NCBI GenBank assembly: GCA_017620915.1
Contig: JAFZSK010000014.1
Coordinates: 2,712-66,711, forward strand
DNA length: 64,000 nt
DNA from: Clostridia bacterium
GTDB taxonomy: Bacteria > Bacillota > Clostridia > UBA1212 > UBA1255
Reading direction: 5' to 3'
Shown: positions 1 to 64,000 of the stretch, piece after piece
How positions within the stretch are numbered: position 1 is the stretch's first letter
Layout: the number at the start of each line of letters is the position of its first letter
Translations under genes and position numbers: made by a program
Notes under the pieces: generated by a model
What the model saw: the letters and a program-made list of their open reading frames with translations, nothing else
Told to the model about the DNA's origin: nothing
The model's database searches: none

Positions 1-347
1 GGCATCGAGAGCGCATGCTCGGTGGCTTCCTTGGCCTTCAGTACGTCGCCCTTGGCCTCTTCCCACGCTTTGCCGTTCTCGCGCGCCACGCTCATGGTCA
101 GCTCATCCATTTCTTCCACCAGCAGCCGGCGCACGTTGTGCAGCACCTGCATCCGTTTCAGCACCGGAGTGTCGCGCCAGGCGGGAAACGCGCGGTACGC
201 GGCTTCCACCGCTTTGAGCGCTTCGTCCTGCGTGCATTTTGGCGCGCGGGCAATGATCTCGCCCGTGCTGGGATTGTACACGTCGTAGTATTCCGCGGCG
301 GCGGACTCGACGTACCGGTTGTCAATAAACAAATTTAACTTTTCCAT
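1..347 (-). CDS. Aldehyde dehydrogenase family, CoA-acylating methylmalonate-semialdehyde dehydrogenase-like (N-terminal part only; the gene runs off the window start)
   Basis: Reverse-strand translation from the ATG at 347 gives MEKLNLFIDNRYVESAAAEYYDVYNPSTGEIIARAPKCTQDEALKAVEAAYRAFPAWRDTPVLKRMQVLHNV..., a typical MmsA/IolA-type ALDH N-terminus. It is not in the ORF track because it is truncated by the window edge. Confidence 0.7.
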   Translation of the reverse strand, partial: MEKLNLFIDNRYVESAAAEYYDVYNPSTGEIIARAPKCTQDEALKAVEAAYRAFPAWRDTPVLKRMQVLHNVRRLLVEEMDELTMSVARENGKAWEEAKGDVLKAKEATEHALSM

Positions 348-957
348 AATTATCGATCAGCTCCTTAAACGGTTTGTGAGAAAAGATTCGTTCTATAAGC
401 GCGGGGTCAATATCGCACAATATCGACTGAAAGTCCTTATGCGCGGACGCGCTGATGACCTTCAGTTTTTCGCGGCTCTGGGCCTGACTTTCGGCGCGGT
501 GGGGCGGATAACCGGCCCCCATCGGATCGGCAAACAGCTTCTCGAAAATGTATTTCAAATTGATATCCGCCGCCCAGCCGAAGCCTTTGTTGAGGGCGAG
601 GGAGATGCAGTTGCCGCCGTTGATCTGCGAAAACAGCCACGCGTCCAGCGAATCCAGTATCAGGCCGCAGAACACGTTGGGATACTGCATCGCGGAGATC
701 AGGAAGCCCTGGCCCGTGCCGCAGCCGCCGATCACGAGGTCTGCCGCGCCGGAATTCAGTGCGATCGCCGCCATCAGGCCGGTGTGGATGTACGTCAGCT
801 CGGGCTCATTGCCCGCGCCGGTCATGCCCACGTTGAACACTTCCGCCGGGACGTTCGCGAGCGCCTCCATGACTTTCGGGTTTTTGTCCTGTGAAGAAAC
901 TTCGTTGATTACTGCGATCCTCATAATTATCCTTTTCCACCCTTTCTTTCGATGCAT
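322..957 (-). CDS. RpiB/LacA/LacB-family sugar-phosphate isomerase
   Basis: 211-aa ORF containing a GGCGTGQG motif, and RIAVI...N.G, characteristic of the ribose-5-P isomerase B / galactose-6-P isomerase family. It is co-oriented with the transketolase genes. Confidence 0.7.
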   Translation of the reverse strand: MHRKKGWKRIIMRIAVINEVSSQDKNPKVMEALANVPAEVFNVGMTGAGNEPELTYIHTGLMAAIALNSGAADLVIGGCGTGQGFLISAMQYPNVFCGLILDSLDAWLFSQINGGNCISLALNKGFGWAADINLKYIFEKLFADPMGAGYPPHRAESQAQSREKLKVISASAHKDFQSILCDIDPALIERIFSHKPFKELIDNYGKVKFVY

Positions 958-1901
958 ATCTTAGCTTTGCGTGCGATCTCCGCCGCCGTCAGCTTGAAGC
1001 GCTCCTGCAGGAACGCCTGCGAGCCTACTTCGCCGAAAGATTCGAACACGCCTACGCGCTCCACCGGCACGGGATATTCTGCACACAGCAGTTCGCTCAC
1101 CGCGCTGCCCAGGCCGCCGGTGGCGTTGTGGTTCTCCGCGGTGACAATTGCGCCCGCGCGGCGCGCCGCGTCCAGCACGGCGTCGTTGTCCAGCGGCTTC
1201 AGCGTGTGCATATCGATCACGCCGGCGTCAATGCCCTCCGCCTTCAACAGCTCCCGCGCCTTCAGCGCTTCATATACCATAATACCGCAGGCGATGATGT
1301 ACACGTCTTTGCCCTCGTACAGCCGCATGGCTTTGCCGATCTTGAACTGCGTGCCGTCGCGGTACAGTTTCGTGGTCACGCGGCGGGAAGTGCGCAGGTA
1401 GATCACGCCGTACGTCTGCGCCATTTCATGCACCACGGACGCGTACATCGTGCTGTCCGCGGGCTCGATGACGGTGGTATGAGGGATCAGCCGCATCAGG
1501 CCCAGATCCTCGAAGGGCATGTGGGTGCCGCCGTTGGTGGCCGCCGTGACGCCCGGATCCGCGCCGATGATCTTAACGTTCAGATCCTGATACGCGCAGG
1601 ACAGGAACAGCTGGTCAAACACGCGCCGCGTGGCGAACACGCCGAACGCGTGGAAGAACGGCACCAGGCCCGTGGCGGACAATCCCGCGCTCATGCCTAC
1701 GGCCTGCGCTTCCATGATGCCGCAGTTGACCGCGCGCTCCGGGAAGGCGGCGTAGAACCGGCCCGTGCCTACCGAATGGCTGACGTCGGCGTCAACTACC
1801 ATAAGTTTATCGTTGACCTTCGCCTCCGCGATCAGCGCGTCGCAGTACGCCTGGCGCATCTCTACCGTATCCGGGGCGAAGCTATCCAGTAAAACACTCA
1901 T
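927..1901 (-). CDS. Transketolase, C-terminal (pyrimidine-binding) subunit
   Basis: 324-aa ORF. The MEAQAVGMSAGLSATGLVPFFHAFGVFATRR and TNGGTHMPFEDLGLMRLIP motifs match split-transketolase subunit B. Confidence 0.9.
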   Translation of the reverse strand: MSVLLDSFAPDTVEMRQAYCDALIAEAKVNDKLMVVDADVSHSVGTGRFYAAFPERAVNCGIMEAQAVGMSAGLSATGLVPFFHAFGVFATRRVFDQLFLSCAYQDLNVKIIGADPGVTAATNGGTHMPFEDLGLMRLIPHTTVIEPADSTMYASVVHEMAQTYGVIYLRTSRRVTTKLYRDGTQFKIGKAMRLYEGKDVYIIACGIMVYEALKARELLKAEGIDAGVIDMHTLKPLDNDAVLDAARRAGAIVTAENHNATGGLGSAVSELLCAEYPVPVERVGVFESFGEVGSQAFLQERFKLTAAEIARKAKICIERKGGKG

Positions 1902-2752
1902 ATTTCTGCCTCCAGTCTCCGGTCGATCTCCGCGATCGCGCGCTCCGCGTCCTCATGGGACACCGGCATGTAGTGGTTGAAACCGTCGATCTCAGCAAAG
2001 CAGCCGCCGTGGCCTTTTTCGGTGTCGCAGATGACCGCCGTGGGTCTGTCGCCGCTGCCCGCACTGATAAGCGCATTGTACAGCTGCGTCACGTCGTGAC
2101 CGTCAACGCGCCGGATCTCAAACCCGAACGCGGAGAGCTTGTTGCCCAAGTCTTCTTCGTTGCAGATATCTTTGACGTAGCCGTCCAGCTGGCGGCGGTT
2201 GTTGTCGATCAGCACTACCAGGTTGGTCAGCTTCCGGTGGGCGATGAACATGAACGCCTCCCAGTTCTGGCCTTCCTGCAGCTCGCCGTCGCCGAGGATC
2301 GCGTACACCTTGCCCGGGATGCCCTGCAGCCGTTTGCCCAGCGCCACGCCCGAGGCCAGGGACAATCCCTGCCCGAGCGATCCCGTACTGATGTCAACGC
2401 CCGTCGTTTTCAGACGGTCGCAATGGCTGGGCAGGTGCGTGCCGCCCTTGTTCAGCGTGAGCAGCTCCGCGGGGTCAAAATACCCTTTCAACGCCAGCGT
2501 CGCGTACAGCGCGGGACCGCAGTGCCCTTTGGACAACACCACCCAGTCCCGTTCTTCCCACTGCGGATCTGCGGGGTCAATATTCAGAATATCATTGTAC
2601 AGCACCGCCAGCATATCCGCGATGGACATGCTGCCGCCGATGTGCCCCGAGCCGGCCGCTTCCAGCGCGCGGATGCAGTTTTTGCGGATCTCCGCCGCGA
2701 AACGCTTAGTTTCCCGCGCGTCAAACGGTTTCTTCTGTGATGGCATGCTCAT
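1898..2752 (-). CDS. Transketolase, N-terminal (TPP-binding) subunit
   Basis: SMSIADMLAVLY...GHCGPALYATLALKGY...GDGELQEGQNWEAFMFIAHRKLTNLVVLIDNN. The start was chosen at MSMPSQKK (2752) rather than the longer track ORF. The gene overlaps the upstream TPP-enzyme stop. Confidence 0.9.
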   Translation of the reverse strand: MSMPSQKKPFDARETKRFAAEIRKNCIRALEAAGSGHIGGSMSIADMLAVLYNDILNIDPADPQWEERDWVVLSKGHCGPALYATLALKGYFDPAELLTLNKGGTHLPSHCDRLKTTGVDISTGSLGQGLSLASGVALGKRLQGIPGKVYAILGDGELQEGQNWEAFMFIAHRKLTNLVVLIDNNRRQLDGYVKDICNEEDLGNKLSAFGFEIRRVDGHDVTQLYNALISAGSGDRPTAVICDTEKGHGGCFAEIDGFNHYMPVSHEDAERAIAEIDRRLEAEI

Positions 2753-4508
2753 AAGCCTTTCTTCTTTCTTCCATGTAGCCCGGGATCGGCACATCCCACC
2801 AGCCGAACGCTTCGCCGCCGGACCAGGGGTGTACGGAAGATACGGGCACGTGGATCAGCGCGGGGCCGTTCTGCTTGAGGGCGTCGGTCAGCGCGGCTTT
2901 GAGGCTCGCGTTGTCCTCCGCGCGGTACGCTTTGATATGGAAGCCCTCGGCGATGGCGCGGAAGTCCGGCGTGTACATTTTGCCGTCCTGTTCGAAGTCG
3001 TTGCCGAAGGTGTTTTCTTTGCCCAGCACATCCACCTGGAGGTCTTTGATGGCCATCCAGCCGCGGTTGTCCGCCAGTATGATCACGATGGGGATATTGT
3101 ACTGCGCCGCCGTAGACAATTCCTGCATCACCATCATAAAGTCGCCGTCGCCCACGAGGGCAACCACCGGCCGCTCCGGCGCCGCCAGCTTCGCGCCCAG
3201 CGCCGCGGGGAACGCCCAGCCCATGGTGGAGAAGCCGCCTGTGGTCAGGTTGCAGCCGCGCTCTGCGTAGCAGTATTCCTGGAACAGCTGCGCCTGGGTG
3301 TTGCCCGAAGACGTAGCGATGATCGTATCTTTCGGCAGCGTATCCGCCAGCACGCCGATCATGCGAGAGATGGTCATCTCCTGCGTCTGCGCGTTCCATT
3401 TGTCATGCACGAATTTGAACCAGTCCGCGCGGCGCTGTTTGATCTCGTCCAGGTAAGCCTGGTTGACTGTGAAGTCCGGATCTTTTTCCAGCACGCGGGT
3501 GAGGAAGGCGTTGACATCGGAGAACACGCCTACATCCGCGGCGTAGTTCTTGCCGATCTCGTGGCCGTCCAGATCCACCTGGATCAGCTTGGTATCCGGG
3601 AAGTTGAACGCCACGCCCTTGCGGTACGAGCAGGTGGACTCGTCGGCAAACCGCGTGCCCAGCGCCAGTATCACGTCCGCGCTGCGGCTGATCTCGAGAC
3701 CGATCTTGGTGCCCTTGCTGCCCGTGTGGAAGCAGTACTGGTCGTGGGTCTCGCGCACGGTGCCTTTGGCCGCCAGCGTGGTGATGATCGCCGCACCCCA
3801 TTTTTCCGCCAGTTTTTCGATGAGCTCGCCGGATTTAGCGTGCAGCGCGCCGCCGCCCGCAAAGATCAGCGGCCGTTTGGCGGTCTTCATAAGTTCGATG
3901 GCTTTGTCCACGGCGCCTTCATCCGGGCCCGGGAGCGTCCAGACCGGCTGCTTGGCCAGCGGGATCGTTTTTTCGGTGGAATCCGCCTGCACGTCCATGG
4001 GCAATGTGATGGCGCACGGACCGCGCCGCCCGGACAACATCTCTTTGAACGCGTTGTTCATGATGCGGGGCAGCTGATCCGCGGTCTCGGCGCGCCAGCA
4101 GCGTTTTACCAGCGGCTCCAGCGCGCGCTGGATGTTGCTGTCGTGGTTCTTTTCCACTTCCTGCAGCACGCCCACGCCGTACATGTTTGTGTGGGTGTCT
4201 CCGCACAGCGCCAGGAACGGGGTGGAGTCAACGAACGCCGTTGCCAGCCCGATGGACAGGTTCAGCGTGCCGGGGCCAATGGAGGCAAACACTGCCAGCG
4301 GCTCGCCCTTGACGCGGTAGTAGCCGTCCGCGATAGCCGTTGCCGCCTGCTCGTGCTTGACCTGCATATACTTGATCTTGCCGTCTGCTTCCGCCTTGCG
4401 GATCGCGTCGAACAGTCCCAGCACGCCGTGGCCGGGGATGCCCAGAATGTACGGCACTTTTTCATTTATAAGTTTCTGTACGATAACTTCTCCGCCAGTC
4501 TTTTTCAT
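2721..4508 (-). CDS. Thiamine-pyrophosphate enzyme of the acetolactate-synthase-large-subunit superfamily (IolD-like or Xsc-like; specificity unresolved)
   Basis: 595 aa with three-domain TPP-enzyme architecture: N-terminal PYR domain HEQAA..ADGY, a central domain, and C-terminal GDGDFMM...ILADNRGW (the TPP-binding GDG...N motif). Confidence 0.8.
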   Translation of the reverse strand: MKKTGGEVIVQKLINEKVPYILGIPGHGVLGLFDAIRKAEADGKIKYMQVKHEQAATAIADGYYRVKGEPLAVFASIGPGTLNLSIGLATAFVDSTPFLALCGDTHTNMYGVGVLQEVEKNHDSNIQRALEPLVKRCWRAETADQLPRIMNNAFKEMLSGRRGPCAITLPMDVQADSTEKTIPLAKQPVWTLPGPDEGAVDKAIELMKTAKRPLIFAGGGALHAKSGELIEKLAEKWGAAIITTLAAKGTVRETHDQYCFHTGSKGTKIGLEISRSADVILALGTRFADESTCSYRKGVAFNFPDTKLIQVDLDGHEIGKNYAADVGVFSDVNAFLTRVLEKDPDFTVNQAYLDEIKQRRADWFKFVHDKWNAQTQEMTISRMIGVLADTLPKDTIIATSSGNTQAQLFQEYCYAERGCNLTTGGFSTMGWAFPAALGAKLAAPERPVVALVGDGDFMMVMQELSTAAQYNIPIVIILADNRGWMAIKDLQVDVLGKENTFGNDFEQDGKMYTPDFRAIAEGFHIKAYRAEDNASLKAALTDALKQNGPALIHVPVSSVHPWSGGEAFGWWDVPIPGYMEERRKAYEHAITEETV

Positions 4509-4557
4509 AGTAGCTCCTTAACTTAAAACTTAAAACTTATAACTTGCAACTTGCAAC

Positions 4558-5610
4558 TTATTTGAGTTCCAGGTACGGATACGTGTCATTGACCACGATC
4601 TCGACCTTCCGGTTCTCCTCGATGCTCTTGATGCTGGCCAGCACCATGGCGATGCTGTAAACGTTGTCCTTGCAGTCCGTGCCGGGCGTGCGGCCGGTGT
4701 CCAGCGCGTCGAACAGATCTTCCAGTGCGCCGTCATGCTGATCGCGCACGACCTCAGGCTTCTCGAACACGCCCTCTTTGTACCACTCGCCGTAGTGGAG
4801 GCCGTTGGTGTGCTCAAAGTATTGGTAGTGCACGTCGCCGAAGCCGTCCCAGACCACGGAGCCCTTGTCGCAGTCGATGCGCCATTCGTTGTCCCAGGAT
4901 GTCCAGCAGGCCTGCGCGCCGTTGTAGCCGCGGAACAGGTAGGTCACGCCGTTGTCGAACTCGAATACCGCGTCGCACGCGGAATCGCCGGTGTACATGG
5001 AGCCCTTCGGCCGGAAGCTGTGGTAGATGACCGACGTGGGCTTGCCGTCCACGAGGTAGCGCGCCATATCGAAGCTGTGGATGTTGTTGTCCTGCAGCTG
5101 CGGGTATTTGAGGTTGTTGCGGATGCTGCCCATATCGGCGTTGACGTAAATGCTGCCGCTCAGCAGGGTAGGTTCGCCCAGCAGGCCGGATTTGACCAGT
5201 TCGCGGATCTTGCCCACGCGGTCAATGAAGCGGCGGTTCTGCATCACGAAGTAGTGCTTGCCGGTCTCGTCCACGGTCTTGAGGATCTCGTTGACCTGGT
5301 CAACGGTGAACGCCATCGGCTTCTCGCCGAACACGTTGTAGCCCGCTTTCAGCGCAGTGGTGACGATCTCGCAGTGCGCGGTGACGAAGGTGAGGTCAAT
5401 GAGCAGATCGCCCTTTTCGTTCTCCAGCGCTTCTTTTTCGCTGGTGTAGATGCGGCAGTCGAGGCCGTAGCGGTCGCGGTATTTGATGGCGTTGTCAACG
5501 TTCCGGTCCACGAGCGCGAGTACTTTGCAGTCGTCGCGTTTGGTGATGTGATCCAGCCAGCGGAAGGTGATGGCGCCGCAGCCGACGATGATGATGTTGT
5601 GTTTGATCAT
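4558..5610 (-). CDS. Gfo/Idh/MocA-family NAD(P)-dependent oxidoreductase (inositol 2-dehydrogenase-like)
   Basis: MIKHNIIIVGCGAITFRWL Rossmann N-terminus. AAAGGAG RBS 7 nt upstream of the ATG at 5610. The longer track ORF start was rejected. Confidence 0.85.
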   Translation of the reverse strand: MIKHNIIIVGCGAITFRWLDHITKRDDCKVLALVDRNVDNAIKYRDRYGLDCRIYTSEKEALENEKGDLLIDLTFVTAHCEIVTTALKAGYNVFGEKPMAFTVDQVNEILKTVDETGKHYFVMQNRRFIDRVGKIRELVKSGLLGEPTLLSGSIYVNADMGSIRNNLKYPQLQDNNIHSFDMARYLVDGKPTSVIYHSFRPKGSMYTGDSACDAVFEFDNGVTYLFRGYNGAQACWTSWDNEWRIDCDKGSVVWDGFGDVHYQYFEHTNGLHYGEWYKEGVFEKPEVVRDQHDGALEDLFDALDTGRTPGTDCKDNVYSIAMVLASIKSIEENRKVEIVVNDTYPYLELK

Positions 5611-5664
5611 GGTGAGTTCTCCTTTATATATAGTTGTGTGTCGTTTCAATGATTTAAGTTCTGC

Positions 5665-6522
5665 TCACAGATACAGGTCCAGCAGTTTGCGCATGTCCGG
5701 CGCGGCGGGCGCGTGTTTGCCGCCGTACGTGGTCGCCCGGTAGCCCCAGGACTCGAATTCCACGCTGGCGCAGCCCTCGTAGCCGATCTCTTTGAGCGCG
5801 TCGAAAAAGGCTTTGAAGTTCACATTGCCCTCGCCGATGACGGGGAAGGTGAAGCGGCCGGGTTCCGCGATGCCCACGGCATCCTTCAGGTGCACGTGGA
5901 AGATCTTGTTTTTGCCCCAGCCCTTGACCAGGAACTCCATGTCGGTGTTGCCGTACAGTACTTCGTGGGACGGATCCAGGTTGACGCCCAGGAACGGCGA
6001 ATCGTAGCGGCTCTGCAGGTACTGATTGGTGTAGAAATCGTGAACGAGCATGCCCCAGACGTTCTCCACAGCCAGCTTCACGCCGCACTGTTCCGCCACG
6101 GGCAATATCTCGTCGAACGCTTCGAAGACCCACTTCCAGGCGGTGCCGGCGGATACGTGGCGACCAACGATCACCGGATCCGGATTCCACGGCACGGGGC
6201 CGGTGAACAGGTTCGCGGTGGTGACGCCGAGGTCGGCAACTTTCTTCAGATTGGTCTTGATGGTCTCTATCGAGGCGCGACGGGCGTCAACGTCGGGTAT
6301 GACCAGGTCGTGCTGCAGCAGCACTTCGGATATTTTGAGGCCGTTGTCCGCGAGCGCCTTTGTGAGCGCTTCGTTGTCCGCGGCGGTCTTGCCGGGCGCG
6401 AAAATGATGTCGTCGATCAATTCCACGCAGTCGTACCCCGATTCCCGCACGTAATGGCATAGTTTACCGTAGTCCCAGCCGAGCATTTCTCCGTTCGCCA
6501 AAAAGCCTAATTGGATCATGAT
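5665..6522 (-). CDS. Sugar phosphate isomerase/epimerase (xylose-isomerase-like TIM barrel; IolE/IolI-like)
   Basis: MIQLGFLANGEM...CVELID....VENVWGM...LDPSHE...FHVHLKD motifs typical of the AP-endonuclease-2 / xylose isomerase-like fold. AAAGGAGG RBS before the ATG at 6522. Confidence 0.85.
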   Translation of the reverse strand: MMIQLGFLANGEMLGWDYGKLCHYVRESGYDCVELIDDIIFAPGKTAADNEALTKALADNGLKISEVLLQHDLVIPDVDARRASIETIKTNLKKVADLGVTTANLFTGPVPWNPDPVIVGRHVSAGTAWKWVFEAFDEILPVAEQCGVKLAVENVWGMLVHDFYTNQYLQSRYDSPFLGVNLDPSHEVLYGNTDMEFLVKGWGKNKIFHVHLKDAVGIAEPGRFTFPVIGEGNVNFKAFFDALKEIGYEGCASVEFESWGYRATTYGGKHAPAAPDMRKLLDLYL

Positions 6523-6677
6523 GTTCCTCCTTTGCGCAGTTGAGATGCAGCGTTTTCGTTTCTTATTGTGCAACGCGTTTCTGCATCTATAATTATACCT
6601 TAAAACTGCTCAAAACGCAAGCGTTTGTCCTTTGCTTTGTACTCTGGGTTATCCTTGTCACCATTATAGAGCGTGAG

Positions 6678-6822
6678 TGTCAGCCACAATTCTATTTTTA
6701 GTTGATTGTGGCTGATGGATAGAAGGAGTGTGTCAGCCACAATCCGTCATTTTGCCAATTGTGGCTGATGGACAGAAGAAGTGCGTCAGCCACAATCCGT
6801 TGTTTTGCCAATTGTGGCTGAC
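6678..6822. repeat. Tandem palindromic repeat family A: 3 copies of about 53 bp, each TGTCAGCCACAAT-N14-ATTGTGGCTGA
   Basis: Read directly at 6678-6732, 6733-6785 and 6786-6822. The arms are perfect 11-bp inverted repeats. The array sits in the divergent intergenic region between the catabolic operon and the IclR gene. Confidence 0.9.
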
Positions 6823-6837
6823 AAATCATTCTGTTTT

Positions 6838-6978
6838 CCCAGAAATGCGGCGCCATCACCCGGTTCGCAGCCTTTGCCATCTTCCTCTTTTCCCGCCCTG
6901 CGAAGCCGAGTGAATGGCAAAGCATTTCGTTCCTCAGAAATGCGCCGCCATCACCCGGTTCGCAGCATTTGCCATTTG
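6838..6978. repeat. About 40-bp direct repeat x2 (AGAAATGCGGCGCCATCACCCGGTTCGCAGC(C/A)TTTGCCAT), spaced about 97 bp
   Basis: Copies at about 6838-6880 and 6936-6978 are nearly identical. They generate spurious small ORFs. Confidence 0.8.
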
Positions 6979-7027
6979 CCCTCCGGTATGTTATTATAGT
7001 CCCACTTCCCGAAGGGCGGTCATCAAC

Positions 7028-7789
7028 ATGGACAAACAAGTGCAGACGATCAATTCACTGGCGCGGGGGCTCGCGATCATTGACCTCATACACGAACATG
7101 GGCGGCTCGGCGTGACCGAGCTGGGCAAGCTGCTGGGCGTCAACAAAAGCAGCGCATACCGCCTCCTGAAAACGCTGGAGGAGCACGGCTACGTGGAGCA
7201 GATCGCCGAGAACGGCAAGTATACCCTGGGCCTTAAACTCTGCAAATTCCGGGAGCGCGTGCTGGACTCTTACGACATTCGGGCGGTGGCGCATCCATAT
7301 CTGGAAGAATTGACGCGGCTCACCGGCGAAGCGGCGGGACTCAGCGTGCGCAAAGGGGACGAAGTGTTCCTGATCGACTGCCTCAGCGCGCCGCATCATC
7401 TGGGCGTGATCCTGCAGATCGGCGACCGGGAGGAACTGCACTGCACCGCGCACGGGAAGGCAATGCTTTCTGCGCTCCCCGAAGACGAGCAGCGGCGGCT
7501 GCTGAAAAAAGAGAAATTGACCGCGCATACCGTGTATACCGTCACGGACCGGGAGCAGCTGCTGGCGGTGGCGAAGGCAGACAAGGCGCGGCGGTACGCC
7601 GTTGACAACGAAGAAACGACGCTCGGCATGCGCTGCGTCGCGGCCAATATATACGATTTCAGCGGCAACGTCGTCGCGGCCATCGGCATCTCCGGCCCCA
7701 CAGACCGGGTCACCGAAGAAAAGATCCCCGAGTATGCGGGGATCATAACGCGGATCGCGGAAACTATATCGCGGCGGCTGGGGTATTGA
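7028..7789 (+). CDS. IclR-family transcriptional regulator
   Basis: N-terminal HTH (INSLARGLAIIDLIHEHGRLGVTELGKLLGVNKSSAYRLLKTLEE) plus a C-terminal IclR effector domain. Divergent from the catabolic operon. The start was moved to MDKQVQ. Confidence 0.85.
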   Translation: MDKQVQTINSLARGLAIIDLIHEHGRLGVTELGKLLGVNKSSAYRLLKTLEEHGYVEQIAENGKYTLGLKLCKFRERVLDSYDIRAVAHPYLEELTRLTGEAAGLSVRKGDEVFLIDCLSAPHHLGVILQIGDREELHCTAHGKAMLSALPEDEQRRLLKKEKLTAHTVYTVTDREQLLAVAKADKARRYAVDNEETTLGMRCVAANIYDFSGNVVAAIGISGPTDRVTEEKIPEYAGIITRIAETISRRLGY

Positions 7790-7804
7790 CCCTGCGCCGT
7801 TTTT

Positions 7805-8812
7805 TTACAGCAGCGGGATGCCCGCGTTTTCGCAGGCGGCAACGGTTGCCTCGTCCCAGATACTCGACTGCACTTCGCCTATGTGGGCACAGCCCAGCAT
7901 CAGCATGCAGAGGCGGGATTGGCCGATGCCTCCGCCGATGGTGAGCGGGAGTTCCCCGGCCAGCAGCATCTTATGGAACGGCAGTTTGCGGCGGTCATCA
8001 CAGCCCGCGAGCGTGAGCTGGCGGTCCAGCGATTCGGGATCCACGCGGATGCCCATAGAGGAGATCTCCAGCGCGTTGTCCAGCACGGGATTCCAGAACA
8101 GGATATCGCAGTTGAGCGCCCAGTCGTCGTAGTCCGGCGCGCGGCCGTCGTGAGGAATGCCCGAGCGCAGGTTGCCTCCGATCTGCATGATGCACGCGGT
8201 GTGGTGGCGGCGCAGGAATTCGCGCTCGCGCTGCTTCGGCGTCAGTTCCGGATACATGTCCTCCAGTTCCTGCGAAGTGATGAACGTGACGTCGCGCTCC
8301 AGTTCGACGGTGAGCTGCGGAAAACGCACGTGCAGGCTGTCGTTGGTGTCGGCGATAGCGCCCACCACGGCGCGGACAATAAGTTTCAGATAGTCGAGAT
8401 CACGGTTCGCGGCGGTGATGATCTTTTCCCAGTCCCACTGGTCAACGTAAATGGAGTGGATGTTGTCCGGTTCCTCGTCCCGCCGGATGGCGTTCATGTC
8501 GGTGTACAGTCCGTTGCCCACGCTGAAATGATACCGCTTCAGTGCGAGCCGCTTCCATTTGGCCAGCGAATGCACGACCTGGGCGTCAACGCCGATCGCC
8601 GGCACGTCGAAATCCACCGGCCGCTCGTAGCCGTTGAGGTTGTCGTTGAGGCCGGAACTTTCGGTGACGAACAACGGCGCCGATACGCGCTTGAGGTTCA
8701 GCGCTTTGGCAAATTCGCGCTGGAATGTATCTTTTATGAACGCGATCGCGCGCTGCGTGTCGTATTCGTCGAGGATCGGCTTATAGCCGGCGGGGATGAT
8801 GAGTCTGTTCAT
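7805..8812 (-). CDS. asnA: Aspartate--ammonia ligase (asparagine synthetase A)
   Basis: 335 aa with ...YVDQWDWEKII... and full-length similarity to class-II aaRS-like AsnA. GAAAGGA RBS. Confidence 0.9.
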   Translation of the reverse strand: MNRLIIPAGYKPILDEYDTQRAIAFIKDTFQREFAKALNLKRVSAPLFVTESSGLNDNLNGYERPVDFDVPAIGVDAQVVHSLAKWKRLALKRYHFSVGNGLYTDMNAIRRDEEPDNIHSIYVDQWDWEKIITAANRDLDYLKLIVRAVVGAIADTNDSLHVRFPQLTVELERDVTFITSQELEDMYPELTPKQREREFLRRHHTACIMQIGGNLRSGIPHDGRAPDYDDWALNCDILFWNPVLDNALEISSMGIRVDPESLDRQLTLAGCDDRRKLPFHKMLLAGELPLTIGGGIGQSRLCMLMLGCAHIGEVQSSIWDEATVAACENAGIPLL

Positions 8813-8904
8813 ACGCGTATTCCTTTCGGCAGGGCGGAGGGCAATCGGAGCGCCGCGCGGTACCGGGCAATATTATAACAAACGGGAAGGGAAATGGCAA
8901 AAGC

Positions 8905-10689
8905 CTATTCGACCACAGTCACTTTGACCGTAAAGCTGTGGGTGCCGGCGATCGTGACGTTGACCTCCGCCGTGCCCGGAGCGTGGGGGTAGATCAGGCC
9001 GCGCTGATTGAGCGTGATCACGGACGGGTCGGACACCTCGTATGTGACGGGGAAGTTGCGGGCAGAGATCATGTTGCCCTCGTTGTACGCCTCGCCCCAG
9101 CTGTGGTCGGAAAAGCGCACCAGCCCGCGGATCTGCTGCCGGTGGACGTCCGTCAGCGACAATGTATACTCCGCGATCACCGGCGTAAACTCCACCACCG
9201 TTCGGGGCGAGGAGCCCTGAAACTCGGAGAACGTCTCCCGGATGTACACTTTGAACTCGTTCTCGAAATTGCCGTAGCGTACGGTCACCCGGGTCTCACC
9301 GGTCTTGCCTTTGGTGTAGACGCGGTTGCCCTTTATCGAGATCAGCGAGCTGTCGTAGCCGGAGTATTTGATCTTTTTCGTGTCGTTCAGCGCATGGGCG
9401 CCCAGCATCGGATCCAGCCACACGAAAGAGACCGTGCCGTAATCCTCGTTTTTCTGGATCTCCACGATCTTGACGTTGGGGGCAATGCCGATCATCGGCG
9501 GATCGCTCTCCCGCTCCTGCAGGTAGCCTTCTTTCAGCACGCCGCGGGCGTTGGGGTCAATTGCCTCCGGCTCGCCGGTATACAGCTCCAGCTTCACAGG
9601 CTGGAAGGCGGTGGCCCATTTGCCCCAGTTGCCCTCGGCGCCGTCGCTGAACGCGTACCCCACGAACACCGGGTCCTTCAGCTGGATGTGGCCATCCGGC
9701 CGCCGTGCCACGCCCATATTGTGACAATACTGATACAGTCCCGTGCGCAGCAGCCCGGTCTGGCGGAACGTCAATCCGTCCTCCGACTCCAGTATAGCGA
9801 TCCCGCTCTGTGCCGAGAACCGGTGCTGGGTACAGAAACCGATGAACTTGCCCGCATCCTCTAAATACGCCACGTCGCAGGAGTCCTGGCTGTTGATCTT
9901 TTCGTATGCCTGCCCCCGGAACTCCAGCCGCGCGGGCCAGTCCTCCGCCGTGTCCGACGTGGACACATACACGAAATTGCCCTCGGGGCAGATCCAGGTG
10001 TAGTACATGTATAAAACGTCGTCCACGATCACAAAACTGGGCTCGCCGGCGCCGTAACTCAGGTCATATTCGTCGTAATAGATGATCGGGGCCGGATCGC
10101 CGCCCCAGCCGCTGCCGTTCCACTTTTCGTACGGGCCGTCCGCCGATTTGGAGCGGGCAACGAACACGTTATTGTTGACTCCGCCGTTCGTGCTGACAAT
10201 GGTGGAAGTGTAGCCTAAATAATAATACCCGCCGAAATACACCGCACCGGGATCGCAGCAGGAGAATTTGTCCATGGAATCCGCGCAGGGGACCAGTGTG
10301 ACTTTTTCGCCGCTGAAATTGACGCCGTCAACAGAATGCTTCACCGACAGCCAGTCCCACTCGCCGCCGTACCCGTTGGTGGAGAACCAGGCATCGCACG
10401 TGCCGTCCGCATAATACATGATCGTGGGGCCGTAGCGGTATCCGGCGGCGTCCACCGGCGGCGCGTATATAATGTTGGGCTCTCCGGCGGCGGTGACTCG
10501 CACATGGGTGTCCGGATCGGGGTCAATGGCCGGCAGCGTGTCCGTAAACAACGCCGGCGGCTTCGGTCCTTTGCGGCAGCCGGAAAACAGCAGCGGAAGA
10601 CACAAAGCAATGCACAGCACGAGGCAAAAAGCCCTGCGCAGTGCATTGCGGGTCAATATGCTTTTTTGCTTTTCAGCGTGCTTTCCCAT
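8905..10689 (-). CDS. Secreted lipoprotein of unknown function (possible glycoside-hydrolase-like beta-propeller) with C-terminal bacterial Ig-like domain
   Basis: Signal peptide with lipobox LLFSGC. Long Trp/Tyr/Gly-rich central region. C-terminal GTAEVNVTIAGTHSFTVKVTVV Big_2-like strand pattern. Function not assignable from sequence alone. Confidence 0.5.
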   Translation of the reverse strand: MGKHAEKQKSILTRNALRRAFCLVLCIALCLPLLFSGCRKGPKPPALFTDTLPAIDPDPDTHVRVTAAGEPNIIYAPPVDAAGYRYGPTIMYYADGTCDAWFSTNGYGGEWDWLSVKHSVDGVNFSGEKVTLVPCADSMDKFSCCDPGAVYFGGYYYLGYTSTIVSTNGGVNNNVFVARSKSADGPYEKWNGSGWGGDPAPIIYYDEYDLSYGAGEPSFVIVDDVLYMYYTWICPEGNFVYVSTSDTAEDWPARLEFRGQAYEKINSQDSCDVAYLEDAGKFIGFCTQHRFSAQSGIAILESEDGLTFRQTGLLRTGLYQYCHNMGVARRPDGHIQLKDPVFVGYAFSDGAEGNWGKWATAFQPVKLELYTGEPEAIDPNARGVLKEGYLQERESDPPMIGIAPNVKIVEIQKNEDYGTVSFVWLDPMLGAHALNDTKKIKYSGYDSSLISIKGNRVYTKGKTGETRVTVRYGNFENEFKVYIRETFSEFQGSSPRTVVEFTPVIAEYTLSLTDVHRQQIRGLVRFSDHSWGEAYNEGNMISARNFPVTYEVSDPSVITLNQRGLIYPHAPGTAEVNVTIAGTHSFTVKVTVVE

Positions 10690-11050
10690 ATTTTTCCACG
10701 TGTTTTTTGATGGCGTCGAAGGTCTTGTCGCTCAGATAGTGTTCGATGCGGCAGGCGTCTTCCGCGGCGGTCGCTTCGTCAACGCCCAGATCGGTGAACA
10801 GCCGGCTGAGCAGCTGATGGCGCTCGTAAATGTGTTTTGCCCGGTTTTCGCCCGCTTCGGTGAGCGAAATGAATCCCTGCGCGTCGGTGACCACGAGCCC
10901 GTCCTTTTTCAGCAGCCCCAGCGCACGGCTGACGGAGGGCTTCGAGTAGCCCATGTACGTACCGACGTCAATGCTCCGCACCGCCGTTGACTTCTGTGAC
11001 AACACATATATGGTTTCGAGGTACATTTCTCCGGATTCGCGTAAAGTCAT
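10673..11050 (-). CDS. DtxR/MntR-family metal-dependent transcriptional regulator (short form, no SH3-like domain)
   Basis: MTLRESGEMYLETIYVLSQ...SVSRALGLLKKDGLV HTH and dimerisation region typical of MntR/IdeR. Divergent from the feo operon. Confidence 0.85.
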   Translation of the reverse strand: MTLRESGEMYLETIYVLSQKSTAVRSIDVGTYMGYSKPSVSRALGLLKKDGLVVTDAQGFISLTEAGENRAKHIYERHQLLSRLFTDLGVDEATAAEDACRIEHYLSDKTFDAIKKHVEKYGKAR

Positions 11051-11203
11051 ACTGCTGCCTCCTCCGTCTGCCTGCGGTCAATGCTCGCCCGGCCGCGGTT
11101 TGCGGCCACGTTCCGGCTGTGATTGCCCGGCTGTCAACCGAAATTATAGCGTAAACAGCGGCAAGTTGCAAATGGCGGCCGGCGCTTCGCCTCCTTTTCT
11201 GTT

Positions 11204-11520
11204 TTCGTCAGCCACAAAGTGCAAAAGTCCCGAGTTGTGGCTGACACCTCCTTGTGATTCGTCAGCCACAAAGTGCAAAAACCCCGGGTTGTGGCTGACA
11301 CCTTCCGCTGATTCGTCAGCCACAAAGTGCAAAAGCCCCGGGTTGTGGCTGACACCTCCTTGTGATCCGTCAGCCACAAAGTGCAAAAACCCTGGGTTGT
11401 GGCTGACACCTTCTTGTGATTCGTCAGCCACAAAGCGCAATATTCCCGGGGTGTGGCTGACACCTCCTTGTGATTCGTCAGCCACAAAGTGCAAAAGTCC
11501 CGGGTTGTGGCTGACACAAT
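11204..11520. repeat. Tandem palindromic repeat family A-prime: 6 copies of about 61 bp (TCGTCAGCCACAAAGTGCAAAAGTCCCGGGTTGTGGCTGACACCTCCTTGTGAT)
   Basis: The arms GTCAGCCACAA / TTGTGGCTGAC are the same as in family A at 6678 but with a different 17-bp spacer. The six copies are more than 90% identical. They explain the repeat-derived ORFs 11134..11517 and 11144..11743. Confidence 0.9.
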
Positions 11521-11760
11521 TCTTCGCGGAGGCCGAAAAGATGAAAAGAAAGGGGTTTCGGCCTACGTCCATCCTTGTTGCGGAGGCCGAAAAGGTGGAA
11601 AGAAATGGTTTTCGGCCTACGCTCCGCCTCTTCGCGGAGGCCGAAAAGATGGAAAGTAAAGGGTTTCGGCCTACGCTCCACCTCTTCGCGGAGGCCGAAA
11701 AGATGGAAAATAAAGGGTTTCGGCCTCCATCATCGGCCTCCAAACATTTTTCAAAAAAGC
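11521..11760. repeat. Tandem palindromic repeat family B: 4 copies of about 60 bp (CGCGGAGGCCGAAAAGATGGAAAG.AAAGGGTTTCGGCCTACGCTCC)
   Basis: Each unit has GAGGCCGAAA ... TTTCGGCCTC inverted arms. The same family occurs at 32380-32690. Confidence 0.9.
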
Positions 11761-11762
11761 TA

Positions 11763-11791
11763 TTGACAAGTTAGCGGCGGCTAATTATAAT
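11763..11791 (+). promoter_or_regulatory. Consensus sigma-A promoter TTGACA-N17-TATAAT upstream of feoA
   Basis: TTGACA at 11763-11768, 17-nt spacer, TATAAT at 11786-11791. The first DtxR-like box overlaps the spacer. Confidence 0.6.
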
Positions 11792-11884
11792 ATACGACGG
11801 TTAGCGACAGCTAACCTATTATTACGATGAATGGTTAGCATAAACTAACCAATAATTACGACCAAAAGTTAGCAAAAGCTAACT
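11769..11884. promoter_or_regulatory. Array of four 18-bp DtxR/IdeR-like palindromic operators (GGTTAGC-N4-GCTAACC), phased about 34 bp apart
   Basis: Boxes at 11769-11786 (AGTTAGCGGCGGCTAATT), 11799-11816 (GGTTAGCGACAGCTAACC), 11833-11850 (GGTTAGCATAAACTAACC) and 11867-11884 (AGTTAGCAAAAGCTAACT). The half-sites resemble the DtxR consensus TTAGGTTAGCCTAACCTAA but have a longer centre. Confidence 0.65.
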
Positions 11885-11918
11885 CAATCGACACATATCA
11901 CGGGGAGGGCAGGAAAAC

Positions 11919-12131
11919 ATGATACCGCTCTGTTACGCAGAAACAGGACAGCCGCAGATCATAAAGAAGATCGGCGGCAATCCGGAGACCAGACAGCACC
12001 TGGAGAACCTCGGGTTCAACATCGGGGGAGAGGTCGTTGTCATCAGCACCCTGGGCGAGAACATGATCATCAAAGTCAAGGAATGCCGTGTTGCCGTCAG
12101 CGACGAGCTGGCGCGGAAAATAATGGTCTGA
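11919..12131 (+). CDS. feoA: Ferrous iron transport protein A (FeoA domain)
   Basis: 70 aa, SH3-like FeoA (..TGQPQIIKKIGGNPETRQHLENLGFNIGGEVVVIS..). GGGGAGGG RBS. Confidence 0.85.
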   Translation: MIPLCYAETGQPQIIKKIGGNPETRQHLENLGFNIGGEVVVISTLGENMIIKVKECRVAVSDELARKIMV

Positions 12132-12153
12132 CAATATAAAGGAGGAATATCAC

Positions 12154-12384
12154 TTGAAAACACTCAGAGACGTAAAAATCGGCGAGACCGCCACAGTTGT
12201 GAAACTTCACGGAGAAGGCGCGGTAAAGCGGCGCATCATGGACATGGGCATCACCCGGAGAACTAAAGTATACGTGCGCAAAGTTGCCCCGCTCGGCGAC
12301 CCCATCGAAGTCACTGTCCGGAATTACGAGCTCTCAATCCGCAAAGCGGACGCGGAAATGGTCGAGGTCGAAGAAACCGAGTGA
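12154..12384 (+). CDS. feoA: Second FeoA-domain protein (TTG start)
   Basis: 76 aa, LRDVKIGETATVVKLHGEGAVKRRIMDMGI.. FeoA fold. AAAGGAGG RBS 7 nt before the TTG. Confidence 0.8.
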   Translation: MKTLRDVKIGETATVVKLHGEGAVKRRIMDMGITRRTKVYVRKVAPLGDPIEVTVRNYELSIRKADAEMVEVEETE

Positions 12385-12411
12385 GCAGATAAGCAGAAAG
12401 GAAGCATTTTT

Positions 12412-14937
12412 ATGGACATCAGAATCGCCCTCGCGGGCAATCCGAACAGCGGTAAAACGACGCTATTCAACGCGTTGACCGGCTCCAACCAGTTCGTGGG
12501 CAACTGGCCCGGCGTCACCGTGGAAAAGAAGGAGGGCAAGCTGAAGAAGCACGACGGCGTTATTGTCACCGACCTGCCCGGCATCTACTCGCTCTCGCCG
12601 TACACGCTGGAAGAAGTGGTGGCGCGCAACTACCTCATAGGCGAGCGGCCGGACGCGATACTGAACATCGTTGACGGCACAAACCTGGAACGAAACCTGT
12701 ACCTGACCACGCAATTGACGGAGCTGGGGATCCCGGTGGTAGTCGCCATCAATATGATCGACATCGTTAAAAAGGAAGGCGACAAGATCAACACCGCGGA
12801 ACTGTCGCGCCAGATCGGCTGCCCCGTGATCGAGATCTCCGCGCTGAAGGGCACCGGTATAATGGAGGCTGCGGAAGCGGCCATTGACGCCGCGCAGAAC
12901 GGCAAGACCATACCGCAGCACAAATTCTCCGGCCCCGTGGAGCACGCGCTGGCGCATATTGAGGAGGCCGTTGTCCACGACCTGCCCGAAGAGCAGCAGC
13001 GCTGGTACGCGGTGAAGATCTTCGAGCGCGACGAAAAAGTGCTGGAATCGGTCAAACTGGATCCCGACACGCTGGCGCACATCGAGAAGGATATCCAGGC
13101 TGCCGAGACCGAGCTGGATGACGACGCGGAAAGCATCATCACCAACGAGCGCTACATCTACATCGCGGAAGTCATCAAGGCCTGCTATAAAAAGAAGAAA
13201 GAGAATCAGCTGACGAAGAGCGACAATATCGACAAAGTCGTCACCAACCGGTGGCTTGGTCTGCCGATCTTTGCCATCGTAATGTTCCTGGTGTACTACA
13301 TCGCGATGGTGACGGTGGGTACCGCGGCTACCGACTGGGCCAACGACGGCCTGTTCGGCGACGGCTACCATCTGTTCGGCATTGGGTCAAAAAAATACGA
13401 GACGAAAGTCGAAGATTACGAAGCCGCGGTCAACGCCCTCGCCGCGTTCGAATTTGACGTGGATACCGAGGCGGAGGATTTTGACGCGGACAAACTCGCA
13501 ACGAAGATACAGAGTTTCACCACGGACAAGACGTCTGCCGAAGTTGATGTAACGGATGATGAGACGCTGGAAGAGACGACGCTGACGGTATATTATGACA
13601 CGGTCCCCGCGGATGCCGATGAGGAAACCACTAACGCTATGACATTTAAAGAAGCGGTGGAATACTTCAAGGGCAGGGACTTCAGTTTCGACGAGCCGGA
13701 TCCCGCGGACGACGGCGTCTGGGTGCCCGGTGTTCCCGCGCTGCTGGATAAGCTGCTCCTTGATGCGAATGGCGATCCTAAAGTTCCCGACTGGCTGTAC
13801 GGCCTGATCCAGAACGGTATCGTGGCCGGCGTCGGCGCGGTGCTCGGCTTCGTGCCGCAAATGCTGGTGCTGTTCTTCCTGCTGGCGATCCTGGAGGGCT
13901 GCGGCTACATGGCGCGTATTGCCTTCGTGCTGGACCGTATTTTCAGAAGATTTGGTCTTTCAGGCAAATCCTTCATACCGATGCTCGTGGGTACCGGCTG
14001 CGGCATCCCCGGCATAATGGCCTCGCGAACGATAGAAAATGAACGCGACCGCCGTATGACAATTATGACCACCACGTTCATTCCCTGCGGCGCCAAACTG
14101 CCCTTCATCGCGATGGTGGCCGGCGCACTGTTCGGCGGGTCTGCGTGGGTATCCGTTTCCGCATACTTTATCGGCATGGCGGCGATCATCATCTCCGGTG
14201 TGATGCTTAAGAAGACCAAGCGATTCGCGGGCGATCCCGCGCCCTTCGTAATGGAACTTCCGGCGTACCATCTGCCTACACTGAAAAACGTGCTGCGTTC
14301 CACCTGGGAGCGCGGCTGGTCCTTCATCAAAAAAGCCGGCACGATAATCCTGCTTTCCACTATTGTAGTCTGGTTCACGTCGTACTTCGGCTGGGTCGAC
14401 GGTTCGTTCCGGATGCTGGCGGAAGAGGAGATGGGCAACTCGATCCTGGCTTACATCGGCAAAGGCTTCGCCTGGCTCTTCGCACCGCTCGGCTGGGGCA
14501 ACTGGAAAGCTGCGGTCGCGTCCGTCACCGGACTGGTGGCCAAGGAAAATATTGTCGGTACGATGGGTATCCTGTACGGCAACTGGGCCGGCATTGCCGC
14601 CTCGTTCGCAACTAAATTCGCGGGCTTCTCGTTCCTGGTGTTCAACCTGCTCTGCGCCCCGTGCTTCGCGGCGATCGGCGCTATCCGGCGCGAGATGAAC
14701 AGCGCGAAGTGGACGTGGTTCGCGGTAGGCTATCAGTGCGGTTTCGCGTATGCGATCGCGCTCATGATCAACCAGTTCGGCAATCTGTTTACCGGCAAAC
14801 TCGCTTCCGGCGCCGGAGCCGCGGTCAATGTGATCAGTCTGATCGTTGCCTTCGCGGTGCTGGGTCTGATGATCTACATGTTGTTCTTCCGCAAATATAA
14901 GGAGGCAACGAAACTCACTCAGACTGTCAAAGTCTGA
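12412..14937 (+). CDS. feoB: Ferrous iron transporter FeoB (unusually long, 841 aa, with a large acidic insertion)
   Basis: N-terminal G-domain (IALAGNPNSGKTTLFNALTG ... DLPGIYSL), a GDI-like region and a polytopic C-terminal membrane domain. About 140 aa of D/E-rich sequence is inserted near residues 300-440. Confidence 0.9.
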   Translation: MDIRIALAGNPNSGKTTLFNALTGSNQFVGNWPGVTVEKKEGKLKKHDGVIVTDLPGIYSLSPYTLEEVVARNYLIGERPDAILNIVDGTNLERNLYLTTQLTELGIPVVVAINMIDIVKKEGDKINTAELSRQIGCPVIEISALKGTGIMEAAEAAIDAAQNGKTIPQHKFSGPVEHALAHIEEAVVHDLPEEQQRWYAVKIFERDEKVLESVKLDPDTLAHIEKDIQAAETELDDDAESIITNERYIYIAEVIKACYKKKKENQLTKSDNIDKVVTNRWLGLPIFAIVMFLVYYIAMVTVGTAATDWANDGLFGDGYHLFGIGSKKYETKVEDYEAAVNALAAFEFDVDTEAEDFDADKLATKIQSFTTDKTSAEVDVTDDETLEETTLTVYYDTVPADADEETTNAMTFKEAVEYFKGRDFSFDEPDPADDGVWVPGVPALLDKLLLDANGDPKVPDWLYGLIQNGIVAGVGAVLGFVPQMLVLFFLLAILEGCGYMARIAFVLDRIFRRFGLSGKSFIPMLVGTGCGIPGIMASRTIENERDRRMTIMTTTFIPCGAKLPFIAMVAGALFGGSAWVSVSAYFIGMAAIIISGVMLKKTKRFAGDPAPFVMELPAYHLPTLKNVLRSTWERGWSFIKKAGTIILLSTIVVWFTSYFGWVDGSFRMLAEEEMGNSILAYIGKGFAWLFAPLGWGNWKAAVASVTGLVAKENIVGTMGILYGNWAGIAASFATKFAGFSFLVFNLLCAPCFAAIGAIRREMNSAKWTWFAVGYQCGFAYAIALMINQFGNLFTGKLASGAGAAVNVISLIVAFAVLGLMIYMLFFRKYKEATKLTQTVKV

Positions 14938-14987
14938 CCGAAAAGTGTGCCGAACGTACGGCGGAACAGTGAAAGGAGCTGATCAAT

Positions 14988-15167
14988 ATGAAATGGTTTG
15001 CGGACAATGCGGTCACGCTCATCACGGTTGCCGCCGTCCTGGCGCTGGTGGCGCTGGCAATATGGTCGCTGATCCGGAGCAAAAAGCACCGCCCCACCTC
15101 CGGCGGTTCCGGCTGCTCCGGGAACTGCGCCTCCTGCGGCGCGGGCTGCCCGTATTGTAAAAAATAG
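14988..15167 (+). CDS. FeoB-associated Cys-rich small membrane protein (59 aa; absent from the ORF track)
   Basis: MKWFADNAVTLITVAAVLALVALAIWSLIRSKKHRPTSGGSGCSGNCASCGAGCPYCKK: one TM helix plus a C-terminal CxGxCxxCxxxCxxC cluster. GAAAGGAG RBS. Located immediately downstream of feoB. Confidence 0.7.
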   Translation: MKWFADNAVTLITVAAVLALVALAIWSLIRSKKHRPTSGGSGCSGNCASCGAGCPYCKK

Positions 15168-15182
15168 TCGGGTCTGACTGTT

Positions 15183-15227
15183 ATTCGGCCTCCGCTGCGC
15201 AGGGACGCCTTGCAGCGGAGGCCGAAC
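15183..15227. terminator. Bidirectional intrinsic-terminator hairpin (15-bp perfect stem TTCGGCCTCCGCTGC / GCAGCGGAGGCCGAA)
   Basis: Lies between the convergent feo operon and the surface-protein gene. The GC-rich stem was read directly. The flanking T-tract is weak. Confidence 0.55.
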
Positions 15228-15272
15228 TCATTCATATAATAACGGTTCTGCGCGCCTTAAGCGCTTTCGCCG

Positions 15273-16754
15273 TTATTTCTTTTTCTTTTTGGCGACAGCG
15301 ATGCCGATAGCCGCCGCAGCCACAACTGCGCAGCCGGCAGCGATTCCGATGATCGCCCCGGTGGGAAGGCCTTTCTTATTGTCCTTGTTGTCCTTTTGGT
15401 CGTTATTGCCGCTGTTGCCGGGATCCTGCGTAGCATTATCCTTCGGCGCTTCCGTGGCAGTCGCCTTGGGAGCATCCGTCACTTCCGGCGCTTCCGTCGG
15501 TTCGGGAGTGGCGGTCGGTTCGGGAGTAGCGGTCGGCGGAGGAGGATCGCCCGGCGCCTGATAATAGAACTGCATGTTGTTGCTGCTTTCATCCATATTC
15601 AGATATGCGTAGGAGATCTCGTCATCTTCCGACTTAAGCTCTACGACCGCTCTGATCTCGTGCATAAGGCCGTCCTGCAGGCCGGTAACGTCAACTTCGA
15701 TCTCGAGCCGGGAAGCATATCCGCCGCCCGCGCCTCTAACAGCTGCCTCGGTCGCCTTAAACGCGTTTTCAAGGAAGACCGGATCGCCGTCGTCGATCTG
15801 ATATCCGGCGCGGGTCATCTCCGCTTCGAAACCGGCCCAGCCGCGGAAAGTGAAGTTCTCGTACGGATCCGCCCGGCCGTCGATCTCTCTGCCGTATTCC
15901 TCAAGCTTTGCGCTGGCGCTGCCGTCCACGCCTTCCATAATAATATTATCCAGCTGAACTCTATTGACGAAGAACGTGTCAAAGCTCATGTTTTTGCCGC
16001 CCGCATCCAGGAAGTCTTCGATCTCTGCGCCTTCCACGACGGTGTGCTCACCGACATCCTCCGGGTCCTTCATTATCTTGACGTCGTTGTCGTTGATCCC
16101 GAGCGCCGAAACGGTCCATTCGGTGGGCGCTTTGGGCAGCGTCGTATAGCCATGTCCTTTAATGACCGCGAACAATCCCATCTTCATCGTTTCGGTAAAT
16201 TTGTAGCCTTCGCCTTCATCGTAATCATCGCCGATCGTGAAGAACGACTGCGGAAGCTTTACTTCGATGACAACATTTTCCTCGTCCTGTACATAGACCG
16301 CCTCCGGAATCAGGTCGGTAATATCCGCCCCGGCGGGATCAGAGTCGTCAAGAAGCTTGGTCTCCCAGTTATGCTGCAGAATCTTCAGCGCGTGATTTTC
16401 CACAACAAATGTGACGAACAGAGGCTGCTGGTCGTCGGCAATATTGCCCGGATTGAACGCGATCTGATACCGGTCGCCTTCGTTAAAACCGCTGTTCGGA
16501 ATAACGATACCCACGAAAAGGACCTGGAACAGCAGACCGTCTCTCGGGGTATTAAGATAGTACGTGATCGTCGTGTCCAGCGTTCCGCCCGTCCACGTTT
16601 GTACGTTGTCGGGCTTCATCTCGAACATGGTCGCGTACTCGCCTTCAGTGATAACGCCATCCACCATGGGATCGTCGTCCGCTGCGATCACCGGAAGGGT
16701 AAAGAGCGAAAGCAGCATTACGGCGGTAATTATGATCGCTAATACTTTTTTCAT
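15273..16754 (-). CDS. Secreted surface protein with Pro/Thr-rich linker and C-terminal LPxTG-like (GLPTGA) motif plus TM anchor and poly-Lys tail
   Basis: Signal peptide MKKVLAIIITAVMLLSLFTLPVIA. PPPTATPEPTATPEPTEAPEVTDAP linker. LPTGA followed by a hydrophobic stretch and KKKKK. AGGAGG RBS. Confidence 0.8.
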   Translation of the reverse strand: MKKVLAIIITAVMLLSLFTLPVIAADDDPMVDGVITEGEYATMFEMKPDNVQTWTGGTLDTTITYYLNTPRDGLLFQVLFVGIVIPNSGFNEGDRYQIAFNPGNIADDQQPLFVTFVVENHALKILQHNWETKLLDDSDPAGADITDLIPEAVYVQDEENVVIEVKLPQSFFTIGDDYDEGEGYKFTETMKMGLFAVIKGHGYTTLPKAPTEWTVSALGINDNDVKIMKDPEDVGEHTVVEGAEIEDFLDAGGKNMSFDTFFVNRVQLDNIIMEGVDGSASAKLEEYGREIDGRADPYENFTFRGWAGFEAEMTRAGYQIDDGDPVFLENAFKATEAAVRGAGGGYASRLEIEVDVTGLQDGLMHEIRAVVELKSEDDEISYAYLNMDESSNNMQFYYQAPGDPPPPTATPEPTATPEPTEAPEVTDAPKATATEAPKDNATQDPGNSGNNDQKDNKDNKKGLPTGAIIGIAAGCAVVAAAAIGIAVAKKKKK

Positions 16755-16836
16755 AGGTACCTCCTGTATATTGTTTTTGGTAGGTCAATTATATCAGGCG
16801 GCTCCGGCCGGTGTCAATGCTGACGGCGGCTTGACT

Positions 16837-17373
16837 GGGCTCTGCTCCCGATTTCGCAAAAACCACAGCCGCGCGACCGGCGGCGCCATGTCGGCTAGCA
16901 GGCGGATTAGGACAAAAATGCATATTTCTTTTCTTATTATACCATGGAAGGCGACTTCTAAGGCAATTTGTATGCTAATGCGTATTGCCTACTTGGGCAA
17001 TTTTATAATTCTAGGATTGTTTTATACCAGATTGGGCGCCTTCTCTCGATTATCGGCTCTATCGACTTTTAAGCGATTAGGATAAAATGACTTCAGATTA
17101 AAGTTTTTATACCACGATAGTCTCGGATGATAGGATTAATTTAATCTATATCAATGTTTCTATACCATTTTTTGAGTTTCGCGTTTTTGAAAATGAGCGG
17201 GAGCAAGAAAAAACTAGTATTAAACCATGTGGGTCAAGACTTTTTATACCAGATATGGCCCAAAAAATGAAAATGAGGCGGCCACAATGGAAAAAAACAG
17301 GCGGACAAGCAAAGCTGACCGAGCGCCGTCGGTCGCGCGACTTGACTCTGCTGCGAAATCGGGAGCAGAGCCC
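16837..17373. mobile_element. MITE-like / foldback element: about 50-bp imperfect terminal inverted repeats (GGGCTCTGCTCCCGATTTCGCA...GCGCGACCG(G/A)CGGCGC) flanking a 430-bp AT-rich core with 5 copies of a TTTTATACCA motif
   Basis: Left IR 16837-16888. The reverse complement of 17322-17373 has 22 perfect plus 17 near-perfect matching bases. The core holds TATACCA motifs at about 16930, 17020, 17110, 17160 and 17245. Only spurious small ORFs lie inside. Confidence 0.5.
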
Positions 17374-17451
17374 TTGCCCGCGGCCGCTTGCCAGCACCCG
17401 TTTATTTATGCTAAAATTCCATTGTCGAATTTCTGCTGAAAGGTGAGCGCC

Positions 17452-18270
17452 ATGGGAAAAAACTGGATAATACTCGGGGTAGTGCTGGTTGCCGTCGTTG
17501 TCGTCGTGGCGGTCACCGCGGTCATTATAATTGACCGGAAAAACAGCAAAGCCAAAACCGAAGACGCGGCCTTCGAGCCGGGCGGTAAATCGTTTGTCTG
17601 GGAAAAAGACGGCTTCGGCGGCGACTTCGTAATAACGCTGAATGAAGACAGCACGTATACGTATTACGAAGGCGGGCTCAGCAGCTATATCGGCACGGGC
17701 GCGTGGACGGTCAATGACGGGATATTGACCCTGACCGAAGCGACCGGTTATCAAAAAATATTTAATTTCAATGTTAAAACAAACGAACTGGTTTATATTG
17801 CCGACGGCTCGGATCGGTTCCTGTATGTCAATGTTGAGGACGGTGACAGATTCATCATGAGAAAAGATGCTAAAATCGAATTGCCCCCGGAAGCGGTAAA
17901 GCCCACCTGCGTGCTGGTGGTGGAAGCCGGCGGCAAATGCTTTTATGCGAACCTGGATGACAATCCCTCCGCAAAAGCCCTGATCGAAAAGCTTAACTCC
18001 GGCGGGATCACCGTAGAGATGCACGACTACGGCAATTTCGAAAAAGTCGGTGCGCTGCCGTGGGAACTGCCCCGCAGCGACACGCAGATCACGACCCGAC
18101 CGGGGGATATCATTCTTTATCAGGGCAACCAGATCACGCTCTACTACGATGAAAACACCTGGAATTTCACCCGGCTCGCCAATATCGGCAACGTAACGAA
18201 GGAAGCGCTGCTCTCCGTCCTCGGCGAGGGCGATGTCTCGGTCCGGTTTTCGCTCGAATGGGGGGAATGA
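17452..18270 (+). CDS. Membrane-anchored protein with C-terminal cyclophilin-like (DUF3830-type) domain
   Basis: N-terminal TM helix (WIILGVVLVAVVVVVAV). C-terminal VEAGGKCFYANLDDNPSAKALIEKLNSGGITVEMHDYGNFEKVGALPWELPRSD...GDIILYQGNQITLYYD, a typical cyclophilin-like-fold domain. Confidence 0.7.
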   Translation: MGKNWIILGVVLVAVVVVVAVTAVIIIDRKNSKAKTEDAAFEPGGKSFVWEKDGFGGDFVITLNEDSTYTYYEGGLSSYIGTGAWTVNDGILTLTEATGYQKIFNFNVKTNELVYIADGSDRFLYVNVEDGDRFIMRKDAKIELPPEAVKPTCVLVVEAGGKCFYANLDDNPSAKALIEKLNSGGITVEMHDYGNFEKVGALPWELPRSDTQITTRPGDIILYQGNQITLYYDENTWNFTRLANIGNVTKEALLSVLGEGDVSVRFSLEWGE

Positions 18271-18436
18271 CAAGGGCATTTTGATTCCGTCGAGCTGACG
18301 ATAAATAATTAGTACAGGATAATCCTATCGTACAAAAATGCGGATTCCGCATTTTTGGCTAATAAGACCTGCTGGTGGAAGAGTGAACTATGGTGAACCG
18401 AAGGGACATTTAAAAAAGGAAAGGAGCTGCCTCAAA

Positions 18437-19348
18437 ATGATACTTTCAATTTTAATAATAGCAATTTATGCGGCACTGCATGTCGTCCTGTTTATGTTCA
18501 TCGCGAAAGACATCCGGCTCATTGAAACCAATTACAGCCGCGCTGCCGGCTATGGAATGCGGCGCATGAAAATAATTTTGCTCGTATTGTCGCTGCTCCT
18601 GGTGCCGTTAACAATTGCGATTGGAGTGTTTCTGACCGCGGCTCCCATATTCGATCCGGGTGTATCGAGCGTTATCGCCATCGTTGTTCTGATCCTCGCG
18701 TGTGCGCTTACGGAGACAATACTCCTGAACCGCGGCGAAGAAAAACACCGTGTGCTTCCCTGGGCGCTGGCGGCGGTAAATCTGATTTCCGCTCTGCTGC
18801 TCTGGCTGACCTTGCTTGCGCTTCTAAGATTCAGCAATGGATTATCGGATTGGCTGTACAGTTATTACTATACGCCGCCTTATGATCCGTGGAAGATGAT
18901 CGACATTGTCCCGTTTGTCGCTTTGATGATCACTGCGCTGCAGCTGGTGCTCATGGCAAAACAACTGTTTTATGCGCTGCGTTTTCGGGTGGGAGCAAGT
19001 GTGATCCCCATGCATCTTGCGGTGATCGGTGCGAATCTGATTTCCTGCGGTATCGCTATGGTATTGCCCCGCGTGATCCCCGACCCTGAAGTGTACGCAA
19101 ACGTTAGTATTGCGGTCCTGATCCTCTTGAACTTAGGCGCCATTGCCGCCTCGATAGTTATTTATCTGCGTGATGACTACAGGATCAGGTTTTCCAAATA
19201 TCCGCCGCAGCCGAAGGAGTTGAGGCCCGGCGGCGTCGGAGCGATCTCCGACGGGCAGGCGATCTCGGAGCTGCCGATAGGCATTGACGGAGGGCTCGAC
19301 GGAGTGAGCGGCATCAGCGGCGATATGATAGTTACAACAAAAAAGTAG
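18437..19348 (+). CDS. Polytopic integral membrane protein, unknown function
   Basis: Multiple hydrophobic helices. AAAGGAG RBS before the ATG at 18437. Translationally coupled to the downstream GH3 gene. Confidence 0.6.
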   Translation: MILSILIIAIYAALHVVLFMFIAKDIRLIETNYSRAAGYGMRRMKIILLVLSLLLVPLTIAIGVFLTAAPIFDPGVSSVIAIVVLILACALTETILLNRGEEKHRVLPWALAAVNLISALLLWLTLLALLRFSNGLSDWLYSYYYTPPYDPWKMIDIVPFVALMITALQLVLMAKQLFYALRFRVGASVIPMHLAVIGANLISCGIAMVLPRVIPDPEVYANVSIAVLILLNLGAIAASIVIYLRDDYRIRFSKYPPQPKELRPGGVGAISDGQAISELPIGIDGGLDGVSGISGDMIVTTKK

Positions 19349-19351
19349 GTG

Positions 19352-21709
19352 ATGACATTGTCCGGATCGATCAGTAAGCTCGGGAGCGGGATACAGAAGA
19401 TCGTTGACAAATTCATGGGCTGCGGCCTGTCGCAGGAAGAGACGCGCGCCGAAGGGGAGCGATACGTCACGCCCGGAATCGGCGAAGTGGCCCGTAGAGT
19501 GGCGGCGGAGAGCGTTGTCCTCCTCAAAAACGACGGCATGCTGCCGCTCTCGAAGGAGAAGCCGGTGGCGGTGTTCGGGCGTTGTCAGTTCGACTGGTTT
19601 TACGTGGGATACGGCAGCGGCGGCAACGTCCACGCGCCCTATTATGTGAATCTGATGAAGGGGCTGGACAACGCGGGCGCGGCATACGACCGCGAACTGG
19701 CGGCGGAGTACCGCAGCTGGACAGAGAGTCCGAAATACAAGGCGAACCACGGCTGGTGGGGGCACTGGCCGTTCAGCCATCCGGAGATGGAAATCACGGA
19801 CGAGACGCTTAGGCGGGCGGCGGACAATACGGACACCGCACTGGTGGTCATCGGCCGCGCGGCCGGCGAGGATCGGGACAACCGCCTTATTCAGGGCAGC
19901 TACTATCTGACCGACGCGGAGCTCCGGCTGCTGGACCAGGTCACCGAGGCGTTTGCGCATGTTGCCGTCGTGCTCAACACCGGCAGCATCATCGATATGG
20001 CGTGGACGGAGCGGTACGGGAATAGATTGTCCGCGATCCTGATCGCGTGGCTGGGCGGCATGGAGAGCGGCAACGCGGTGGCCGACGTCCTGTACGGCGC
20101 CGTCGATCCATGCGGGAAGCTGCCGGACACCATCGCGCGGCGATACGAGGATTATCCGTCGGCGGCGAATTTCGGGGGCAAAAAGTTCAACGAATACCGC
20201 GAAGACGTGTTCGTGGGCTACCGGTATTTTGACGAGCATCCGGACCGGGTGCTGTGGCCGTTCGGGTTCGGATTGAGCTACGCGCAGTACGAGTTCGGGG
20301 CGCCGGAGGACAGCGTGCGCCTGCCGGAAGCGGACAACGCGCCGCTGCGGCTGCGCGCGGAAATTACAGTGAAGAATCTTGGCTTTTGTACAGGGGGACA
20401 GACCCCGTGTTCAAAAAGCCGGACGTCGGTGGCGCTGTATTGCCGCCGGCCGGAGGGCAATATCCGCAAGCCGCGCCGGGTGCTGGTCGCCTTCGCGATG
20501 ACGCAGGAACTGGCGCCGGGAGAGGCGGAGCGCGTGGTGCTGGAGGCGGATGCGAAGAGCATTGCCACCTTCGACGCAGACCGGAACGCGTTCGTGCTGG
20601 AAGCGGGTCAATACGAGTTTTACGCGGAATCCACCCCGATCGGCGGTTTTTCGACGGAGTTCCGCGTGCTGGAGCAGTGCACTGAGATTTGCACCTCGAG
20701 CGTCGCACTGCGCGAGCGTATCCTGTCTGATTTGAACAAGGGGACAGACCCCGTGTCAAAAGAAAGCGTGTCAGCTCACGCGGCGGAGATCTTAGACCGG
20801 CTCACGGACGCGGATATGGCGGCGTTGACCCGCGGCCACGGAATGATGAACTCCCCGCTGGGCACGAAGGGCAACGCCGGCGTTCTCGGCGGCATCACGC
20901 CGGCGCTCCGGGAAGCGGGTATTCCGCCCATTGTCACCTCCGACGGCCCCGCGGGCCTCAGGCTCGCCGCGTATTGTACGCTCTTGCCGTGCGGGACCGC
21001 CATTGCCGCCTGCCGGGACACGGCGCTGGCAGAGCAATTGTTCGCGCTGGTGGGGAATGAAATGGGGCACTACGGCATTGACATCTTCCTCGGCCCCGGC
21101 ATGAACCTGCACCGCAACCCGCTCTGCGGCCGGAATTTCGAGTATTTCGCGGAAGACCCCGTGGTCACCGGAACCATGGCGACGGCGGTGGTGCGCGGCA
21201 TACAGTCCGCGGGCAAAGCGGCCTGCCCGAAGCATTTCGCGTGCAACAACCAGGAGTTCAAGCGCAACACCAACGACTCGCGGCTGTCAACACGCGCCCT
21301 GCGCGAACTCTATCTCCGCGGCTTCGAGATCTGCGTAAAGACCGCAGCGCCCCTCGTGCTGATGACCTCGTACAACAAGGTCAACGGCGTCTGGGCCCAC
21401 TACAATTACGACCTGGCCACCGCGGTGCTGCGGGGCGAGTGGGGATTCGAGGGCCTGGTGATCACCGACTGGTGGATGCAGCGGTCAAAAAGCCCCGAAT
21501 TTCCGCGCCTCCGGGACAATGCGTACCGCGTCCGCGCGGGTGTTGACGTCCTGATGCCGGGCAACCTCGGCAAATCTGCCCACAAATACGTCCCCGACCG
21601 CTCGCTGACGAAGCGCCTCGACACGCCCGGCGGGCTTACGCGCGCCGAACTGCGCCGGACCGCGGCACGGGTGATAAGGCTGGGGGAGAAAATTAAAAGT
21701 GATAAGTGA
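19352..21709 (+). CDS. Glycoside hydrolase family 3 beta-glucosidase-like enzyme (domain order permuted; carries two in-frame palindromic element insertions)
   Basis: GH3 catalytic-domain motifs (KHFACNNQE..R, SYNKVNGVWAHYNYDL, GFEGLVITDWW) lie in the C-terminal half. The GH3 C-terminal alpha/beta domain lies in the N-terminal half. Confidence 0.8.
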   Translation: MTLSGSISKLGSGIQKIVDKFMGCGLSQEETRAEGERYVTPGIGEVARRVAAESVVLLKNDGMLPLSKEKPVAVFGRCQFDWFYVGYGSGGNVHAPYYVNLMKGLDNAGAAYDRELAAEYRSWTESPKYKANHGWWGHWPFSHPEMEITDETLRRAADNTDTALVVIGRAAGEDRDNRLIQGSYYLTDAELRLLDQVTEAFAHVAVVLNTGSIIDMAWTERYGNRLSAILIAWLGGMESGNAVADVLYGAVDPCGKLPDTIARRYEDYPSAANFGGKKFNEYREDVFVGYRYFDEHPDRVLWPFGFGLSYAQYEFGAPEDSVRLPEADNAPLRLRAEITVKNLGFCTGGQTPCSKSRTSVALYCRRPEGNIRKPRRVLVAFAMTQELAPGEAERVVLEADAKSIATFDADRNAFVLEAGQYEFYAESTPIGGFSTEFRVLEQCTEICTSSVALRERILSDLNKGTDPVSKESVSAHAAEILDRLTDADMAALTRGHGMMNSPLGTKGNAGVLGGITPALREAGIPPIVTSDGPAGLRLAAYCTLLPCGTAIAACRDTALAEQLFALVGNEMGHYGIDIFLGPGMNLHRNPLCGRNFEYFAEDPVVTGTMATAVVRGIQSAGKAACPKHFACNNQEFKRNTNDSRLSTRALRELYLRGFEICVKTAAPLVLMTSYNKVNGVWAHYNYDLATAVLRGEWGFEGLVITDWWMQRSKSPEFPRLRDNAYRVRAGVDVLMPGNLGKSAHKYVPDRSLTKRLDTPGGLTRAELRRTAARVIRLGEKIKSDK
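20384..20417. mobile_element. In-frame palindromic element copy (TTTTGTACAGGGGGACAGACCCCGTGTTCAAAAA) inside the GH3 gene
   Basis: Imperfect palindrome. It encodes the extra peptide FCTGGQTPCSKS within a GH3 beta-sandwich region. It has TGT where the consensus TGA would create an in-frame stop. Confidence 0.7.
20731..20762. mobile_element. Second in-frame palindromic element copy (TTTGAACAAGGGGACAGACCCCGTGTCAAAAG) inside the GH3 gene, in a different reading frame
   Basis: Encodes LNKGTDPVSKE. Same core, GGGGACAGACCCC. Confidence 0.7.
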
Positions 21710-21865
21710 TAAGTTATAAGTGATAAGTGATAAGGGAGGGACTTCCAACTTCTAACTTGAAACTTAAAACTTAAAACTTGAAACTTTACATTCTTCCGTG
21801 ACTGGGATATAATGCACATATGCAGCGAGCGCAAAACGCGCTCCGTAAAAAGGAGGAACGAAATC

Positions 21866-22255
21866 ATGGCAGACGTAAACGAAACCCTCAATAAACTCAA
21901 CGACACGAAAGATTTCACCGAAGAGTACGAGCAGGAAGATATCCAGAACAATAAAGTGATGGGTATCCTGGCGTATCTCGGCATTCTGGTGCTGATCCCG
22001 ATCTTCGCGGCGAAGGATTCCAAATTCGCGCGCTTCCATGCGAACCAGGGCCTTGTGCTGGCGATCGCCGGTATTGCACTCAGTATCATCGGCGGCGTGC
22101 TGAGCTGGATCCCGATCGTCAACATCATTGCCGGCATCGTATGCGGCCTTGCCGGTCTGGTGCTCTTTATTCTTATGATCCTGGGCATCGTCAACGTGGT
22201 CAACGGCCGCGCCAAAGAGCTTCCCATCGTGGGCAAGATCCGCATCCTGAAGTAA
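21866..22255 (+). CDS. DUF4870-family small membrane protein
   Basis: MADVNETLNKL... then ILAYLGILVLIPIFAAKDSKFARFHANQGLVLAI..., the characteristic DUF4870 motif. AAAGGAGG RBS. Confidence 0.75.
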   Translation: MADVNETLNKLNDTKDFTEEYEQEDIQNNKVMGILAYLGILVLIPIFAAKDSKFARFHANQGLVLAIAGIALSIIGGVLSWIPIVNIIAGIVCGLAGLVLFILMILGIVNVVNGRAKELPIVGKIRILK

Positions 22256-22300
22256 GACAGCGGGCGGCTTGTCACCGCCGGCAACACTGAAAAGCGCATT

Positions 22301-22352
22301 TGGAGCTGTTCAAAAACCTTGCCTGCTCTTGCGAGGCGGATGAACAGCTCCA
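22301..22352. terminator. Hairpin TGGAGCTGTTCA...TGAACAGCTCCA (12-bp stem, long loop) after the DUF4870 gene
   Basis: Read directly. It shares the GCTGTTCAAAAACCTGCC motif with the terminator at 45376. Confidence 0.4.
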
Positions 22353-22463
22353 TCTTATAACGGCTGTTAAAACAGGGACGGTGTTCAGGCAGCCTTTTCT
22401 TTTTGTTTTTTCCGTGGTTATATAGTGAAAAGGCAGTTGGGAATACTTCCGGCGCCATGGGTG

Positions 22464-22775
22464 GTATCCCTAATTTAGAAATATGAAAAACGGGATACCG
22501 CCAGCGCTCCGAACGGTATCCCTAATTTAGGTATATGTAAAATTAGGATACCGCCAACGCTCCGAGTGGTATCCCTAATTTATGGATATGGAAAAACGGG
22601 ATGCCGCCAGCGCTCCGAGCGTTATCCCTGATTTCGGTATATGAAAAATCGGGATACCGCCAGCGCTCCGAGTGGTATCCCTAATTTAGAGATATGGAAA
22701 AACGGGATACCGCCAATGCTCCGAGCGGTATCCCTGATTTAGAAATATGGAAAATCGGGATACCGTCAATGGATT
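22464..22775. repeat. Tandem palindromic repeat family C: 6 copies of about 52 bp (GGTATCCCTAATTTAGAAATATGGAAAAACGGGATACCGCCAGCGCTCCGAGC)
   Basis: Arms GGTATCCC / GGGATACC separated by about 21 nt. Six copies are phased 51-53 bp apart upstream of the GH2 gene. Confidence 0.9.
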
Positions 22776-22864
22776 CCAACAGGCTCCGGCGGGCTCCGGC
22801 GGATCCCGGGGAAGCGCGGCAGCGGCTTAGGCAGCGTCCGGCAGCGCCCGGATTCATTTTGTTG

Positions 22865-22893
22865 TCGACAATTTACCGCATAAATGGTAGAAT
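22865..22893 (+). promoter_or_regulatory. Putative sigma-A promoter (TCGACA-N17-TGgTAGAAT) for the GH2 gene
   Basis: TCGACA at 22865-22870 and extended -10 TGGTAGAAT at 22885-22893, about 95 nt upstream of the start codon. Confidence 0.4.
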
Positions 22894-22990
22894 TACCCCA
22901 AAGACCGCGGCCGAAGAGGCCGAAGAGACGGAAGAGACTGCAGAAGCAGGAGCTGCGCAGCCGCAGCAAACACGAAAGGACTCAGATACT

Positions 22991-24745
22991 ATGGTGCGAA
23001 GCGAATATCCCAGACCGCAGCTCCGGCGCAGCGATGACAGCTGGGTCAATCTGAACGGTAAGTGGGAGTTTGAAATTGACCACGGAAACAGCGGGGTGTC
23101 GCGCGGGATGTTCCGGGCGGATGCGAAATACAGCCGGGAGATCTTTGTCCCGTTCTGCCCGGAGAGCAAATTGTCCGGCATTGAGAATAAAGACTTCATG
23201 CGCTGTGTATGGTACCGGCGGCAATGTACGCTAAAGCCCGACTGGGACACGGCGAAAGGCCGCGTGCTGGTGCATTTCGGCGCGGTGGACTATTTCGCGC
23301 AGGTCTGGGTGGGTGATGAATACGCCGGCGGCCACAAAGGCGGCTACGCGCCGTTCCAATTGGATATAACCGACAAACTCAAAGGCGCGCGGGAGTTCCG
23401 GCTCACGGTGCGGGCGGAGGATGACGTACATTCGCCGGCGCAGCCGTCGGGCAAGCAGAGCTACGACTACTTCTCCGCGGGCTGCCACTACACGCGCACC
23501 ACGGGCATCTGGCAGACCGTGTGGCTCGAGTACGTGCCAAACTATTATATACGTCATGTGCTGTTGACGCCCGACGTGAAGAACGAAAAGCTTAACGTGC
23601 GCGTGCGGCCGGAGCGGTATCTCGCGGCGGGGTCAAAATTGACCTTCACCGTGCGCGACGGGGACAACATCCTCCGCACCCTCACTGTAGCGGCCAACTG
23701 GGGCGAGACCGAAATTGACATCCCGATGCCGGGGGCAACGCTCTGGGAGCCCGGAAAGCCGTACCTGTACGGGCTGGACGTAGTATTGACCGCGCCGAAC
23801 GAACCGGAAGACCGCGTCGAATCGTATTTCGGCATGCGCAGCGTGGAAGTGACGCCCAAATGCGTGCTGATCAACGGCAAGCCCGTGTTCCAGCGCCTGA
23901 TCCTGGATCAGGGTTTCTATCCCGACGGCATTTACACCGCGCCGGATGACAGCGAGCTCCGGGCGGATATCGAGCGGTCGATGGCAATGGGCTTCAACGG
24001 CGCCCGCCTCCACCAGAAAGTGTTCGAGCCCCGCTTCCTGTACTGGGCGGACATACTCGGCTACCTGTGCTGGGGCGAACACGCCAGCTGGGGCTTCGAC
24101 GTGTGCGATCCCGCGGTGTTCACTTCGTTCCTGAACGAATGGTGCGAGATCGTGGAGCGCGACTGCTCCAGCCCGGCGATAATCGGCTGGTGCCCGTTCA
24201 ACGAGACGCCCCGCGCCGAGGAGACGCTGGGGGCAATATACCGGCTCACTAAACGGCTGGATCCGTCGCGGCCGGTGATCGACACCAGCGGCTGGAGCCA
24301 CCATATTACACCGGACGGCAGACCGGGTACCGATGTGTACGACTTCCACGACTACGAGCAGAACGCCGCGGTGCTGGCGGAGCGGATCAGGCCGTATTCC
24401 GAGGGCAAAACGCCGCCGCACGCGCCGGTCACCGACCCGAAAGCCTGGCACCCGGACACCCCGTATTTCTGCAGCGAGTTCGGCGGCACGCGCTGGGCGG
24501 AGACGGACGCAGGCTGGGGCTACGGCGTGGGTCCGGCCAACGAGCAGGAATTCATAGACCGGTTCGGATCGCTGGTGACACTGCTATTGCAGGATCCGGA
24601 TATGTGCGCGTTCTGCTACACGCAGCTTACGGATGTGGAGCAGGAGAAGAACGGACTCTACACGTACGAGCGGCAGGCGAAGTTCCCGCCGGAGACGCTG
24701 CGGAAGTATGTGGCGGCGAAAGCGGCAATAGAATCAGGGAATTGA
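22991..24745 (+). CDS. Glycoside hydrolase family 2 protein (beta-galactosidase/beta-mannosidase-like)
   Basis: MVRSEYPRPQLRRSDDSWVNLNGKWEFEID matches the GH2 sugar-binding-domain N-terminus. This is followed by a TIM-barrel region (...FNGARLHQKV...WCPFNE...). The start was moved from the track ORF to 22991 (RBS GAAAGGA). Confidence 0.8.
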   Translation: MVRSEYPRPQLRRSDDSWVNLNGKWEFEIDHGNSGVSRGMFRADAKYSREIFVPFCPESKLSGIENKDFMRCVWYRRQCTLKPDWDTAKGRVLVHFGAVDYFAQVWVGDEYAGGHKGGYAPFQLDITDKLKGAREFRLTVRAEDDVHSPAQPSGKQSYDYFSAGCHYTRTTGIWQTVWLEYVPNYYIRHVLLTPDVKNEKLNVRVRPERYLAAGSKLTFTVRDGDNILRTLTVAANWGETEIDIPMPGATLWEPGKPYLYGLDVVLTAPNEPEDRVESYFGMRSVEVTPKCVLINGKPVFQRLILDQGFYPDGIYTAPDDSELRADIERSMAMGFNGARLHQKVFEPRFLYWADILGYLCWGEHASWGFDVCDPAVFTSFLNEWCEIVERDCSSPAIIGWCPFNETPRAEETLGAIYRLTKRLDPSRPVIDTSGWSHHITPDGRPGTDVYDFHDYEQNAAVLAERIRPYSEGKTPPHAPVTDPKAWHPDTPYFCSEFGGTRWAETDAGWGYGVGPANEQEFIDRFGSLVTLLLQDPDMCAFCYTQLTDVEQEKNGLYTYERQAKFPPETLRKYVAAKAAIESGN

Positions 24746-24763
24746 GAAATTGGAGGAATTCGG

Positions 24764-25111
24764 GTGTTGACAAGCAAGGCGAGAGCAGAACTCCGGGCGG
24801 AGGCCAACGAACTGCAGGCGATCTTTCAGATCGGCAAAGGCGGTGTGGAAGAAAACCTGATAAAGCAGGTGGACGATGCGCTGGAAGCCCGCGAACTGAT
24901 AAAAATAAAGGCGCTGGAAACGGCGCCGTTGTCCGCGAAAGAAGCGGCAGAAGCGCTGGCGGAGGCAACGGGCGCCGACGTGGTGCAGGTCGTCGGCCGC
25001 GCGATAGTGCTGTGGCGGAAATCAAATAAGTTGCAAGTTGCAAGTGATAAGTTGCAAATTAAGGGCGGCAAATTGCCGGCGGGAGGCAGAAAAAATGCAG
25101 CGAAACGCTAA
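24764..25111 (+). CDS. yhbY: YhbY/CRS1-type CRM-domain RNA-binding protein (ribosome assembly), with C-terminus extended through a low-complexity tract
   Basis: LTSKARAELRAEANELQAIFQIGKGGVEENLIKQVDDALEARELIKIK...VVQVVGRAIVLWRKS is canonical YhbY. The last about 28 aa are encoded by the AAGTTGCAAGTTGCAAGTGATAAGTTGCAAAT repeat. GTG start with GGAGGA RBS. Confidence 0.75.
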   Translation: MLTSKARAELRAEANELQAIFQIGKGGVEENLIKQVDDALEARELIKIKALETAPLSAKEAAEALAEATGADVVQVVGRAIVLWRKSNKLQVASDKLQIKGGKLPAGGRKNAAKR

Positions 25112-25964
25112 AAGCACGGCGGCGCTCCGCAAAGTGAAATACTTCCTGCTGGACATGGACGGCACTATCTACCTGGACACCACGCTGTTCGACGGTACGC
25201 TGGAATTTCTGGACATACTGAAGCAGCAGGGGCGGCGCGCGATATACATCACCAACAACTCCTCCAAAAGCGTGAAGGAGTACGTAAAAAAACTGCACAA
25301 CATCGGCATCGAGGTCCCGGCGGAAGATTTCTGCACCTCGGCGCAGGCGCTGGTGTATAATCTGGACAAGGTCAAGCCCGGCGCCCGCATCTACCTCGTA
25401 GGCACGCCGCCGCTGGCGGATTATCTGCGGGAATGCGGCTTTACGCTGCTGGATGACTACACCGATGATCCCGCACTCCGGCCGGATTACGTGGTGCTGG
25501 GTTTTGACACCACTGTCACGTACGAGAAGCTGCGGATCGCGTGCGACTACCTCACCGACGGCGTGGAGTTCTGGGCCACGCACCCCGACATGGTGTGTCC
25601 GATGCGGCCCGGTCATTCGGTGCCCGACGCCGGTGCGTTCATGCTGCTGTTTGAGGGGGCAACGGGCCGCCGTCCCTCATTTGTGGCAGGCAAACCGAAC
25701 CCGTGCATGATCCAGATGTGCATGGACAAATACGGATTGAAACCGGACGAAGTGGCGGTGGTGGGCGACCGGCTGAATACGGATATATTGTCCGCGAAAA
25801 ACGCCGGAGTGATCTCCGTGTGCGTGCTGACGGGAGAGGCAACGCTCGCGGATATTGACGCCACGCCCAAAGAGCGCAAGCCGGATTACGTGTTTGACAG
25901 CATAAAAGATATATACGAGATCTTGAAAGCGGCGCGCAGGCCGCGGGGAGGCAGACATGCATAA
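25095..25964 (+). CDS. HAD-superfamily hydrolase, subfamily IIA (NagD-like phosphatase)
   Basis: FLLDMDGTIY motif I (DxDGT). ...YITNNSSKS...GKPNP... and GDRLNTDI motif IV. GGGAGG RBS before the ATG at 25095. Confidence 0.8.
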   Translation: MQRNAKSTAALRKVKYFLLDMDGTIYLDTTLFDGTLEFLDILKQQGRRAIYITNNSSKSVKEYVKKLHNIGIEVPAEDFCTSAQALVYNLDKVKPGARIYLVGTPPLADYLRECGFTLLDDYTDDPALRPDYVVLGFDTTVTYEKLRIACDYLTDGVEFWATHPDMVCPMRPGHSVPDAGAFMLLFEGATGRRPSFVAGKPNPCMIQMCMDKYGLKPDEVAVVGDRLNTDILSAKNAGVISVCVLTGEATLADIDATPKERKPDYVFDSIKDIYEILKAARRPRGGRHA

Positions 25965-26655
25965 TCACGCATTTTCTACGATCAAAGTCACCGGCAAAGG
26001 CGTGCTCAGACTGCGCCCGGATACCACGCGGGTGAGCATCACGCTGAACGGCCGCCACAAAGATTACAGCGAGACGGTGCGCCGCAGCACGGAAGACAGC
26101 GAAAAGCTGAAGGACGTTCTGGAAAAGCTGGGCTTTAAGCGCACGGAGCTGAAGACGCTGAATTTCCGCGTTGACCCGCGCTACGAGAGCTACCGCGAGA
26201 ACGACGAATACAAACAGCGCCTGGTGGGATACGAGTTTTACCACGGCATGAAGCTGGAATTCCTTTCCGACAGCGCGCTGCTGGGCCGGGTGCTGTACGC
26301 GCTCGCCACTTCCGGACTGGATCCGGAGTTCAGCCTGAGCTACACCGTGCGCGATACCGAGGGGGCAAAGAATCAGCTCCTCAGCGCGGCGGTGGCGGAC
26401 GCCCGGGCGAAGGCGGAGGTGCTGTGCGCGGCGGCGGGCAATACGCTGGGCGACGTCCTGCACATCAACTACTCCATGGACGAACCGGATTTCGTGGTGC
26501 GGCCAATGGCGAAAGCGATGCTGCGCTCCGATATGGCGGCCAACGGCGCCGCGGAATCTTTTGACATGGACATCGAACCGGACAACATCGAAGTCAGCGA
26601 CACGGTGACGCTCGTCTGGACTACATGGAAAAACCGGGACGGCGAAATATATTGA
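25957..26655 (+). CDS. SIMPL-domain protein (DUF541; 26 kDa periplasmic immunogenic protein family)
   Basis: 232 aa. IKVTGKGVLRLRPDTTRVSITL...KDYSE architecture typical of SIMPL/YggE proteins. Confidence 0.7.
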   Translation: MHNHAFSTIKVTGKGVLRLRPDTTRVSITLNGRHKDYSETVRRSTEDSEKLKDVLEKLGFKRTELKTLNFRVDPRYESYRENDEYKQRLVGYEFYHGMKLEFLSDSALLGRVLYALATSGLDPEFSLSYTVRDTEGAKNQLLSAAVADARAKAEVLCAAAGNTLGDVLHINYSMDEPDFVVRPMAKAMLRSDMAANGAAESFDMDIEPDNIEVSDTVTLVWTTWKNRDGEIY

Positions 26656-26714
26656 CCGGAACGGCGGGAAACGCGAATTGACCGCCTGTAAGATATAAAG
26701 GAGGAAACGTTGAA

Positions 26715-29464
26715 ATGAAACGATTGATCGCACTGCTTCTGGCTTCCGCTATGCTGCTGGCAACGGCGGCCGGCTGCGCCGTGAAAAACAATGAAGGACC
26801 CACACAGGCGCCGGTCGTTACGGACGAGCCGGTCGTAGTCGAGCCTACCGATGAGCCCTTTGCCACCGACGCGCCAACTGAAGCGCCCGTTGTCACCGAT
26901 GCACCGACGAGCCGGCGACCACCGACGAGCCGGCAGCCACCGACGAGCCGGCGCTCACCGAAGAACCGGTAATCACCGGTCCGGCGACGGAAGGACCCGA
27001 AGTGACGGTCGAGCCTGCTACGGCAGAACCGGCTACCGGCGAACCCGCGACGAATGTTCCGGCCACGCAGGTGCCCGCGACAAATGTACCGACACCCACG
27101 AAAGTGCCGGCCACCGCTACGCCGAAACCTACCACCGCTGCGCCTACGCCCACGGCGGAACCGGGCCCCGATTCCAACATCCGGGTCACGTTCAAGTCGT
27201 CTAAAGCTGCAACATATTTCACGGGCGGCAACGCGGTCAAAGCCGAATCGGTCACCGACGCGGACTACGGCCGGGTGATCAAGCTCAGCACTACTTCCGC
27301 GACCAACGACCCGTTCATTTCGTTCAACTACAAGAAATACATGACAGACTACGGTCTGACGCAGGCGTCGGCCAGCACGTATAAGGTCGTGGTGATGAAG
27401 ATCAAGCAGGAGAAATGCTCCAGTACCCAGAGTGAGATCTTCTACATGGCGGGCAATATGGTTGGGGCTACACCGGGCTACAGCAAAACCTCCGTGTTCG
27501 ACAACTCCGATCCCGACTGGCAGTATGTGATATATGACCTGACCAACTCCACCGGCTGGAGCGGCAATATCAACGGCTTCCGATTTGACTACATGTACAC
27601 CGCGCAGGCCGCCGGCGAGTCTATCTACATCGGCGAGCTGATCTTCGCCAAGAACCTGGACGAAGTCGTCGAGCTGCTGGGCGGCGGCGGGGCGGATGCG
27701 CATGCGTTGTCCGCGGCGGACCAGCAGCGCGCAGAGCAGCTGATCAACAGCGCCTCCGATCCGGCACCCAGCGTATCCAACAAAAAGCTCAACGCGGCAC
27801 ACGAAGATTCGGACATCTCCCTGTGGTTCAACCATCCGTACGTAAAGACGCCCGAAGCCTCCACCAAGTCCACCGGCCTCAACACCTACCAGATCCGCAT
27901 GGCAAAGAACGAGATCGAGGGCGTGCAGTTCCTGCTGGCTTCCACCAAGGCCAAGACGGGGCTCACCGCCGAATTGACGCCGTTCACCGACGCGTCGGGC
28001 AATACGCTCCGCCACGTGATCTGCTATGGCTACTATTTTGATGACGTGGAAGGGCAGTCGATCGTTGACCCCATCCCCGAACTGGAAGGCAGCTTCGACC
28101 TGAAAGCCAATAAGAGCAAGACGTTCCTGATCAAAGTCTACACCGAAAAGACCACAAAAGCGGGTCAATACTCCGCGACCCTCACCATTAAAGACAGCGC
28201 GGGCAGAGAGATCAAGAAAGCCAAAGTTTACGTCTATGTGTGGAATTTCGCGCTGCCCGATGCCTGCAGCTGCAAGATCCAGGCGGACCTGTCCTGGTGG
28301 AATATTTATTCCGCGAACCCGCCCTGGACCTACTACGGCGATGACGGTGTGGCTTACGAGCGCTACTATGAATATCTGCTGGAGAACAAGGTCAACGCCT
28401 ACAACCTGCCGTATATGGATTCCAGTGCGGATAATGCGAACCCGTTCCCGGATCCCAGGGTCAACAAATACCTGAACGATCCCCGCGTGCAGTGCTTCAA
28501 CCCCGTGGGCTTCGGCACCGACCGCGTGACGCAGGCGCGCGTGCAGAACGCGTACAACTACCTCAAGCAGAACCCCGAGTGGCTGGCCAAAGCGTATTTC
28601 TATCCCGTGGACGAGCCGATAGTTGTTAAACATAATTCACAGATCCACAATCTTGAAGACCTCGTGAATCTGGGCAACATGATCAAAAGCATCTGGGGCA
28701 ACAATTACAAACTGATCGCGCCGATGCACATCAACCAGGCGCTGAACAGCTCCTCTACCGAGGACTTCTTCAGCTACGTGGCGGGCGTTGTCAACGTCTG
28801 GTGCCCCAAGACCTACTTCTTCAACACGATGGCGGATTACAAGAACAACCCGAAACTGATGTTCCAGTACTACACCGCGATGCTGGAGAAGAATCTGGGC
28901 ACGTTCGTTGACCGTATGGCGGCGGAACAGGCCGGCGGCGACGAAGTGTGGTGGTACGTGACGCGGTTTCCGCACCATCCCGAGATCACGTTGTCCATCT
29001 CCGACCCCGAAGTCGAGCACCGCATACTGTTCTGGCAGCAGAAGCTGTACAACGTGGACGGCTTCCTGTACTATCTGGTCAACGACTGGTGGCTGGACTA
29101 TATCTGGACCTCCAAACACGAGACGGACAATTCCTACCCGTACAATGTTTACGGCAACGGAGTGCTGGTGTACAACGGTTTCAAAGATGCCAACGGCGAT
29201 TTCTACATCAGCCGCGAACATTTCGATGAGATGGATGATCATTCGTTTACGGCGTACCCGGTAGGCTGTCTGCGGCTCGAATCCGTCCGCGACGGTGCCG
29301 AAGATTACGATTACTTCACGATCCTGGACCAGCTGTACGGCGAGGGCACGTCGGACCTGATCATCAAGCAGATCACCACGTCGCTGGGCAATTACAGCGA
29401 TGACGACGAACTGTTCAACTCGCTCCGCATCGCGGTGGGCAACCTGATCGCGGCGAGAAGCTGA
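26715..29464 (+). pseudogene. Lipoprotein with Pro/Thr/Glu-rich linker and DUF4091/GH123-like glycoside-hydrolase domain, interrupted by an apparent 1-nt frameshift near 26900-26912 (or a sequencing error)
   Basis: Frame 0 (26715..26972) has a signal peptide with lipobox LLATAAGC and the linker ...TEAPVVTDAPT, then decays into SRRPPTSRQPPTSRRS and a stop. Frame 2 is open from 26882 and continues the same (T)DEPATTDEPAATDEPALTEEP repeat into an 820-aa domain protein (27002..29464 in the track). The downstream part has IxFWQQKLYNVDGFLYY and WW...W motifs typical of DUF4091. Confidence 0.55.
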
Positions 29465-29478
29465 AAAGCTGATATGGA

Positions 29479-29507
29479 TTGACAGCGGTCCGCGTTAGCG
29501 TTATAAT
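29479..29507 (+). promoter_or_regulatory. Perfect consensus sigma-A promoter TTGACA-N17-TATAAT
   Basis: TTGACA at 29479-29484, spacer GCGGTCCGCGTTAGCGT (17 nt), TATAAT at 29502-29507. Confidence 0.6.
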
Positions 29508-29522
29508 ATTGACCGCAAAGGC

Positions 29523-29560
29523 AAAGGCGTCTTGGTTCATCCAAGGCGCCTTTTTGTTGT
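29523..29560 (+). terminator. Intrinsic-terminator-like hairpin (AAAGGCGTCTTGG-TTCAT-CCAAGGCGCCTTT, then TTTTGTTG) between the promoter and the RBS of the next gene
   Basis: 13-bp stem with one G·U pair, 5-nt loop and a U-tract. It serves either as the terminator of the upstream lipoprotein gene or as a leader attenuator of the 29572 gene. Confidence 0.55.
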
Positions 29561-29571
29561 GGAGGTCCGTT

Positions 29572-32154
29572 ATGGCAGCATTTGAAAAGACCTGTTCCGG
29601 CATTCCGGACATGGACGAGGCGCTTCAGTACATCCGGCTGGGGGACAACGTCGTATGGCACGTGCCCTCACTGGATGAGTTCCGGTACGTTGCCCGGAAG
29701 TTCGCGCAGCAGGCGATCAACGACCGCCGCAATCTCATATACGTCCGCTTTGCGGAGCACGCGCCGATCCTCGAGCCGCAGGAGGGATTGAAGATCGAGC
29801 ATGTGGAATTGTCCCACCGCTTCGAGACCTTCACAGTCAACATCCACAACCTGATCGAGCGGGAAGGGAAGGACGCGTTCTATGTGTTCGACTGCCTGTC
29901 GGAGCTCGAACAGGCGTGGTCCACCGACCTGATGATGGGCAACTTCTTCCACCTGACTTGCCCGTTCCTGTTCATTCTCGACACCGTCGCGTTTTTCCCG
30001 GTCATCCGCGGCCGCCATTCTTTTGACGCCATCGCTACGATACGCGACACTACGCAGCTGTTTCTGGACGTGTACACCGACGTCGGGGACATATACGTGC
30101 GCCCGGTCAAAGTCTGGAACCGCTATTCGCAGACAATGTTCCAGCCGTACCATCTGAGCACCGTGGACAACAGCTTCACCGTCCTCTCCGACGGCACGGA
30201 AGTCAGCCGGTTCTACAGTGTGATGAACAAGGCGGCGAGCCAGGCGGCGGATCAGAACGTGGACAGCTGGGAGCGCTTCTTTACCCGCACGAAGCTGCTG
30301 CACGAAAACGGCATTGACGTCTCGAATGAGTGCTCCAAGATCTGCAATATTATGTTGACCCGCGACGTAAAAATGCGGGAGCTGATCAAGCAGAACTTCA
30401 CGCCGGAGGATTATTTCGAGATCCATTCCCGCATGGTGGGCACCGGCATGATCGGCGGCAAAGCGTGCGGCATGCTGCTGGCGCGCAAGATCGTGGAGAA
30501 TCACCGCCCGGACATTTTCGCGCGCTTCGAGCCGCACGATTCGTACTACATCGGCTCGGACGTATTCTACGCGTATATCGTGGACAACGGCTTCTGGGAC
30601 CTCCGCATAAAACAGCGTACGTCGGAAGGCTATTTCACGCTGGCGAAGGAGTTTGAGCAGCGTATAATGGAGGGCAGATTCTCGCCGCGCATCGAGGCGG
30701 AATTCCGCCGGATACTCGACTATTACGGGGGCGATCCGGTGATCGTCCGCTCCAGCTCGATACTGGAGGATGGTTTCGGCAACGCGTTCGCGGGCAAATA
30801 CGAATCGGTCTTCTGCGGCAGCCAGGGTTCGCCTGAAGATCGCCTGCAGAAGTTCGAAGAGGCGGTGAAGACGGTCTATGCCAGCACGATGAGCCTGTCC
30901 GCCCTGGATTACCGGCGGCGGCGCGGGCTGGACAAGCGCGACGAACAGATGGCAATACTGGTGCAGCGCGTTTCCGGCTCCCGGTACGACGGCTTTTTCA
31001 TGCCCTGCGCCGCGGGTGTTGGATACTCCGCGAGTCCGTACCGCATCGGGTCCGAGCGGCCGAAATCCGGCATGCTGCGGCTGGTGATGGGGCTGGGGAC
31101 TGCGGCCGTTGACCGCCGGACCGGTTCGTATCCGCGCATTGTCCCCCTCGACGATCCGACGAAGCTGCTGCATTCCGCCGCGTCGGACCGGCAGCAATTT
31201 TCGCAGCGCATCGTGGACGCCGTGAGCGCCGCGGCCAACGACGTGGAAGGCTTCGACGCGCTGAAGCTCAGTAAAATCGTGCCGGACTACCTGAAACGAC
31301 TGATGTACACGCACAACTACGACACGGAACAGATCCTGCAGGAACGCGGCGCCTGGCGCGAGGTGCTGTTCGTGACCTGCGACGGATTGACCCGCAACGC
31401 GCAGCTGATGGCGGACATGCGGGACATGCTCGAACTGATCCAGACCCGCTACGAATACCCGGTGGATACGGAATACACGATCAACTTCGCGCCCGACGGC
31501 AGCTACGTGATCGATCTTTTGCAGTGCCGGCCGCTGCAGCTCACGGCGGAGGGGGACAAGGTCAATGTTCCTGATAATATCCCCGCAGGCAATATAATTC
31601 TGGAGACCAGGGGAGTGTCCATGGGCTTTTCGCGGGAACTGGCGCCGGACGCGGTGGTGTACATCGATCCGATCAAGTATTATCAGCTGCCGTACCGCCG
31701 TAAATACGAGGTCAAAACGGCACTTTCGGAGGTCAACTGGTCCTACCGCTCCCAGGGCAAACACCTGCTGCTCCTGACGCCGGGCCGGATCTGCACGTCG
31801 TCGCCGGAACTGGGCGTGCCGTCGGCGTTTGCGGATATCAGCGAGTTTTCGATGATCGCGGAGATCTCCGAGTCGCGCGCGGGCTACATTCCCGAACTGA
31901 GCTACGGCAGCCATATCTTCCAGGATCTGGTGGAGGCGGGGATATTGTACACTGCGGTCTTCGAGCAGGCGAGCACTGTGGCGTATTCGCCGGAACTGCT
32001 GGAGCGATTCCCGGACGCGGCGGCCGCGCTGTCAACGCTCCCCGACGACATCAAAGAAGTCTTCCACGTCTACGTGCCGCCGGCGGGGGCAATACGCCTT
32101 TACTATGACATGGGAGAGGAACACCTGCTCATGATGATTAGTTATAAGTTATAA
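29572..32154 (+). CDS. PEP-utilizing-enzyme family protein with C-terminal pyruvate-phosphate-dikinase/PEP-synthase-type nucleotide-binding (PPDK_N) domain and an about 290-aa N-terminal domain of unknown function
   Basis: ...HSRMVGTGMIGGKACGMLLARKI...YIGSDVFYAYIV... and DPVIVRSSSILEDGFGNAFAGKYESVFC match the PPDK_N ATP-grasp. There is no obvious swivel His domain. GGAGG RBS. Confidence 0.7.
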   Translation: MAAFEKTCSGIPDMDEALQYIRLGDNVVWHVPSLDEFRYVARKFAQQAINDRRNLIYVRFAEHAPILEPQEGLKIEHVELSHRFETFTVNIHNLIEREGKDAFYVFDCLSELEQAWSTDLMMGNFFHLTCPFLFILDTVAFFPVIRGRHSFDAIATIRDTTQLFLDVYTDVGDIYVRPVKVWNRYSQTMFQPYHLSTVDNSFTVLSDGTEVSRFYSVMNKAASQAADQNVDSWERFFTRTKLLHENGIDVSNECSKICNIMLTRDVKMRELIKQNFTPEDYFEIHSRMVGTGMIGGKACGMLLARKIVENHRPDIFARFEPHDSYYIGSDVFYAYIVDNGFWDLRIKQRTSEGYFTLAKEFEQRIMEGRFSPRIEAEFRRILDYYGGDPVIVRSSSILEDGFGNAFAGKYESVFCGSQGSPEDRLQKFEEAVKTVYASTMSLSALDYRRRRGLDKRDEQMAILVQRVSGSRYDGFFMPCAAGVGYSASPYRIGSERPKSGMLRLVMGLGTAAVDRRTGSYPRIVPLDDPTKLLHSAASDRQQFSQRIVDAVSAAANDVEGFDALKLSKIVPDYLKRLMYTHNYDTEQILQERGAWREVLFVTCDGLTRNAQLMADMRDMLELIQTRYEYPVDTEYTINFAPDGSYVIDLLQCRPLQLTAEGDKVNVPDNIPAGNIILETRGVSMGFSRELAPDAVVYIDPIKYYQLPYRRKYEVKTALSEVNWSYRSQGKHLLLLTPGRICTSSPELGVPSAFADISEFSMIAEISESRAGYIPELSYGSHIFQDLVEAGILYTAVFEQASTVAYSPELLERFPDAAAALSTLPDDIKEVFHVYVPPAGAIRLYYDMGEEHLLMMISYKL

Positions 32155-32379
32155 GTTTTAAGTTTTAAGTTGAGGAGTTTTAAGTTGAGGAGTTTTAAGT
32201 TATACGTTCGCTCCTCAACTTATCACTTATCACTTGAAACTTGCAACTTGAAACTTACAACGGAAGTAGTATAATACCGGCATCGGGGAGCGCAAAGAAA
32301 CGGCGCTCAATAATATTGTCCACTATTTGGAGGCAGACCATGAAAGTATGGAAATGCTGTCTGGCGGCGAAAACGCGGC

Positions 32380-32690
32380 TAATTGAGTTTTGGCCTCCGC
32401 TCTTTCTCATTGCGGAGGCTACAATCTCAAAATAGAGGAGTTTCGGCCTCCGCTTCAGCTCATTTGGGAGGCCGAAATCATTAAAAAAAGGAATTGCGGC
32501 CTCCGCTTCAGCTCGTTTGGGAGGCCGAAATCATGAAAAGAAGGAATTGCGGCCTCCGCTTCAGCTCGTTTGGGAGGCCGAAATCATGAAAAGAAGGAAT
32601 TGCGGCCTCCGCTTTAGCTCATTTGGGAGGCCGAAATCATGAAAAGAAGGAATTGCGGCCTCCGCTAGTGGTGGCCGCTTGTTTTTCAGG
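32380..32690. repeat. Tandem palindromic repeat family B-prime: about 5 copies of about 61 bp (GGAGGCCGAAATCATGAAAAGAAGGAATTGCGGCCTCCGCTTCAGCTCGTTTG)
   Basis: Same arm motif (GGAGGCCG / CGGCCTCC) as family B at 11521. Lies upstream of the beta-helix lipoprotein gene. Confidence 0.9.
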
Positions 32691-32743
32691 AGCCTCATGC
32701 GCTATTATATAAAACGAAATGAGGCGAAAGGAAGGCTGTTGAC

Positions 32744-34981
32744 ATGAATGCCGGGGCGCTGAAGCGTGCTATCCGAATATTGACCTTGCTCCTGGCGGGG
32801 TGCGTATTGACCGCGGCGGTGTGCGGCTGCACGAAACGGCGGGATAACAACGGCACTGCGACCGATGGAGGTCCGACAGACACGGTGGGTCCCGGTACTG
32901 TGCTGGTCCGGCTGGCGGAGGATGCGGGTGAGCCGGAGGGCGGGGTGTTGACCTTTGAAGGCTACCGCATTTACGCATGTAACGGCGGGCTCGTGATCGA
33001 AGGCGGCAGCGAGGAAGGCACCCGCGCCGCAGTCGAATACTATACAGAAAATCTGGAGCCGGCAGGAGTGGAAGCGTTGCCGCCGGACTATTATTACGCG
33101 TTCCATCCGTTTATGATGGCGCGCGGGCTGACGGTGTGCGGGCGTCCGATCTCGGATTATAAGATCCGTGTGGAGGCGGGGGACGAGTTGGCCGCCGTTG
33201 CCGCCGAATACATCCGAAAGTACGTATTCACGCACACCGGTGAAACGATGGAGTACGCCTCGGTCAACGAAGATCCGGCATCACCGGAACTCGTTTTTCA
33301 CTACTTTTCCGGCGTCGGCGGCAGCACCAAGGGATATGTAAACGTTGACGCGCAGCAGATCCTGATCTTATCAAACGAGACCCTCGGATTCTTCCGGCTG
33401 TTCCGGGACTTTTTAAACGAGGGAACAGACTTGCCGCCGGATCCGGACGCGGGACCGGCCCGGATAACTGAACCGGCCGCTTTCGTTAAAGACTATGGCG
33501 AGTTTTTGACCTACGAGGAATTCGGCGCGGCGGGCGACGGCGTCACAGACGACTCACAGGCGATATACAAGGCACATAAAGCCGCGAACGAAACAGGAAA
33601 ATTGATCCTGGCGCGTGAAGACGCCACATACTATATCGAAACCGGAATAAATGCGATGATCACCACCGGCATCGACTGGTCCGTTGCTCATTTTGTGATC
33701 GACGACAGCAATCTTGATCCCGGGCAGCTTTCGCTGTATTTGTTCCACGTACCGTACTCAGTGAAAGCCGGCAGCCTCGGCGGGGCTATTGGCACGCTTG
33801 CGGCGGGGCAGGAGCATATTGACGTCGGAGGGGAATTGCCGGGGAAGGCGCTGGTCACCGTTTTCAACGACCGCGTCCTCCAGTACATCCGCAAAGGCGT
33901 AAATCAGAACGATGGCACTCCCATGCGCGAAGTGATTCTGGTGGACGGGGAGGGGAATGTCGACCCGTCGACGCCGGTGATCTGGGACTATGCCAGTGTC
34001 ACATCGGCGACGTACAAACTGGTCGACGAACCGCCCCTTACGATACGCGGCGGGATATTCACCACCATTGCCAACCGCGCCAAAAGTGAATATAACTACT
34101 ACAGCCGTGGCATCGATATCCAGCGTTCGCAGCTGTTGATCGAGGACGTCTGCCACTATATCACCGGCGAAGGCAGCACCGGCGCACCGTACGCAGGCTT
34201 TTTCATGATCTCGCAGTGCTGCGGCGTCACCATGAAAAACTGCGTCATCACGCCGCACAAGACGTACTGGACCACCGGCTCCGGCGGCCTGCCTTCCGCC
34301 ATGGGTTCATACGAATGTCAGGCCAATTCGACCGTGGGGCTTTCGTGGATCAACGTCATCCAGTCCCGCAGCATCAACGACACCGCGTACTGGGGCACAT
34401 TTGCGTCAAGCTTTTCGCGCAATATCCTGTTTGACGGCTGCCGGCTGAGCCGTTTCGACGCGCACATGGGCGTATGCAACGTCACTCTCCGCAATTGCCA
34501 TTTGGGCCACCAGGGCATCAATCTCATCGGCCACGGCACGGCGCGCCTCGAAAACTGCGCGGTGTACGGCAGCAATCTGGTCAACCTGCGCTCCGACTAC
34601 GGCTCCTCCTGGAACGGCGACCTGATCATCCGCAACTGTTATTTCTATCCGAAAAACGGCAAATACGCCAATGCCGTGCTCATCGGCGGCGCGAACTCGT
34701 TTGACCACGATTTCGGGTACACGTGCTATCTGCCGCGGACGATCGACATCGACGGGCTGTATATTGACGACCGCAATCCGGGGGACAGCGAGCGCCCGCC
34801 GATGCTGTTCGCGGACTTCAACAGCAGATATGACTCGGCGGACTACACCGGGGCGTATCCGCTGGTGCTGCCGGAGAAAATAATAGTCAGCGGCCTGCGC
34901 ACGTACTCGGGCAAACCGCTGGCAATGTCAGTCAATGAGTTTATGTTCGCCGGCCTTGAGATCGAACAGCGGGGAGGGTGA
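32744..34981 (+). CDS. Secreted lipoprotein with right-handed parallel beta-helix (pectin-lyase-fold) domain
   Basis: Signal peptide with lipobox LLAGCVL. Repeated NxxxRNC / NCxxxG coils, e.g. NVTLRNCHLGHQGINLIGHGTARLENCAVYGSNLVNLRSD...LIIRNCYFY. GAAAGGAAGG RBS. Confidence 0.7.
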   Translation: MNAGALKRAIRILTLLLAGCVLTAAVCGCTKRRDNNGTATDGGPTDTVGPGTVLVRLAEDAGEPEGGVLTFEGYRIYACNGGLVIEGGSEEGTRAAVEYYTENLEPAGVEALPPDYYYAFHPFMMARGLTVCGRPISDYKIRVEAGDELAAVAAEYIRKYVFTHTGETMEYASVNEDPASPELVFHYFSGVGGSTKGYVNVDAQQILILSNETLGFFRLFRDFLNEGTDLPPDPDAGPARITEPAAFVKDYGEFLTYEEFGAAGDGVTDDSQAIYKAHKAANETGKLILAREDATYYIETGINAMITTGIDWSVAHFVIDDSNLDPGQLSLYLFHVPYSVKAGSLGGAIGTLAAGQEHIDVGGELPGKALVTVFNDRVLQYIRKGVNQNDGTPMREVILVDGEGNVDPSTPVIWDYASVTSATYKLVDEPPLTIRGGIFTTIANRAKSEYNYYSRGIDIQRSQLLIEDVCHYITGEGSTGAPYAGFFMISQCCGVTMKNCVITPHKTYWTTGSGGLPSAMGSYECQANSTVGLSWINVIQSRSINDTAYWGTFASSFSRNILFDGCRLSRFDAHMGVCNVTLRNCHLGHQGINLIGHGTARLENCAVYGSNLVNLRSDYGSSWNGDLIIRNCYFYPKNGKYANAVLIGGANSFDHDFGYTCYLPRTIDIDGLYIDDRNPGDSERPPMLFADFNSRYDSADYTGAYPLVLPEKIIVSGLRTYSGKPLAMSVNEFMFAGLEIEQRGG

Positions 34982-35009
34982 GCGCTGCCGCTTTTGCCGC
35001 CGCGCCGCC

Positions 35010-36293
35010 TCAGAACAAGTCGCTGATCGGATTAGGTTCGCGCAGCCACTGCTTGCGCACGTTCTCGAACGTTTCATCCGGAATATACACATCGCCGTGG
35101 GAGGTCTTGGGCAGTAACTGATCGCCGGCGACCTCCTTCGTGCAGCACGCGTTGTCGAACCGGAATTTGTCGCGGTCCGGCAGGTTGCGGAAGTCGGGGA
35201 TGTCCATCGGAGCGTTGCCCGCCAGCACCGAGCGCCAGGCCATTATGCCGCAGAGGCCCATGTTGGCCGCAGTGTAAACGTCAATGCACCAGTCCCCGTC
35301 CGGCCGCCCGAGGATCTTCTCGATGAAGCAGTGGGTGGTGTAGAAATCGCTGCCGCCGTGGCCCTGGGATCTGACGGCAATACTGCTGCCGATATCGTTG
35401 GACGGATCGTAATTGTCCCACGTGCCCTGGCAGACTTTATTGCCCTCGCGGTATATATTGAACTCCGCGCTGCCGTAGCGGCGTGACTGCATCATGCCTT
35501 TGGTGCCGTAGACCTGGTAGTTGACGCTGCCGGGCTCCATTTTGAGGCCGCCGTGGATGCTCTTGACGATGGCGCCGTTCTCCAGCGTGATCATTTCGAT
35601 GCCGGCGCGTTCGGGTATGCCTACGCGCAGCTGCTTTTCTTCAATGTTGAGGTTGGTCTCGAAGCCCACGACTTTGACCGCGCGCAGCCCGGAGATCGTG
35701 ATCAGCGGCCCGCACGAGTGGGTGCAGTAGAAGTTCGCGAACAGCCGGTTGCGCCAGTGATCCCGCTCGCCGTACGTTATGTCGGGCCAGATGGAGGTGC
35801 AGTCGTGGATGTACTCGCCCTCGGCGTACTGGATCTCGCCGATGTCGCCCGCGCGGTACCGCTTCCACATCTCGAACGGCGCCTTCATGTAGCAGTAATT
35901 CTCGGCGTATGAGTAGATCAGGCCGGTGCGCTCCACGGTCTCGATGAGCTTCACCAGCTGCGCGGGCGTCTCCGCGGGCAGCACCTCAGACATCACGTGC
36001 TTTCCCGCCTCCAGGCACTTCACTGCGTAGATCGCGTGCTCATGCGCGTAGTTGGCGAGGACAACGGCGTCCATATCGTGCTTTATGAATTCGTCAAACG
36101 AGGTGTAGACGTCAATTTGCGTGCCGGCTTCCTGCGCGGCGCGCTGACAATTTTCCAGCAGCGGTTCGTATTTGTCGCAGACGGCAACCAGCTCCGCGTC
36201 CGGGTGATTCAGCAGCTGATGGACCATCACCGACCCGCGTGCGCCGCCGAAAACACCGATCTTGACTTTCTTTGTGTTGTCACTGTTAGCCAT
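35010..36293 (-). CDS. Gfo/Idh/MocA-family oxidoreductase, long form (GH109-like NAD-dependent glycosidase architecture)
   Basis: VKIGVFGGARGS...LVAVCD Rossmann N-terminus, a dimerisation domain, and a C-terminal extension to 427 aa as in GH109 members. AAGGAGTGGG RBS. Confidence 0.7.
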   Translation of the reverse strand: MANSDNTKKVKIGVFGGARGSVMVHQLLNHPDAELVAVCDKYEPLLENCQRAAQEAGTQIDVYTSFDEFIKHDMDAVVLANYAHEHAIYAVKCLEAGKHVMSEVLPAETPAQLVKLIETVERTGLIYSYAENYCYMKAPFEMWKRYRAGDIGEIQYAEGEYIHDCTSIWPDITYGERDHWRNRLFANFYCTHSCGPLITISGLRAVKVVGFETNLNIEEKQLRVGIPERAGIEMITLENGAIVKSIHGGLKMEPGSVNYQVYGTKGMMQSRRYGSAEFNIYREGNKVCQGTWDNYDPSNDIGSSIAVRSQGHGGSDFYTTHCFIEKILGRPDGDWCIDVYTAANMGLCGIMAWRSVLAGNAPMDIPDFRNLPDRDKFRFDNACCTKEVAGDQLLPKTSHGDVYIPDETFENVRKQWLREPNPISDLF

Positions 36294-36394
36294 ATTATCT
36301 TCCCACTCCTTAGATGTAGGTTTTGTTTCCCCATGATTATATCGCAGACGTACTGCTTAAATCAATCGCTATGCAACTGGCACTGCCGACATCT

Positions 36395-36800
36395 AGCAAA
36401 AGTGGGAAATTTGGCGGTTTGCTAGACGTGGGCGCCTTCTCTCACTTTTAGGAGCAGCGGGATTTTCGCGAGCGTCTAGCAAAAGTGGTCAAATATAGCG
36501 GTTTGCTAGACGCGGGCTCCTTCTCTCGCTTTTAGGAGTAGCAGGATTTTCGCGAGCGTCTAGTAAAAGTGGTCAAATCAGGTGATTTGCCAGATGCAGG
36601 CTCTTTCTTCCCCTTGAGAAGCAGTAATAATCACAATCATCGTCTAGCAAATCACGAAAAGCAACCGTTTTGCTAGAAGCAGGAGCTTTAACAGTATTGA
36701 AAATGAGCGAGAATTGTAACTGTCGTCTAGCAAATCATAAAGAACAGCCGATTTGCTAGACGCAAGCACTCTTTCTGCTTGCAAAATGGGAATAATCAGT
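36395..36800. repeat. Tandem palindromic repeat family D: 5 copies of about 84 bp, each with GTCTAGCAAA-N20-TTTGCTAGAC
   Basis: Example: CGTCTAGCAAAAGTGGTCAAATATAGCGGTTTGCTAGACG. The array sits in the divergent region between the GH109-like and DUF3737 genes. Confidence 0.85.
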
Positions 36801-36941
36801 TCTAGTGTGGATGAAAGCCGCTCGATACGGACACTTTGACTTTGGCATTCAACTGTTGGTATAATATCATTAGTTGTAAATGTGCAGAATGCGGGCAACG
36901 CCTCGCGAAGCCTGCAGTGGCACCCGGAAAGGATGATCGAC

Positions 36942-37832
36942 ATGGGCGAACAAAAAGAAGTATACACACAGATGTCCTTTGCGGGCGAACGCGCGCTGTT
37001 CGGGAAGAGCGGGATCAAAGTAGTTGACAGCGTGTTCGACAACGGCGAATCGCCGCTCAAGGAATGCCGCGACGTGGAATTGTCCTGTTGCCTTTTCCGC
37101 TGGAAATATCCGCTGTGGTACTGTGATAACGTGTACGCCGACAACTGCACCTGGTTCGAAATGGCGCGCGCCGGCGTGTGGTATTCCAAAAACATCCATA
37201 TCAAAAATACCTCCATCGAGGCGCCCAAAAACTTCCGGCGCTGCGACGGGGTCAAACTCGAGAACGTAACGTTCCACAAAGCCGAGGAGACGTTCTGGAG
37301 CTGCGAAAACATCACGCTCAATAAAGTCACTGCCTCCGGGGCGCCGTATTTCGGCATGAACAGTCGGAATATTGATATTGACGACCTGACGCTGGACGGG
37401 AATTACGCTTTTGACGGCGCCGAAAACATCGTTATCCGCAATTCGCGGCTGCTCACGAAAGACGCGTTCTGGAACAGCAAAAACGTGACCGTGTACGATT
37501 CGTTCATTTCCGGCGAATATCTGGGCTGGAATTCGCAGGACCTCACGTTTGTCAACTGCACCATCGAGAGCCTGCAGGGGATGTGCTACATTGACCGCCT
37601 GAAAATGGTCAATTGCAAGCTCATTAATACTACGCTGGCGTTCGAGTATTCGAACGTTGACGCCGGGCTCACCGGCAAAGTGGACAGCGTGTTCAACCCC
37701 GCAAGCGGCCGCATCGAAGCGGACAGCATAGGCGAACTGATCATAGAAAAGGACAAGGTCGATCCGGCCCGCACCGTGATCCTCGCCAAAGACATCGTCA
37801 AAAGATCCGACAGACCGGAGTGGATAGCATGA
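36942..37832 (+). CDS. DUF3737-family protein (parallel beta-helix repeats)
   Basis: MGEQKEVYTQMSFAGERALFGKSGIKVVDSVFDNGESPLKE... with repeated NxxxxNS/NC coils. GGAAAGG RBS. Start moved to 36942. Confidence 0.7.
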   Translation: MGEQKEVYTQMSFAGERALFGKSGIKVVDSVFDNGESPLKECRDVELSCCLFRWKYPLWYCDNVYADNCTWFEMARAGVWYSKNIHIKNTSIEAPKNFRRCDGVKLENVTFHKAEETFWSCENITLNKVTASGAPYFGMNSRNIDIDDLTLDGNYAFDGAENIVIRNSRLLTKDAFWNSKNVTVYDSFISGEYLGWNSQDLTFVNCTIESLQGMCYIDRLKMVNCKLINTTLAFEYSNVDAGLTGKVDSVFNPASGRIEADSIGELIIEKDKVDPARTVILAKDIVKRSDRPEWIA

Positions 37833-38992
37833 AGTACGATTTTGACACCGTGCATGACCGGAGAAGCACCGACAGTATCAAGTGGGCGGTCAAAGAAAAC
37901 GAGCTTCCCATGTGGGTCGCGGACATGGATTTTGCCACCGCGCCGGAGATCATAGAGGCCCTCGAAAAGCGCGCGGCACATGGCATTTTCGGGTATTCCG
38001 ACATAACCGATGAGTGGTACGGCGCATATATCGGCTGGTGGAAAAAACGGCACGGAATCGAAATGGATAAAGACGCGCTGATGTTCTGTACGGGAGTCGT
38101 GGCCGCCATATCCAGCATCGTGCGTAAATTGACCACACCCAATGAAAACGTCGTGATCCAGACCCCGGTGTACAATATCTTTTTCAACAGTATCCTCAAC
38201 AACGGCTGCCGCGTCTGCGAAAGTCCGCTGGTATATAAAGACGGTGAGTACAGCATCGATTTCGACGATCTGGACGCGAAGCTGGCCGACCCGCAGACCA
38301 CGCTGATGATCCTCTGCAACCCTCACAACCCCATCGGCAAGATCTGGGACGCCGCGACGCTCTCCCGTATCGGCGAACTGTGCAAAAAACATCACGTCAC
38401 GGTGATCTCCGACGAGATCCACTGCGATATAACCGCGCCGGGGACGGAGTATGTGCCGTTTGCATCGGTCTCCAAAACGTGCCGGGATATCAGCATCACA
38501 TGCATCGCGCCGACAAAAACGTTCAATCTCGCGGGGCTGCATACGGCGGCAATATACGTGCCCGATCCCGTGCTGCGGCATAAAGTATGGCGCGCGGTCA
38601 ATACCGACGAGGTCGCCGAGCCCAACGCGTTTGCCACCGTGGGCGCCATTGCCGCGTTTGAAAAGGGCGGGGAGTGGCTGGACGAGCTGCGGGCGTATAT
38701 TGACGGCAACCGCAATACCGTGGAAGCGTACCTGCGCGAATTCGTGCCGGAGGTCAGGCTCGTGCCCGGCGACGCCACGTACCTGCTGTGGCTGGATATC
38801 AGCGCCGTGGGGAGCAGTGCGGAGGTGGCCCGGTTCCTTCGCGAAAAGACCGGCCTTTTCATAACTGCCGGGACGGTGTACGGCCGCAGCGGCGAAGGCT
38901 TCCTGCGCATGAATATTGCCTGCCCGAAAATGCTGCTCAAAGACGGGCTCGAACGGTTTTCCGCGGGGATACGCGCTTATCTTCACAGGTGA
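37829..38992 (+). CDS. MalY/PatB-type PLP-dependent C-S lyase (aminotransferase class I/II fold; cystathionine beta-lyase-like)
   Basis: MKYDFDTVHDRRSTDSIKW...MWVADMDF...NPHNP.G..W... and a conserved PLP-lysine region SVSKT/SKTFN. ATGA overlap with the upstream gene. Confidence 0.8.
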   Translation: MKYDFDTVHDRRSTDSIKWAVKENELPMWVADMDFATAPEIIEALEKRAAHGIFGYSDITDEWYGAYIGWWKKRHGIEMDKDALMFCTGVVAAISSIVRKLTTPNENVVIQTPVYNIFFNSILNNGCRVCESPLVYKDGEYSIDFDDLDAKLADPQTTLMILCNPHNPIGKIWDAATLSRIGELCKKHHVTVISDEIHCDITAPGTEYVPFASVSKTCRDISITCIAPTKTFNLAGLHTAAIYVPDPVLRHKVWRAVNTDEVAEPNAFATVGAIAAFEKGGEWLDELRAYIDGNRNTVEAYLREFVPEVRLVPGDATYLLWLDISAVGSSAEVARFLREKTGLFITAGTVYGRSGEGFLRMNIACPKMLLKDGLERFSAGIRAYLHR

Positions 38993-39012
38993 AGCGAGGA
39001 GGCACGGCGGCG

Positions 39013-40539
39013 TTGGCCGGGGAGACAGGAAAGCAATACGAGGCCGTGATCGGCCTGGAGATACATATCGAGGTCAAAGGCGCCGGCAAGATGTTCTGCG
39101 GGTGTCCGGCGGAGTTTTCGTTGACGCCCAACGTCAACGTCTGCCCGATCTGCATGGGCTACCCCGGGGCGCTGCCGCGGTTCAACCGGCGCGTGTTGGC
39201 CCCGGCGGTGCGCGAAGGGCTGATGCTGGGCGCGGAGATCGCGCGGGAGGTCCGGTTCGACCGCAAACACTATTTTTATCCCGACCTGCCGAAGGGCTAC
39301 CAGATCACTCAGGCCGAACTGCCGCTGGCATCCGGCGGCGCGATCTTTGTGCACGGGGACAGACCCGCTTTTGAACACGGGGACAGACCAGTGTTCAAAA
39401 ACGAGGACGAAGTTGCGATCCGCATCCGCCGCATGCACATGGAGGAGGACGCCGCGAAGGTCAATTACGGCGCGGACGGCGCAATGCGCATCGACTACAA
39501 CCGCGCGGGGGTGCCGCTGCTGGAGATCGTCACCGAACCCGACCTGCGGAGCGGCGCGGAAGCGGCGGAATTCGCGGAAAAGCTGCGGCTGTACACGGTG
39601 TACGCGGGGGTCTCGGACTGCCGGATGAACGAGGGCAGTATGCGCATTGACGTCAACGTCTCCGTTCACCGCCCCGGCGATCCGCCCGGCAGCCGGGTGG
39701 AACTGAAAAACATCAATTCCTTTGCGTTCATGCGGGCGGCGATCGATTTCGAAGTCCGGCGCCAGACCGCGCTGCTGGAGGCGGGAGAGGCCGTGCCCCA
39801 GGAGACCCGGCGGTTCTCCGAGGAGACGGGGGAGACGCTCCCGATGCGAGCTAAAGAAAATTCAGCGGAGTACCGGTATCTGCCGGAGCGGGATATTGTC
39901 CCCGTGCCGGTGAGCGCGGAACTGATCGAAGCGGAACGCAAAGCATTGCCGGAAAGACCGGAGGCGAAACTCGCGCGGTATATTGAATCGTTCGGGCTGC
40001 GGGCCGCGGACGCGGAACTGATCGCCTCGGAACCGGCGCGGGCGGCGTATTATGAAGCGGTGTGCGGCGCGGCGGAAATCGCGAGGCGGTATGAGGCGGA
40101 AGCGGCCAAGTTCTGTATCTCCCGGGTGTTTCCCGGCAAGGCGTTGCTGACAACAGCGCAGACCGCGGCGATCGTACGGCTCATTGCGGAAGGCGAACTG
40201 GGCAGCGCGAATGTGGTAAAACTGATCGAGGCGGTGAGCGGCAGACCGGACGCGGATCCGGCCGCGGAGCTGGCCGCGCGGGAACTGGGGCTGATCCGGG
40301 ACGAGGCGGTACTGGCCGAGGCGGCGGACAACGCCATTCGTGATAACCCCGAGGCAGTGCGGCAATACCTGAACGGCAAAACGGCGGCGCTGCAGGCGCT
40401 GAAGGGCGCGTGCATGAAGGCGACGCGGGGGAGAGCGGAACCGATGCGACTTGATTCGGTGCTTAAAAGCAAGTTGCAAATGTCAAATGGCAAAGGGCAA
40501 GTTGCAAATGGCAAGTTGCAAATGGCAAAGGGAAAATGA
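39013..40539 (+). CDS. gatB: Asp-tRNA(Asn)/Glu-tRNA(Gln) amidotransferase subunit B, with in-frame palindromic insertion and low-complexity C-terminal tail
   Basis: YEAVIGLEIHIEVKGAGKMFCGCPAEF...CPICMGYPGALP... then the cradle domain and C-terminal YqeY-like domain. TTG start chosen at 39013 with GAGGAGG RBS. The track ORF extends spuriously upstream. Confidence 0.8.
   Translation: MAGETGKQYEAVIGLEIHIEVKGAGKMFCGCPAEFSLTPNVNVCPICMGYPGALPRFNRRVLAPAVREGLMLGAEIAREVRFDRKHYFYPDLPKGYQITQAELPLASGGAIFVHGDRPAFEHGDRPVFKNEDEVAIRIRRMHMEEDAAKVNYGADGAMRIDYNRAGVPLLEIVTEPDLRSGAEAAEFAEKLRLYTVYAGVSDCRMNEGSMRIDVNVSVHRPGDPPGSRVELKNINSFAFMRAAIDFEVRRQTALLEAGEAVPQETRRFSEETGETLPMRAKENSAEYRYLPERDIVPVPVSAELIEAERKALPERPEAKLARYIESFGLRAADAELIASEPARAAYYEAVCGAAEIARRYEAEAAKFCISRVFPGKALLTTAQTAAIVRLIAEGELGSANVVKLIEAVSGRPDADPAAELAARELGLIRDEAVLAEAADNAIRDNPEAVRQYLNGKTAALQALKGACMKATRGRAEPMRLDSVLKSKLQMSNGKGQVANGKLQMAKGK
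39345..39402. mobile_element. Tandem (about 2 copies) in-frame palindromic element inside gatB (CTTTGTGCACGGGGACAGACCCGCTTTTGAACACGGGGACAGACCAGTGTTCAAAAAC)
   Basis: Encodes the inserted peptide VHGDRPAFEHGDRPVFKN between conserved GatB segments. Confidence 0.7.
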
Positions 40540-40583
40540 TAAAGGGCAAATTGAAAATGGTGAGCGGAGAAGGGAAGAAAAAG

Positions 40584-42125
40584 ATGAGTAATGGATACGT
40601 AAACACCGGACTGCGGGAATTCACCGCGCGGCTGCCGGAGCAGAAGATCGCTGTGCTGGGCTTCGGCGTCAGCAACCGCGCGCTGCTGCGGTTTTTGAAG
40701 GCCAACGGCGCGAAAAAAGTGTTTCTGCTGGAACTGAAGGACAGCGCGGAGGCGCGGGCAGAGGCGGAGGCGCTGGCGGCGGACGGCACGCTGGCGGGAT
40801 TTACGTTCGGGGAGGGGTATCTGGACGGATTGCCCGCAGGCGGCTTCGACCTGATCTTCCGGTCGCCGATAATACGGCCGGACGAGGCGCATATTGACGC
40901 CGCCGTGCGGAACGGAGCGGTATTGACCTCCGAAATGGAAGTGTTCATGGAGCATTGCCCCTGCCCGATGTACGCCATCACCGGCAGCGACGGCAAGACC
41001 ACCACGACCACGCTCACCGCGCGCCTGCTGGAGGAACATTATAAGGACACGGACGTGCGGATCTGGCTCGGCGGCAACATCGGCACCCCCCTCATCGACA
41101 AACTCGACCTGATCCGGCCCCGCGACCGCGTGGTGCTGGAGCTGTCCAGTTTCCAGCTGATGCACACGCGCGTTTCGCCCGAAGCGTCCGCGATCACCAA
41201 CATCACGCCCAACCACCTGAACGTGCACAAGGACTATCAGGAATATATCGATGCCAAAAAGGCCATTTTCAACCGGCCGCTTTTGAACAGGGGACAGACC
41301 CCGATTTTAAACGGGGGACAGACCCGTGTTCAAAAAAAGCGGGTGGTGCTGAACGCAGGCAACGCAGTCACCGCCGGCATCGCGCGCGACCTGGCGGAAA
41401 ACAATGCGGGGGATATGATCGTTGACGTCTTTACCGCCAAATCCGCGAAGGAGACCGCGTTGACGCTGGCGCACAACGGCGCCACGGCGTATTTTGACGA
41501 CGGCAAACTCGTGTTCACCGGCTTCTGCGCGGGCTGCGGCGCCTGCGCGGGACAGCGCTTCGAACTGGCGCGGGAAAACGTGCAGCTTCCGGGCATGCAC
41601 AATGTGGAAAACCTCATGACCGCGGCGCTGCTGCTCCGGACGGAGATCAGCCCGGAGGACGTGCGCGCAGTTGCCGCCCGCTTCGGCGGCGTCGAGCACC
41701 GGCTCGAAAAAGTGCGAGAGCTGGACGGCGTGACGTACATCAACAGTTCTATTGACAGCAGCCCCGAACGCACGATCAACGCGCTCTCGGTATTTCCCGA
41801 CCGCAGCCTAGTGATGATCGCCGGAGGCAAGGACAAAAACCTCGACTACTCGCCGCTGGGCGCGCATCTGGTGCGCAAGGTCAAAACGCTGATCCTCACC
41901 GGTCCCACCGCGGACAAGATCGAGGCGTCGCTGAATGCCGCCGGAGGCGCGGATATTGTCAACGTCGTTCACGCTTCTTCGTATCCCGAGGCGGTTGCCG
42001 CCGCGCGGCGGTGCGCCGTGGCCGGAGATGTTGTCCTCCTGTCGCCCGCCAGCACCAGCTTCGACATGTTCAAAAATTTTGAAGAGCGGGGCAATACGTT
42101 CAAACGGCTGGTGAACGAGCTATAA
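40584..42125 (+). CDS. murD: UDP-N-acetylmuramoyl-L-alanine--D-glutamate ligase, carrying an in-frame palindromic insertion
   Basis: KIAVLGFGVSNRAL Rossmann-like N-terminus, Mur ligase P-loop TGSDGKTTTTTL, and ...GGNIGTPL..., ..NSSIDSSPERT.. MurD motifs. RBS GGAGAAGGG before the ATG at 40584. Confidence 0.85.
   Translation: MSNGYVNTGLREFTARLPEQKIAVLGFGVSNRALLRFLKANGAKKVFLLELKDSAEARAEAEALAADGTLAGFTFGEGYLDGLPAGGFDLIFRSPIIRPDEAHIDAAVRNGAVLTSEMEVFMEHCPCPMYAITGSDGKTTTTTLTARLLEEHYKDTDVRIWLGGNIGTPLIDKLDLIRPRDRVVLELSSFQLMHTRVSPEASAITNITPNHLNVHKDYQEYIDAKKAIFNRPLLNRGQTPILNGGQTRVQKKRVVLNAGNAVTAGIARDLAENNAGDMIVDVFTAKSAKETALTLAHNGATAYFDDGKLVFTGFCAGCGACAGQRFELARENVQLPGMHNVENLMTAALLLRTEISPEDVRAVAARFGGVEHRLEKVRELDGVTYINSSIDSSPERTINALSVFPDRSLVMIAGGKDKNLDYSPLGAHLVRKVKTLILTGPTADKIEASLNAAGGADIVNVVHASSYPEAVAAARRCAVAGDVVLLSPASTSFDMFKNFEERGNTFKRLVNEL
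41280..41338. mobile_element. Tandem in-frame palindromic element inside murD (CTTTTGAACAGGGGACAGACCCCGATTTTAAACGGGGGACAGACCCGTGTTCAAAAAAA)
   Basis: Encodes LLNRGQTPILNGGQTRVQKK, inserted in the central domain. Confidence 0.7.
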
Positions 42126-42166
42126 TAAATGTAAACGGGCGCAATAAGAATATTAACAATATAATA

Positions 42167-42196
42167 TTGAAAATACGGTATTAACTGTGTTATAAT
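42167..42196 (+). promoter_or_regulatory. Putative sigma-A promoter TTGAAA-N18-TGtTATAAT for surface-protein gene 1
   Basis: Lies in the AT-rich 42126-42250 region. -10 at 42191-42196 with an upstream TG. Confidence 0.5.
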
Positions 42197-42251
42197 CCGA
42201 ATATACTTTGGCCGGACTATGGCCACAAGTAAAATATAGGAGGTTTTTCAG

Positions 42252-45200
42252 ATGAAGAAAATCGTTTCAATAGCACTGGCGATCGTTTTAATTGCATCGC
42301 TGTGCTTGCTGAGCGTATTCGCGGACGGCACGGAAGTGACCAACCTGGCGCTCGGCAGACCGGTGGACGTGTCCATCGATTCCGGAAACGGCAATCTCGG
42401 CAGCGGATTCTGGGATAAAGACTACCTTACCGACGGTCAGGTCCCGGTATTCGGCGGCGAAGGCGATCAGTCCAGACTGGGCTGGTATGCGCAGACCATG
42501 GTCGAAGCCATCGATTGCAAGATCACCATCGATCTGGGCGGCCTGTGCGCGGTAAGCAAAGTTGTGCTTTCTCCGCAGACGTTCCTTGACGGTGCGCAGT
42601 TCCCCACGGATTATACGATCCAGGTCTCTACCGACGGTTCCGCCTGGACAAACGTTGCCGGCGAGACCGGTCACACCGCGTCCTCTACCGCAAACGTTGT
42701 ATTGACGTTTGACGAAGTAGACGCGCGTTATGTCCGCATGGCTATAACCAAAGCCGGCGTTGCCCCGGGCGACGGCACGTATCATACCGGTTTTGCCGAG
42801 TTCGAGATCTACGGCTATGCAAAAGGCGAGATCGCGGAACCCGATACCGAAGTGTACACTGCGGCGGGCGGCGGTATCGTTTGGGATGCCGGTGTATGGC
42901 TTGCCAACGAAACCGATGTCGACGGACACGGTGGCCGTACTTTCGGCGCAATGGTCAATACCAGCGCTCCCATCCTTGAAGCCGGTGTTCCCAACTACTG
43001 GGCCAGCAATCCCAACAACAACGCGGCACAGGCCAGAGCCACAGTACATATTAATGTATACAAATTTGACACCAACTATGCCGCGACCAAGAAGATCGCT
43101 CCGGTCGCTTCCGGAGAAGTGGAACTTGCCGGTGACTCGGGTGTAGGCGAAGTAACGGAAGTCGCGGGCACGAACTGCAAGATCGTGGCCAACGGCAGCG
43201 CCGGTGCAAAACTTGTATTTAACACTCCGCTCGAAGCCGGCCAGTACCTGATCGAGATCAGCCAGGTTACGCAGCAGGAAGCATCTCACTATCTTGTTCT
43301 GCCCATGACGCAGGAAGCTCCCGGTTCTAAGGCTACTTACTACCTGAACGATGTGCTTCAGGACAACCTGACCTGCAGAGTGCGTCTGCTGCTGAAGGGC
43401 TCCGGCGAACTGCTGGATGTGACCGCGGACTCTGAAGCCGAGTTCAAACATTCGCTTGACGCGCTTGCGGTTAACGAGAACAAATATCCTGTCTCCTCTA
43501 ACCAGAACGAGGCGACCACGATCACTATCAATGAAGGCGATAAGCTTTATATCCTCGGCTGGACCGCCAAGACCGGTACGAACCTTGATAAGATCATCTG
43601 GCAGTACATTGAAGGCGACCACAAGTTCAATGAGGACGGCGTGGAGATCATCACAAAAGATTGCTCCGACACGTACAGACCCAGAACGGAGATCTCTCCG
43701 TATATTGGCGTCAACGAAGCGTTCCTTACCAACGCCGGTTTCGGTCTGGACAACAGCCTGATGGAACTGGTGGGCGTTGACGAACTGGCTCCCGGAACGT
43801 ATTCTCTGAGAATCCGTGCCCAGTTTGATGACGGCTCCGACGGCGCGATAAAAAAGAAATTCGTGCTGAATGTTGTCGAGACTCCGAAGGTCAAAGTTAT
43901 CCTTGGCACCGAAGAGACCGCTGTCAAACCCGACGCGGTATCTCAGGTCGCACTGTCCATGGACGAAGGCAGCATGGTCGTTGCCACCAATTCGGATGCT
44001 TCCGATCCCTGGGTCTCCATCCCGCTGAACAACATCGACACTTCCGTGTACACTTCGTTCACGGTCAAGTACAGACTGGTAGGCGAGAGCGCGTTCGCAG
44101 CCAACAACGTCTACTTGCGCGACACCGAAGTCAACAAGGGTTACTCCGGCGTGGGCGGCACCTGGCATGCTCCGGAAATGGACGGCAAGACCGAGAGAAC
44201 ATTCGTTATTGCCGATGACTTCCCGACCATGGCCGGCACGCTTCTTACCGGTGTGCGCTTTGTGGCCTGCAAGCCCGGCCAGACGTTCATAATCGACTCC
44301 ATCACCTTCAACAAGGCGGAAGAGCCGCACACTCCCGTAACGCGCAGCTTTGACTCCGCTACGGACAATCAGTACTTTGACGCCATCTTCATCAACGACG
44401 AAGAAGGCCCGAGAGCTAACGGCAACGACGCGGTGGCGGCCCTCAAAGCCCTCATCGACGGCAGCGCCGAAGAGATCAACAAGATCGGTCTGTACGGCTG
44501 GTTCGCCTCCGATTCTCCGATCGTGCAGTTCGGTTATATCCTTGACGACGCTGATCCTGTGTTTGACGACTCGTTCGTTGCTCCCTTCGGCAGCCCCGAA
44601 GAGGAAGCTACCATCACCGGCACCAGAGCGGGCGGCAAGAGATACCGCGTCAACGTTGACGTCTCCGGCCTGAAGGACGGTGCGACTCACGTTATTAAAG
44701 TAGTTGCCAAACTCGAGAACGGCGACATCGTTATCTTCGACAGACCGAATAGAGAAGCTATCGTGAACTATCAGGCTCCCGCACCGGCGGAGACCCCGTT
44801 CGTGGAATATATGTCCCGCGACCAGGTCACCATCGACGGCGTTGACAAAGCGAGCTTCGGCGGCAACGCTGAAGTCACCGATATCGCGGACAATCTGTAC
44901 GCTGACTTCGGCAAGCAGCTGCGCTTCTGGGGCTGGTACGGCAACAACAAATCGCTGGAGAAATACGGCGTGAGAGTTGACGGCGGCGAGGCTCAGTATT
45001 TCGACAGATACGAGGCTGAGGACATTGTCAACCACTTCAAAGCCAACCTGATCAAAGACGACGACGTGTACGCGTCCCGCTTTGAGATCTTCGTTGACAT
45101 CACCGAAGGTCAGCACACCGCGGAAGTGTTCGCGGTCGTGAACGGCGAAGAGCACCTGATCTGGACGATCAACTACAACTGCATGCCTGAGGAAGTTCCT

Positions 45201-45323
45201 CAGACGACCAAGCCCGGGACCGAGCCTCCGCAGACCGGCGACGCGCTGCTTGCGATGTTCGCGGTCATCGCTGTGCTGGCCATGAGCGCTGCTGTGGTGT
45301 TCGCCCGCAGAAAGTCTCACTGA
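42252..45323 (+). CDS. Large cell-wall-anchored surface protein: N-terminal F5/8 type C (discoidin/CBM32-like) domain, repeated about 110-aa modules of unknown function, C-terminal PPQTGD sorting motif plus TM and positively charged tail
   Basis: Signal peptide MKKIVSIALAIVLIASLCLLSVFA. F5/8-C-like block DYLTDGQV...YTIQVSTDGSAWTNVAG...ARYVRMAI. C-terminal ...PPQTGDALLAMFAVIAVLAMSAAVVFARRKSH. AGGAGG RBS. Confidence 0.8.
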   Translation: MKKIVSIALAIVLIASLCLLSVFADGTEVTNLALGRPVDVSIDSGNGNLGSGFWDKDYLTDGQVPVFGGEGDQSRLGWYAQTMVEAIDCKITIDLGGLCAVSKVVLSPQTFLDGAQFPTDYTIQVSTDGSAWTNVAGETGHTASSTANVVLTFDEVDARYVRMAITKAGVAPGDGTYHTGFAEFEIYGYAKGEIAEPDTEVYTAAGGGIVWDAGVWLANETDVDGHGGRTFGAMVNTSAPILEAGVPNYWASNPNNNAAQARATVHINVYKFDTNYAATKKIAPVASGEVELAGDSGVGEVTEVAGTNCKIVANGSAGAKLVFNTPLEAGQYLIEISQVTQQEASHYLVLPMTQEAPGSKATYYLNDVLQDNLTCRVRLLLKGSGELLDVTADSEAEFKHSLDALAVNENKYPVSSNQNEATTITINEGDKLYILGWTAKTGTNLDKIIWQYIEGDHKFNEDGVEIITKDCSDTYRPRTEISPYIGVNEAFLTNAGFGLDNSLMELVGVDELAPGTYSLRIRAQFDDGSDGAIKKKFVLNVVETPKVKVILGTEETAVKPDAVSQVALSMDEGSMVVATNSDASDPWVSIPLNNIDTSVYTSFTVKYRLVGESAFAANNVYLRDTEVNKGYSGVGGTWHAPEMDGKTERTFVIADDFPTMAGTLLTGVRFVACKPGQTFIIDSITFNKAEEPHTPVTRSFDSATDNQYFDAIFINDEEGPRANGNDAVAALKALIDGSAEEINKIGLYGWFASDSPIVQFGYILDDADPVFDDSFVAPFGSPEEEATITGTRAGGKRYRVNVDVSGLKDGATHVIKVVAKLENGDIVIFDRPNREAIVNYQAPAPAETPFVEYMSRDQVTIDGVDKASFGGNAEVTDIADNLYADFGKQLRFWGWYGNNKSLEKYGVRVDGGEAQYFDRYEAEDIVNHFKANLIKDDDVYASRFEIFVDITEGQHTAEVFAVVNGEEHLIWTINYNCMPEEVPQTTKPGTEPPQTGDALLAMFAVIAVLAMSAAVVFARRKSH

Positions 45324-45375
45324 GCATGATCAACCGGCCGCGCCGCAGGGCGTGACCCGGGAATAAGCAAAACTA

Positions 45376-45432
45376 AAAGAGGCTGTTCAAAAACCTGCCG
45401 ACGCGGGGGCTTGAACAGCCTCTTTATTAATT
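45376..45432 (+). terminator. Intrinsic terminator (15-bp stem AAAGAGGCTGTTCAA / TTGAACAGCCTCTTT, then T-rich tail)
   Basis: Read directly downstream of the 45323 stop. Confidence 0.7.
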
Positions 45433-45605
45433 AATTAATCTATTGAAACCGCATAAAAACGGGCAGGAAATAGTAAAATGAAAAAAATGCAGTAAAGTCA
45501 AAAAACTGTTGCGGCATTTGATTTTTTATGTTATACTGACAACGACTTGGTTTTTATGGAAAACGAAACATAAACCAAACAAAAAGAATAATTGGAGGAG
45601 TAAAC

Positions 45606-48600
45606 ATGAAGAAGCTGACAATCGCGTTGATCGTAGTATTGACGCTGGTTCTGGGACTTGGCGTTCTGACGGTCGTCGGAATGGATGCCATGTATGCTGA
45701 CGTTAATACACTTCAGTGGGACGGCACGACCCCGGATTCCGGCCTTGTCGGAGCATCAACTGTTAAGATCGATCCCGGACAGAAACTTTATATTCTCGGC
45801 TGGTTTGCAGAGCATGGAAAAACTGTCGATAAAGTAGTCTGGACGCTTGACGGCGTTGAAAAAGAATGCGCTGATAACTACAGAGACAGGGGCGAGATCG
45901 CGGGAATATTTGGCTCACCGTGGGTCGCGGAAGATTTCAATAGAGCAGGCTACGGAAAAGACGCTGACATGATGGAACTGCTCGGCGTTGACGAACTTGC
46001 AGAAGGCATTTACACCGTTTCGATCATAGGTAAATTTACGGACGGTTCTTCGCAAACGCTTAAAAGCGATTTTACCCTTGCCGTCGGCAACGTCGCTACC
46101 CTGTCTGATCATCCTATCAGAAACGGCGGCGAGAGCATCGGTACCTGGATCCAGAAAGGCAGTGTTTCCAACTATGTAGAATTCACTACTGCAGGGAAGG
46201 TAAGCGGCTTTAACTTCCATTACTGGGCTTCCAACCCGGCCGGAACCGGTCCCAAAGCTACGTGGAAAGCAGAACTTTACAAATTCGTGAACAATCCGGA
46301 TTATTCGTTCACAAAAGACCCGCTTAAAACTGTGACTGTCACGTCTAATGGTGACAACGATCCTGTCGTTAACGTTAAGTGGGACGAAGCTCTGGATGCC
46401 GGAACTTATCTCATTAAATTCACGATCCTGAATCCGGATTACACCGAGGAGATCGGCGGCGAAATGAAGCGTCCTTACTTGGTTCTGCCTAAGATCACCA
46501 ATCCTGACGCTGCTAAATTCGCATACGGTGCAGATGCTTTCAATCTCTCGGTATACGGCGAAGACGTTGACGGCGACTTCTTCCTGGAAAATCCCGCGAA
46601 TGTTGATTCAAAAGAAATTTTACAGATCGACTACGTATGGCTTCATACATCAGGCGAAGTGATTGAAAATGTAGGCACAGGACCCGATATCGGTAATATA
46701 AAGACCGCAGTTGACAAGGGTGCTTCGCTTTTCTCGATTATCGGATGGTATTATCCGCAGAAACCGATCGACCACTTTGAGATCCAGGTTGACGACGGTG
46801 AACGCATCGCTGTCGAGGGCACCTATAATGCCGATACAGCTGCGGTCATCGGCGGATGGGACGGATGCTCCGATTATGAATGGTACAGAAATTATACTGC
46901 TACAGTTCAGCTCCTTGAAGGCGAGCACAATGTTAAATTATATGTCAAATCTTACGATGGAACTGAGAAATTGCTCTATTCGGGACGCTACCTGAATGAC
47001 GATTCCAATATTGCGTATGGAAAGAGAACAGTCGTAGGTTATACTGCAGGATCGCCTTACGGTTCTCCCTACTGGAGCGAAGGCTACCTCACGGACGGAA
47101 CAAAATGGAAATTCAGCGACGGCACAGTTAAAAACCCGGTCCCGCTGGGCTGGTACGTTCAGGATCCTGCAGACAACATGATCTACATCGACCTTGAAGA
47201 TGTGTACGATCTGACGGAGATCAAACTCTATCCTATGGGCTTCGCTTACGGCACGTTCCCGAATACGTTCACCGTATATACTTCTCTCGATATGGCGGCC
47301 TGGGATGTGGTCGGCGGCGAGACCGGCCTGACGGGTGCTTTTGACTCTGCAGCTCCGTTCTCATATACCACGACCAACCGTGCAAGATATATCTGTGTTG
47401 TTATTAACACGGGCAACAACGGTCAAGTAAGTTTAGGCGAGATCGAAGCTTACGGTACTTTCGTTGAGGAAGGAACCGGGCTTCCGGCATATCTGCCTTA
47501 TTATTCCAACTATGGCGGCGGTGTAAGATATGACGATCCGTGGAACGATTCCTCCTGGACCGGCTTTAACACCGGTTCGCTTGAGAACAAGATAGTATTC
47601 AATACCGATGTTCCGATCAGCGCAATACAGTTCCCTGCGGCATGGGCGGCGGAGGATACTCCTGTGACCTTCACGTTTAAGAAAGACGGCGCGGTCGTCG
47701 CGACAGTCGAAAAGGTGTTCACAGGCGACGGCGGATTTATTCTTGAGTTTGCCGAGGAACTTCCGGCGGGTGAATATGTATTAGATATCAAGATAACGGA
47801 TGATAAGGTCAATCCCGAGAATGGCGCCTATGCGTACTATCTTGCCCTTGGTTACGCGGATGCTGCTCCGTACGGCAAAGAATATGTTGACCAGCTGCGC
47901 GGCCGCAATGTTGCTATTAACCTCTATTCCAGCGACACGACCGGCGAAGGCTTCATCAAGCGTAATTACAAAGAGGGAATGTCCCGCGATCAGGTAAGAG
48001 TTGACGGCGTGGACAAAGCGAGCGTCGGCGGCAATGCTGCTGTAACGGACATTGCAGAAAACCTTTACGACTCCATCGGCAAAAACATCAACTTCTGGGG
48101 CTGGTACGGAAACAATATGGGCCTCGATAAGTTCGGCGTCAAAGTTGACGGCGGAGAAATGGTCTACTCTGACAGATACTCCGATCCCAGCATCGCGGCG
48201 CATCTTACCAACAACGTATTCAATGGCGATATTGCGTACAGCGATCGCTTCAATATCGATGTCGAGATCACCGAAGGCGAACATACCGCTGAGGTTTACG
48301 CTATCACCAACGACGGCGAAGTGCTTGTCTGGACGATCAACTACAAAGCGACTGCTCCGGAGGAGGAACACGGCCTGCGCGATTTCGACAAGAACAAAGG
48401 CGACGCTCTGTCCTATGACAACATTTTCGTCAACGGCGAACAGGTGGCCGAAGGCAACAGCCAGGTCATCGCGACCAAGAAGCTGATCGACGGTTCTGAC
48501 GGCTCTGTTGAAAACATCGCTATGCGCGGCTGGTACGGCAACGCGAACGCGAGCGTAGTAAGCTACGGATACCGGATCGACGGCGGAGAGCCGGTATACG

Positions 48601-49382
48601 GCGATTTCGCGTCCGAAGCAGAGCAGCCTGTAATTGAATCGGGCGGCGAGTCCAGATTCCTGGTCACCGTTGACGTGACCGGACTTAAAGACGGCAAGGA
48701 GCATAAGATCGAAGTCGTGGCCAAGCTGGACAACGGCGACATCGTTATCCTCAACAGATACGACGTTGATACCGATAAGGATCGCGAAGTCTACGTGAAC
48801 TACAAAGCGCCGGAAGCTCCGGAAGAAGAGCTGAAGTGGCATGTCAATATTGACGCCATCACCGCGGGCGGAGCCGCTCAGGATAAGACCGATCCGCTTG
48901 CGCTCGAAGTTGCCAACGACGTTGACAGCATCAACTTCCACGGCTGGGTCGCTTCCAACAAGCCTATCACGAAATACGGATACAGAGTTGACGGCGGGGA
49001 AGTCGTTTACTTCGACGGAACGCTCGGCGGAGAAGACGCTGATTCTGTGGCGATCATGAACGCCGCGAAGGGCATGTACGGCGAGAACGGCAACGGCTAC
49101 CGCTACAGCAAGGATATCCCGCTTGATGAAGGTGAGCATACGCTCGAGATCATCGCGCTGTGCGGCGATACCGATGTTGCGGTCTTCACGATCAACTACA
49201 AGAGAGCTCAGGCTGAGACTCAGCCTACCACCGAGCCCACCACCGAACCTACCACCGAGCCCGGGACCGAACCCGGAACCGAGCCGCCGCAGACCGGCGA
49301 CGCGCTGATCGCGATGTTCGCGGTCATCGTGGTGCTGGCAATGGGTGCCGCTGTGGTATTCGCGAAGAAAAGATCGTTCTGA
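45606..49382 (+). CDS. Large cell-wall-anchored surface protein paralog (1258 aa): central F5/8 type C-like domain, multiple copies of the same about 110-aa repeat module, PPQTGD anchor
   Basis: Signal peptide. F5/8-C-like block around residues 480-640 (YLTDGTKWKF...FTVYTSLDMAAWDVVGGETG...ARYICVVI...GEIEAYG). Modules with GWYGN...YG(Y/V)(R/K)VDGGE...EGEHT. C-terminal ...PPQTGDALIAMFAVIVVLAMGAAVVFAKKRSF. GGAGGAG RBS. Confidence 0.8.
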   Translation: MKKLTIALIVVLTLVLGLGVLTVVGMDAMYADVNTLQWDGTTPDSGLVGASTVKIDPGQKLYILGWFAEHGKTVDKVVWTLDGVEKECADNYRDRGEIAGIFGSPWVAEDFNRAGYGKDADMMELLGVDELAEGIYTVSIIGKFTDGSSQTLKSDFTLAVGNVATLSDHPIRNGGESIGTWIQKGSVSNYVEFTTAGKVSGFNFHYWASNPAGTGPKATWKAELYKFVNNPDYSFTKDPLKTVTVTSNGDNDPVVNVKWDEALDAGTYLIKFTILNPDYTEEIGGEMKRPYLVLPKITNPDAAKFAYGADAFNLSVYGEDVDGDFFLENPANVDSKEILQIDYVWLHTSGEVIENVGTGPDIGNIKTAVDKGASLFSIIGWYYPQKPIDHFEIQVDDGERIAVEGTYNADTAAVIGGWDGCSDYEWYRNYTATVQLLEGEHNVKLYVKSYDGTEKLLYSGRYLNDDSNIAYGKRTVVGYTAGSPYGSPYWSEGYLTDGTKWKFSDGTVKNPVPLGWYVQDPADNMIYIDLEDVYDLTEIKLYPMGFAYGTFPNTFTVYTSLDMAAWDVVGGETGLTGAFDSAAPFSYTTTNRARYICVVINTGNNGQVSLGEIEAYGTFVEEGTGLPAYLPYYSNYGGGVRYDDPWNDSSWTGFNTGSLENKIVFNTDVPISAIQFPAAWAAEDTPVTFTFKKDGAVVATVEKVFTGDGGFILEFAEELPAGEYVLDIKITDDKVNPENGAYAYYLALGYADAAPYGKEYVDQLRGRNVAINLYSSDTTGEGFIKRNYKEGMSRDQVRVDGVDKASVGGNAAVTDIAENLYDSIGKNINFWGWYGNNMGLDKFGVKVDGGEMVYSDRYSDPSIAAHLTNNVFNGDIAYSDRFNIDVEITEGEHTAEVYAITNDGEVLVWTINYKATAPEEEHGLRDFDKNKGDALSYDNIFVNGEQVAEGNSQVIATKKLIDGSDGSVENIAMRGWYGNANASVVSYGYRIDGGEPVYGDFASEAEQPVIESGGESRFLVTVDVTGLKDGKEHKIEVVAKLDNGDIVILNRYDVDTDKDREVYVNYKAPEAPEEELKWHVNIDAITAGGAAQDKTDPLALEVANDVDSINFHGWVASNKPITKYGYRVDGGEVVYFDGTLGGEDADSVAIMNAAKGMYGENGNGYRYSKDIPLDEGEHTLEIIALCGDTDVAVFTINYKRAQAETQPTTEPTTEPTTEPGTEPGTEPPQTGDALIAMFAVIVVLAMGAAVVFAKKRSF

Positions 49383-49440
49383 TCTCTGATCTCCGATCGA
49401 TCCGGCCATTTAAGCGGCTGAAATAGCTTAAACAATACGG

Positions 49441-49489
49441 GGCTGTTTGCAGACCTTGCTTTTGCGGGGCGAACAAACAGCCCTTTTGA
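49441..49489 (+). terminator. Intrinsic terminator hairpin (GGGCTGTTTG...CAAACAGCCC, then TTTTGA) immediately before the third paralog
   Basis: 10-bp stem, 23-nt loop, U-tract. The next start codon follows 10 nt later. Confidence 0.55.
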
Positions 49490-49498
49490 GGAAACGGT

Positions 49499-51955
49499 AT
49501 GAAAAAGATCATTATTTCAACGATATTGGTGCTGGCGATGTTATTGTCGCTGTGCAGCTTTGCCGGTGCCGCGGAAACGCCGTGGGAATACTGCCAGATG
49601 GATTTTGTACTGCTCTGGAACAAAGACGTGGCATTCATCGAGAACATGGGCAAGGGCAGTGATCTCGGCCAGATCAAACCGGCCGTTGACGCCGGGGCCA
49701 ACGGCATCTGCCTGATGGGCTGGTATTATCCGCCAACGACAGATGAGATCGTTGACTACGGTTATCAGGTGGATGACGGCGAGATCGTGTACGATTCCAT
49801 TGCCTGTATTTACGACGCGAATCTGGCGCCTGCGCTCGTGTCCTTTGGCGGCGACTGGGTCGATCGTGCCGACTATGCCCGTAACTTCAACGGCAACATC
49901 CCGATCCAGGAAGGCAGCCACACGGTCAAACTGATCGCCAGGTTCGCGGACGGTTCCACAAAAGCCATTTATCAGACCCGTTACGCCAACGACGATTCCG
50001 ACCTCGCGCTGAACAAGCCGGTCTATATCGAGCTGAAGAACGGTGTCCGCAACGGTTCGGGCTACTGGGACGATTCGTTCATCAACGACGGCTACAATCC
50101 CGTGCACAAGCCTGATGTGGTTCCGGATCCGGTGCCGCTGGGCTTTTATCCGATCGCCGCCGGACACGTGGTCGCGGATATATACATTGACCTCGAAGGC
50201 GAGTACGACCTGGAAAAAGTCACGCTCCACTCCCAGGGCTTCTATAGTGACTCCTTCCCGAACACATACAATGTGTATACGTCCAAAGACGGCGCCAGCT
50301 GGGATAAGATCGGCGGCGAAAGCGGACGGACCGGTGAAGTCGATACCGCCGAGCCCTTCGTGTATGCCACCACCAACCGTGCGCGCTTTATCAAAGTAGA
50401 GGTGCTCTCGGGCAATATCGTTGACGACAGCGGCTTCGAATACATGGGCATCGGCGAGATCGAGGCGTACGGCAAATACGCCGGCAAATCCACCGTGGTC
50501 AAACCCGGCTACATTCCTTACTCGAACTATTCGGGCGGCGTGGCGTTCGGCGACGCGGGCGGCAATTCCGCCTGGACCGGCTTCACTACCGGCACGCTTA
50601 CTTATAAATTTATGTTCAACACCGATGTGTCGTTCTACAAGATCGGCTTCCCGGTGGCGTGGGGCCTTGCGGGCACGCCGCTGAAGTTCGAGTTTAAGAA
50701 GGACGGGGAGGTCGTTGCCACCCAGACGTACACGGCAGTCGGCGACGCGCCGTTCACGCTGGACATCGGCAAGACGCTCGAAGCGGGCGAGTATGAGGTC
50801 ATTGTCACCATCACGGACGATGAGCTCCGGCCGGAAGGCGACCCGAACGCCGGCGCCTACCTGTATTACATGGTATTCGGCTACGCGACCGAAGGCGTGC
50901 TGGACAACACATACTTCGCCCAGGAGCGCGGCCAGATCGCCTTCGATCTATACTCGAACGAAACGAATGGCCAGGGCTTCATCAAGCGCGAATACAAGCA
51001 GCACGCCAACATTGACGCGGTCTCGCTGGACGGGGAGAGCAAGGGCAATGAGAACGGCCTGGCGATCACAGTAAGCGAGAACAGCCAGAACATCCTGGTG
51101 CACGGCTGGCTGGCGGCCAACTATCCGATCGAAAAGTACGGGTACAAAGTTGACGGCGGCGCGGCGGTGTACGACGACAGCTTCCTCAACCGGGATTACG
51201 GTACGGCGGAAGCGCCCAACGCGGACTATTTCGCGATCCTCGGCGTGGCGCAGGATCTGTACAGCGTCGCGGGCAACGGTTTCCGTGCCAACGTTCTTGT
51301 CCCCGTGACCGAAGGCGGCCACTCTGTGGAGATCGTGGCGATGGTCGCCGGTGAAGAGAAAGTGTTCTACACCTTCACGTACGCGCCGGAAGGCGTGCAT
51401 GTGCCGGTGACGCGCAGTTTTGACGCGGATACGGACAATCAGTACTTCGACGCTATCTTCTACAACAACGAGGACGCTCCCCGGGCCAACGGCAACGATG
51501 AAGTGGCGGCGCTGAAGACGCTCATTGACGGCTCGGCCGGTGACATCGAAGTGCTGGGTCTGTACGGCTGGTTCTCTTCCGATTCCCCGATCGTGCAGTT
51601 TGGTTATGTGCTGGACGGCAGGGATCCGGTATTTGACGACGCGTTCACGGCGCCGCTAAACGCCGGGGAAGAGGAGGCGATCGGCGGTTCCAGAGCGGGC
51701 GGCAAGCGGTACCGCGTGAATATTGACGTCACCCGCCTGAACGACGGCAATACCCACGAGATCAAAGTCGTGGCAAAACTGGAAAACGGCGACACGGTCA
51801 TCTTCGACCGGGCCAACCGGGAAGCGATCGTATACTACAAGGCGCCCGGCGCTGAACTGCCCGGTACCGGTGACGCAGTGATCCTCGTGCTCGCCGCGAT
51901 CGCGCTGCTGGCAATGACCGCCGCAGTGATATTCATTCGCAAAAAAGCGCATTGA
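49499..51955 (+). CDS. Cell-wall-anchored surface protein paralog (818 aa): F5/8 type C-like domain, shared C-terminal module, canonical LPGTG anchor
   Basis: Signal peptide MKKIIISTILVLAMLLSLCSFAGA. F5/8-C-like block around residues 165-320. The C-terminal 150 aa are about 75% identical to protein 1. Ends ...LPGTGDAVILVLAAIALLAMTAAVIFIRKKAH. Confidence 0.8.
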   Translation: MKKIIISTILVLAMLLSLCSFAGAAETPWEYCQMDFVLLWNKDVAFIENMGKGSDLGQIKPAVDAGANGICLMGWYYPPTTDEIVDYGYQVDDGEIVYDSIACIYDANLAPALVSFGGDWVDRADYARNFNGNIPIQEGSHTVKLIARFADGSTKAIYQTRYANDDSDLALNKPVYIELKNGVRNGSGYWDDSFINDGYNPVHKPDVVPDPVPLGFYPIAAGHVVADIYIDLEGEYDLEKVTLHSQGFYSDSFPNTYNVYTSKDGASWDKIGGESGRTGEVDTAEPFVYATTNRARFIKVEVLSGNIVDDSGFEYMGIGEIEAYGKYAGKSTVVKPGYIPYSNYSGGVAFGDAGGNSAWTGFTTGTLTYKFMFNTDVSFYKIGFPVAWGLAGTPLKFEFKKDGEVVATQTYTAVGDAPFTLDIGKTLEAGEYEVIVTITDDELRPEGDPNAGAYLYYMVFGYATEGVLDNTYFAQERGQIAFDLYSNETNGQGFIKREYKQHANIDAVSLDGESKGNENGLAITVSENSQNILVHGWLAANYPIEKYGYKVDGGAAVYDDSFLNRDYGTAEAPNADYFAILGVAQDLYSVAGNGFRANVLVPVTEGGHSVEIVAMVAGEEKVFYTFTYAPEGVHVPVTRSFDADTDNQYFDAIFYNNEDAPRANGNDEVAALKTLIDGSAGDIEVLGLYGWFSSDSPIVQFGYVLDGRDPVFDDAFTAPLNAGEEEAIGGSRAGGKRYRVNIDVTRLNDGNTHEIKVVAKLENGDTVIFDRANREAIVYYKAPGAELPGTGDAVILVLAAIALLAMTAAVIFIRKKAH

Positions 51956-52039
51956 GATTGCTGTTGAATGAGGACTTGCGCATAAACTCGCAGCTGTTGC
52001 AGTTCATGAGCCGTGTCTTCAAAAAAGTAAGAGGAATTT

Positions 52040-52215
52040 GTTCAAACGAGCGCGTTTGTCTTACATTCTCGCTCATTTGACCGGGTAATCAACGTGACTG
52101 ATAAGACAAGATTTCTCAAATGAGTGATCTTGTCTTATTTTGTTCTCTCCAGGTCTTCAAAATGTAAGACAATATGCCTCAAACGGGCAAAAATGTCTTA
52201 CTTTTCGCCTTTTGG
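52040..52215. repeat. Tandem palindromic repeat family E: 3 copies of about 65 bp with (G)TAAGACAA-N22-TTGTCTTA(C)
   Basis: Example: GATAAGACAAGATTTCTCAAATGAGTGATCTTGTCTTAT. Lies upstream of ldh. Confidence 0.8.
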
Positions 52216-52409
52216 GCAGGTCACAGACGCAGCCGACCTTTGCCATTTGCCCTTTGTCATTTACCCCCTGTCCCTTGCCCTTTGCCCCTTGCGCCAAGGC
52301 TGTCTTCGTGGTACAATACTATGAGGTGCTTTGGCCGCAGGCCCGAACGCCGCCAAATGGCAATTTGCAAACAGCAAGTTGCATGAAATAATTCAGAAGG
52401 TGAAATTCA

Positions 52410-53357
52410 ATGGGAAGAAAGATCACAGTTATTGGCGCCGGCAGCGTGGGATCCACGATAACGTATACGCTGGCGGTGGATAAAATTGCCTCCGAGATCG
52501 TGATGATCGACGTCAACGAAGAAAAAGCGCGCGGCGAAGCGATGGACATACTGCAGGGCATGCCGTTCAGCTCGCCGACGAATATATATGCGGGCACGTA
52601 CAGCGATGCCGCGGGATCGGATATTGTCATCATCACCTGCGGGCTGCCGCGGAAGGCGGGGCAGTCGCGTATTGACCTCGCGCAGACCAACGTCAACATT
52701 ATAAAGCAGATCGCGCCGGAGATCGCGAAGTACGCGCCGGATGCGATATATATCATTGTCAGCAATCCCGTTGACATCCTGACGTACGTGTTCATGCGCG
52801 TGTCCGGCATCCCCGAAAAGCACATCATCGGTTCCGGCACGATCCTGGACACCTCGCGCCTGCGTTCGCGCATTGCCGAATATGTGGGCATCAGCGAGCA
52901 GAACATCCACGCGTACGTGCTGGGCGAACACGGCGACAGTTCGTTCGTGCCCTGGTCCATCGCGCAGGTGGGGTGCGTCAATCTGTTCGATTACCGCAAA
53001 GATTTCCACTTTTACGATTCGCTGCGGCCTGAACTGGACACCGACGAGATCGAGGAGTACATCAAGACCTCCGGCGGCCAGATCATCAAGCGCAAGGGGG
53101 CCACGTTCTACGCCGTCTCCATTTCCGTCTGCCACATCGTCAAATGCCTGCTGGGCAGCGCCAACAACGCGCTCACCGTGTCGTCAATGATGCACGGCGA
53201 ATACGACATCGAAGACGTTTGCCTGAGCATCCCGTTTATTATCGGGCCTCACGGCGTGTGCGGCCATCTGCTGCCCAACCTTACCGGGCCGGAGATCGGC
53301 AAGCTGCAGAACAGCGCCAACGTGCTCAAAAACGTTATCCGCCAGGTCAATATCTGA
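52410..53357 (+). CDS. ldh: L-lactate dehydrogenase (NAD-dependent LDH/MDH family)
   Basis: KITVIGAGSVGSTITYTL...DIVIITCGLPRKAGQSRIDL...IVSNPVDILTYV...GSGTILDTSRLR..HAYVLGEHGDS. Canonical LDH motifs, including the active-site region. Confidence 0.9.
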   Translation: MGRKITVIGAGSVGSTITYTLAVDKIASEIVMIDVNEEKARGEAMDILQGMPFSSPTNIYAGTYSDAAGSDIVIITCGLPRKAGQSRIDLAQTNVNIIKQIAPEIAKYAPDAIYIIVSNPVDILTYVFMRVSGIPEKHIIGSGTILDTSRLRSRIAEYVGISEQNIHAYVLGEHGDSSFVPWSIAQVGCVNLFDYRKDFHFYDSLRPELDTDEIEEYIKTSGGQIIKRKGATFYAVSISVCHIVKCLLGSANNALTVSSMMHGEYDIEDVCLSIPFIIGPHGVCGHLLPNLTGPEIGKLQNSANVLKNVIRQVNI

Positions 53358-53432
53358 GCGCGCCGGAATCGCGCGCAAACACGGGCCGTCGCCCAGACCG
53401 ACTGCCCGTTTGTTATGTAAGGAGAGAAACTG

Positions 53433-54236
53433 ATGAATTACAGCTATTATCCGGGCTGCACGCTGAAGACCAAAGCGCAGGAGCTGGATCGTTACGGCCG
53501 CGAGAGCGCGAAGGCGCTGGGCATCGGGCTGGAGGAAATTGACGACTGGCAGTGCTGCGGCGCCGTGTATCCCATGGTGCGGGACGAGATCGCTACGAAA
53601 TTGTCCGCGGTGCGCACGCTGATGGCGGCGCGGGACAAAGGGCAGAAGCTCGTCACGCTGTGTTCGGCGTGCCATAACGTGTTGACGCGGGTCAACAACG
53701 ACATGCGCACCGATGAATACATCCGCTCCCGGGCGAACAATTATCTTGACCCCGCGGTGCCCTACGCCGGCGAGACGCAGGTGATCCACTACCTGCAGCT
53801 GCTGCGGGACGAACTGGGCTTCGAGCAGCTGGCCCAAGCGGTCAAAAACCCGCTCAAAGGACGCAAGATCGGCGCGTACTACGGCTGCCTGCTGCTGCGC
53901 CCCTCTAAAGTGATGGCCTTCGACGACCCCGAAAATCCGCGTATCATCGAAGATTTCGTGCGCGCGCTGGGCGGGACGCCGGTGGTATACGGCATGCGCA
54001 ACGAATGCTGCGGCGCGTATGTGACGCTGAAGGACGAGGCGCAGGCGCGGGTCAACGTGGAGCGCATCATCGCCAACGCCCGCAGCCAGGGCGCGGAAGA
54101 AATTATCACCGCGTGCCCGCTGTGCATGTACAATCTTAAAAAGCATCAGGACGGCAGCATGCCGGTGCGCTACATTACCGAGCTGCTGTACGAGGCGCTG
54201 GGGCTGAAGGAGGCGGACGCAAATGCAGATGAGTGA
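53433..54236 (+). CDS. hdrB: Heterodisulfide-reductase subunit B-like protein (two CCG domains)
   Basis: MNYSYYPGCTL...WQCCGAVYPM and ...YYGCLLLRP...NECCGAYV...ITACPLCMYNL: duplicated Cys-rich CCG motifs. Confidence 0.85.
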   Translation: MNYSYYPGCTLKTKAQELDRYGRESAKALGIGLEEIDDWQCCGAVYPMVRDEIATKLSAVRTLMAARDKGQKLVTLCSACHNVLTRVNNDMRTDEYIRSRANNYLDPAVPYAGETQVIHYLQLLRDELGFEQLAQAVKNPLKGRKIGAYYGCLLLRPSKVMAFDDPENPRIIEDFVRALGGTPVVYGMRNECCGAYVTLKDEAQARVNVERIIANARSQGAEEIITACPLCMYNLKKHQDGSMPVRYITELLYEALGLKEADANADE

Positions 54237-54621
54237 GAAGGACGTTGCCGCCCTCGTAAAAGAGATCAGCGGTTCCGACGTGAAAAAATGCATGAAATGC
54301 GGCAAGTGCTCCGCCACCTGTCCCGCGTACGGCGAGATGCGGTTCCATCCGCATCAGTTCGTGGCGATGGTTGCCCGCGGCCGGGTGGAAGAGCTGCTGA
54401 AGGACCCCACCGTGACGCGTTGCCTCAGCTGTTTCGCGTGCGTGGAACGTTGTCCCCGGGGCGTGGAACCCGCCAATGTGGTGGCGGCAATACGCGTACT
54501 GGCGGAACGTGAGCAGGAGGGCAACAACTTCTCTCCCGCCGACGTGCCGAAACTGCTCTCGCAGGACCCGGAGATCCCACAGCAGGCGCTGGTCAGCGCC
54601 TTCCGCAAGTACAGAAAATGA
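54223..54621 (+). CDS. hdrC: Heterodisulfide-reductase subunit C-like 2x[4Fe-4S] protein
   Basis: CMKCGKCSATCP and CLSCFACVERCP ferredoxin motifs. Overlaps the hdrB stop. Confidence 0.85.
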   Translation: MQMSEKDVAALVKEISGSDVKKCMKCGKCSATCPAYGEMRFHPHQFVAMVARGRVEELLKDPTVTRCLSCFACVERCPRGVEPANVVAAIRVLAEREQEGNNFSPADVPKLLSQDPEIPQQALVSAFRKYRK

Positions 54622-54641
54622 GATGGGCGGTGTGATCAGAT

Positions 54642-56627
54642 TTGCATAAGATCGGAGTATTTGTTTGCTGGTGCGGCAGCAATATAGCCGCGACTGTGGA
54701 CGTTGACCGAGTGGTGGCGGAGGCCAAAGTGCAGCCCGGCGTGGTGTTCGCGCAGGACTACCAGTATATGTGCTCGGAAGCGGGCCAGAATATAATAAAA
54801 GACGCAATTAAAACGCATGGACTCACAGGCGTGGTGGTGTGCTCCTGCTCGCCGCGCATGCACGAAGCGACGTTCCGCAAAGCCGCGGCGCAGGCCGGGC
54901 TCAACCCGTTCATGGTGGAGATCGCCAACATCCGCGAGCACTGTTCCTGGATCCACAAGGACAAGGAAGAAGGCACGGAGAAGGCGTGCGTGCTGATGCG
55001 GGCGGCGGTGGCAAAAGTAACCCTGAACGCGCCCCTGAAAGCGGGGGAGAGCAAAGTCGTGAAACGCGCGCTGGTGATCGGCGGCGGTATCGCGGGCATA
55101 CAGACGGCGCTGGATATTGCCGACGCCGGATTCCCGGTGGATATCGTGGAAAAGAACGCCACCATCGGCGGGCGCATGGCGCAGCTGGATAAAACGTTCC
55201 CGACGCTGGACTGCTCGTCGTGCATATTGACCCCGAAAATGGTGGAGGCCAAGGCCAACGAGAACATCCGCCTCATTACCTACGCGGAAGTGGAGGAAGT
55301 GAGCGGCTTCGTGGGCAGCTTCAAAGCGAAGATCCGCAAAAAAGCGCGCTTCGTCAAAGAAGACGTCTGCACCGGCTGCGGCGTGTGCATGTCCAAATGC
55401 CCCTCCAAGAAGGGCCTCAACGAGTTCAACATGGGGCTGAACAACCGTTCCGCCATCTATATCCCGTTCGCCCAGGCGATCCCCAACGTGGCGGTGATCG
55501 ATAAAGAGCAGTGCATCAAGCTGAAGACCGGCAAATGCGGGCTGTGCCAGAAAGTGTGCACCGCGGGGGCGATCGACTACACCCAGCAGGACGAGTTCAT
55601 CGAAGAAGAGTACGGCGCGATCGTGATGGCAACGGGGTTCCGGCCCATTGACGCCTCAAAATTCGACGAGTATTCCTACTCCACCTGCAAGGACGTTGTC
55701 ACCTCGCTGGAACTGGAGCGCATAATGAACGCGGCGGGACCTACCGGCGGCGTACTGCTCCGGCCTTCCGACGGCAAGCATCCGCACTCCATCGTATTTA
55801 TCCAGTGCGTGGGCTCCCGCGACGTTTCCGGCCGCGGCAAACCCTACTGCTCCAAGATCTGCTGCATGTACACCGCCAAGCACGCCATGCTGATCCGGGA
55901 CAAATATCCGGACGTGGAAGTGCATGTGTTCTACATTGACGTCCGCACGCCGGGCAAGAACTTCGACGAGTTCTACCGCAGGGCGGCGGAGCAGTACGAC
56001 GTTGACTACATCAAAGGCCAGGTGGGCAAAGTATACGAGGAGAACGGGCAGCTGGTGGTGCGGGGCGTTGACCTCATCTCCAACGAACAGATCGTGCTGA
56101 ACGCCGACATGGTAGTGCTGGCCACGGCCATCGAGCCGGATCCCACCGCGCGCAAAGTGGCCAACATGCTCACCGCCAGCATCGACACCAACGATTTCAT
56201 CACCGAAGCGCACCCCAAACTGCGCCCGGTGGAGAGCCCCACGGCGGGCATCTTCCTGTCCGGCGTGTGCCAGGGCCCGAAAGACATACCCGAGACCGTG
56301 TCCCAGGCGGGCGCGGCGGCCTCCAAGGTCATCGGTCTGCTGGCGAAGGACAAACTCACAACAAACCCGTGCGTGGCTCATTCCGACGAGCTTTTGTGCA
56401 ACGGCTGCTCGTGCTGCGAAAAAGTCTGCCCGTACAGCGCGATCTCCTATGAGACCAAACTGATCAACGACCACGGCGTCAAAGAGACCCGGCGCGTGGC
56501 GATGGTCAACGAAGCGCTCTGCCAGGGCTGCGGCGCCTGCACGGTGGTGTGCCCCTCCGGCGCTATGGACCTCAAGGGCTTCTCGAATAAACAGATCATG
56601 GCGGAGGTGGATGCGATATGTCTGTAA
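54642..56627 (+). CDS. hdrA: Heterodisulfide-reductase subunit A-like FAD/FeS flavoprotein (candidate bifurcating subunit); TTG start
   Basis: KIGVFVCWCGSNI N-terminal Cys cluster. FAD-binding VIGGGIAGIQTALDIADAG. An inserted ferredoxin domain (CTGCGVCMSKCP, CGLCQKVCTAGA) and C-terminal CxGCxxCxxxCP motifs. Confidence 0.85.
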   Translation: MHKIGVFVCWCGSNIAATVDVDRVVAEAKVQPGVVFAQDYQYMCSEAGQNIIKDAIKTHGLTGVVVCSCSPRMHEATFRKAAAQAGLNPFMVEIANIREHCSWIHKDKEEGTEKACVLMRAAVAKVTLNAPLKAGESKVVKRALVIGGGIAGIQTALDIADAGFPVDIVEKNATIGGRMAQLDKTFPTLDCSSCILTPKMVEAKANENIRLITYAEVEEVSGFVGSFKAKIRKKARFVKEDVCTGCGVCMSKCPSKKGLNEFNMGLNNRSAIYIPFAQAIPNVAVIDKEQCIKLKTGKCGLCQKVCTAGAIDYTQQDEFIEEEYGAIVMATGFRPIDASKFDEYSYSTCKDVVTSLELERIMNAAGPTGGVLLRPSDGKHPHSIVFIQCVGSRDVSGRGKPYCSKICCMYTAKHAMLIRDKYPDVEVHVFYIDVRTPGKNFDEFYRRAAEQYDVDYIKGQVGKVYEENGQLVVRGVDLISNEQIVLNADMVVLATAIEPDPTARKVANMLTASIDTNDFITEAHPKLRPVESPTAGIFLSGVCQGPKDIPETVSQAGAAASKVIGLLAKDKLTTNPCVAHSDELLCNGCSCCEKVCPYSAISYETKLINDHGVKETRRVAMVNEALCQGCGACTVVCPSGAMDLKGFSNKQIMAEVDAICL

Positions 56628-57055
56628 ACGCTGATTGGAAGCCGCGTATCGTGGCATTCTGCTGCAACTGGTGCAGTTACGCCGGCGCGGATCTGGCGGG
56701 TTCCTCCCGTCTCGCGTATCCCGCGGACGTGAAGATCATCCGCGAGCCCTGCTCCTGCCGGGTCAATCCCATGTTCATCCTCAAAGCCTTCGAACGCGGC
56801 GCGGACGGCGTGATCCTGTGCGGCTGTCACCCCGGCGACTGCCACTACAGCACGGGCAACTACTACACCCGCCGCCGTATGGCGCTCCTGTTCAGCATGC
56901 TGGACTACATCGGTGTGGAACGCGGCCGCACCCGCGTGGAGTGGGTCTCCGCCGCGGAAGGCGCCAAATTCTCCCGCGTCATGAACGACTTCGTGGCGCA
57001 GATCCGCGAACTGGGCGAAAATGTGAAAGTAGGTGACCTGAGATGCAAAGAGTGA
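56618..57055 (+). CDS. mvhD: MvhD/FlxD-type hydrogenase delta-subunit-like [2Fe-2S] protein
   Basis: RIVAFCCNWCSYAGADLAG...REPCSCRVNP...VILCGCHPGDCHY: the characteristic MvhD cysteine pattern. Confidence 0.8.
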   Translation: MSVNADWKPRIVAFCCNWCSYAGADLAGSSRLAYPADVKIIREPCSCRVNPMFILKAFERGADGVILCGCHPGDCHYSTGNYYTRRRMALLFSMLDYIGVERGRTRVEWVSAAEGAKFSRVMNDFVAQIRELGENVKVGDLRCKE

Positions 57056-58041
57056 GCGAGAGAGTGATCGCACGCGCCCGCGAGCTGATGCGCGAGGGTA
57101 CCGTCAATAAGGTTGCCGGCTGGAAGGCAGGCGAGTTTTTCTACGACTGCGCGCCGTACGTGTTCGAGAGCGAGGAATCGCTTAAAGATCTGGTATACGA
57201 CCGCTTCTGCGCCGCCAACCTCAGCAAATACATGATCAAAAACAGCGTTGCCGCCGGTGCGGAAGGCGGTAAAGTGCTGGTGCTGCTGAAGCCGTGCGAC
57301 ACGTACAGCTTCAACCAGCTGCTCACAGAACATCGCATTGCCCGCGAGAACGTATACGTTCTGGGCGTGGGGTGCGAGGGGATGTGCGACATTGACCGCA
57401 TCCGCGAAAAAGGCTTTAAAGGCATCACCGGCGTGGATGAGAACGCGGACGGCAAAACGCTCACCGTGCACACGCTGTACGGCGACGGCGAGGTCGCCAT
57501 CGACGACGTGCTGGTCAATAAATGTGAGTTCTGCAAAGGCAAGGCTCACATGATCTTTGACGAACTGATCTCGGACAACGAAGACGAAGGCCCCCGCGGC
57601 GACCGCTTCGCCGGCGTGCGGGAACTGGAGGCAATGTCTCCCGCGGACCGCTTTGCGTTCTGGCAGTCGGAGCTGTCCAAATGCATCCGCTGCAACGCGT
57701 GCCGCAACGCCTGTCCCGCCTGCTCCTGCCGCAAGTGCGTGTTCGACAACGACGCTTCCGGCATCGCGTCTAAGGCCAACACCGACAGCTTCGAAGAGAA
57801 AATGTTCCACATCATCCGCGCTTTCCACGTAGCCGGACGCTGCACGGACTGCGGCGAGTGCACGCGCGTATGTCCGCAGGGCATACCGCTCCACCTGTTC
57901 AACCGCAAATATATAAAAGACATCAACGAATTCTACGGCGAGTATGCCGCCGGCGCGGAAGCGGGACAGCGCGGGCCGCTGATCAACTATACCGTTGACG
58001 ACATCGAGCCTGCGGCTGTGAGCGACAAAGGAGGGAACTGA
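57043..58041 (+). CDS. FrhB/FdhB-like iron-sulfur protein with two [4Fe-4S] motifs (Flx-type electron-transfer subunit)
   Basis: N-terminal about 200-aa F420-hydrogenase-beta-like domain (..LLKPCDTYSFNQL..VLGVGCEGMCDI..). C-terminal CIRCNACRNACPACSC and CTDCGECTRVCP. Confidence 0.55.
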   Translation: MQRVSERVIARARELMREGTVNKVAGWKAGEFFYDCAPYVFESEESLKDLVYDRFCAANLSKYMIKNSVAAGAEGGKVLVLLKPCDTYSFNQLLTEHRIARENVYVLGVGCEGMCDIDRIREKGFKGITGVDENADGKTLTVHTLYGDGEVAIDDVLVNKCEFCKGKAHMIFDELISDNEDEGPRGDRFAGVRELEAMSPADRFAFWQSELSKCIRCNACRNACPACSCRKCVFDNDASGIASKANTDSFEEKMFHIIRAFHVAGRCTDCGECTRVCPQGIPLHLFNRKYIKDINEFYGEYAAGAEAGQRGPLINYTVDDIEPAAVSDKGGN

Positions 58042-58043
58042 CC

Positions 58044-59096
58044 ATGGCAATGAAGAAGATAGCATTGACCCAATTGGAACAGTTGTTCGCCGCGCTGTCG
58101 CTCACCCGTAAAGTGTATCTCCCCGTGGAGAAAGCGGGTCAATACGACTACGCCCCCTGGCAGCCCGGTCTCACATACCATCCTGAAGTGCTGCACACGG
58201 TCAAAAGCGCCAAGAGCGTATTCTTCCCCCAGAGCGAGGACCTGATCCGCTACAAGCGCGCGGGCCTCAGCCTGGAGATCAGTCAGCAGGCGCCGGAGGA
58301 CGAGGAATTCGTAGTGTTCGGCGTGCACGCATGCGACGTTGCCGGCTTTGAAGTGCTGGACCGGGTGTTCCTGTCGGAGCCTGTGGACAGCTATTATAAG
58401 GCGCGGCGGGAGCACGGCACCGTGTTCTCCGTGATGTGCGCAAAGCCCGAAGAGACGTGCTTCTGCGGTACGTTCGGGATTGATGCCGAAGCCCCCGGCG
58501 GCGACGTGCAGTCGTGGCTCGCGGACGGCGTGCTGTATATGGAGGCGCTCACCGAAAAGGGTGAGGCGCTGCTGGCGGCGGTATCGGGGATCGTCAGCGA
58601 GGTTGACGACGCCGGCACGCAGGCGGCAGCGGAGACCCGGGCGGCGCACAAAGCAATAATGGAAAGATTGCCCCTGGCGGACCTCACCACCGACGGCTTC
58701 GGCGCGGACGCGGAACTGCTCCCGCTGTTCAACCGGCCCGAGTGGAAAGAACTGGCTTCGTCGTGCCTGGGCTGCGGCACCTGCACTTATGTGTGTCCCA
58801 CCTGCCAGTGCTACGACATCCGCGAATATAACACGGGCAAGGAGATCCGCCGCTTCCGCGTCTGGGATTCCTGCATGTACTCCGACTTCACGATGATGGC
58901 GGCGGGCACGCCCCGGCCGGATCAGATGCAGCGGTTCCGTCAGCGCTTCATGCACAAACTGAAATACTATCCGGACAATTACGGCGGCGCGTTTTCGTGC
59001 GTTGGCTGCGGCCGCTGCCTGCAGAAGTGTCCAATCTCGATGAATATCGTTAAAGTTATGCGTAAACTGGGAGGTGCGAACCACAATGATAAATGA
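58044..59096 (+). CDS. AsrA-like (anaerobic sulfite reductase subunit A / sulfhydrogenase beta-like) 2x[4Fe-4S] protein
   Basis: 350 aa. CLGCGTCTYVCPTCQC and CVGCGRCLQKCP clusters. Architecture of the AsrA/HydB family. Confidence 0.65.
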   Translation: MAMKKIALTQLEQLFAALSLTRKVYLPVEKAGQYDYAPWQPGLTYHPEVLHTVKSAKSVFFPQSEDLIRYKRAGLSLEISQQAPEDEEFVVFGVHACDVAGFEVLDRVFLSEPVDSYYKARREHGTVFSVMCAKPEETCFCGTFGIDAEAPGGDVQSWLADGVLYMEALTEKGEALLAAVSGIVSEVDDAGTQAAAETRAAHKAIMERLPLADLTTDGFGADAELLPLFNRPEWKELASSCLGCGTCTYVCPTCQCYDIREYNTGKEIRRFRVWDSCMYSDFTMMAAGTPRPDQMQRFRQRFMHKLKYYPDNYGGAFSCVGCGRCLQKCPISMNIVKVMRKLGGANHNDK

Positions 59097-59913
59097 CACG
59101 CTTACGCCGCGGCTGGCGGTGGTGACGCAGATCCGCACCGAGACGCCCGACGTCAAGACCTTCCGCGTGGAAAGCGCGGACGGCACGCCGCTGTTCGACC
59201 ATATGCCGGGTCAATGCGCGATGCTCACGCTGCCCGGCGCAGGGGAGGCAATGTTCTCCATCACCTCTTCGCCTACAGTCGGCGGATATAAAGAGTTCAG
59301 CATCAAGCGGTGCGGGCGGCTGACCGACGCGCTGCACGCCATGGAGCCCGGCCAGCAGATCGGCATACGCGGCCCCTACGGCAAACCGTTCCCGGTGGAC
59401 ACGGAGTTCCGCGGAAAGAACCTGCTGTTTATTGCCGGCGGCATCGGCCTGGCGCCGCTGCACTCGGTGATCGAGTACGTGCGCGCGCACCGGGAAGCGT
59501 ACGGGCATATCGATATACTGTACGGCTCGCGGAGCGCCGCGGACCTCGTTGACCTCGACCGCATCCAGAACGAATGGATGCAGGAGCGGGATACCGGGGT
59601 GTATCTGACCATTGACCGCCCGCAGGACGGCTGGGACGGCCACGTGGGATTTGTCCCCGCGTACCTCAAAGAGCTGGCCTTTAAGCCCGACTGCACCGCC
59701 ATCATCTGCGGCCCGCCGATCATGATCAAATTCGTGCTGGCGGCGCTGATCGAAATGGGCTTCGACAAAACGCAGGTGTACACCACGCTGGAGCTCAAGA
59801 TGAAGTGCGGCGTGGGCAAATGCGGCCGCTGCAACATAGGATCGAAATTCGTGTGCAAAGACGGACCGGTGTTCCGCTGCGACGAGATCGACGAGCTGCC
59901 CAATGAGTATTGA
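59086..59913 (+). CDS. AsrB/FlxA/NfnA-like FAD- and NAD(P)H-binding oxidoreductase with C-terminal [2Fe-2S] (CGxGxCGxC) motif
   Basis: Ferredoxin-NADP-reductase-like fold (..RCGRLTDALH.., LLFIAGGIGLAPL) plus the C-terminal MKCGVGKCGRC cluster. ATG at 59086 with GGGAGGTG RBS, overlapping the upstream stop. Confidence 0.7.
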   Translation: MINDTLTPRLAVVTQIRTETPDVKTFRVESADGTPLFDHMPGQCAMLTLPGAGEAMFSITSSPTVGGYKEFSIKRCGRLTDALHAMEPGQQIGIRGPYGKPFPVDTEFRGKNLLFIAGGIGLAPLHSVIEYVRAHREAYGHIDILYGSRSAADLVDLDRIQNEWMQERDTGVYLTIDRPQDGWDGHVGFVPAYLKELAFKPDCTAIICGPPIMIKFVLAALIEMGFDKTQVYTTLELKMKCGVGKCGRCNIGSKFVCKDGPVFRCDEIDELPNEY

Positions 59914-59935
59914 CGCATCAGGAGGAGACGACAAC

Positions 59936-60610
59936 ATGGAAGAAATGGTAAACATATATTTTGCCGGCAAGTTATACACGGTGCCCGCGGGCATGACCAT
60001 CATGAACGCGCTGGAATACGCCGGGTACAAGCATATCCGCGGCTGCGGCTGCCGCGCGGGTTTCTGCGGCGCGTGCGCCACGATCTACCGGATCAAAGGG
60101 GAGCCGGAGCTGAAGTTCTGCCTGGCGTGCCAGACGCGGGTGCAGGAGGGAATGTACATTGCCAGCCTGCCGTTTTTCCCCACGCAGAAGCAGCGCTACG
60201 ATATCGAGGAAGTCAAACCGGATCAGAGCGTGATGATGGAGCTCTACCCCGAGATATACAGCTGCATCGGCTGCAACGCCTGCACCAAAGCGTGCCCCCA
60301 GGGCCTGCCGGTCATGCAGTACATCGCGTACGCCCAGCGGGGCGAGTATGAGAAGTGCGCAGAGGCGTCGTTCGACTGCATTGCCTGCGGCATGTGCTCG
60401 GCGCGCTGCCCGGCGGGGATCACGCACCCGATGGTGTCGCTGCTGGCGCGCCGGCTGAACGGCAAGTATATTGCTCCCCGGAGCGCGCATGTTGACAATC
60501 GCGTTCAGGAAGTACTGAACGGCGATTACGACGCGCTGATCAAAGAGCTGGCGGACAAGCCCGAAGCCGAGCTCCGCGACATGTACGACCACCGCGAGAT
60601 CGAGAAATAA
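59936..60610 (+). CDS. Succinate-dehydrogenase/fumarate-reductase iron-sulfur-subunit-like protein ([2Fe-2S] plant-ferredoxin domain plus two CxxCxxCxxxCP motifs)
   Basis: GCGCRAGFCGACAT...C (Cx4CxxC...C), then CIGCNACTKACP and CIACGMCSARCP. AGGAGGA RBS before the ATG at 59936. Confidence 0.7.
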   Translation: MEEMVNIYFAGKLYTVPAGMTIMNALEYAGYKHIRGCGCRAGFCGACATIYRIKGEPELKFCLACQTRVQEGMYIASLPFFPTQKQRYDIEEVKPDQSVMMELYPEIYSCIGCNACTKACPQGLPVMQYIAYAQRGEYEKCAEASFDCIACGMCSARCPAGITHPMVSLLARRLNGKYIAPRSAHVDNRVQEVLNGDYDALIKELADKPEAELRDMYDHREIEK

Positions 60611-60625
60611 GGGAGGAACGGTAAC

Positions 60626-62293
60626 ATGGCATTTGAGATCAAAGAACTGCCCGGTGTGTTCACCGGCGAAATGCTGGAATCCATAAAGAAAGTGGAAGCG
60701 ACCCGTCCGTCCCGTATCGGCGCGGAGCTCCGCCGCATGAGCGCGGAGGAAAAGGAAAAAGTGCTGCGGGACTTCCATCCCGACTATCGCGCGGACGGAT
60801 TTACCGTGCTGGAAGCGGGCCCCAACAAAGGCGAAAAAGTGCCCTCCGAACTGGCGGACCTGCTGGAAGGCCGGAGCCGCGTGCTGGGTGTGGCCGTTGA
60901 CCTGCAGCATCCGGATTACGATACCGACGTGCTGATCATCGGCGGCGGCGGCGCGGGCGCATCGGCGGCTATCGAAGCGAGCCAGGCGGGCGCGCGGGCA
61001 ATGATCGTCACCAAGCTCCGCCTCGGCGACGCCAACACCATGATGGCGGAAGGCGGCATACAGGCGGCGGACAAACCCAACGACTCACCGCTGATCCACT
61101 ACCTGGACGCGCTGGGCGGCGGTCACTTCACCAACAAACCCGAACTGCTCAAGAAGCTGGTCATGGAGGCGCCGGAGGCCATTCAGTGGCTGAACGGCCT
61201 GGGCGTCATGTTCGACAAAGACAAAGACGGCACGATGATCACCACCCACGGCGGCGGCACGTCCCGGAAACGCATGCACGCGTGCGCGGACTACTCCGGC
61301 GCGGAGATCATGCGGGTGCTGCGGGATGAGGTGCTGAACCGGGGGATAGAGGTCGTTGACTTCACCGCCGCCATCGAGCTGGTGCTGGACGATAAAGGTC
61401 AATGCGCCGGCGCCGTGCTCCGCAACATGGAGACCGGCGAGTTGCGCGTGGCGCGGGCGAAGGCGGTCATCATTGCCACCGGCGGCGCGGGGCGGCTGCA
61501 CTACCAGGGCTTCCCGACGTCAAACCATTACGGCGCCACGGCGGACGGCCTGGTGCTGGGCTACCGGGCGGGTGCGAAGCTGCTGTACGCGGATACGATC
61601 CAGTACCATCCGACGGGCGTTGCCTACCCGGCGCAGATGCTCGGCGCGCTGGTCACCGAGAAAGTGCGGTCCTGCGGGGCGCAGCTGGTCAACGTTGACG
61701 GCGTGGCCTTTATGAACCCCCTGGAGACCCGCGACGTGACCGCGGCCTCCATCATCCGCGAGTGCAAAGAGCGCGGCAAAGGCGTCCCCACGCCCATCGG
61801 CAGCGCGATCTGGCTGGATACCCCGATGATCGACGAGATCGGCGGCAAAGGCACCATCGAAAAACGCATCCCCGGCATGCTGCGCATGTACTCCAAATTC
61901 GGCATGGATATGCGCAAGACGCCTATATTGATATATCCCACGCTGCACTATCAGAACGGCGGCCTCGACGTGAGCGCGGACAGCATGACCGGCATCCCCG
62001 GCCTGTTCGTGGCGGGCGAGGCGGCGGGCGGCGTGCACGGACGCAACCGGCTGATGGGCAATTCCCTCCTGGACGTCATCGTATTCGGCCGCAACGCGGG
62101 CAAATACGCCGCGGCATACGTTCCGGGCGTGCGGCTCGGCGCGCCTACGCTCTCCCACGTGGAGAAGTTCGAGGCGGAACTCAAGGCTGCGGGCGTGGTG
62201 TCCAAAGTGGAATCGCCGCTGCTGCTGCCGGCGTACACCCACGGCAATCCCAAATTTGCCGGCACTGTGAAATGGGGGCATCCTGACTTATGA
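60626..62293 (+). CDS. Fumarate-reductase/succinate-dehydrogenase-type FAD flavoprotein (FrdA/SdhA/L-aspartate-oxidase/AprA superfamily) with an about 100-aa N-terminal extension
   Basis: FAD motif DVLIIGGGGAGASAAIEA. Active-site region ADTIQYHPTGVAYP...LVTEKVRSCGAQLVN aligns with the E. coli FrdA VQYHPTG...LMTEGCRGEGG (His-Pro-Thr and catalytic Arg retained). C-terminal SLLDVIVFGRNAG. AAGGGAGG RBS. Confidence 0.8.
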   Translation: MAFEIKELPGVFTGEMLESIKKVEATRPSRIGAELRRMSAEEKEKVLRDFHPDYRADGFTVLEAGPNKGEKVPSELADLLEGRSRVLGVAVDLQHPDYDTDVLIIGGGGAGASAAIEASQAGARAMIVTKLRLGDANTMMAEGGIQAADKPNDSPLIHYLDALGGGHFTNKPELLKKLVMEAPEAIQWLNGLGVMFDKDKDGTMITTHGGGTSRKRMHACADYSGAEIMRVLRDEVLNRGIEVVDFTAAIELVLDDKGQCAGAVLRNMETGELRVARAKAVIIATGGAGRLHYQGFPTSNHYGATADGLVLGYRAGAKLLYADTIQYHPTGVAYPAQMLGALVTEKVRSCGAQLVNVDGVAFMNPLETRDVTAASIIRECKERGKGVPTPIGSAIWLDTPMIDEIGGKGTIEKRIPGMLRMYSKFGMDMRKTPILIYPTLHYQNGGLDVSADSMTGIPGLFVAGEAAGGVHGRNRLMGNSLLDVIVFGRNAGKYAAAYVPGVRLGAPTLSHVEKFEAELKAAGVVSKVESPLLLPAYTHGNPKFAGTVKWGHPDL

Positions 62294-63597
62294 GCCTGTT
62301 CGGAGGAGTTATATCGGTCACCGGCATCGGGTTTCTGATGCTGTGCGTGCTGGCCGTTGCCGCCGTGGGCTACGCGCTCGGGCGGATCACGGTCAAAGGC
62401 GTATCGCTGGGCACGGCGGGGGTGTTCATTGTCGCCCTGGTGTTCGGCGCGCTGTGTTTTAAGTATATTGACACTCAGCTCGTGATGAAGGTGACAATGC
62501 CCGCGGCAGAGACCGCAGAGGCGGGGGCGGAAGCGGCGGCAACGACCGTCACCAAAAGCTACGCCTCGAACGCCCTAAAGATCATCGAGAACCTGGGCCT
62601 GATCCTGTTCGTGACCTCGGTGGGCTTCATTGCCGGTCCCAACTTTTTCAAGAACCTGAAAAAGAACTTCAAGTCGTACATTTTGCTGGGCCTGATCATT
62701 ATCCTGGCGGGCGCGGGAGCGTGCGCGGCGTGCTTCTTTATCGGCCGCGGCGGCGAGAGCGACTCCAAGGAGTTTGTGGCGATGCTGGTAGGGATATTGT
62801 CCGGTTCGCTCACCAGTACACCGGCGTTTTCCGCGGCGAAAGCGACGGTATTGCCCCAGTATGAAGACGCGGTAACCGTGGGCCACGGCATTGCGTACCT
62901 GTTCGGCGTGATCGGCGTGGTGCTGTTCGTGCAGCTGATCCCGAAGCTTACCAAAGCCAACATGGAAGAAGAACGCGCGAAACTGGCCGGTTCATCGGCC
63001 GCGGCTGAAGAGAAGACCGCCGAAAAAGCGCCCGAAAAGCTGTTTTCGCTGGACAAATTCGGCATCGGCATATTCGCGCTGGCGGCGGCGCTGGGCGTGA
63101 TCCTCGGCGCGATCCGCATACCGCTCAGCAGCAAAGGGCTTGACGGCACCACGTTCTCGCTGACGACTACCGGCGGCGCGCTGATCGTGTCGCTGCTGTT
63201 CGGGCATTTCCGCCGCATCGGCCGGCTGAACATCACGCCGGACAAAAAGACGCTGGAAGTGTTCCGGGAGACCGGGCTGATGCTGTTTCTGATCGGCGCG
63301 GGCATCGCGGGCGGCGCCAATTTCGTCAAATACTTCAAAGCCGTGTACTTCCTGTACGGGGTGGCAATGACGGTCATTCCGATGATCATCGGCTTCTTCT
63401 TCGCGAAATACGTGCTGAAGCTGAGCCTGCTCAACAACCTCGGGTCGATCACCGGCGGCATGACGTCGACGCCCGCGCTGGGCACGCTGATCAACGTGGC
63501 GGGGACGGATGACGTTGCCAGCGCGTATGCGGCAACGTATCCCATTGCCCTCATCGCGGTGGTACTGGCGTCGCAGTTCCTGGTGCTGCTGCTGTGA
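62290..63597 (+). CDS. AAE-family (aspartate:alanine exchanger / YidE-YbjL-like) putative dicarboxylate or amino-acid transporter, short form without TrkA-C domains
   Basis: N-terminal ...VAAVGYALGRITVKGVSLGTAGVFIVALVFG matches the AAE repeat signature, duplicated in the C-terminal half (...GIGIFALAAALGVILGAIRIP...). ATGA overlap with the upstream gene. Confidence 0.7.
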   Translation: MSLFGGVISVTGIGFLMLCVLAVAAVGYALGRITVKGVSLGTAGVFIVALVFGALCFKYIDTQLVMKVTMPAAETAEAGAEAAATTVTKSYASNALKIIENLGLILFVTSVGFIAGPNFFKNLKKNFKSYILLGLIIILAGAGACAACFFIGRGGESDSKEFVAMLVGILSGSLTSTPAFSAAKATVLPQYEDAVTVGHGIAYLFGVIGVVLFVQLIPKLTKANMEEERAKLAGSSAAAEEKTAEKAPEKLFSLDKFGIGIFALAAALGVILGAIRIPLSSKGLDGTTFSLTTTGGALIVSLLFGHFRRIGRLNITPDKKTLEVFRETGLMLFLIGAGIAGGANFVKYFKAVYFLYGVAMTVIPMIIGFFFAKYVLKLSLLNNLGSITGGMTSTPALGTLINVAGTDDVASAYAATYPIALIAVVLASQFLVLLL

Positions 63598-63718
63598 GCG
63601 GCAGGCGCGCTACTGATGCGTTTTGTCACTTGTTAACGAAAAAAGCATACGATATAATGAGTCCGGCAAAGGCAATTGCCGGACTTTTATTTGTAAGATT
63701 GCAGGGACGGAGGACCGG

Positions 63719-64000
63719 ATGGACACGGGGAGCAGGATCGCCGCACTGCGCGGGCAGGCGGGATTGACGCAGGAACAGCTGGCAGAGCGGCTGTTCGTAT
63801 CGCGCGAACTGATATCGAAGTGGGAGCACGGCGTGCGCCGTCCGGATCATCGCGAGGCGGCGGAACTCGCGCGCGTGCTGGGCGTCGGCATCTCCGAGAT
63901 CATTGACGAGACCGAACTTATAAAAGAAGAACTTGCCGAATGTATCCCGGAAGATTCCGGACCCGACGGGCAGGATATTGCCGGCATGCTGAATCTGTTT
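63719..64000 (+). CDS. XRE-family (Cro/C1-type HTH) transcriptional regulator, 3'-truncated by the window end
   Basis: IAALRGQAGLTQEQLAERLFVSRELISKWEHGVRRPD HTH_3 motif. GGAGG RBS. Confidence 0.7.
   Translation, partial: MDTGSRIAALRGQAGLTQEQLAERLFVSRELISKWEHGVRRPDHREAAELARVLGVGISEIIDETELIKEELAECIPEDSGPDGQDIAGMLNLF

Follow-up and report, generated by a model that had tools for sequence, protein, structure and literature searches.

In the 64,000-nucleotide stretch of DNA analysed here (the window), a run of seven minus-strand genes diverges from a gene for an IclR-family regulator (7028-7789, plus strand, 253 aa; PF09339 and PF01614). The first minus-strand gene encodes a 284-aa TIM-barrel protein (5665-6519) and starts with an ATG at 6519 that is just preceded by AGGAGG. 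It is followed by genes for a Gfo/Idh/MocA NAD-dependent dehydrogenase, here called GFO-A (4558-5610, 350 aa; PF01408, PF22725 and PF02894), a ThDP enzyme (2721-4508, 595 aa), the N-terminal (1898-2752, 284 aa) and C-terminal (927-1901, 324 aa) subunits of a transketolase, a DhuI-type ketol-isomerase of the RpiB fold (322-924, 200 aa; PF02502) and the 5' part of a CoA-acylating methylmalonate/malonate-semialdehyde dehydrogenase (MMSDH; 1-347), which is cut by the window start. The intergenic gaps across the seven genes are 54, 49, -32, -4, 2 and -26 bp. No terminator-like site was found on the minus strand within the operon, indicating that it is one transcription unit. All eight genes described in an earlier note on this DNA were confirmed in place. 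Its reading of them as a single IclR-linked operon, mixing iol-like families with a split transketolase and a PF02502 isomerase, is borne out by the gaps, the lack of an internal terminator and the conserved gene order described below, and the cluster is not split.

A longer copy of the same contig (L001) reaches ~2.9 kb beyond the window start. There, the dehydrogenase gene is followed by an AraC regulator gene and then by a 4'-phosphopantetheinyl transferase gene (ACPS, PF01648) on the opposite strand, and the contig ends in a partial gene. No iolB, iolC or iolJ, kinase or transporter gene was found in these ~2.9 kb. The absence of the canonical iolB, iolC and iolJ genes noted earlier therefore holds past the window start, which points to a non-canonical route, and the sulfite exporter or sugar transporter that the note proposed to look for there is not present.

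The divergent control region (6520-7027) lies between the TIM-barrel and IclR genes, with a promoter-like site at 6969-6997 ahead of the latter. It contains three tandem 53-bp units (6678-6830) with the palindrome TCAGCCACAAT-N14-ATTGTGGCTGA, for which no Rfam match was found. A second array of the same repeat family is located at 11204-11517, so the repeats are not an operator specific to the operon. The top NCBIfam matches of the regulator were BhcR and KdgR, both under cut-off. Linkage of the cluster with an IclR gene is seen both in loci with the window's gene order (type A) and in loci with a rearranged order (type B).

The window's gene order was found again in about 25 MAG loci at 69-92% protein identity, and rearranged versions of the cluster at 54-67%. 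The cluster is kept in numerous uncultured Clostridia of the rumen and gut. This recurrence, in the window's and in rearranged forms, shows that the arrangement goes far beyond chance. The genes for the ThDP enzyme and the DhuI-like isomerase adjoin in all 23 testable loci, as would be expected of consecutive steps; the transketolase is linked in 18 of the 23 and the MMSDH in 15. Some versions are without a transketolase, and in one locus (L042) its place after the isomerase is taken by a KduD-like reductase, which fits a 5-keto-aldonate-type product. No version (window, L001 or related loci) has a kinase within the cluster itself. Kinases do occur in neighbouring glycerol modules at two loci (L039 and L063). 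None of the loci has a linked inositol transporter; the transporters linked in other versions are of the GPH symporter family, the CUT2 ABC type or the Opp-type ABC class.

The ThDP enzyme contains all three ThDP-enzyme Pfam domains (PF02776, PF00205 and PF02775) but scores below every NCBIfam cut-off: 347 bits for acetolactate synthase (ALS; cut-off 538), 324.8 for IolD (715) and 263 for Xsc (620). In a neighbour-joining tree with moderate support, it joins a clade without a characterised member (78% bootstrap). This clade is sister to IolD (75%) and apart from ALS/Gcl and Xsc/SpxB. A GHG motif, in place of the PGGA of ALS and the IGSA of Xsc, an inserted LQExE loop and a C-terminal WW[DN] are common to the ThDP enzyme and IolD only. 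The IolD label given earlier thus stands as a sister clade with shared motifs and falls short of the equivalog. The nearest annotated relatives are 38-41% identical. Those from haloarchaea (38%) adjoin a gene annotated as iolM (scyllo-inosose 3-dehydrogenase) and lie beside two Gfo genes and TIM-barrel, MMSDH and IclR genes, and one from Arthrobacter adjoins a Gfo gene. We propose that the ThDP enzyme may cut the C-C bond of a 1,2-dicarbonyl.

We considered whether there is no dedicated pathway at all, but an ALS and a housekeeping transketolase lying by unrelated sugar genes, or else a phosphorylated erythritol or tetrose route of the EryC/EryI type. The ThDP enzyme is named acetolactate synthase in the sources and its nominal top HMM score is to ALS, and erythritol catabolism does include RpiB-fold and TIM-barrel enzymes. 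However, the ALS score is sub-cut-off, there is no ilvN small-subunit gene, and the enzyme lies off the ALS branch and has IolD-type motifs, so we rejected its identity as an ALS. The genes overlap or nearly abut, and their order is kept across many MAG loci in which identity to the window's ThDP enzyme falls as low as 54%. For the phosphorylated route, the cluster lacks a kinase and an erythritol-phosphate dehydrogenase. These alternatives are largely refuted and we give them next to no weight.

The isomerase is not a typical RpiB. The earlier assignment is correct for the fold and for PF02502, but the protein belongs to the 200-aa PRK09273/DhuI family (NF006753, 218.6 bits, cut-off 137), which acts on an unphosphorylated uronate. 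It shares 47% identity with DhuI (gbs1892; PDB 4u8e, E 8e-50), the 4-deoxy-hexosulose-uronate isomerase of streptococci. ThDP-linked isomerases form their own subfamily, 49-71% identical to one another and 36-47% to canonical DhuI. DhuI uses an unphosphorylated uronate and is a non-homologous isofunctional counterpart of the KduI/IolB family (PMC12838403), which makes it plausible that the DhuI-type isomerase is a non-homologous replacement for IolB. The transketolase N-terminal subunit (PF00456, E 1.2e-46), with the gene call of L001, covers positions 13-283 of the transketolase model NF004559, and the first 32 bp of its gene are shared with the end of the ThDP enzyme gene. The C-terminal subunit, comprising the pyrimidine-binding and C-terminal domains (PF02779 and PF02780), is encoded by a gene overlapping that of the N-terminal subunit by 4 bp. 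The full-length aldehyde dehydrogenase (501 aa in L001) scored 518.6 bits against TIGR01722 (cut-off 448.5) and has the motifs CEAKNH and GERCMA. Judged by its sequence, it is a true CoA-acylating MMSDH of the IolA type, in agreement with the earlier note.

A transketolase, a PF02502 isomerase and an acylating aldehyde dehydrogenase are also the core of the oxidative variant of the sulfo-transketolase pathway, which is frequent in rumen Clostridia. In a variant sulfoquinovose (SQ) pathway, the role of SqwGH would fall to the transketolase, that of SqwI to the isomerase and that of the acylating sulfoacetaldehyde dehydrogenase to the MMSDH-like enzyme; by our own reasoning, sulfoacetaldehyde is isosteric with malonate semialdehyde. 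The ThDP enzyme would be Xsc-like and free sulfite. In some sister loci the TIM-barrel protein is replaced by a 451-aa protein (c11 in neighbour-gene clustering) that is distantly similar to the SQ isomerase SftI (41 bits, cut-off 700). However, the ThDP enzyme shares just 25% identity with Xsc, from which it is separate on the tree, and its identification as Xsc was rejected. The window and flanks contain no SftI/SqvD, YihQ/SqgA (sulfoquinovosidase), SqwF, SqwKL, sulfonate/sulfite exporter or SQ transporter, the transketolase is wholly absent from some versions, and such a pathway gives no role to the conserved Gfo and IolD-like core. We therefore consider this pathway, and with it the membership suggested earlier, highly improbable.

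The xylose-isomerase-like TIM barrel (PF01261, E 2.5e-40) scored 43.6 bits against the IolE equivalog (cut-off 290), matched UxuA weakly (28.6 bits) and had no close relative among solved structures. It may act as an isomerase or epimerase at the entry to the route, or else as an IolE-like dehydratase. IolG is the best NCBIfam match of GFO-A (90.2 bits, cut-off 355), as it is for both Gfo enzyme types among the cluster versions, and the best solved relatives of GFO-A are inositol dehydrogenases (3ezy, E 1.5e-15, and 3mz0). The IolE and IolG labels thus hold at the level of the fold and not at that of the equivalog. In every case the closest annotated GFO-A homologues (34% identity) have a TIM-barrel gene and a sugar ABC transporter beside them, in one instance together with ThuA, and the Gfo and TIM-barrel genes were seen repeatedly as a two-gene module. 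This module could instead be the entry for another neutral sugar or glycoside, with ring-carbon oxidation, elimination to a diketone and a split by the ThDP enzyme, the acid fragment passing to the isomerase, transketolase and MMSDH. Consistent with such a keto-sugar module, Rhizobiaceae and Priestia relatives of the ThDP enzyme lie among GMC oxidoreductases, ThuA, HisD-like dehydrogenases and sugar ABC transporters, and among the genes of type C loci are those for a GH29 fucosidase, a sulfatase, a PIG-L deacetylase and a DUF4838 protein. No nameable substrate accounts for all seven enzymes, however, and the DhuI-family isomerase and MMSDH indicate carboxylated intermediates, leaving a neutral sugar doubtful.

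Our best explanation, though a tentative one, is a single catabolic operon under IclR control, serving a carbohydrate route through unphosphorylated, carboxylate-bearing compounds, with a cyclitol as the leading candidate substrate. We infer that GFO-A and the TIM barrel would oxidise the substrate to a 1,2-dicarbonyl, the TIM barrel contributing an elimination or isomerisation. The IolD-sister ThDP enzyme would then cleave a C-C bond to give an aldehydo-acid, a (deoxy)uronate, and the DhuI-type isomerase would convert this aldose acid to a 2-ketose acid, a job done in known routes by IolB, KduI or UxaC. The dedicated split transketolase would pass the C1-C2 ketol unit on to glyceraldehyde-3-phosphate and so form xylulose-5-phosphate without ATP or a kinase, and the leftover short carboxy-aldehyde would be oxidised by the MMSDH. 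The genes present, their operon, the family placements and the conserved linkage are established; all of the reactions, and the substrate, are deduced from them.

An inositol-type cyclitol would come first as substrate and a uronate second. Candidate cyclitols are myo-inositol, D-chiro-inositol/pinitol and a deoxy-inositol; here the DhuI-like enzyme would stand in for IolB and the transketolase for IolC and IolJ. Our own stereochemical reasoning gives 5-dehydro-2-deoxy-D-gluconate the D-threo (3S,4R) configuration required of a transketolase donor. Against myo-inositol, transketolase action on 5-dehydro-2-deoxygluconate gives a C4 acid (3-hydroxy-4-oxobutanoate) rather than malonate semialdehyde, which leaves the MMSDH step unaccounted for. 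The sub-cut-off scores of the TIM barrel, Gfo and ThDP enzymes against the IolE, IolG and IolD equivalogs would also count against inositol. In sister operons the TIM barrel is swapped for c11 or absent, and two loci without it (L037 and L040) keep the MMSDH, which argues against an obligatory IolE-type dehydration. The L024 subgroup without an adjacent Gfo gene, the lack of a linked inositol transporter, the distinctness of the isomerase subfamily from proven DhuI and the moderate support of the ThDP enzyme tree all weigh against our best explanation.

A uronate as the substrate is possible but unlikely. In one scheme, the DhuI-like enzyme would turn DHU into 2,5-diketo-3-deoxygluconate, the ThDP enzyme would release C1 as CO2 and the Gfo enzyme would oxidise the new aldehyde to an acid. 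Transketolase would split the resulting C5 ketose acid into a C2 unit and malonate semialdehyde, which the MMSDH would convert to acetyl-CoA. In another, a saturated hexuronate would be oxidised at C2 to a keto-aldehyde and cleaved by the ThDP enzyme to formate and a penturonate, from which the isomerase and transketolase would yield tartronate semialdehyde. By our own chemical reasoning, only a uronate scheme keeps each enzyme in a known reaction class and the MMSDH on a known substrate. DHU is the substrate of the sole characterised relative of the isomerase, and L042 has the canonical pairing of the isomerase with a KduD-like reductase. The transporter linked in type B loci is of the glycoside-pentoside-hexuronide (GPH) family, type A loci are often flanked by SGNH/GDSL and SASA carbohydrate esterases and an arabinofuranosidase-like gene, and versions lacking the TIM barrel or Gfo enzyme fit a ready-made keto-acid substrate. 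However, the ThDP enzyme motifs match the diketone hydrolase IolD, not 2-oxo-acid decarboxylases, and the ThDP-linked isomerases form a clade apart from proven DhuI. No unsaturated-uronyl hydrolase (GH88 or GH105) or polysaccharide lyase lies beside any locus, and a putative Gfo aldehyde/hemiacetal dehydrogenase activity on 2-deoxy-pentos-4-ulose would be needed.

Collectively, the operon looks like an undescribed, kinase-free breakdown of a plant cyclitol or sugar acid, and no description of this cluster was found in the literature searched. In our preferred cyclitol-led route, the front end follows the logic of IolG, IolE and IolD. The later steps follow that of the sulfo-transketolase pathway, in which a transketolase, a PF02502 isomerase and a terminal aldehyde enzyme act on anionic unphosphorylated sugars (PMC9594981), with a carboxylate here in place of the sulfonate there.

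The operon at the window start was delineated from an ORF listing with translation, from Pfam and NCBIfam scans, and from independent gene calls on two public copies of the contig (L001 and L062), all of which agree. Its seven minus-strand genes encode a xylose-isomerase-like TIM barrel (5665-6519), a Gfo/Idh/MocA dehydrogenase (4558-5610; hereafter Gfo-A), a three-domain ThDP enzyme (2721-4508), the N (1898-2752) and C (927-1901) subunits of a split transketolase, a PF02502 isomerase (322-924), and an aldehyde dehydrogenase that starts at 347 and runs off the window start. The intergenic spacings are 54, 49, -32, -4, 2 and -26 bp and no minus-strand terminator-like site was found inside the run, so the seven genes read as a single operon. 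A divergent plus-strand gene (7028-7789) encodes a regulator with HTH_IclR (PF09339) and IclR_C (PF01614) domains, under whose putative control the operon stands. The spacings, the uninterrupted run and the divergent iclR bear out the earlier note's proposal of a single IclR-linked operon. No riboswitch or other Rfam element was found in positions 1-12500.

The region separating the operon from iclR holds an array of tandem repeats (6678-6830). Another, longer array is found 4.5 kb off (11204-11517), followed by a second, different array of 54-bp units (11521-11726). The units of these arrays are 53-54 bp long and each carries a palindrome with 11-bp arms, TCAGCCACAAT...ATTGTGGCTGA, or a one-mismatch variant (18 pattern matches against 0.99 expected). 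The three intergenic palindromes were considered as an IclR operator, an idea dropped because the identical repeat forms the array 4.5 kb away. Two long 'ORFs', at 10953-11774 (+) and 11144-11743 (-), arise from the repeats and are not genes.

L001 extends ~2.9 kb past the window start. This stretch completes the dehydrogenase gene (501 aa in all) and then shows an AraC regulator gene, an oppositely oriented gene for a 4'-phosphopantetheinyl transferase (ACPS, PF01648) and, where the contig ends, an incomplete gene. The earlier note advised looking for a sulfite exporter or sugar transporter beyond the window start; no transporter, sulfite/sulfonate exporter, kinase, aldolase or cupin isomerase is present in this flank. 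Domains of the KduI/IolB cupin, IolC and IolJ are absent from the Pfam lists of L001 and L062, and tblastn searches for IolC and IolJ fragments in the window and L001 returned nothing below E = 0.29. The reported absence of iolB, iolC and iolJ thus holds, also for the ~2.9 kb directly beyond the window start.

On the other side, the next gene past iclR is asnA (7805-8812), and no functional link to the operon was seen in asnA or in the remaining window genes, which include Feo iron-transport genes, GH3, GH2 and GH109-like genes and large F5/8-type-C proteins. A 594-aa protein (8905-10689, minus strand) looks secreted or lipid-anchored; Pfam gave for it only one faint hit, to the N-terminal beta domain of hyaluronate lyase, and a DtxR-type regulator gene and feoA/feoB lie directly past it. 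A GH109-like protein with a Gfo domain and a GH109 C-terminal domain (35010-36293, minus strand) and three very large plus-strand proteins (42252-45323, 1023 aa; 45606-49382, 1258 aa; 49499-51955, 818 aa), two of which have F5/8-type-C domains, are probably carbohydrate-binding or -degrading surface proteins.

The key ThDP enzyme is annotated only generically in the source databases. It reached the cut-off of no curated model, scoring 347.4 bits against acetolactate synthase (ALS; cut-off 538), 324.8 against IolD (TIGR04377; 715) and 262.7 against Xsc (620). Its identity to true IolD, IlvB/IlvI, Gcl and Xsc proteins is 25-32% (28-30% for three annotated IolD, 25% for two annotated Xsc). A protein search of annotated plasmids found its nearest named relatives, at 38-41% identity, among unannotated 'thiamine pyrophosphate-binding proteins'. 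We placed the enzyme on a neighbour-joining tree with 22 reference sequences from annotated plasmid records. The window enzyme and its relatives from two rearranged versions of the cluster (types B and C, described below) grouped with the unannotated clade (78% bootstrap), and this joint group was sister to IolD (75% bootstrap), with ALS/Gcl and Xsc/pyruvate oxidase placed elsewhere. In the alignment, three features set IolD, the unannotated clade and the window clade apart from all other sequences. They have GHG at the site of PGGA in ALS and of IGSA in Xsc, they contain a loop insertion, LQExE, and their C-terminus carries a WW[DN] motif.

The suggestion that the enzyme would be Xsc-like was accordingly rejected on identity, tree position, model score and gene context. 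A biosynthetic ALS was rejected on the model score, the separation from IlvB/IlvI on the tree, the lack of the PGGA motif and the lack of an ilvN gene. The enzyme does not group with ALS, and the cluster reads as one transcription unit rather than several. The similarity of the IclR regulator to BhcR and AllR also raised the idea of a glyoxylate carboligase acting with a hydroxypyruvate isomerase. This was dropped because the catalytic Glu that is missing in Gcl is present in the ThDP enzyme, and because no hydroxypyruvate-isomerase model appeared among the NCBIfam matches of the TIM barrel (E<=1e-5).

The Haloterrigena relative of the ThDP enzyme adjoins a gene annotated iolM (scyllo-inosose 3-dehydrogenase), two Gfo genes and TIM-barrel, MMSDH and IclR genes, and the Haloarcula context is similar. 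The Arthrobacter relative adjoins a Gfo gene, and those of Rhizobiaceae, Paracoccus and Priestia adjoin HisD-like and GMC oxidoreductases and sugar transporters. Judged from these gene contexts, oxidised cyclitols or sugars seem to be the substrates of the family. In the haloarchaea and Arthrobacter, the Gfo and TIM-barrel proteins that accompany the ThDP relatives are not orthologous to those of the window (<= ~25% identity). The 38-41%-identical clade is carried by plasmids of Paracoccus, Priestia, Rhizobium etli, Haloarcula, Haloterrigena and Arthrobacter (L045-L050), where ThuA and aspartase-like genes are also neighbours; these plasmid clusters, too, have the look of sugar or cyclitol routes not yet described.

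Among the other enzymes, the full-length dehydrogenase from L001 passes the MMSDH model TIGR01722 (518.6 bits, cut-off 448.5) and contains the motifs CEAKNH and GERCMA, so that its earlier label 'IolA-like' is sound. The IolG and IolE labels stand as family-level likeness only, and the equivalog cut-offs of IolG, IolE and IolD were all missed widely. For Gfo-A (350 aa) the best match is the IolG equivalog TIGR04380 (90.2 bits, cut-off 355), and its best solved relatives are inositol dehydrogenases (E 1e-15 to 1e-11). The TIM barrel scored 43.6 bits against IolE (TIGR04379, cut-off 290), and an L-ribulose-5-phosphate 3-epimerase model fitted as well (45 bits). The nearest annotated homologues of Gfo-A (34% identity) always adjoin a TIM-barrel gene and a sugar ABC transporter, which suggests that the Gfo enzyme and the TIM barrel form a recurrent module that oxidises and then eliminates or isomerises.

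On the strength of domain matches, the split transketolase and the PF02502 protein are candidate counterparts of SqwGH and SqwI. Calling the isomerase 'RpiB-family' is right as to the PF02502 fold, but its closest characterised relative is DhuI: the 200-aa protein belongs to the PRK09273 family (218.6 bits, cut-off 137) and is 47% identical over 189 residues to the DhuI gbs1892 (PDB 4u8e). The isomerases encoded beside the ThDP enzyme are 49-71% identical to one another and 36-47% identical to canonical DhuI. By sequence, the protein is thus a member of the DhuI family (RpiB/LacA/LacB fold) in a distinct subfamily, and its substrate may differ from that of DhuI. KduI, which is in one family with IolB, has its non-homologous counterpart in DhuI, an enzyme that acts on an unphosphorylated uronate, DHU (PMC12838403).

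Relatives of the ThDP enzyme at >=63% identity number in the hundreds, in MAGs of Clostridia and Oscillospiraceae. One scan of species-representative genomes gave 37 loci, all in MAGs and mostly from rumen samples. Our own clustering of ORFs, together with precomputed Pfam contexts, resolved three architectures. Type A, that of the window, has the order TIM barrel (or c11, an unrelated protein of 451 aa), Gfo-A, ThDP enzyme, transketolase N, transketolase C, isomerase and MMSDH, often with a divergent iclR. In type B the order is ThDP enzyme, Gfo-B, transketolase N, transketolase C, isomerase, IclR and a GPH-family transporter, with MMSDH in some loci; Gfo-B (~400 aa) is only ~24% identical to Gfo-A. 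The IclR gene is linked to the cluster in both types. Type C comprises an Opp-type ABC transporter, a GH29 fucosidase, a flavoprotein, the ThDP enzyme followed by Gfo-B and the isomerase, DUF4838, a sulfatase and a PIG-L deacetylase, and no transketolase. Where enough flanking DNA was available, the isomerase adjoined the ThDP enzyme in all 23 loci, the transketolase was linked in 18 of 23 and MMSDH in 15 of 23. A single locus, L042, has a KduD-like SDR reductase directly after the isomerase. No kinase was found within the cluster itself in any version; kinases (DhaKL; FGGY kinase) are present in adjacent glycerol modules of two loci.

Those modules come directly after two independent type B loci: GldA and DhaK/DhaL, then a CUT2 ABC transporter (L039:6682-9585), and a GlpA-like trio with an FGGY kinase (L063:17855-21791). 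They may reflect chance, a glycerol-linked substrate or a dihydroxyacetone product. The c11 protein, which has no Pfam domain, replaces the TIM barrel as first gene in some operons that are orthologous in other respects (L021:329-1684, L023:7404-8768, L044:4561-5916); its C-terminal half is faintly like the sulfoquinovose (SQ) isomerase SftI (41.3 bits, cut-off 700). In the type C loci (L029-L032, L035, L038) the sulfatase has an SGSH-like C-terminus, the GH29 enzyme is an alpha-L-fucosidase, and a GNAT-like acetyltransferase gene was judged from sequence to be present. Such a combination suggests that these loci degrade a glycan that is sulfated, fucosylated and N-acetylated.

The invariant pairing of ThDP enzyme and isomerase suggests that one reaction directly follows the other: the aldehyde set free by ThDP-dependent cleavage would be the substrate of an aldose-ketose isomerase. 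IolD-type chemistry on a 1,2-dicarbonyl would yield aldehyde and carboxylate at once, that is, a uronate-like acid of the type used by the DhuI family. The resulting 2-ketose acid would be a natural transketolase donor, and transfer of its ketol unit to glyceraldehyde-3-phosphate would give xylulose-5-phosphate for central metabolism with no ATP spent. MMSDH would dispose of the leftover short carboxy-aldehyde, and in L042 the reductase would take the ketose acid instead. The cluster is well supported as a conserved unit; its reactions, an iol-type ring opening joined to a transketolase-type cleavage, are proposed.

We favour a cyclitol as the substrate. This accords with the four iol-type families, the sister placement to IolD and the haloarchaeal contexts, and stereochemical reasoning indicates that 5-dehydro-2-deoxygluconate has a D-threo configuration suited to transketolase. 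However, cleavage of that acid would leave a C4 acid rather than malonate semialdehyde, and the TIM barrel is absent from some loci or replaced by the protein faintly like SQ isomerase. A uronate entering by a DHU scheme would end in malonate semialdehyde and would give the isomerase, a decarboxylating ThDP step, the Gfo enzyme, the transketolase and MMSDH each a standard reaction; the GPH transporter and esterase-rich neighbourhoods also fit. The IolD-like signature of the ThDP enzyme speaks against this scheme, as does the lack of linked genes for uronate release; we consider it rather unlikely. That a different keto-sugar is the substrate seems to us improbable.

We advance the full proposal tentatively, with slightly more doubt than belief. 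The cluster would be the first 'carboxy-transketolase' pathway, an ATP- and kinase-free route of strictly anaerobic rumen and gut Clostridia. In it, a uronate-like acid would arise when a new IolD-sister ThDP family opens an oxidised cyclitol or keto-sugar, and a dedicated transketolase, aided by a DhuI-type isomerase, would cut this acid into C2 units. Members of this ThDP family, at present routinely labelled acetolactate synthase in error, would point to sugar or cyclitol routes still to be described in Rhizobiaceae, Bacillales, Actinomycetota and haloarchaea. Full-text literature searches combining transketolase with inositol/IolD, 5-deoxyglucuronate, DhuI, DHU, malonate semialdehyde or scyllo-inosose found no description of this gene combination, and publications about BbmA/CsmA, the solved structure that is nearest, added nothing. 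If the mechanism holds, the transketolase logic of sulfoquinovose would extend to carboxylated sugars, anaerobes could ferment a plant cyclitol or uronate without ATP spent on a kinase, and a new reaction family would exist among ThDP enzymes labelled 'acetolactate synthase' or 'thiamine pyrophosphate-binding protein'. Since the cluster is widespread in rumen MAGs, it may carry a real share of the carbon flow from compounds of forage, for instance inositols, pinitol or pectin-derived acids, and it provides concrete enzymes for testing.

Several known systems share parts of this design. AptAB (apulose-4-phosphate transketolase) and DesAB (steroid-17,20-desmolase) are likewise two-subunit enzymes in catabolic clusters that cleave an unusual ketol donor, but their donors are a phosphorylated branched pentulose and cortisol, respectively. 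To our knowledge, no IolD-like enzyme, DhuI-like isomerase or MMSDH accompanies either of them. The inositol variant of Thermotoga maritima (IolG, IolM, IolN, IolO), reportedly described by Rodionova et al. in 2013, is said to lead into hexuronate catabolism without IolB, IolC or IolJ, its ring being opened to a keto-uronate-type acid by a non-ThDP hydrolase. It is thus also a non-canonical inositol route, and its IolM recurs as the iolM-annotated neighbour of the haloarchaeal ThDP relatives, but it lacks a transketolase and a DhuI-type isomerase. The DHU catabolic cluster (dhuI-dhuD/kduD, kdgK, kdgA) has the isomerase family in common, and L042 pairs the isomerase with a KduD-like reductase. 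In contrast to that cluster, the window has no adjacent SDR-family DK-II reductase, KDG kinase or KDPG aldolase, and its isomerase subfamily is separate.

The canonical B. subtilis iolABCDEGJ system uses the same families (Gfo/Idh/MocA, xylose-isomerase-like TIM barrel, ALS-superfamily ThDP enzyme and CoA-acylating MMSDH) and would share the logic of oxidising, eliminating, cleaving a diketone and isomerising, with a ThDP clade that is sister to IolD and has the IolD-only motifs. In place of the IolB cupin the operon has a DhuI-type isomerase, and in place of the IolC kinase and IolJ aldolase a split transketolase, whose cleavage would give C2 + C4 rather than the C3 + C3 of iol. The sulfo-transketolase pathway (SftI/SqvD, SqwGH, SqwI, SqwF or SqwD/KL) has a split transketolase of its own, which works with a PF02502 isomerase and, at the end of the route, an aldehyde reductase or acylating dehydrogenase (PMC9594981, PMC11659671, PMC12890257); the operon has a like combination. 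That pathway acts on unphosphorylated anionic sugars with no kinase in anaerobic Clostridia, rumen taxa included, and the operon would do likewise. Membership in the pathway, as earlier suggested, does not follow: no window protein matches the SftI/SqvD model NF048012, the operon and the Pfam-annotated parts of the window (~2.4-25 kb, 32-55 kb) contain no Fe-ADH, CoA ligase, exporter, sulfoquinovosidase or transporter, the operon lacks SqwKL, and the ThDP enzyme does not group with Xsc. The operon instead has an additional, invariant front end consisting of the Gfo enzyme and the IolD-like ThDP enzyme, and its anionic handle would be a carboxylate. Overall, the proposed route would be a sulfo-transketolase architecture in which an iol-like front end makes the carboxylate handle.

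Follow-up and report, generated by a model that had tools for sequence, protein, structure and literature searches.

The block at 11204–11740, between a dtxR-like repressor gene and the feo operon of this uncultured Clostridia bacterium, consists of two abutting tandem arrays of hairpin units, and is probably selfish or neutral, lineage-specific hairpin-minisatellite DNA of the REP/BIME/BOX kind that would act, if at all, at the level of DNA. It lies outside the iron regulon. This reading follows from the arrays being dispensable, polymorphic, dispersed and indifferent to the function of their neighbours, and from the elements of iron control being separate from them. A reading of the sequence alone had listed a lineage-specific, REP/BIME-like selfish class as one of several possibilities, and this is the one favoured here: the arrays are dispersed, vary between strains in presence and copy number, and are absent from the loci compared in distant relatives. 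Throughout, the window denotes the whole 64,000-nt stretch of DNA that was analysed.

Tandem Repeats Finder and a second repeat search, which agree on the 54-bp spacing, placed two abutting arrays, A2 and then B1, where the sequence-only reading had located its repeat block. A2 (11204–11517) has a period of 54 bp, 5.8 copies and 89% matches; B1 (11521–11726) has the same period, 3.8 copies and 85% matches, and ends in a partial arm duplication that extends it to 11740. The inverted repeats described earlier are present, in both families around 17 nt, and the two arrays are composed as follows.

11204 to 11517, plus strand: array A2, 5.8 units of 54 bp, each made up of GTCAGCCACAA, a 17-nt A-rich spacer (AGTGCAAAAnCCCnGGG), TTGTGGCTGAC and a 15-nt spacer (ACCTCCTTGTGATTC)
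11521 to 11740, plus strand: array B1, about 4 units of 54 bp, each made up of GGAGGCCGAAA, a 17-nt spacer (AGATGGAAAGnAAAGGG), TTTCGGCCTAC and a 15-nt spacer (GCTCCACCTCTTCGC)

Unit lengths of 61 and 60 bp had been reported; the actual unit is 54 bp, which is also the length of the A unit quoted at the time. Against the reported copy numbers of six and four, A2 has 5.8 units and B1 about four. The reported identity above 90% between copies is slightly generous, at 90–92% for A (in 150-nt registers) and 82–85% for B. A unit opens with an 11-nt arm; an A-rich spacer (17 nt), the arm in inverted form and a pyrimidine-rich spacer (15 nt) follow in that order. Because the second spacer is about as long as the first, every arm pairs equally well with either neighbouring arm. 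The B arms carry a single conserved G.A mismatch. Folded as DNA, single-unit hairpins reach −10 to −13 kcal/mol (z −2.1 to −4.7). Within the window GTCAGCCACAA, with up to one mismatch, has 19 matches against 0.94 expected, and GGAGGCCGAAA has 22 against 1.6. The concern that the array might be a collapsed assembly artefact is dispelled, since two ENA assemblies of other samples reproduce it, one identically (L016) and one with a single mismatch (L018); contigs of four related strains also carry variants of it. Assembly breaks are associated with arrays: one contig (L017) stops within the array, and very short contigs carry many of the repressor's homologues.

The window holds six arrays; the four besides A2 and B1 have periods of 53, 53, 53 and 84 bp and the same design. 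Recurrence of family A near 6678 and of family B near 32380, noticed earlier, was confirmed, and two arrays that had been missed were added, at 22461–22769 and 36385–36763.

6666 to 6824, minus strand: array A1, 3 units of 53 bp with the arms of A2 in opposite orientation, in the spacer that separates an IclR gene from a divergent xylose-isomerase-like gene
22461 to 22769, plus strand: array C, 5.8 units of 53 bp, arms CGGTATCCC/GGGATACCG
32385 to 32680, plus strand: array B2, about 5 units of 53 bp, colinear with B1, arms GGAGGCCGAAA/TTGCGGCCTCC
36385 to 36763, plus strand: array D, 84-bp period, hairpins of CGTCTAGCAAA and TTTGCTAGACG around 17–18 nt

Together the repeat family makes up about 3% of the window. 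C has its loop (ATATGGAAAAAC) and the spacer motif CGCTCC in common with B1, the loops of D begin with AGTG like those of A2, and an (A/G)TG-purine-AAA motif is shared by the loops of the arrays. B2 is followed by a terminator-like hairpin and a T-run. A covariance model built from 19 representative hairpins matched only inside arrays and gave no singletons in the 64 kb, a partly circular result given that the model was built from these sequences. One strand, termed 'sense', scored about 15–20 bits above the other in this model, and on that basis every array was given an orientation.

Scans of public collections with the A hairpin extended the family beyond the window. Arrays were detected on six metagenome contigs of the JAEEGL/JAEEGF sets (L037, L039 with three arrays, L042, L046, L076 and L077), where every period is 53 or 54 bp; an A array adjoins a B array on L076, and the array on L077 lies upstream of tRNA-Met/Glu. 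The rumen MAG RUG14896 carries a related 64-bp form, and a reindeer MAG a 53-bp form with compensated arms, GCTACAA/TTGTAGC. The 53–54-bp design (11-nt arm, 14–17-nt A-rich spacer, inverted arm, 15-nt pyrimidine-rich spacer) recurs with differing arms at at least 12 loci, and TGATTG loops and TCATCCT linkers are common to the A-type and B-type arrays of other contigs. On the strength of the common loops, linkers and CGCTCC spacer motif, we read the array families as apparently homologous units that differ mainly in their arms. Had the motifs been confined to the loci first noticed, local regulatory duplication would have been the favoured account; they are dispersed at other loci, and such a duplication is therefore not the explanation. 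A ruminant-gut source is suggested by the labels of samples and MAGs (RUG, reindeer, and study codes read here as those of ruminant-gut projects). At NCBI, identical proteins carry the label 'Clostridia bacterium' MAG and close homologues that of 'Oscillospiraceae bacterium'.

Further matches from the metagenome and genome scans were set aside as unrelated, namely a GGGGTCAGCCACAATT...AATTGTGGCTGACCCC palindrome family of other environments, a repeat on JGI24700/Ga0099364 contigs that we take to be eukaryotic, and single chance matches in Porphyromonas, Hoyosella and others. Rfam gave no hits in the window at gathering thresholds, and a permissive search of 11100–11950 gave a best hit of E = 0.75 (18.6 bits against a threshold of 60.3). 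BLAST of the A and B units against PLSDB plasmids returned no match, and a string search of the literature for the arm sequences returned only unrelated primer sequences. On these searches, the arrays are best read as a previously undescribed, lineage-specific repeat family.

At the locus itself, Pfam domains agree with the earlier assignment of the flanking genes as dtxR-like and feo.

10673 to 11050, minus strand: gene of a DtxR/MntR-type metal-dependent repressor, 125 aa (Pfam PF01325 and PF02742, Fe_dep_repress and Fe_dep_repr_C)
11143 to 11171, minus strand: promoter-like site of the repressor gene, TTGCAA-17-TATAAT (consensus scan), with a ATTATAGC box kept in relatives
11763 to 11791, plus strand: promoter-like site of feo, TTGACA-17-TATAAT, 12/12 (consensus scan), kept in relatives
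11770 to 11785, 11800 to 11815, 11834 to 11849 and 11868 to 11883, no strand assigned: four 16-bp palindromes GTTAGC-N4-GCTAAC, candidate DtxR/IdeR-type operators
11919 to 14937, plus strand: feoA (11919–12131), feoA (12154–12384) and feoB (12412–14937), Pfam FeoA, FeoA and FeoB

The arrays start 33 bp upstream of the −35 hexamer of the repressor promoter and end 23 bp upstream of that of feo, filling the space between the two divergent hexamers almost exactly. By their sequence, the four GTTAGC-N4-GCTAAC palindromes are the obvious candidate operators for feo; they resemble the DtxR/IdeR box, TTAGGTTAGCCTAACCTAA. They overlap and follow the feo promoter, downstream of the hairpin arrays and separate from them. 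The only local consequence of the arrays is likely to be that the two promoters stand about 540 bp apart. The window is otherwise an ordinary chromosomal region with metabolic genes: the 40 ORFs scanned are of housekeeping or metabolic character, and no transposase, recombinase or cas gene was found among them.

Comparison within the species complex, defined by FeoB identity of at least 90%, shows how variable this site is. A sister strain at 93–94% nucleotide identity (L081) has an empty site, with ggcggctggggcttc joined directly to aaactttttt in a 383-bp spacer. L079 carries 4.8 A units and one degenerate B hairpin, L080 5.8 A units and one B, L074 (98% identity) 5.8 A units and at least 2.9 B, and the window 5.8 A units and 3.8 B. 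The comparison of copy number between strains that had been proposed from the sequence alone therefore yields a varying unit number, with 0, 4.8 or 5.8 units for A and from 0 to 3.8 for B. More distant relatives (DtxR 75–84% identical) have divergent dtxR and feoA genes, the ATTATAGC box, a TTGACAagttagc...TATAAT promoter and operators, all within 210–280 bp, and no 53–54-bp arrays were found in their fetched loci (8–20 kb each, about 83 kb in total). These comparisons show the dtxR–feo array to be an insertion into the spacer that separates two divergent promoter-like sites; neither a sister strain nor other species have it, and the insertion is recent.

In copy number as in unit sequence, the arrays turn over faster than the DNA around them. 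Unit variants stand in different orders in the window and in L074, which likewise indicates the faster turnover. The A1 site holds 3 units in the window and 4.8 in L074 as well as in L079 and L080. In the latter two its arms are hybrids, GGAGGCCGCAAT/ATTGTGGCCTCC, intermediate between A and B, with the outer three bp swapped on both sides (TCA...TGA to GAG...CTC). Array C is absent from L079, L080 and L081; filled and empty C loci differ by about 600 bp including non-repeat flanks, which is not a clean unit insertion, and their comparison revealed no clean target-site duplication. B2 has about 5 units in the window and 4.3 in a sister strain (L082), where it is bounded on one side by the stop codon of a 1055-aa gene, deleted in the window, and on the other by a terminator-like hairpin with a T-run, and so occupies a 3'UTR. 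The members of a GFO-family cluster (L084–L087) have a different synteny and are uninformative for B2 and D.

The arms are far more constrained than the rest of the unit. Across the 36 A units of eight arrays at different loci, each of the 22 arm positions has its consensus base in at least 90% of units, and most spacer positions in about 30–70%; at the same time, at least four unrelated arm sequences occur with one geometry. When the alignment across arm types is constrained to the hairpin, pairing reaches 90.4% of cells, against 29–44% with slid partners. Both sides have changed in 11 of 13 pairs, and none of 500 shuffles reaches the observed value. Since the arrays were recognised as palindromic in the first place, this covariation is not an unbiased discovery of structure and mainly shows that homologous units stay paired while their arms change. 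The core pairs display full Watson-Crick swaps only, with no G-U intermediates or one-sided changes, a pattern that fits DNA pairing, or symmetric recognition of double-stranded DNA, better than RNA. Complementarity between loops and linkers (pseudoknot), inspected by eye across arrays, was inconsistent, and counts of G-T versus A-C mismatches (transcribed-strand test) were dominated by fixed features of a few arrays, with an ambiguous orientation in RUG14896, and gave no robust signal. The near-invariance of the arms, including the G.A mismatch of B, exceeds what simple selection for a hairpin explains and would also fit a sequence-specific, functional host protein. Neutrality does not explain it.

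Placement is similarly non-uniform. Among nine sites with both flanks known (those in metagenomes judged from ORFs only), six are divergent, three co-directional and none convergent; at least six divergent sites of nine, against a 25/50/25 expectation, has a binomial p of about 0.01, a value that takes no account of divergent spacers being longer. D is flanked by divergent promoter-like sites at 36336–36365 (minus strand) and 36836–36865 (plus strand), and there, as at the feo locus, the nearest promoter-like sites on both sides have the array upstream of them. C lies about 96 bp upstream of a GH2 promoter-like site. The gene layout at A1 is divergent as well, and the promoter scan listed no minus-strand site there. 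Arrays are co-oriented with the genes downstream of them (FeoA, GH2, a beta-helix protein, DUF3737), and the functions of neighbouring genes are unrelated across loci. The preference for promoter spacers and the consistent orientation hint at function or at targeted insertion.

Taking these observations as products of selfish or neutral DNA, we infer from the one-unit differences in copy number that the arrays grow and shrink by replication slippage or by unequal recombination between units. The simplest reason for the retention of the arms would be that spread or maintenance needs a DNA hairpin or cruciform, or a trans-acting enzyme that reads it; that DNA and not RNA is the acting level is suggested by the lack of G-U intermediates and by the arrays lying upstream of both promoters. 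Between divergent promoters, negative supercoiling may help the hairpins to extrude and the arrays to expand. No mobilising enzyme or dispersal mechanism was found within about 150 kb of lineage sequence. A more specific and rather unlikely proposal is that the arrays are a mobile hairpin minisatellite whose arms are read by a dedicated enzyme. That enzyme, specific for structure or sequence and for instance a single-strand DNA transposase of the HUH/Y1 type, would recognise the invariant 11-bp arms, excise single 53–54-nt units and reinsert them beside existing hairpins to give head-to-tail arrays. Such units would be targeted to, or retained in, negatively supercoiled promoter-upstream DNA, where they might act as cruciform-forming topological insulators between divergent genes.

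Known repeat classes offer partial parallels to the selfish-DNA reading. The arrays resemble REP elements and BIME clusters, the GTAG-/CGTC-tagged palindromic repeats of Di Nocera et al. 2013 (PMC3733652), in that they are short, extragenic, imperfect palindromes with many dispersed copies and several sequence families per genome, in that stem substitutions are complementary, and in that clusters reiterate units together with flanking DNA. The hairpin core of 39 bp with an 11-bp stem is within the 20–40-bp range of REPs, whereas its loop of 14–17 nt compares with 2–5 nt in most REPs and 9–27 in only some families. The A arms begin with CGTC and the B right arm ends with CTAC, the reverse complement of GTAG (compare E. 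coli GTAGGCCG...). The tag-like ends are (T/C)CGTCAGCC in A, CGTCTAGC in D and GGCCTAC in the B right arm; GTC/GAC and most of GTAG fall inside the stem, and the GTC and TAC 'tags' are thus base-paired here, whereas they are unpaired in REPs. According to PMC3733652, head-to-tail arrangement is rare or negligible among REPs, which favour inverted dimers (strictly head-to-tail in all arrays here), most REPs are located 3' of genes, with convergent or unidirectional ORFs on either side (a preference for promoter-upstream and divergent spacers here), and its family sections name hosts that are proteobacteria or other non-Firmicutes (a Clostridia MAG here). The arrays are also unlike BIME-2, composed of alternating inverted REPs that are each palindromic and bound by gyrase, in that the alternating elements here are 11-nt non-palindromic arms. 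No RAYT or IS200 TnpA was detected in the window or the lineage loci by tblastn with approximate query sequences. The matches obtained in L040 and L048 were rejected as evidence of such a link: they adjoin chance pattern matches (GTCAGCTACAAGGACATCAAGCAGGTTGTGGCTGA) that read as coding, presumably for an IS256-like transposase.

BOX elements, the pneumococcal boxA-(boxB)n-boxC repeats (Croucher et al. 2011, PMC3049150), share with the arrays a Firmicutes host, a tandem module of about 45–55 bp whose number varies by strain, predicted stem-loops, a frequent position near promoters and the creation of spurious ORFs by long arrays. Unlike BOX, the arrays lack boxA/boxC-like terminal modules and terminal inverted repeats and begin and end with a complete hairpin, left arm first and right arm last; their flanks at different loci share only spacer-like sequence. 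BOX is over-represented between convergent genes (PMC3049150, Table 1), and the arrays are not. More generally, REP, BOX and RUP elements show enrichment in spacers that follow genes or separate convergent ones (PMC3733652; PMC3049150, Table 1), the opposite of the promoter-upstream spacers favoured by these arrays. The arrays and BOX have no sequence similarity. Mycobacterial MIRU and other bacterial VNTR minisatellites are intergenic tandem repeats of about 50 bp with copy numbers polymorphic between strains, in which they are like the arrays. MIRUs differ in not being centred on an invariant inverted-repeat hairpin, and they typically lie within operons and have small ORFs that overlap the flanking genes.

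Transcription of the arrays in the 'sense' direction into structured, multi-hairpin RNAs is also rather improbable. Such RNAs could possibly serve as 3'UTR stabilisers or terminator cassettes, as REPs do, or as a multivalent small RNA, with single-stranded ACCUCCUU linkers that would imitate the anti-Shine-Dalgarno sequence in the manner of the tandem CcsR/'cuckoo' RNAs. The strand difference in the covariance model indicates orientation-specific conservation, and the co-orientation of arrays with downstream genes, the 3'UTR position of B2 in L082, and the match of the linker CACCTCCTT to the 16S 3' end can be counted on the same side. Whole-block folding is strong, at z −7.3 on the plus strand and −9.3 on the minus strand, but both strands fold equally well, as they do in any palindrome array. 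Loops and linkers are poorly conserved, G-U intermediates are absent from the covarying pairs, and the arrays are dispensable in a sister strain (L081). The sole Rfam hit of this kind, CcsR1, has E = 3.7, far under threshold. The two divergent promoter-like sites of the focal locus, like those of D, both point away from the arrays, and none is directed into them. This makes the small-RNA or terminator cassette suggested earlier unlikely at dtxR–feo; it may still apply to other copies, B2 having a 3'UTR position in L082.

A platform for a host-function protein is, in our estimate, quite unlikely. In that case the arms would bind a nucleoid-associated or regulatory protein, gyrase or IHF as at BIMEs, or the adjacent DtxR-like or IclR regulators, and arrays between promoters would be insulators or supercoil buffers. 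Nearly invariant arms with drifting spacers and the preference for promoter-upstream and divergent spacers agree with this, as do the periods of 53–54, 64 and 84 bp, which approximate 5, 6 and 8 helical turns as a matter of arithmetic only. However, a half-site spacing of 26–28 bp places consecutive sites on opposite faces of the helix, one geometry accommodates at least four unrelated arm sequences, and at one orthologous site (A1) the arms have been swapped wholesale. Binding by the neighbouring DtxR-like and IclR proteins, which had been suggested for testing, is not supported: DtxR-type operators differ from the arms in sequence and position and are kept in array-less relatives, the same families stand beside functionally unrelated genes, and a sister strain with the same regulon has no array.

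Coding, whether for a repeat protein such as the 273-aa ORF at 10953–11774 on the plus strand or for translationally coupled mini-ORFs of 18 codons with GGAGG-N8-ATG and ATGA overlaps in B-type arrays, is highly improbable in either form and effectively refuted. A 54-bp unit is 18 codons long, which leaves frames open through A2 and B1; B units carry GGAGG 5–9 nt before ATG, and gene calling placed a 142-aa ORF on the L016 array. But the 53-bp period of most arrays shifts the frame with each unit, and unit number varies freely among strains. Furthermore, A-family units have neither ATG nor Shine-Dalgarno sequence, the 273-aa ORF starts within the repressor gene on the opposite strand, and the stop-start overlap is an automatic outcome of combining an ATGA motif with a 53-bp period. 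A known repeat-RNA system, either a CRISPR array or a type III toxin-antitoxin array with ToxI-like repeats upstream of an endoRNase toxin, would match the regular tandem repeats with palindromic cores, and type III arrays are common in Clostridia according to PMC3401426, but this is extremely improbable and refuted by gene content, with no cas genes among the 40 ORFs scanned and downstream genes that are not ToxN/AbiQ-like; the 'spacers' are themselves repeated in every unit with none unique, and Rfam gave no hit.

For annotation, recognition of the block as probable selfish or neutral DNA removes a false lead, the hairpins not being part of the DtxR/Fe control of feo. Because the arrays vary between strains at 93–98% identity, they could serve as a strain marker. 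Invariant arms, drifting spacers, a fixed unit length, head-to-tail order and a promoter-upstream bias form a combination unlike REP, BIME or BOX, and this makes the mode of spread of the family a tractable question.

Besides the hairpin arrays, the window contains degenerate heptamer arrays of two types, (AAGTTNN)n / (AACTTNN)n and (GCAAATG)n / (CCTTTGC)n, which were also located on other contigs:

4513-4560, window, heptamer array
21693-21786, window, heptamer array
25024-25075, window, heptamer array
32135-32261, window, heptamer array
40469-40560, window, heptamer array
52237-52292, window, heptamer array
10806-10880, contig L042, heptamer array
3440-3500, contig L046, heptamer array
4488-4609, related strain L079, heptamer array (TTTGCCN)n
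6561-6629, related strain L079, heptamer array (CAAATGG)n

These arrays lie immediately 3' of stop codons or shortly 5' of ribosome-binding sites; inverted blocks are often found side by side, and long AT-rich hairpins are predicted from them. In form they are like the STRR heptamer repeats of cyanobacteria. On L042 and L046, hairpin arrays are directly flanked by heptamer arrays.

The IclR-asnA segment is oriented oppositely in the window strain (6968-8901) and in L079 (4600-6578), and the difference also holds against the related strain L080. In L079 this segment is bracketed by the two inverted heptamer arrays, and the window retains a 33-bp sequence, cagaaatgcg(g/c)cgccatcacccggttcgcag, in duplicate (6838-6870 and 6939-6970); together, these features of sequence suggest that the inversion arose by recombination between heptamer arrays. 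A second rearrangement lies at the B-type array B2 (32385-32680, plus strand), where about 3.2 kb present in the sister strain L082 (2450-5700), including genes of 1055 and 204 aa, is missing from the window (32248-32440). The deletion has fused a promoter-like site, TTGAAA-16-TATAAT (32248-32275), and a start codon to a gene's last codons, resulting in a 31-codon remnant ORF (32341-32436) that reads into the first degenerate B2 unit.

A palindromic 31-nt element, TTTGAACA(G/C)GGGGACAGACCCCGTGTTCAAA, is a repeat family distinct from the hairpin arrays. Six occurrences were counted, with the element arranged as a 24-bp tandem pair in two cases, and it is kept in related species, beside or within the gatB/mur-ligase region:

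20385-20415, window, 31-nt element
20731-20761, window, 31-nt element
39346-39400, window, 31-nt element
41281-41334, window, 31-nt element
5399-5447, relative L084, 31-nt element
relatives L085-L087, 31-nt element

Downstream of feoB, a lone perfect hairpin with a 15-bp stem, TTCGGCCTCCGCTGC[13]GCAGCGGAGGCCGAA (15184-15226), separates a convergent small cysteine-rich ORF 3' of feoB from the gene that follows. Its CGGCCTCC/GGAGGCCG core is also found in the B arms, but it gave no match to the hairpin-array covariance model. This hairpin could be a terminator, and either the source or a borrower of the B arm sequence.

Three large paralogous genes follow in succession at 42252-51955 (1023, 1258 and 818 aa), all with F5/8 type C (discoidin) domains. 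The internal repeats are common to the three genes, as is a near-identical C-terminal segment that looks like a sortase-type cell-wall sorting signal: ...PPQTGDA plus a hydrophobic stretch. On contig L039, a 98-aa ORF (423-719, minus strand) lies between arrays L039_1 (1-250) and L039_2 (826-1187). The two arrays belong to separate families, the one beside the 3' end of the ORF being B-type and the one beside its 5' end A-type. Judged by eye, its product looks like a putative RelB/DinJ-type antitoxin.

Within window positions 1-12000, the gene strand shifts from minus (about 300-6573) to mostly plus (11919 onward), cumulative GC skew reaches its minimum near 4-10 kb, and the hairpin-array sense orientation assigned by the covariance model is minus for the sole array on the left, A1 (beside the IclR gene), and plus for all arrays right of the switch. 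Array orientation is thus confounded here with gene or replication direction.

Among the matches listed, most homologues of the DtxR/MntR-type repressor were found on very short contigs (0.5-3 kb), and contig L017 terminates within the first array unit. In this clade, short-read assemblies may often be interrupted by repeat arrays adjoining the repressor gene.

Follow-up and report, generated by a model that had tools for sequence, protein, structure and literature searches.

Metal-dependent repressors of the DtxR family that act through palindromic operators placed over a promoter are a well-known type of regulatory system, and the geometry by which they recognise DNA is known as well. In DtxR and IdeR, an ancillary metal site is formed by His79, Glu83 and His98 together with ligands from the SH3 domain. 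The E. coli MntR box reads ATAGC-N4-GCTAT, and MDR1 of Archaeoglobus fulgidus is a DtxR-family repressor with three neighbouring operators at a metal-transport promoter, whose motif, metal and spacing differ from those of the locus described here. Crystal structures of IdeR on DNA have revealed that each subunit reads one CCTAA quintet and that the dimers take quintets 1+3 and 2+4; IdeR also binds a single quintet pair as one dimer, and the consensus has been restated as the 14-bp sequence TTAGGNNNNCCTAA (PMC8464063). Within the quintet, IdeR Ser37 and Pro39 contact the thymine at position 3, and Gln43 is hydrogen-bonded to base 1, a cytosine (PMC8464063).

Dimers of Bacillus subtilis MntR occupy 18-bp sites, and at the mneP promoter four of them are arranged on four such sites across 84 bp (PMC11882963; PDB 9c4c). 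The sulfur ligands at the primary site of IdeR raise its selectivity for Fe(II), while MntR has Asp/Asn and Glu at these positions; according to the same review, the low-GC Gram-positives use DtxR-family proteins for manganese only (PMC10317159).

Here, we describe an array of four palindromic boxes upstream of feoA-feoA-feoB in 64,000 nucleotides of DNA from a Clostridia bacterium; this whole stretch is referred to as the window. Sequence comparison suggests that the four boxes are very probably operators of the neighbouring two-domain DtxR-family protein, which would repress feo with Fe(II). The features of the locus are given below; the bit scores of the boxes come from a weight matrix that was built from relatives only, with the window left out.

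10673-11050, minus strand: DtxR-family regulator gene, 125 aa (Pfam PF01325 and PF02742)
11143-11172, minus strand: possible regulator promoter TTGCAA-17-TATAAT, 10/12 consensus match, putative function
11763-11791, plus strand: feo promoter, -35 TTGACA at 11763-11768, 17-nt spacer, -10 TATAAT at 11786-11791, 12/12 consensus match
11769-11786, no strand assigned: box 1, AGTTAGCGGCGGCTAATT, inside the promoter spacer, 21.1 bits
11799-11816, no strand assigned: box 2, GGTTAGCGACAGCTAACC, spanning the predicted start at about +1 to +19, 23.5 bits
11833-11850, no strand assigned: box 3, GGTTAGCATAAACTAACC, about +36 to +53, 24.0 bits
11867-11884, no strand assigned: box 4, AGTTAGCAAAAGCTAACT, about +70 to +87, 28.1 bits, the top score of the 64 kb window
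11902-11909, plus strand: predicted ribosome-binding site GGGGAGGG, 9 nt ahead of the feoA start codon (11919)
11919-12131, plus strand: feoA, first copy, 70 aa (Pfam FeoA, E 6.6e-13)
12154-12384, plus strand: feoA, second copy, 76 aa (Pfam FeoA, E 7.4e-20)
12412-14937, plus strand: feoB, 841 aa (Pfam FeoB_N, Gate, FeoB_Cyto and FeoB_C)
14988-15167, plus strand: FeoB-associated Cys-rich membrane protein, 59 aa (Pfam PF12669, E 4.9e-10)

The feoB product matches TIGR00437 with 542 bits, over the cut-off. Transcription of the feo genes would start around 11797-11799, about 7 nt past the -10 element. Regulator and feo genes are divergent, with 868 bp between the regulator and feoA start codons because two 54-bp tandem arrays intervene; the regulator, described as adjacent in the first-pass annotation of this DNA, is therefore a neighbouring divergent gene at some distance. 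A weight-matrix scan found no autoregulatory box between 11050 and 11762, and so none at the regulator's own promoter, unlike in several relatives, which do carry boxes on the regulator side.

All four boxes follow the 18-bp palindromic consensus R-GTTAGC-N4-GCTAAC-Y (n = 4). Direct reading of the sequence bears out two claims of the first-pass annotation, namely that four DtxR-type palindromes precede feoA-feoA-feoB, and that one of them overlaps a perfect TTGACA-N17-TATAAT promoter: all 12 of 12 promoter positions match, and the 16-nt core of box 1 takes up spacer positions 2-17. Two further statements need to be narrowed. The 18-bp motif that it proposed, GGTTAGC-N4-GCTAACC, matches box 2 exactly but not the other three, since boxes 1 and 3 each deviate at one core position, and the outer positions of boxes 1 and 4 are A/T. 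It had also called the boxes phased at about 34 bp; the start-to-start spacings returned by a repeat finder are 30, 34 and 34 bp, which correspond to 2.86 and 3.24 turns at 10.5 bp per turn, and the four boxes thus do not all lie on one helix face.

With up to two mismatches allowed, GTTAGC-N4-GCTAAC has four matches in the 64 kb window; these are the four boxes, clustered within 115 bp, and their whole-window count alone is not significant, as 13 of 100 shuffles reach four. Scored with the relatives' weight matrix, the four boxes reach 21-28 bits against 12.6 bits for the next-best site, and the same scan detected no further regulon members in the 64 kb window. The 12.6-bit site, AATTAGTACAGGATAATC at 18307-18324, is probably a chance match.

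Beyond the window, 80 loci (573 kb) with relatives of the regulator at 58-74% identity were analysed, mostly from genome bins of rumen or gut Clostridia, among them Lachnospiraceae and Oscillospiraceae. Across these 573 kb the motif occurs 162 times with at most one mismatch, compared with 0-2 occurrences in block shuffles that keep the local composition. The divergent regulator/feo layout, located by tblastn with the window proteins, is found in 48 of the 80 relatives, and the intergenic region of every one of these 48 divergent loci contains the motif, in 1-5 boxes and most often 2 or 3. A weight matrix built from 137 boxes in 49 loci reads R-GTTAGC-N4-GCTAAC-Y, with TTAG and CTAA conserved to more than 95% and the central four positions free. 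The promoter arrangement recurs, too: the window and 25 of 48 related loci have the composite cTTGACA-(A/G)-GTTAGC-N4-GCTAAC-TATAAT, in which the box forms the spacer of a near-consensus promoter, with a -35 element TTGAC(A/G) followed in the related loci by one base, the box and TATAAT, while in the remaining related loci the first box begins a few bases past the -10 element. The closest relatives with flanking DNA (L081 and L085) have regulators that are 84% identical, the same module, three boxes and an intergenic region of about 200-280 bp. The conserved motif, its position at the promoter and the divergent layout support the earlier assignment of the boxes as DtxR-family operators through which the neighbouring regulator controls feoAAB.

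Boxes occur elsewhere in the relatives, ahead of a flavodoxin-DUF3793 gene pair (L057:2640-3896, with the box behind the promoter), Fur-family genes, feoA/feoB paralogues and an ABC ATPase. The Fur-like ORFs with a box encode 77-78 aa and cover the N-terminal part of the Fur-family domain (L019:6989-7304 and L040:881-1141). The flavodoxin and Fur-like targets hint at a wider iron-sparing regulon and at a link to Fur-like proteins, and since the flavodoxin-DUF3793, Fur-family and feoB-paralogue targets fit an iron regulon, they support iron as the metal. Of 37 relatives, 20 have an additional box in the gap that separates the second feoA from feoB, often after a terminator-like GC hairpin with a T-run (for example L001:3284-3299, L003:3250-3265, L043:3486-3501 and L076:1659-1674). 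This suggests that feoB has an entry point under its own regulation; no such box is found in the window, where the 27-bp gap at 12385-12411 holds a ribosome-binding site only. In several relatives the motif also appears, with one or two mismatches, about 175 nt inside the regulator coding sequence (L012:1515, L015:4176, L017:4176, L023:4176 and L032:250), which may be either a chance product of the coding sequence or a site within the gene; the window has no match at that position.

The distances between boxes in the related loci fall into two classes. Intervals of 28-31 bp separate the spacer box and its successor in 23 of 24 cases, and this distance places the second box on the transcription start. 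Intervals of 33-36 bp (29 cases) all lie between later boxes and never include the spacer box; their linkers are AT-rich and share only 36% mutual identity, which means that the distance is conserved and the sequence is not. The first-pass annotation had considered a four-site array unusual. This is true in so far as 2-3 boxes are the usual number, but 4-5 boxes occur in about one locus in six of this clade, and the four MntR dimers at mneP provide a precedent (PMC11882963). What remains mildly unusual is the conserved period of 34±1 bp.

Box 2 and box 3 of the window form, with their linkers, two 34-bp units that are 74-76% identical, and both resemble the single unit of box 2 plus CATTATTATG in L081. 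Because the closest relatives have three boxes and the window units resemble each other, the fourth box is a lineage-specific tandem duplication of the 34-bp unit made up of box 2 and its linker. This raises the alternative that function is confined to boxes 1 and 2, and that boxes 3 and 4 are neutral by-products of replication slippage, the intergenic region being prone to repeats. The resemblance of the units extends into the linkers and points to recent duplication, two 54-bp tandem arrays lie in the same intergenic region and several more in the window, and the closest relatives with flanking DNA have one box fewer. Against neutrality, a third box at 34-36 bp is kept across relatives whose AT-rich linkers are unrelated (36% identity), arrays of four or five boxes with the 34-bp period arose independently in L046 and L063, and box 4 is the top-scoring site of the window. 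The alternative is, on balance, somewhat unlikely: conservation of a third box and the repeated expansion by 34-bp units argue against neutrality of box 3 and, less strongly, of box 4. The fourth box may yet be a neutral recent duplicate.

At the other extreme, the 34±1 bp period, re-created in at least three lineages, could reflect a higher-order cooperative assembly, and the clade could supply gut and rumen Clostridia with a main iron sensor, at odds with the view that Firmicutes reserve DtxR-family proteins for manganese. We consider this ambitious proposal unlikely. Were it true, SH3-less IdeR-like dimers would cooperate by DNA distortion, by wrapping or through contacts that are absent from IdeR and MntR, and would provide a steep iron switch.

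The regulator itself matches PF01325 with 41.5 bits and PF02742 with 60 bits, both over the cut-offs, which places it in the DtxR family. Pfam finds no SH3-like C-terminal domain in it, and the protein stops at residue 125. At least 8,000 significant homologue candidates exist, and the named ones among the matches listed read only 'metal-dependent transcriptional regulator'. The predicted monomer (pLDDT 88.7) overlays the DtxR, IdeR and MntR structures with TM scores of 0.8-0.87; for DtxR and MntR the values are 0.84-0.87, at an rmsd of 1.5-2.1 A. In an alignment to DtxR, Met9, Cys100, Glu103 and His104 correspond to Met10, Cys102, Glu105 and His106, so that the primary metal site of IdeR/DtxR is present, and at the DNA-reading positions Ser36 and Pro38 correspond to Ser37 and Pro39, and Arg42 to Gln43. 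These seven residues (M9, C100, E103, H104, S36, P38 and R42) are invariant in 22 homologues. The ancillary site is kept at His78 alone, the positions of Glu83 and His98 being Ser82 and Ala96; with these ligands and the SH3 domain missing, activation cannot proceed exactly as in IdeR. With sulfur ligands of the IdeR type and no SH3 domain, the regulator most likely senses Fe(II) and acts as a repressor, joining an IdeR-type ligand set to a two-domain frame like that of MntR. 'MntR-sized', as the first-pass annotation had it, is thus apt for the architecture (two domains, 125 aa) and misleading for the metal ligands, which are of the IdeR and not of the MntR type.

That the regulator is instead an MntR orthologue that answers to Mn(II) by repressing a Feo-type transporter through the boxes is quite improbable. 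Its top NCBIfam match is the E. coli-type MntR PRK11050, its two-domain build and size are MntR-like, and its E12 and H78 align with the MntR ligands E11 and H77. Manganese is also the metal that the DtxR-family proteins of Firmicutes are said to serve (PMC10317159). However, the equivalog scores stay far under the MntR cut-offs (86.3 bits against 153 for PRK11050, and 60 against 138 for PRK03902), and the NCBIfam cut-off for the DtxR equivalog is likewise not reached. The ligands that define MntR, Asp/Asn in place of Met10 and Glu in place of Cys102, are absent; the regulator has Met9 and Cys100 there, and Met and Cys occupy these manganese-defining positions in 22 of 22 homologues. Moreover, the boxes stand before feoAAB, flavodoxin and Fur-family genes and not before mntH or mntABC. 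An iron-sensing DtxR-family clade in Clostridia, as favoured here, would be a modest exception to the manganese-only statement of the review.

How the boxes would be read can be judged from the described DtxR-family sites. It is important to point out that the spacing TTAGC-N4-GCTAA is identical to that of the one-dimer IdeR/DtxR site TTAGG-N4-CCTAA. The first-pass annotation had seen an unusual 6-nt centre with 5 extra bp and, by implication, a different dimer geometry; this reading arose because GGTTAGC had been matched to the inner portion of the 19-bp DtxR box. It is not supported, as an N4 spacing is that of the published one-dimer IdeR site (PMC8464063). A new dimer geometry was rejected for this reason and because the monomer model overlays both DtxR and MntR. 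The weight matrix of 137 boxes contains no conserved second quintet pair in the central N4 or in the flanks, as a four-quintet 19-bp box would.

A close match is the one-dimer IdeR site in the nuo promoter of Saccharopolyspora erythraea, which consists, like the boxes described here, of inverted 5-bp quintets with 4 bp between them (PMC8464063). The thymine at quintet position 3, the Ser/Pro pair that contacts it and the Met/Cys/Glu/His primary site are common to both systems. They differ at quintet base 1, which in IdeR is a cytosine read by Gln43 and here a guanine in combination with Arg42; an arginine opposite this guanine would fit direct reading by the regulator. The locus further differs from the IdeR system in having no overlapping second dimer site, no SH3 domain and two ancillary ligands fewer, in its arrays with a 34-bp period, and in its host, which belongs to a Clostridia lineage and not, as for IdeR, to the Actinobacteria. 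The classical 19-bp DtxR/IdeR box, TTAGGTTAGSCTAACCTAA, belongs to the same TTAG/CTAA quintet family and overlaps iron-uptake promoters. It amounts to two interleaved one-dimer sites with an offset of 5 bp, and carries two dimers on opposite faces (PMC8464063), whereas the boxes of the window would be separate one-dimer sites.

The regulator and its boxes also have the two-domain build and the 18-bp site per box that characterise MntR. B. subtilis MntR at mneP is equally a two-domain protein on four 18-bp sites, one of them over a promoter element, and the folds agree with a TM score of 0.86. The mneP sites, however, abut (about 21 bp apart, with dimer-dimer contacts), lie upstream and activate an exporter with Mn(II), while the boxes of the window are 30-34 bp apart, lie in and downstream of the promoter in a repressor layout, and belong to a protein with Fe-type ligands. 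Streptococcus mutans SloR, a DtxR-family repressor, resembles the present system in having several neighbouring sites at a metal-transport promoter and differs from it in motif, metal (Mn) and spacing (PMC12096823).

These comparisons suggest the following mechanism. When Fe(II) is plentiful, a metal-loaded homodimer would sit on each box, one dimer per box, with each winged-helix subunit reading one GCTAA quintet and N4 separating the two quintets of a box. Box 1 in the promoter spacer and box 2 over the predicted start would jointly exclude RNA polymerase from the sigma-70-type promoter, while boxes 3 and 4, in the first ~90 nt of the leader, could serve as roadblocks or provide extra occupancy. 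Under iron scarcity, the apo-protein would come off and feoA-feoA-feoB and the gene for the FeoB-associated protein would be transcribed. Repression is here preferred over activation on the grounds of operator position, and any cooperativity between the dimers would be an addition to this scheme. The spacings of 30 and 34 bp do not amount to complete turns of the helix, so it is not evident that adjacent dimers could touch directly. A literature search found no report on binding, metal response or expression for the regulator or its close relatives.

Since boxes 2-4 are transcribed, they could instead act mainly as RNA, as three 7-bp leader hairpins (a 5'-terminal stabiliser, a weak attenuator or the site of an RNA-binding factor), with the DNA palindrome being secondary; this is highly improbable, as box 1 has the same sequence and lies upstream of the predicted start, and many relatives have boxes on the regulator side and at non-transcribed positions. 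The leader does fold into exactly the three box hairpins (-29.7 kcal/mol, z = -5.0), the window's box 2 plus tail is flagged as terminator-like, about 15 relatives have a T-run 2-6 nt after box 2, and there is covariation between positions -1 and +16 of the outer flanks (odds ratio 3.7, p = 0.005, uncorrected for relatedness). Yet it is the base sequence that is kept (TTAG and CTAA at more than 95%), where a stem would tolerate compensatory changes. Among ~100 deviations from the palindrome there are 2-3 double changes and the rest are one-sided; at the inner pair, too, the deviations are one-sided (C-A 15, A-G 13, T-A only 2), as independence would predict. One-sided deviations are expected of a protein site and not of a base-paired stem. 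Rfam gave no family match in the scanned region 10900-12100. A hairpin role of the transcribed boxes could nevertheless exist alongside their role as operators.

The tails of box 2 differ between loci: L003, L007, L008, L011, L034, L035 and L065 have 5-9 T within 2-6 nt, and there the palindrome resembles a weak terminator or a 5'-terminal hairpin. No T-run was seen after the last box in the relatives, and the tail of box 2 in the window is just TATTATTA.

The literature search found no paper on this motif, on this regulator clade or on a characterised DtxR-family regulator of feo in Clostridia; an earlier in silico description is possible, as the regulon database RegPrecise lay outside the search. 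The window boxes reveal no new mode of DNA recognition. Mildly unusual is the combination of an SH3-less Fe-type sensor in Clostridia with operator arrays of a 34-bp period. The value of the locus lies in the concrete operator R-GTTAGC-N4-GCTAAC-Y and the promoter design that it provides for a large, unstudied clade of DtxR-family regulators from Lachnospiraceae and Oscillospiraceae of the gut and rumen. It suggests that ferrous-iron uptake in these anaerobes is under the control of an IdeR-like sensor on an MntR-like two-domain frame, and bears on how metal selectivity and domain architecture combine in the DtxR family, as well as on the prediction of iron regulons in microbiome genomes.

Tandem arrays with a period of 53/54 bp and 2-6 copies are found at several places in the window (6705-6821, 11204-11517, 11521-11726, 22461-22769 and 32436-32666, and also 36392-36608). 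Each unit contains an 8-11 bp inverted repeat with a loop of 15-20 nt, and the stems differ between arrays while the period is kept (GTCAGCCACAA/TTGTGGCTGAC, GGAGGCCGAAA/TTTCGGCCT and GGTATCCC/GGGATACC). The array pair at 11204-11726 widens the regulator-feoA gap from ~200 bp in relatives to 868 bp in the window. Long ORFs of 199-273 aa run across the 54-bp arrays (10953-11774 on the plus strand and 11144-11743 on the minus strand); only a repeat period divisible by three keeps them open, and they are most likely not genes. Directly after the gene for the FeoB-associated protein, at 15184-15226, lies a hairpin with a 15-bp stem, TTCGGCCTCCGCTGC ... GCAGCGGAGGCCGAA, without a T-run, and its stem sequence GGAGGCCGAA/TTCGGCCTCC is common to the arrays at 11521-11726 and 32436-32666.
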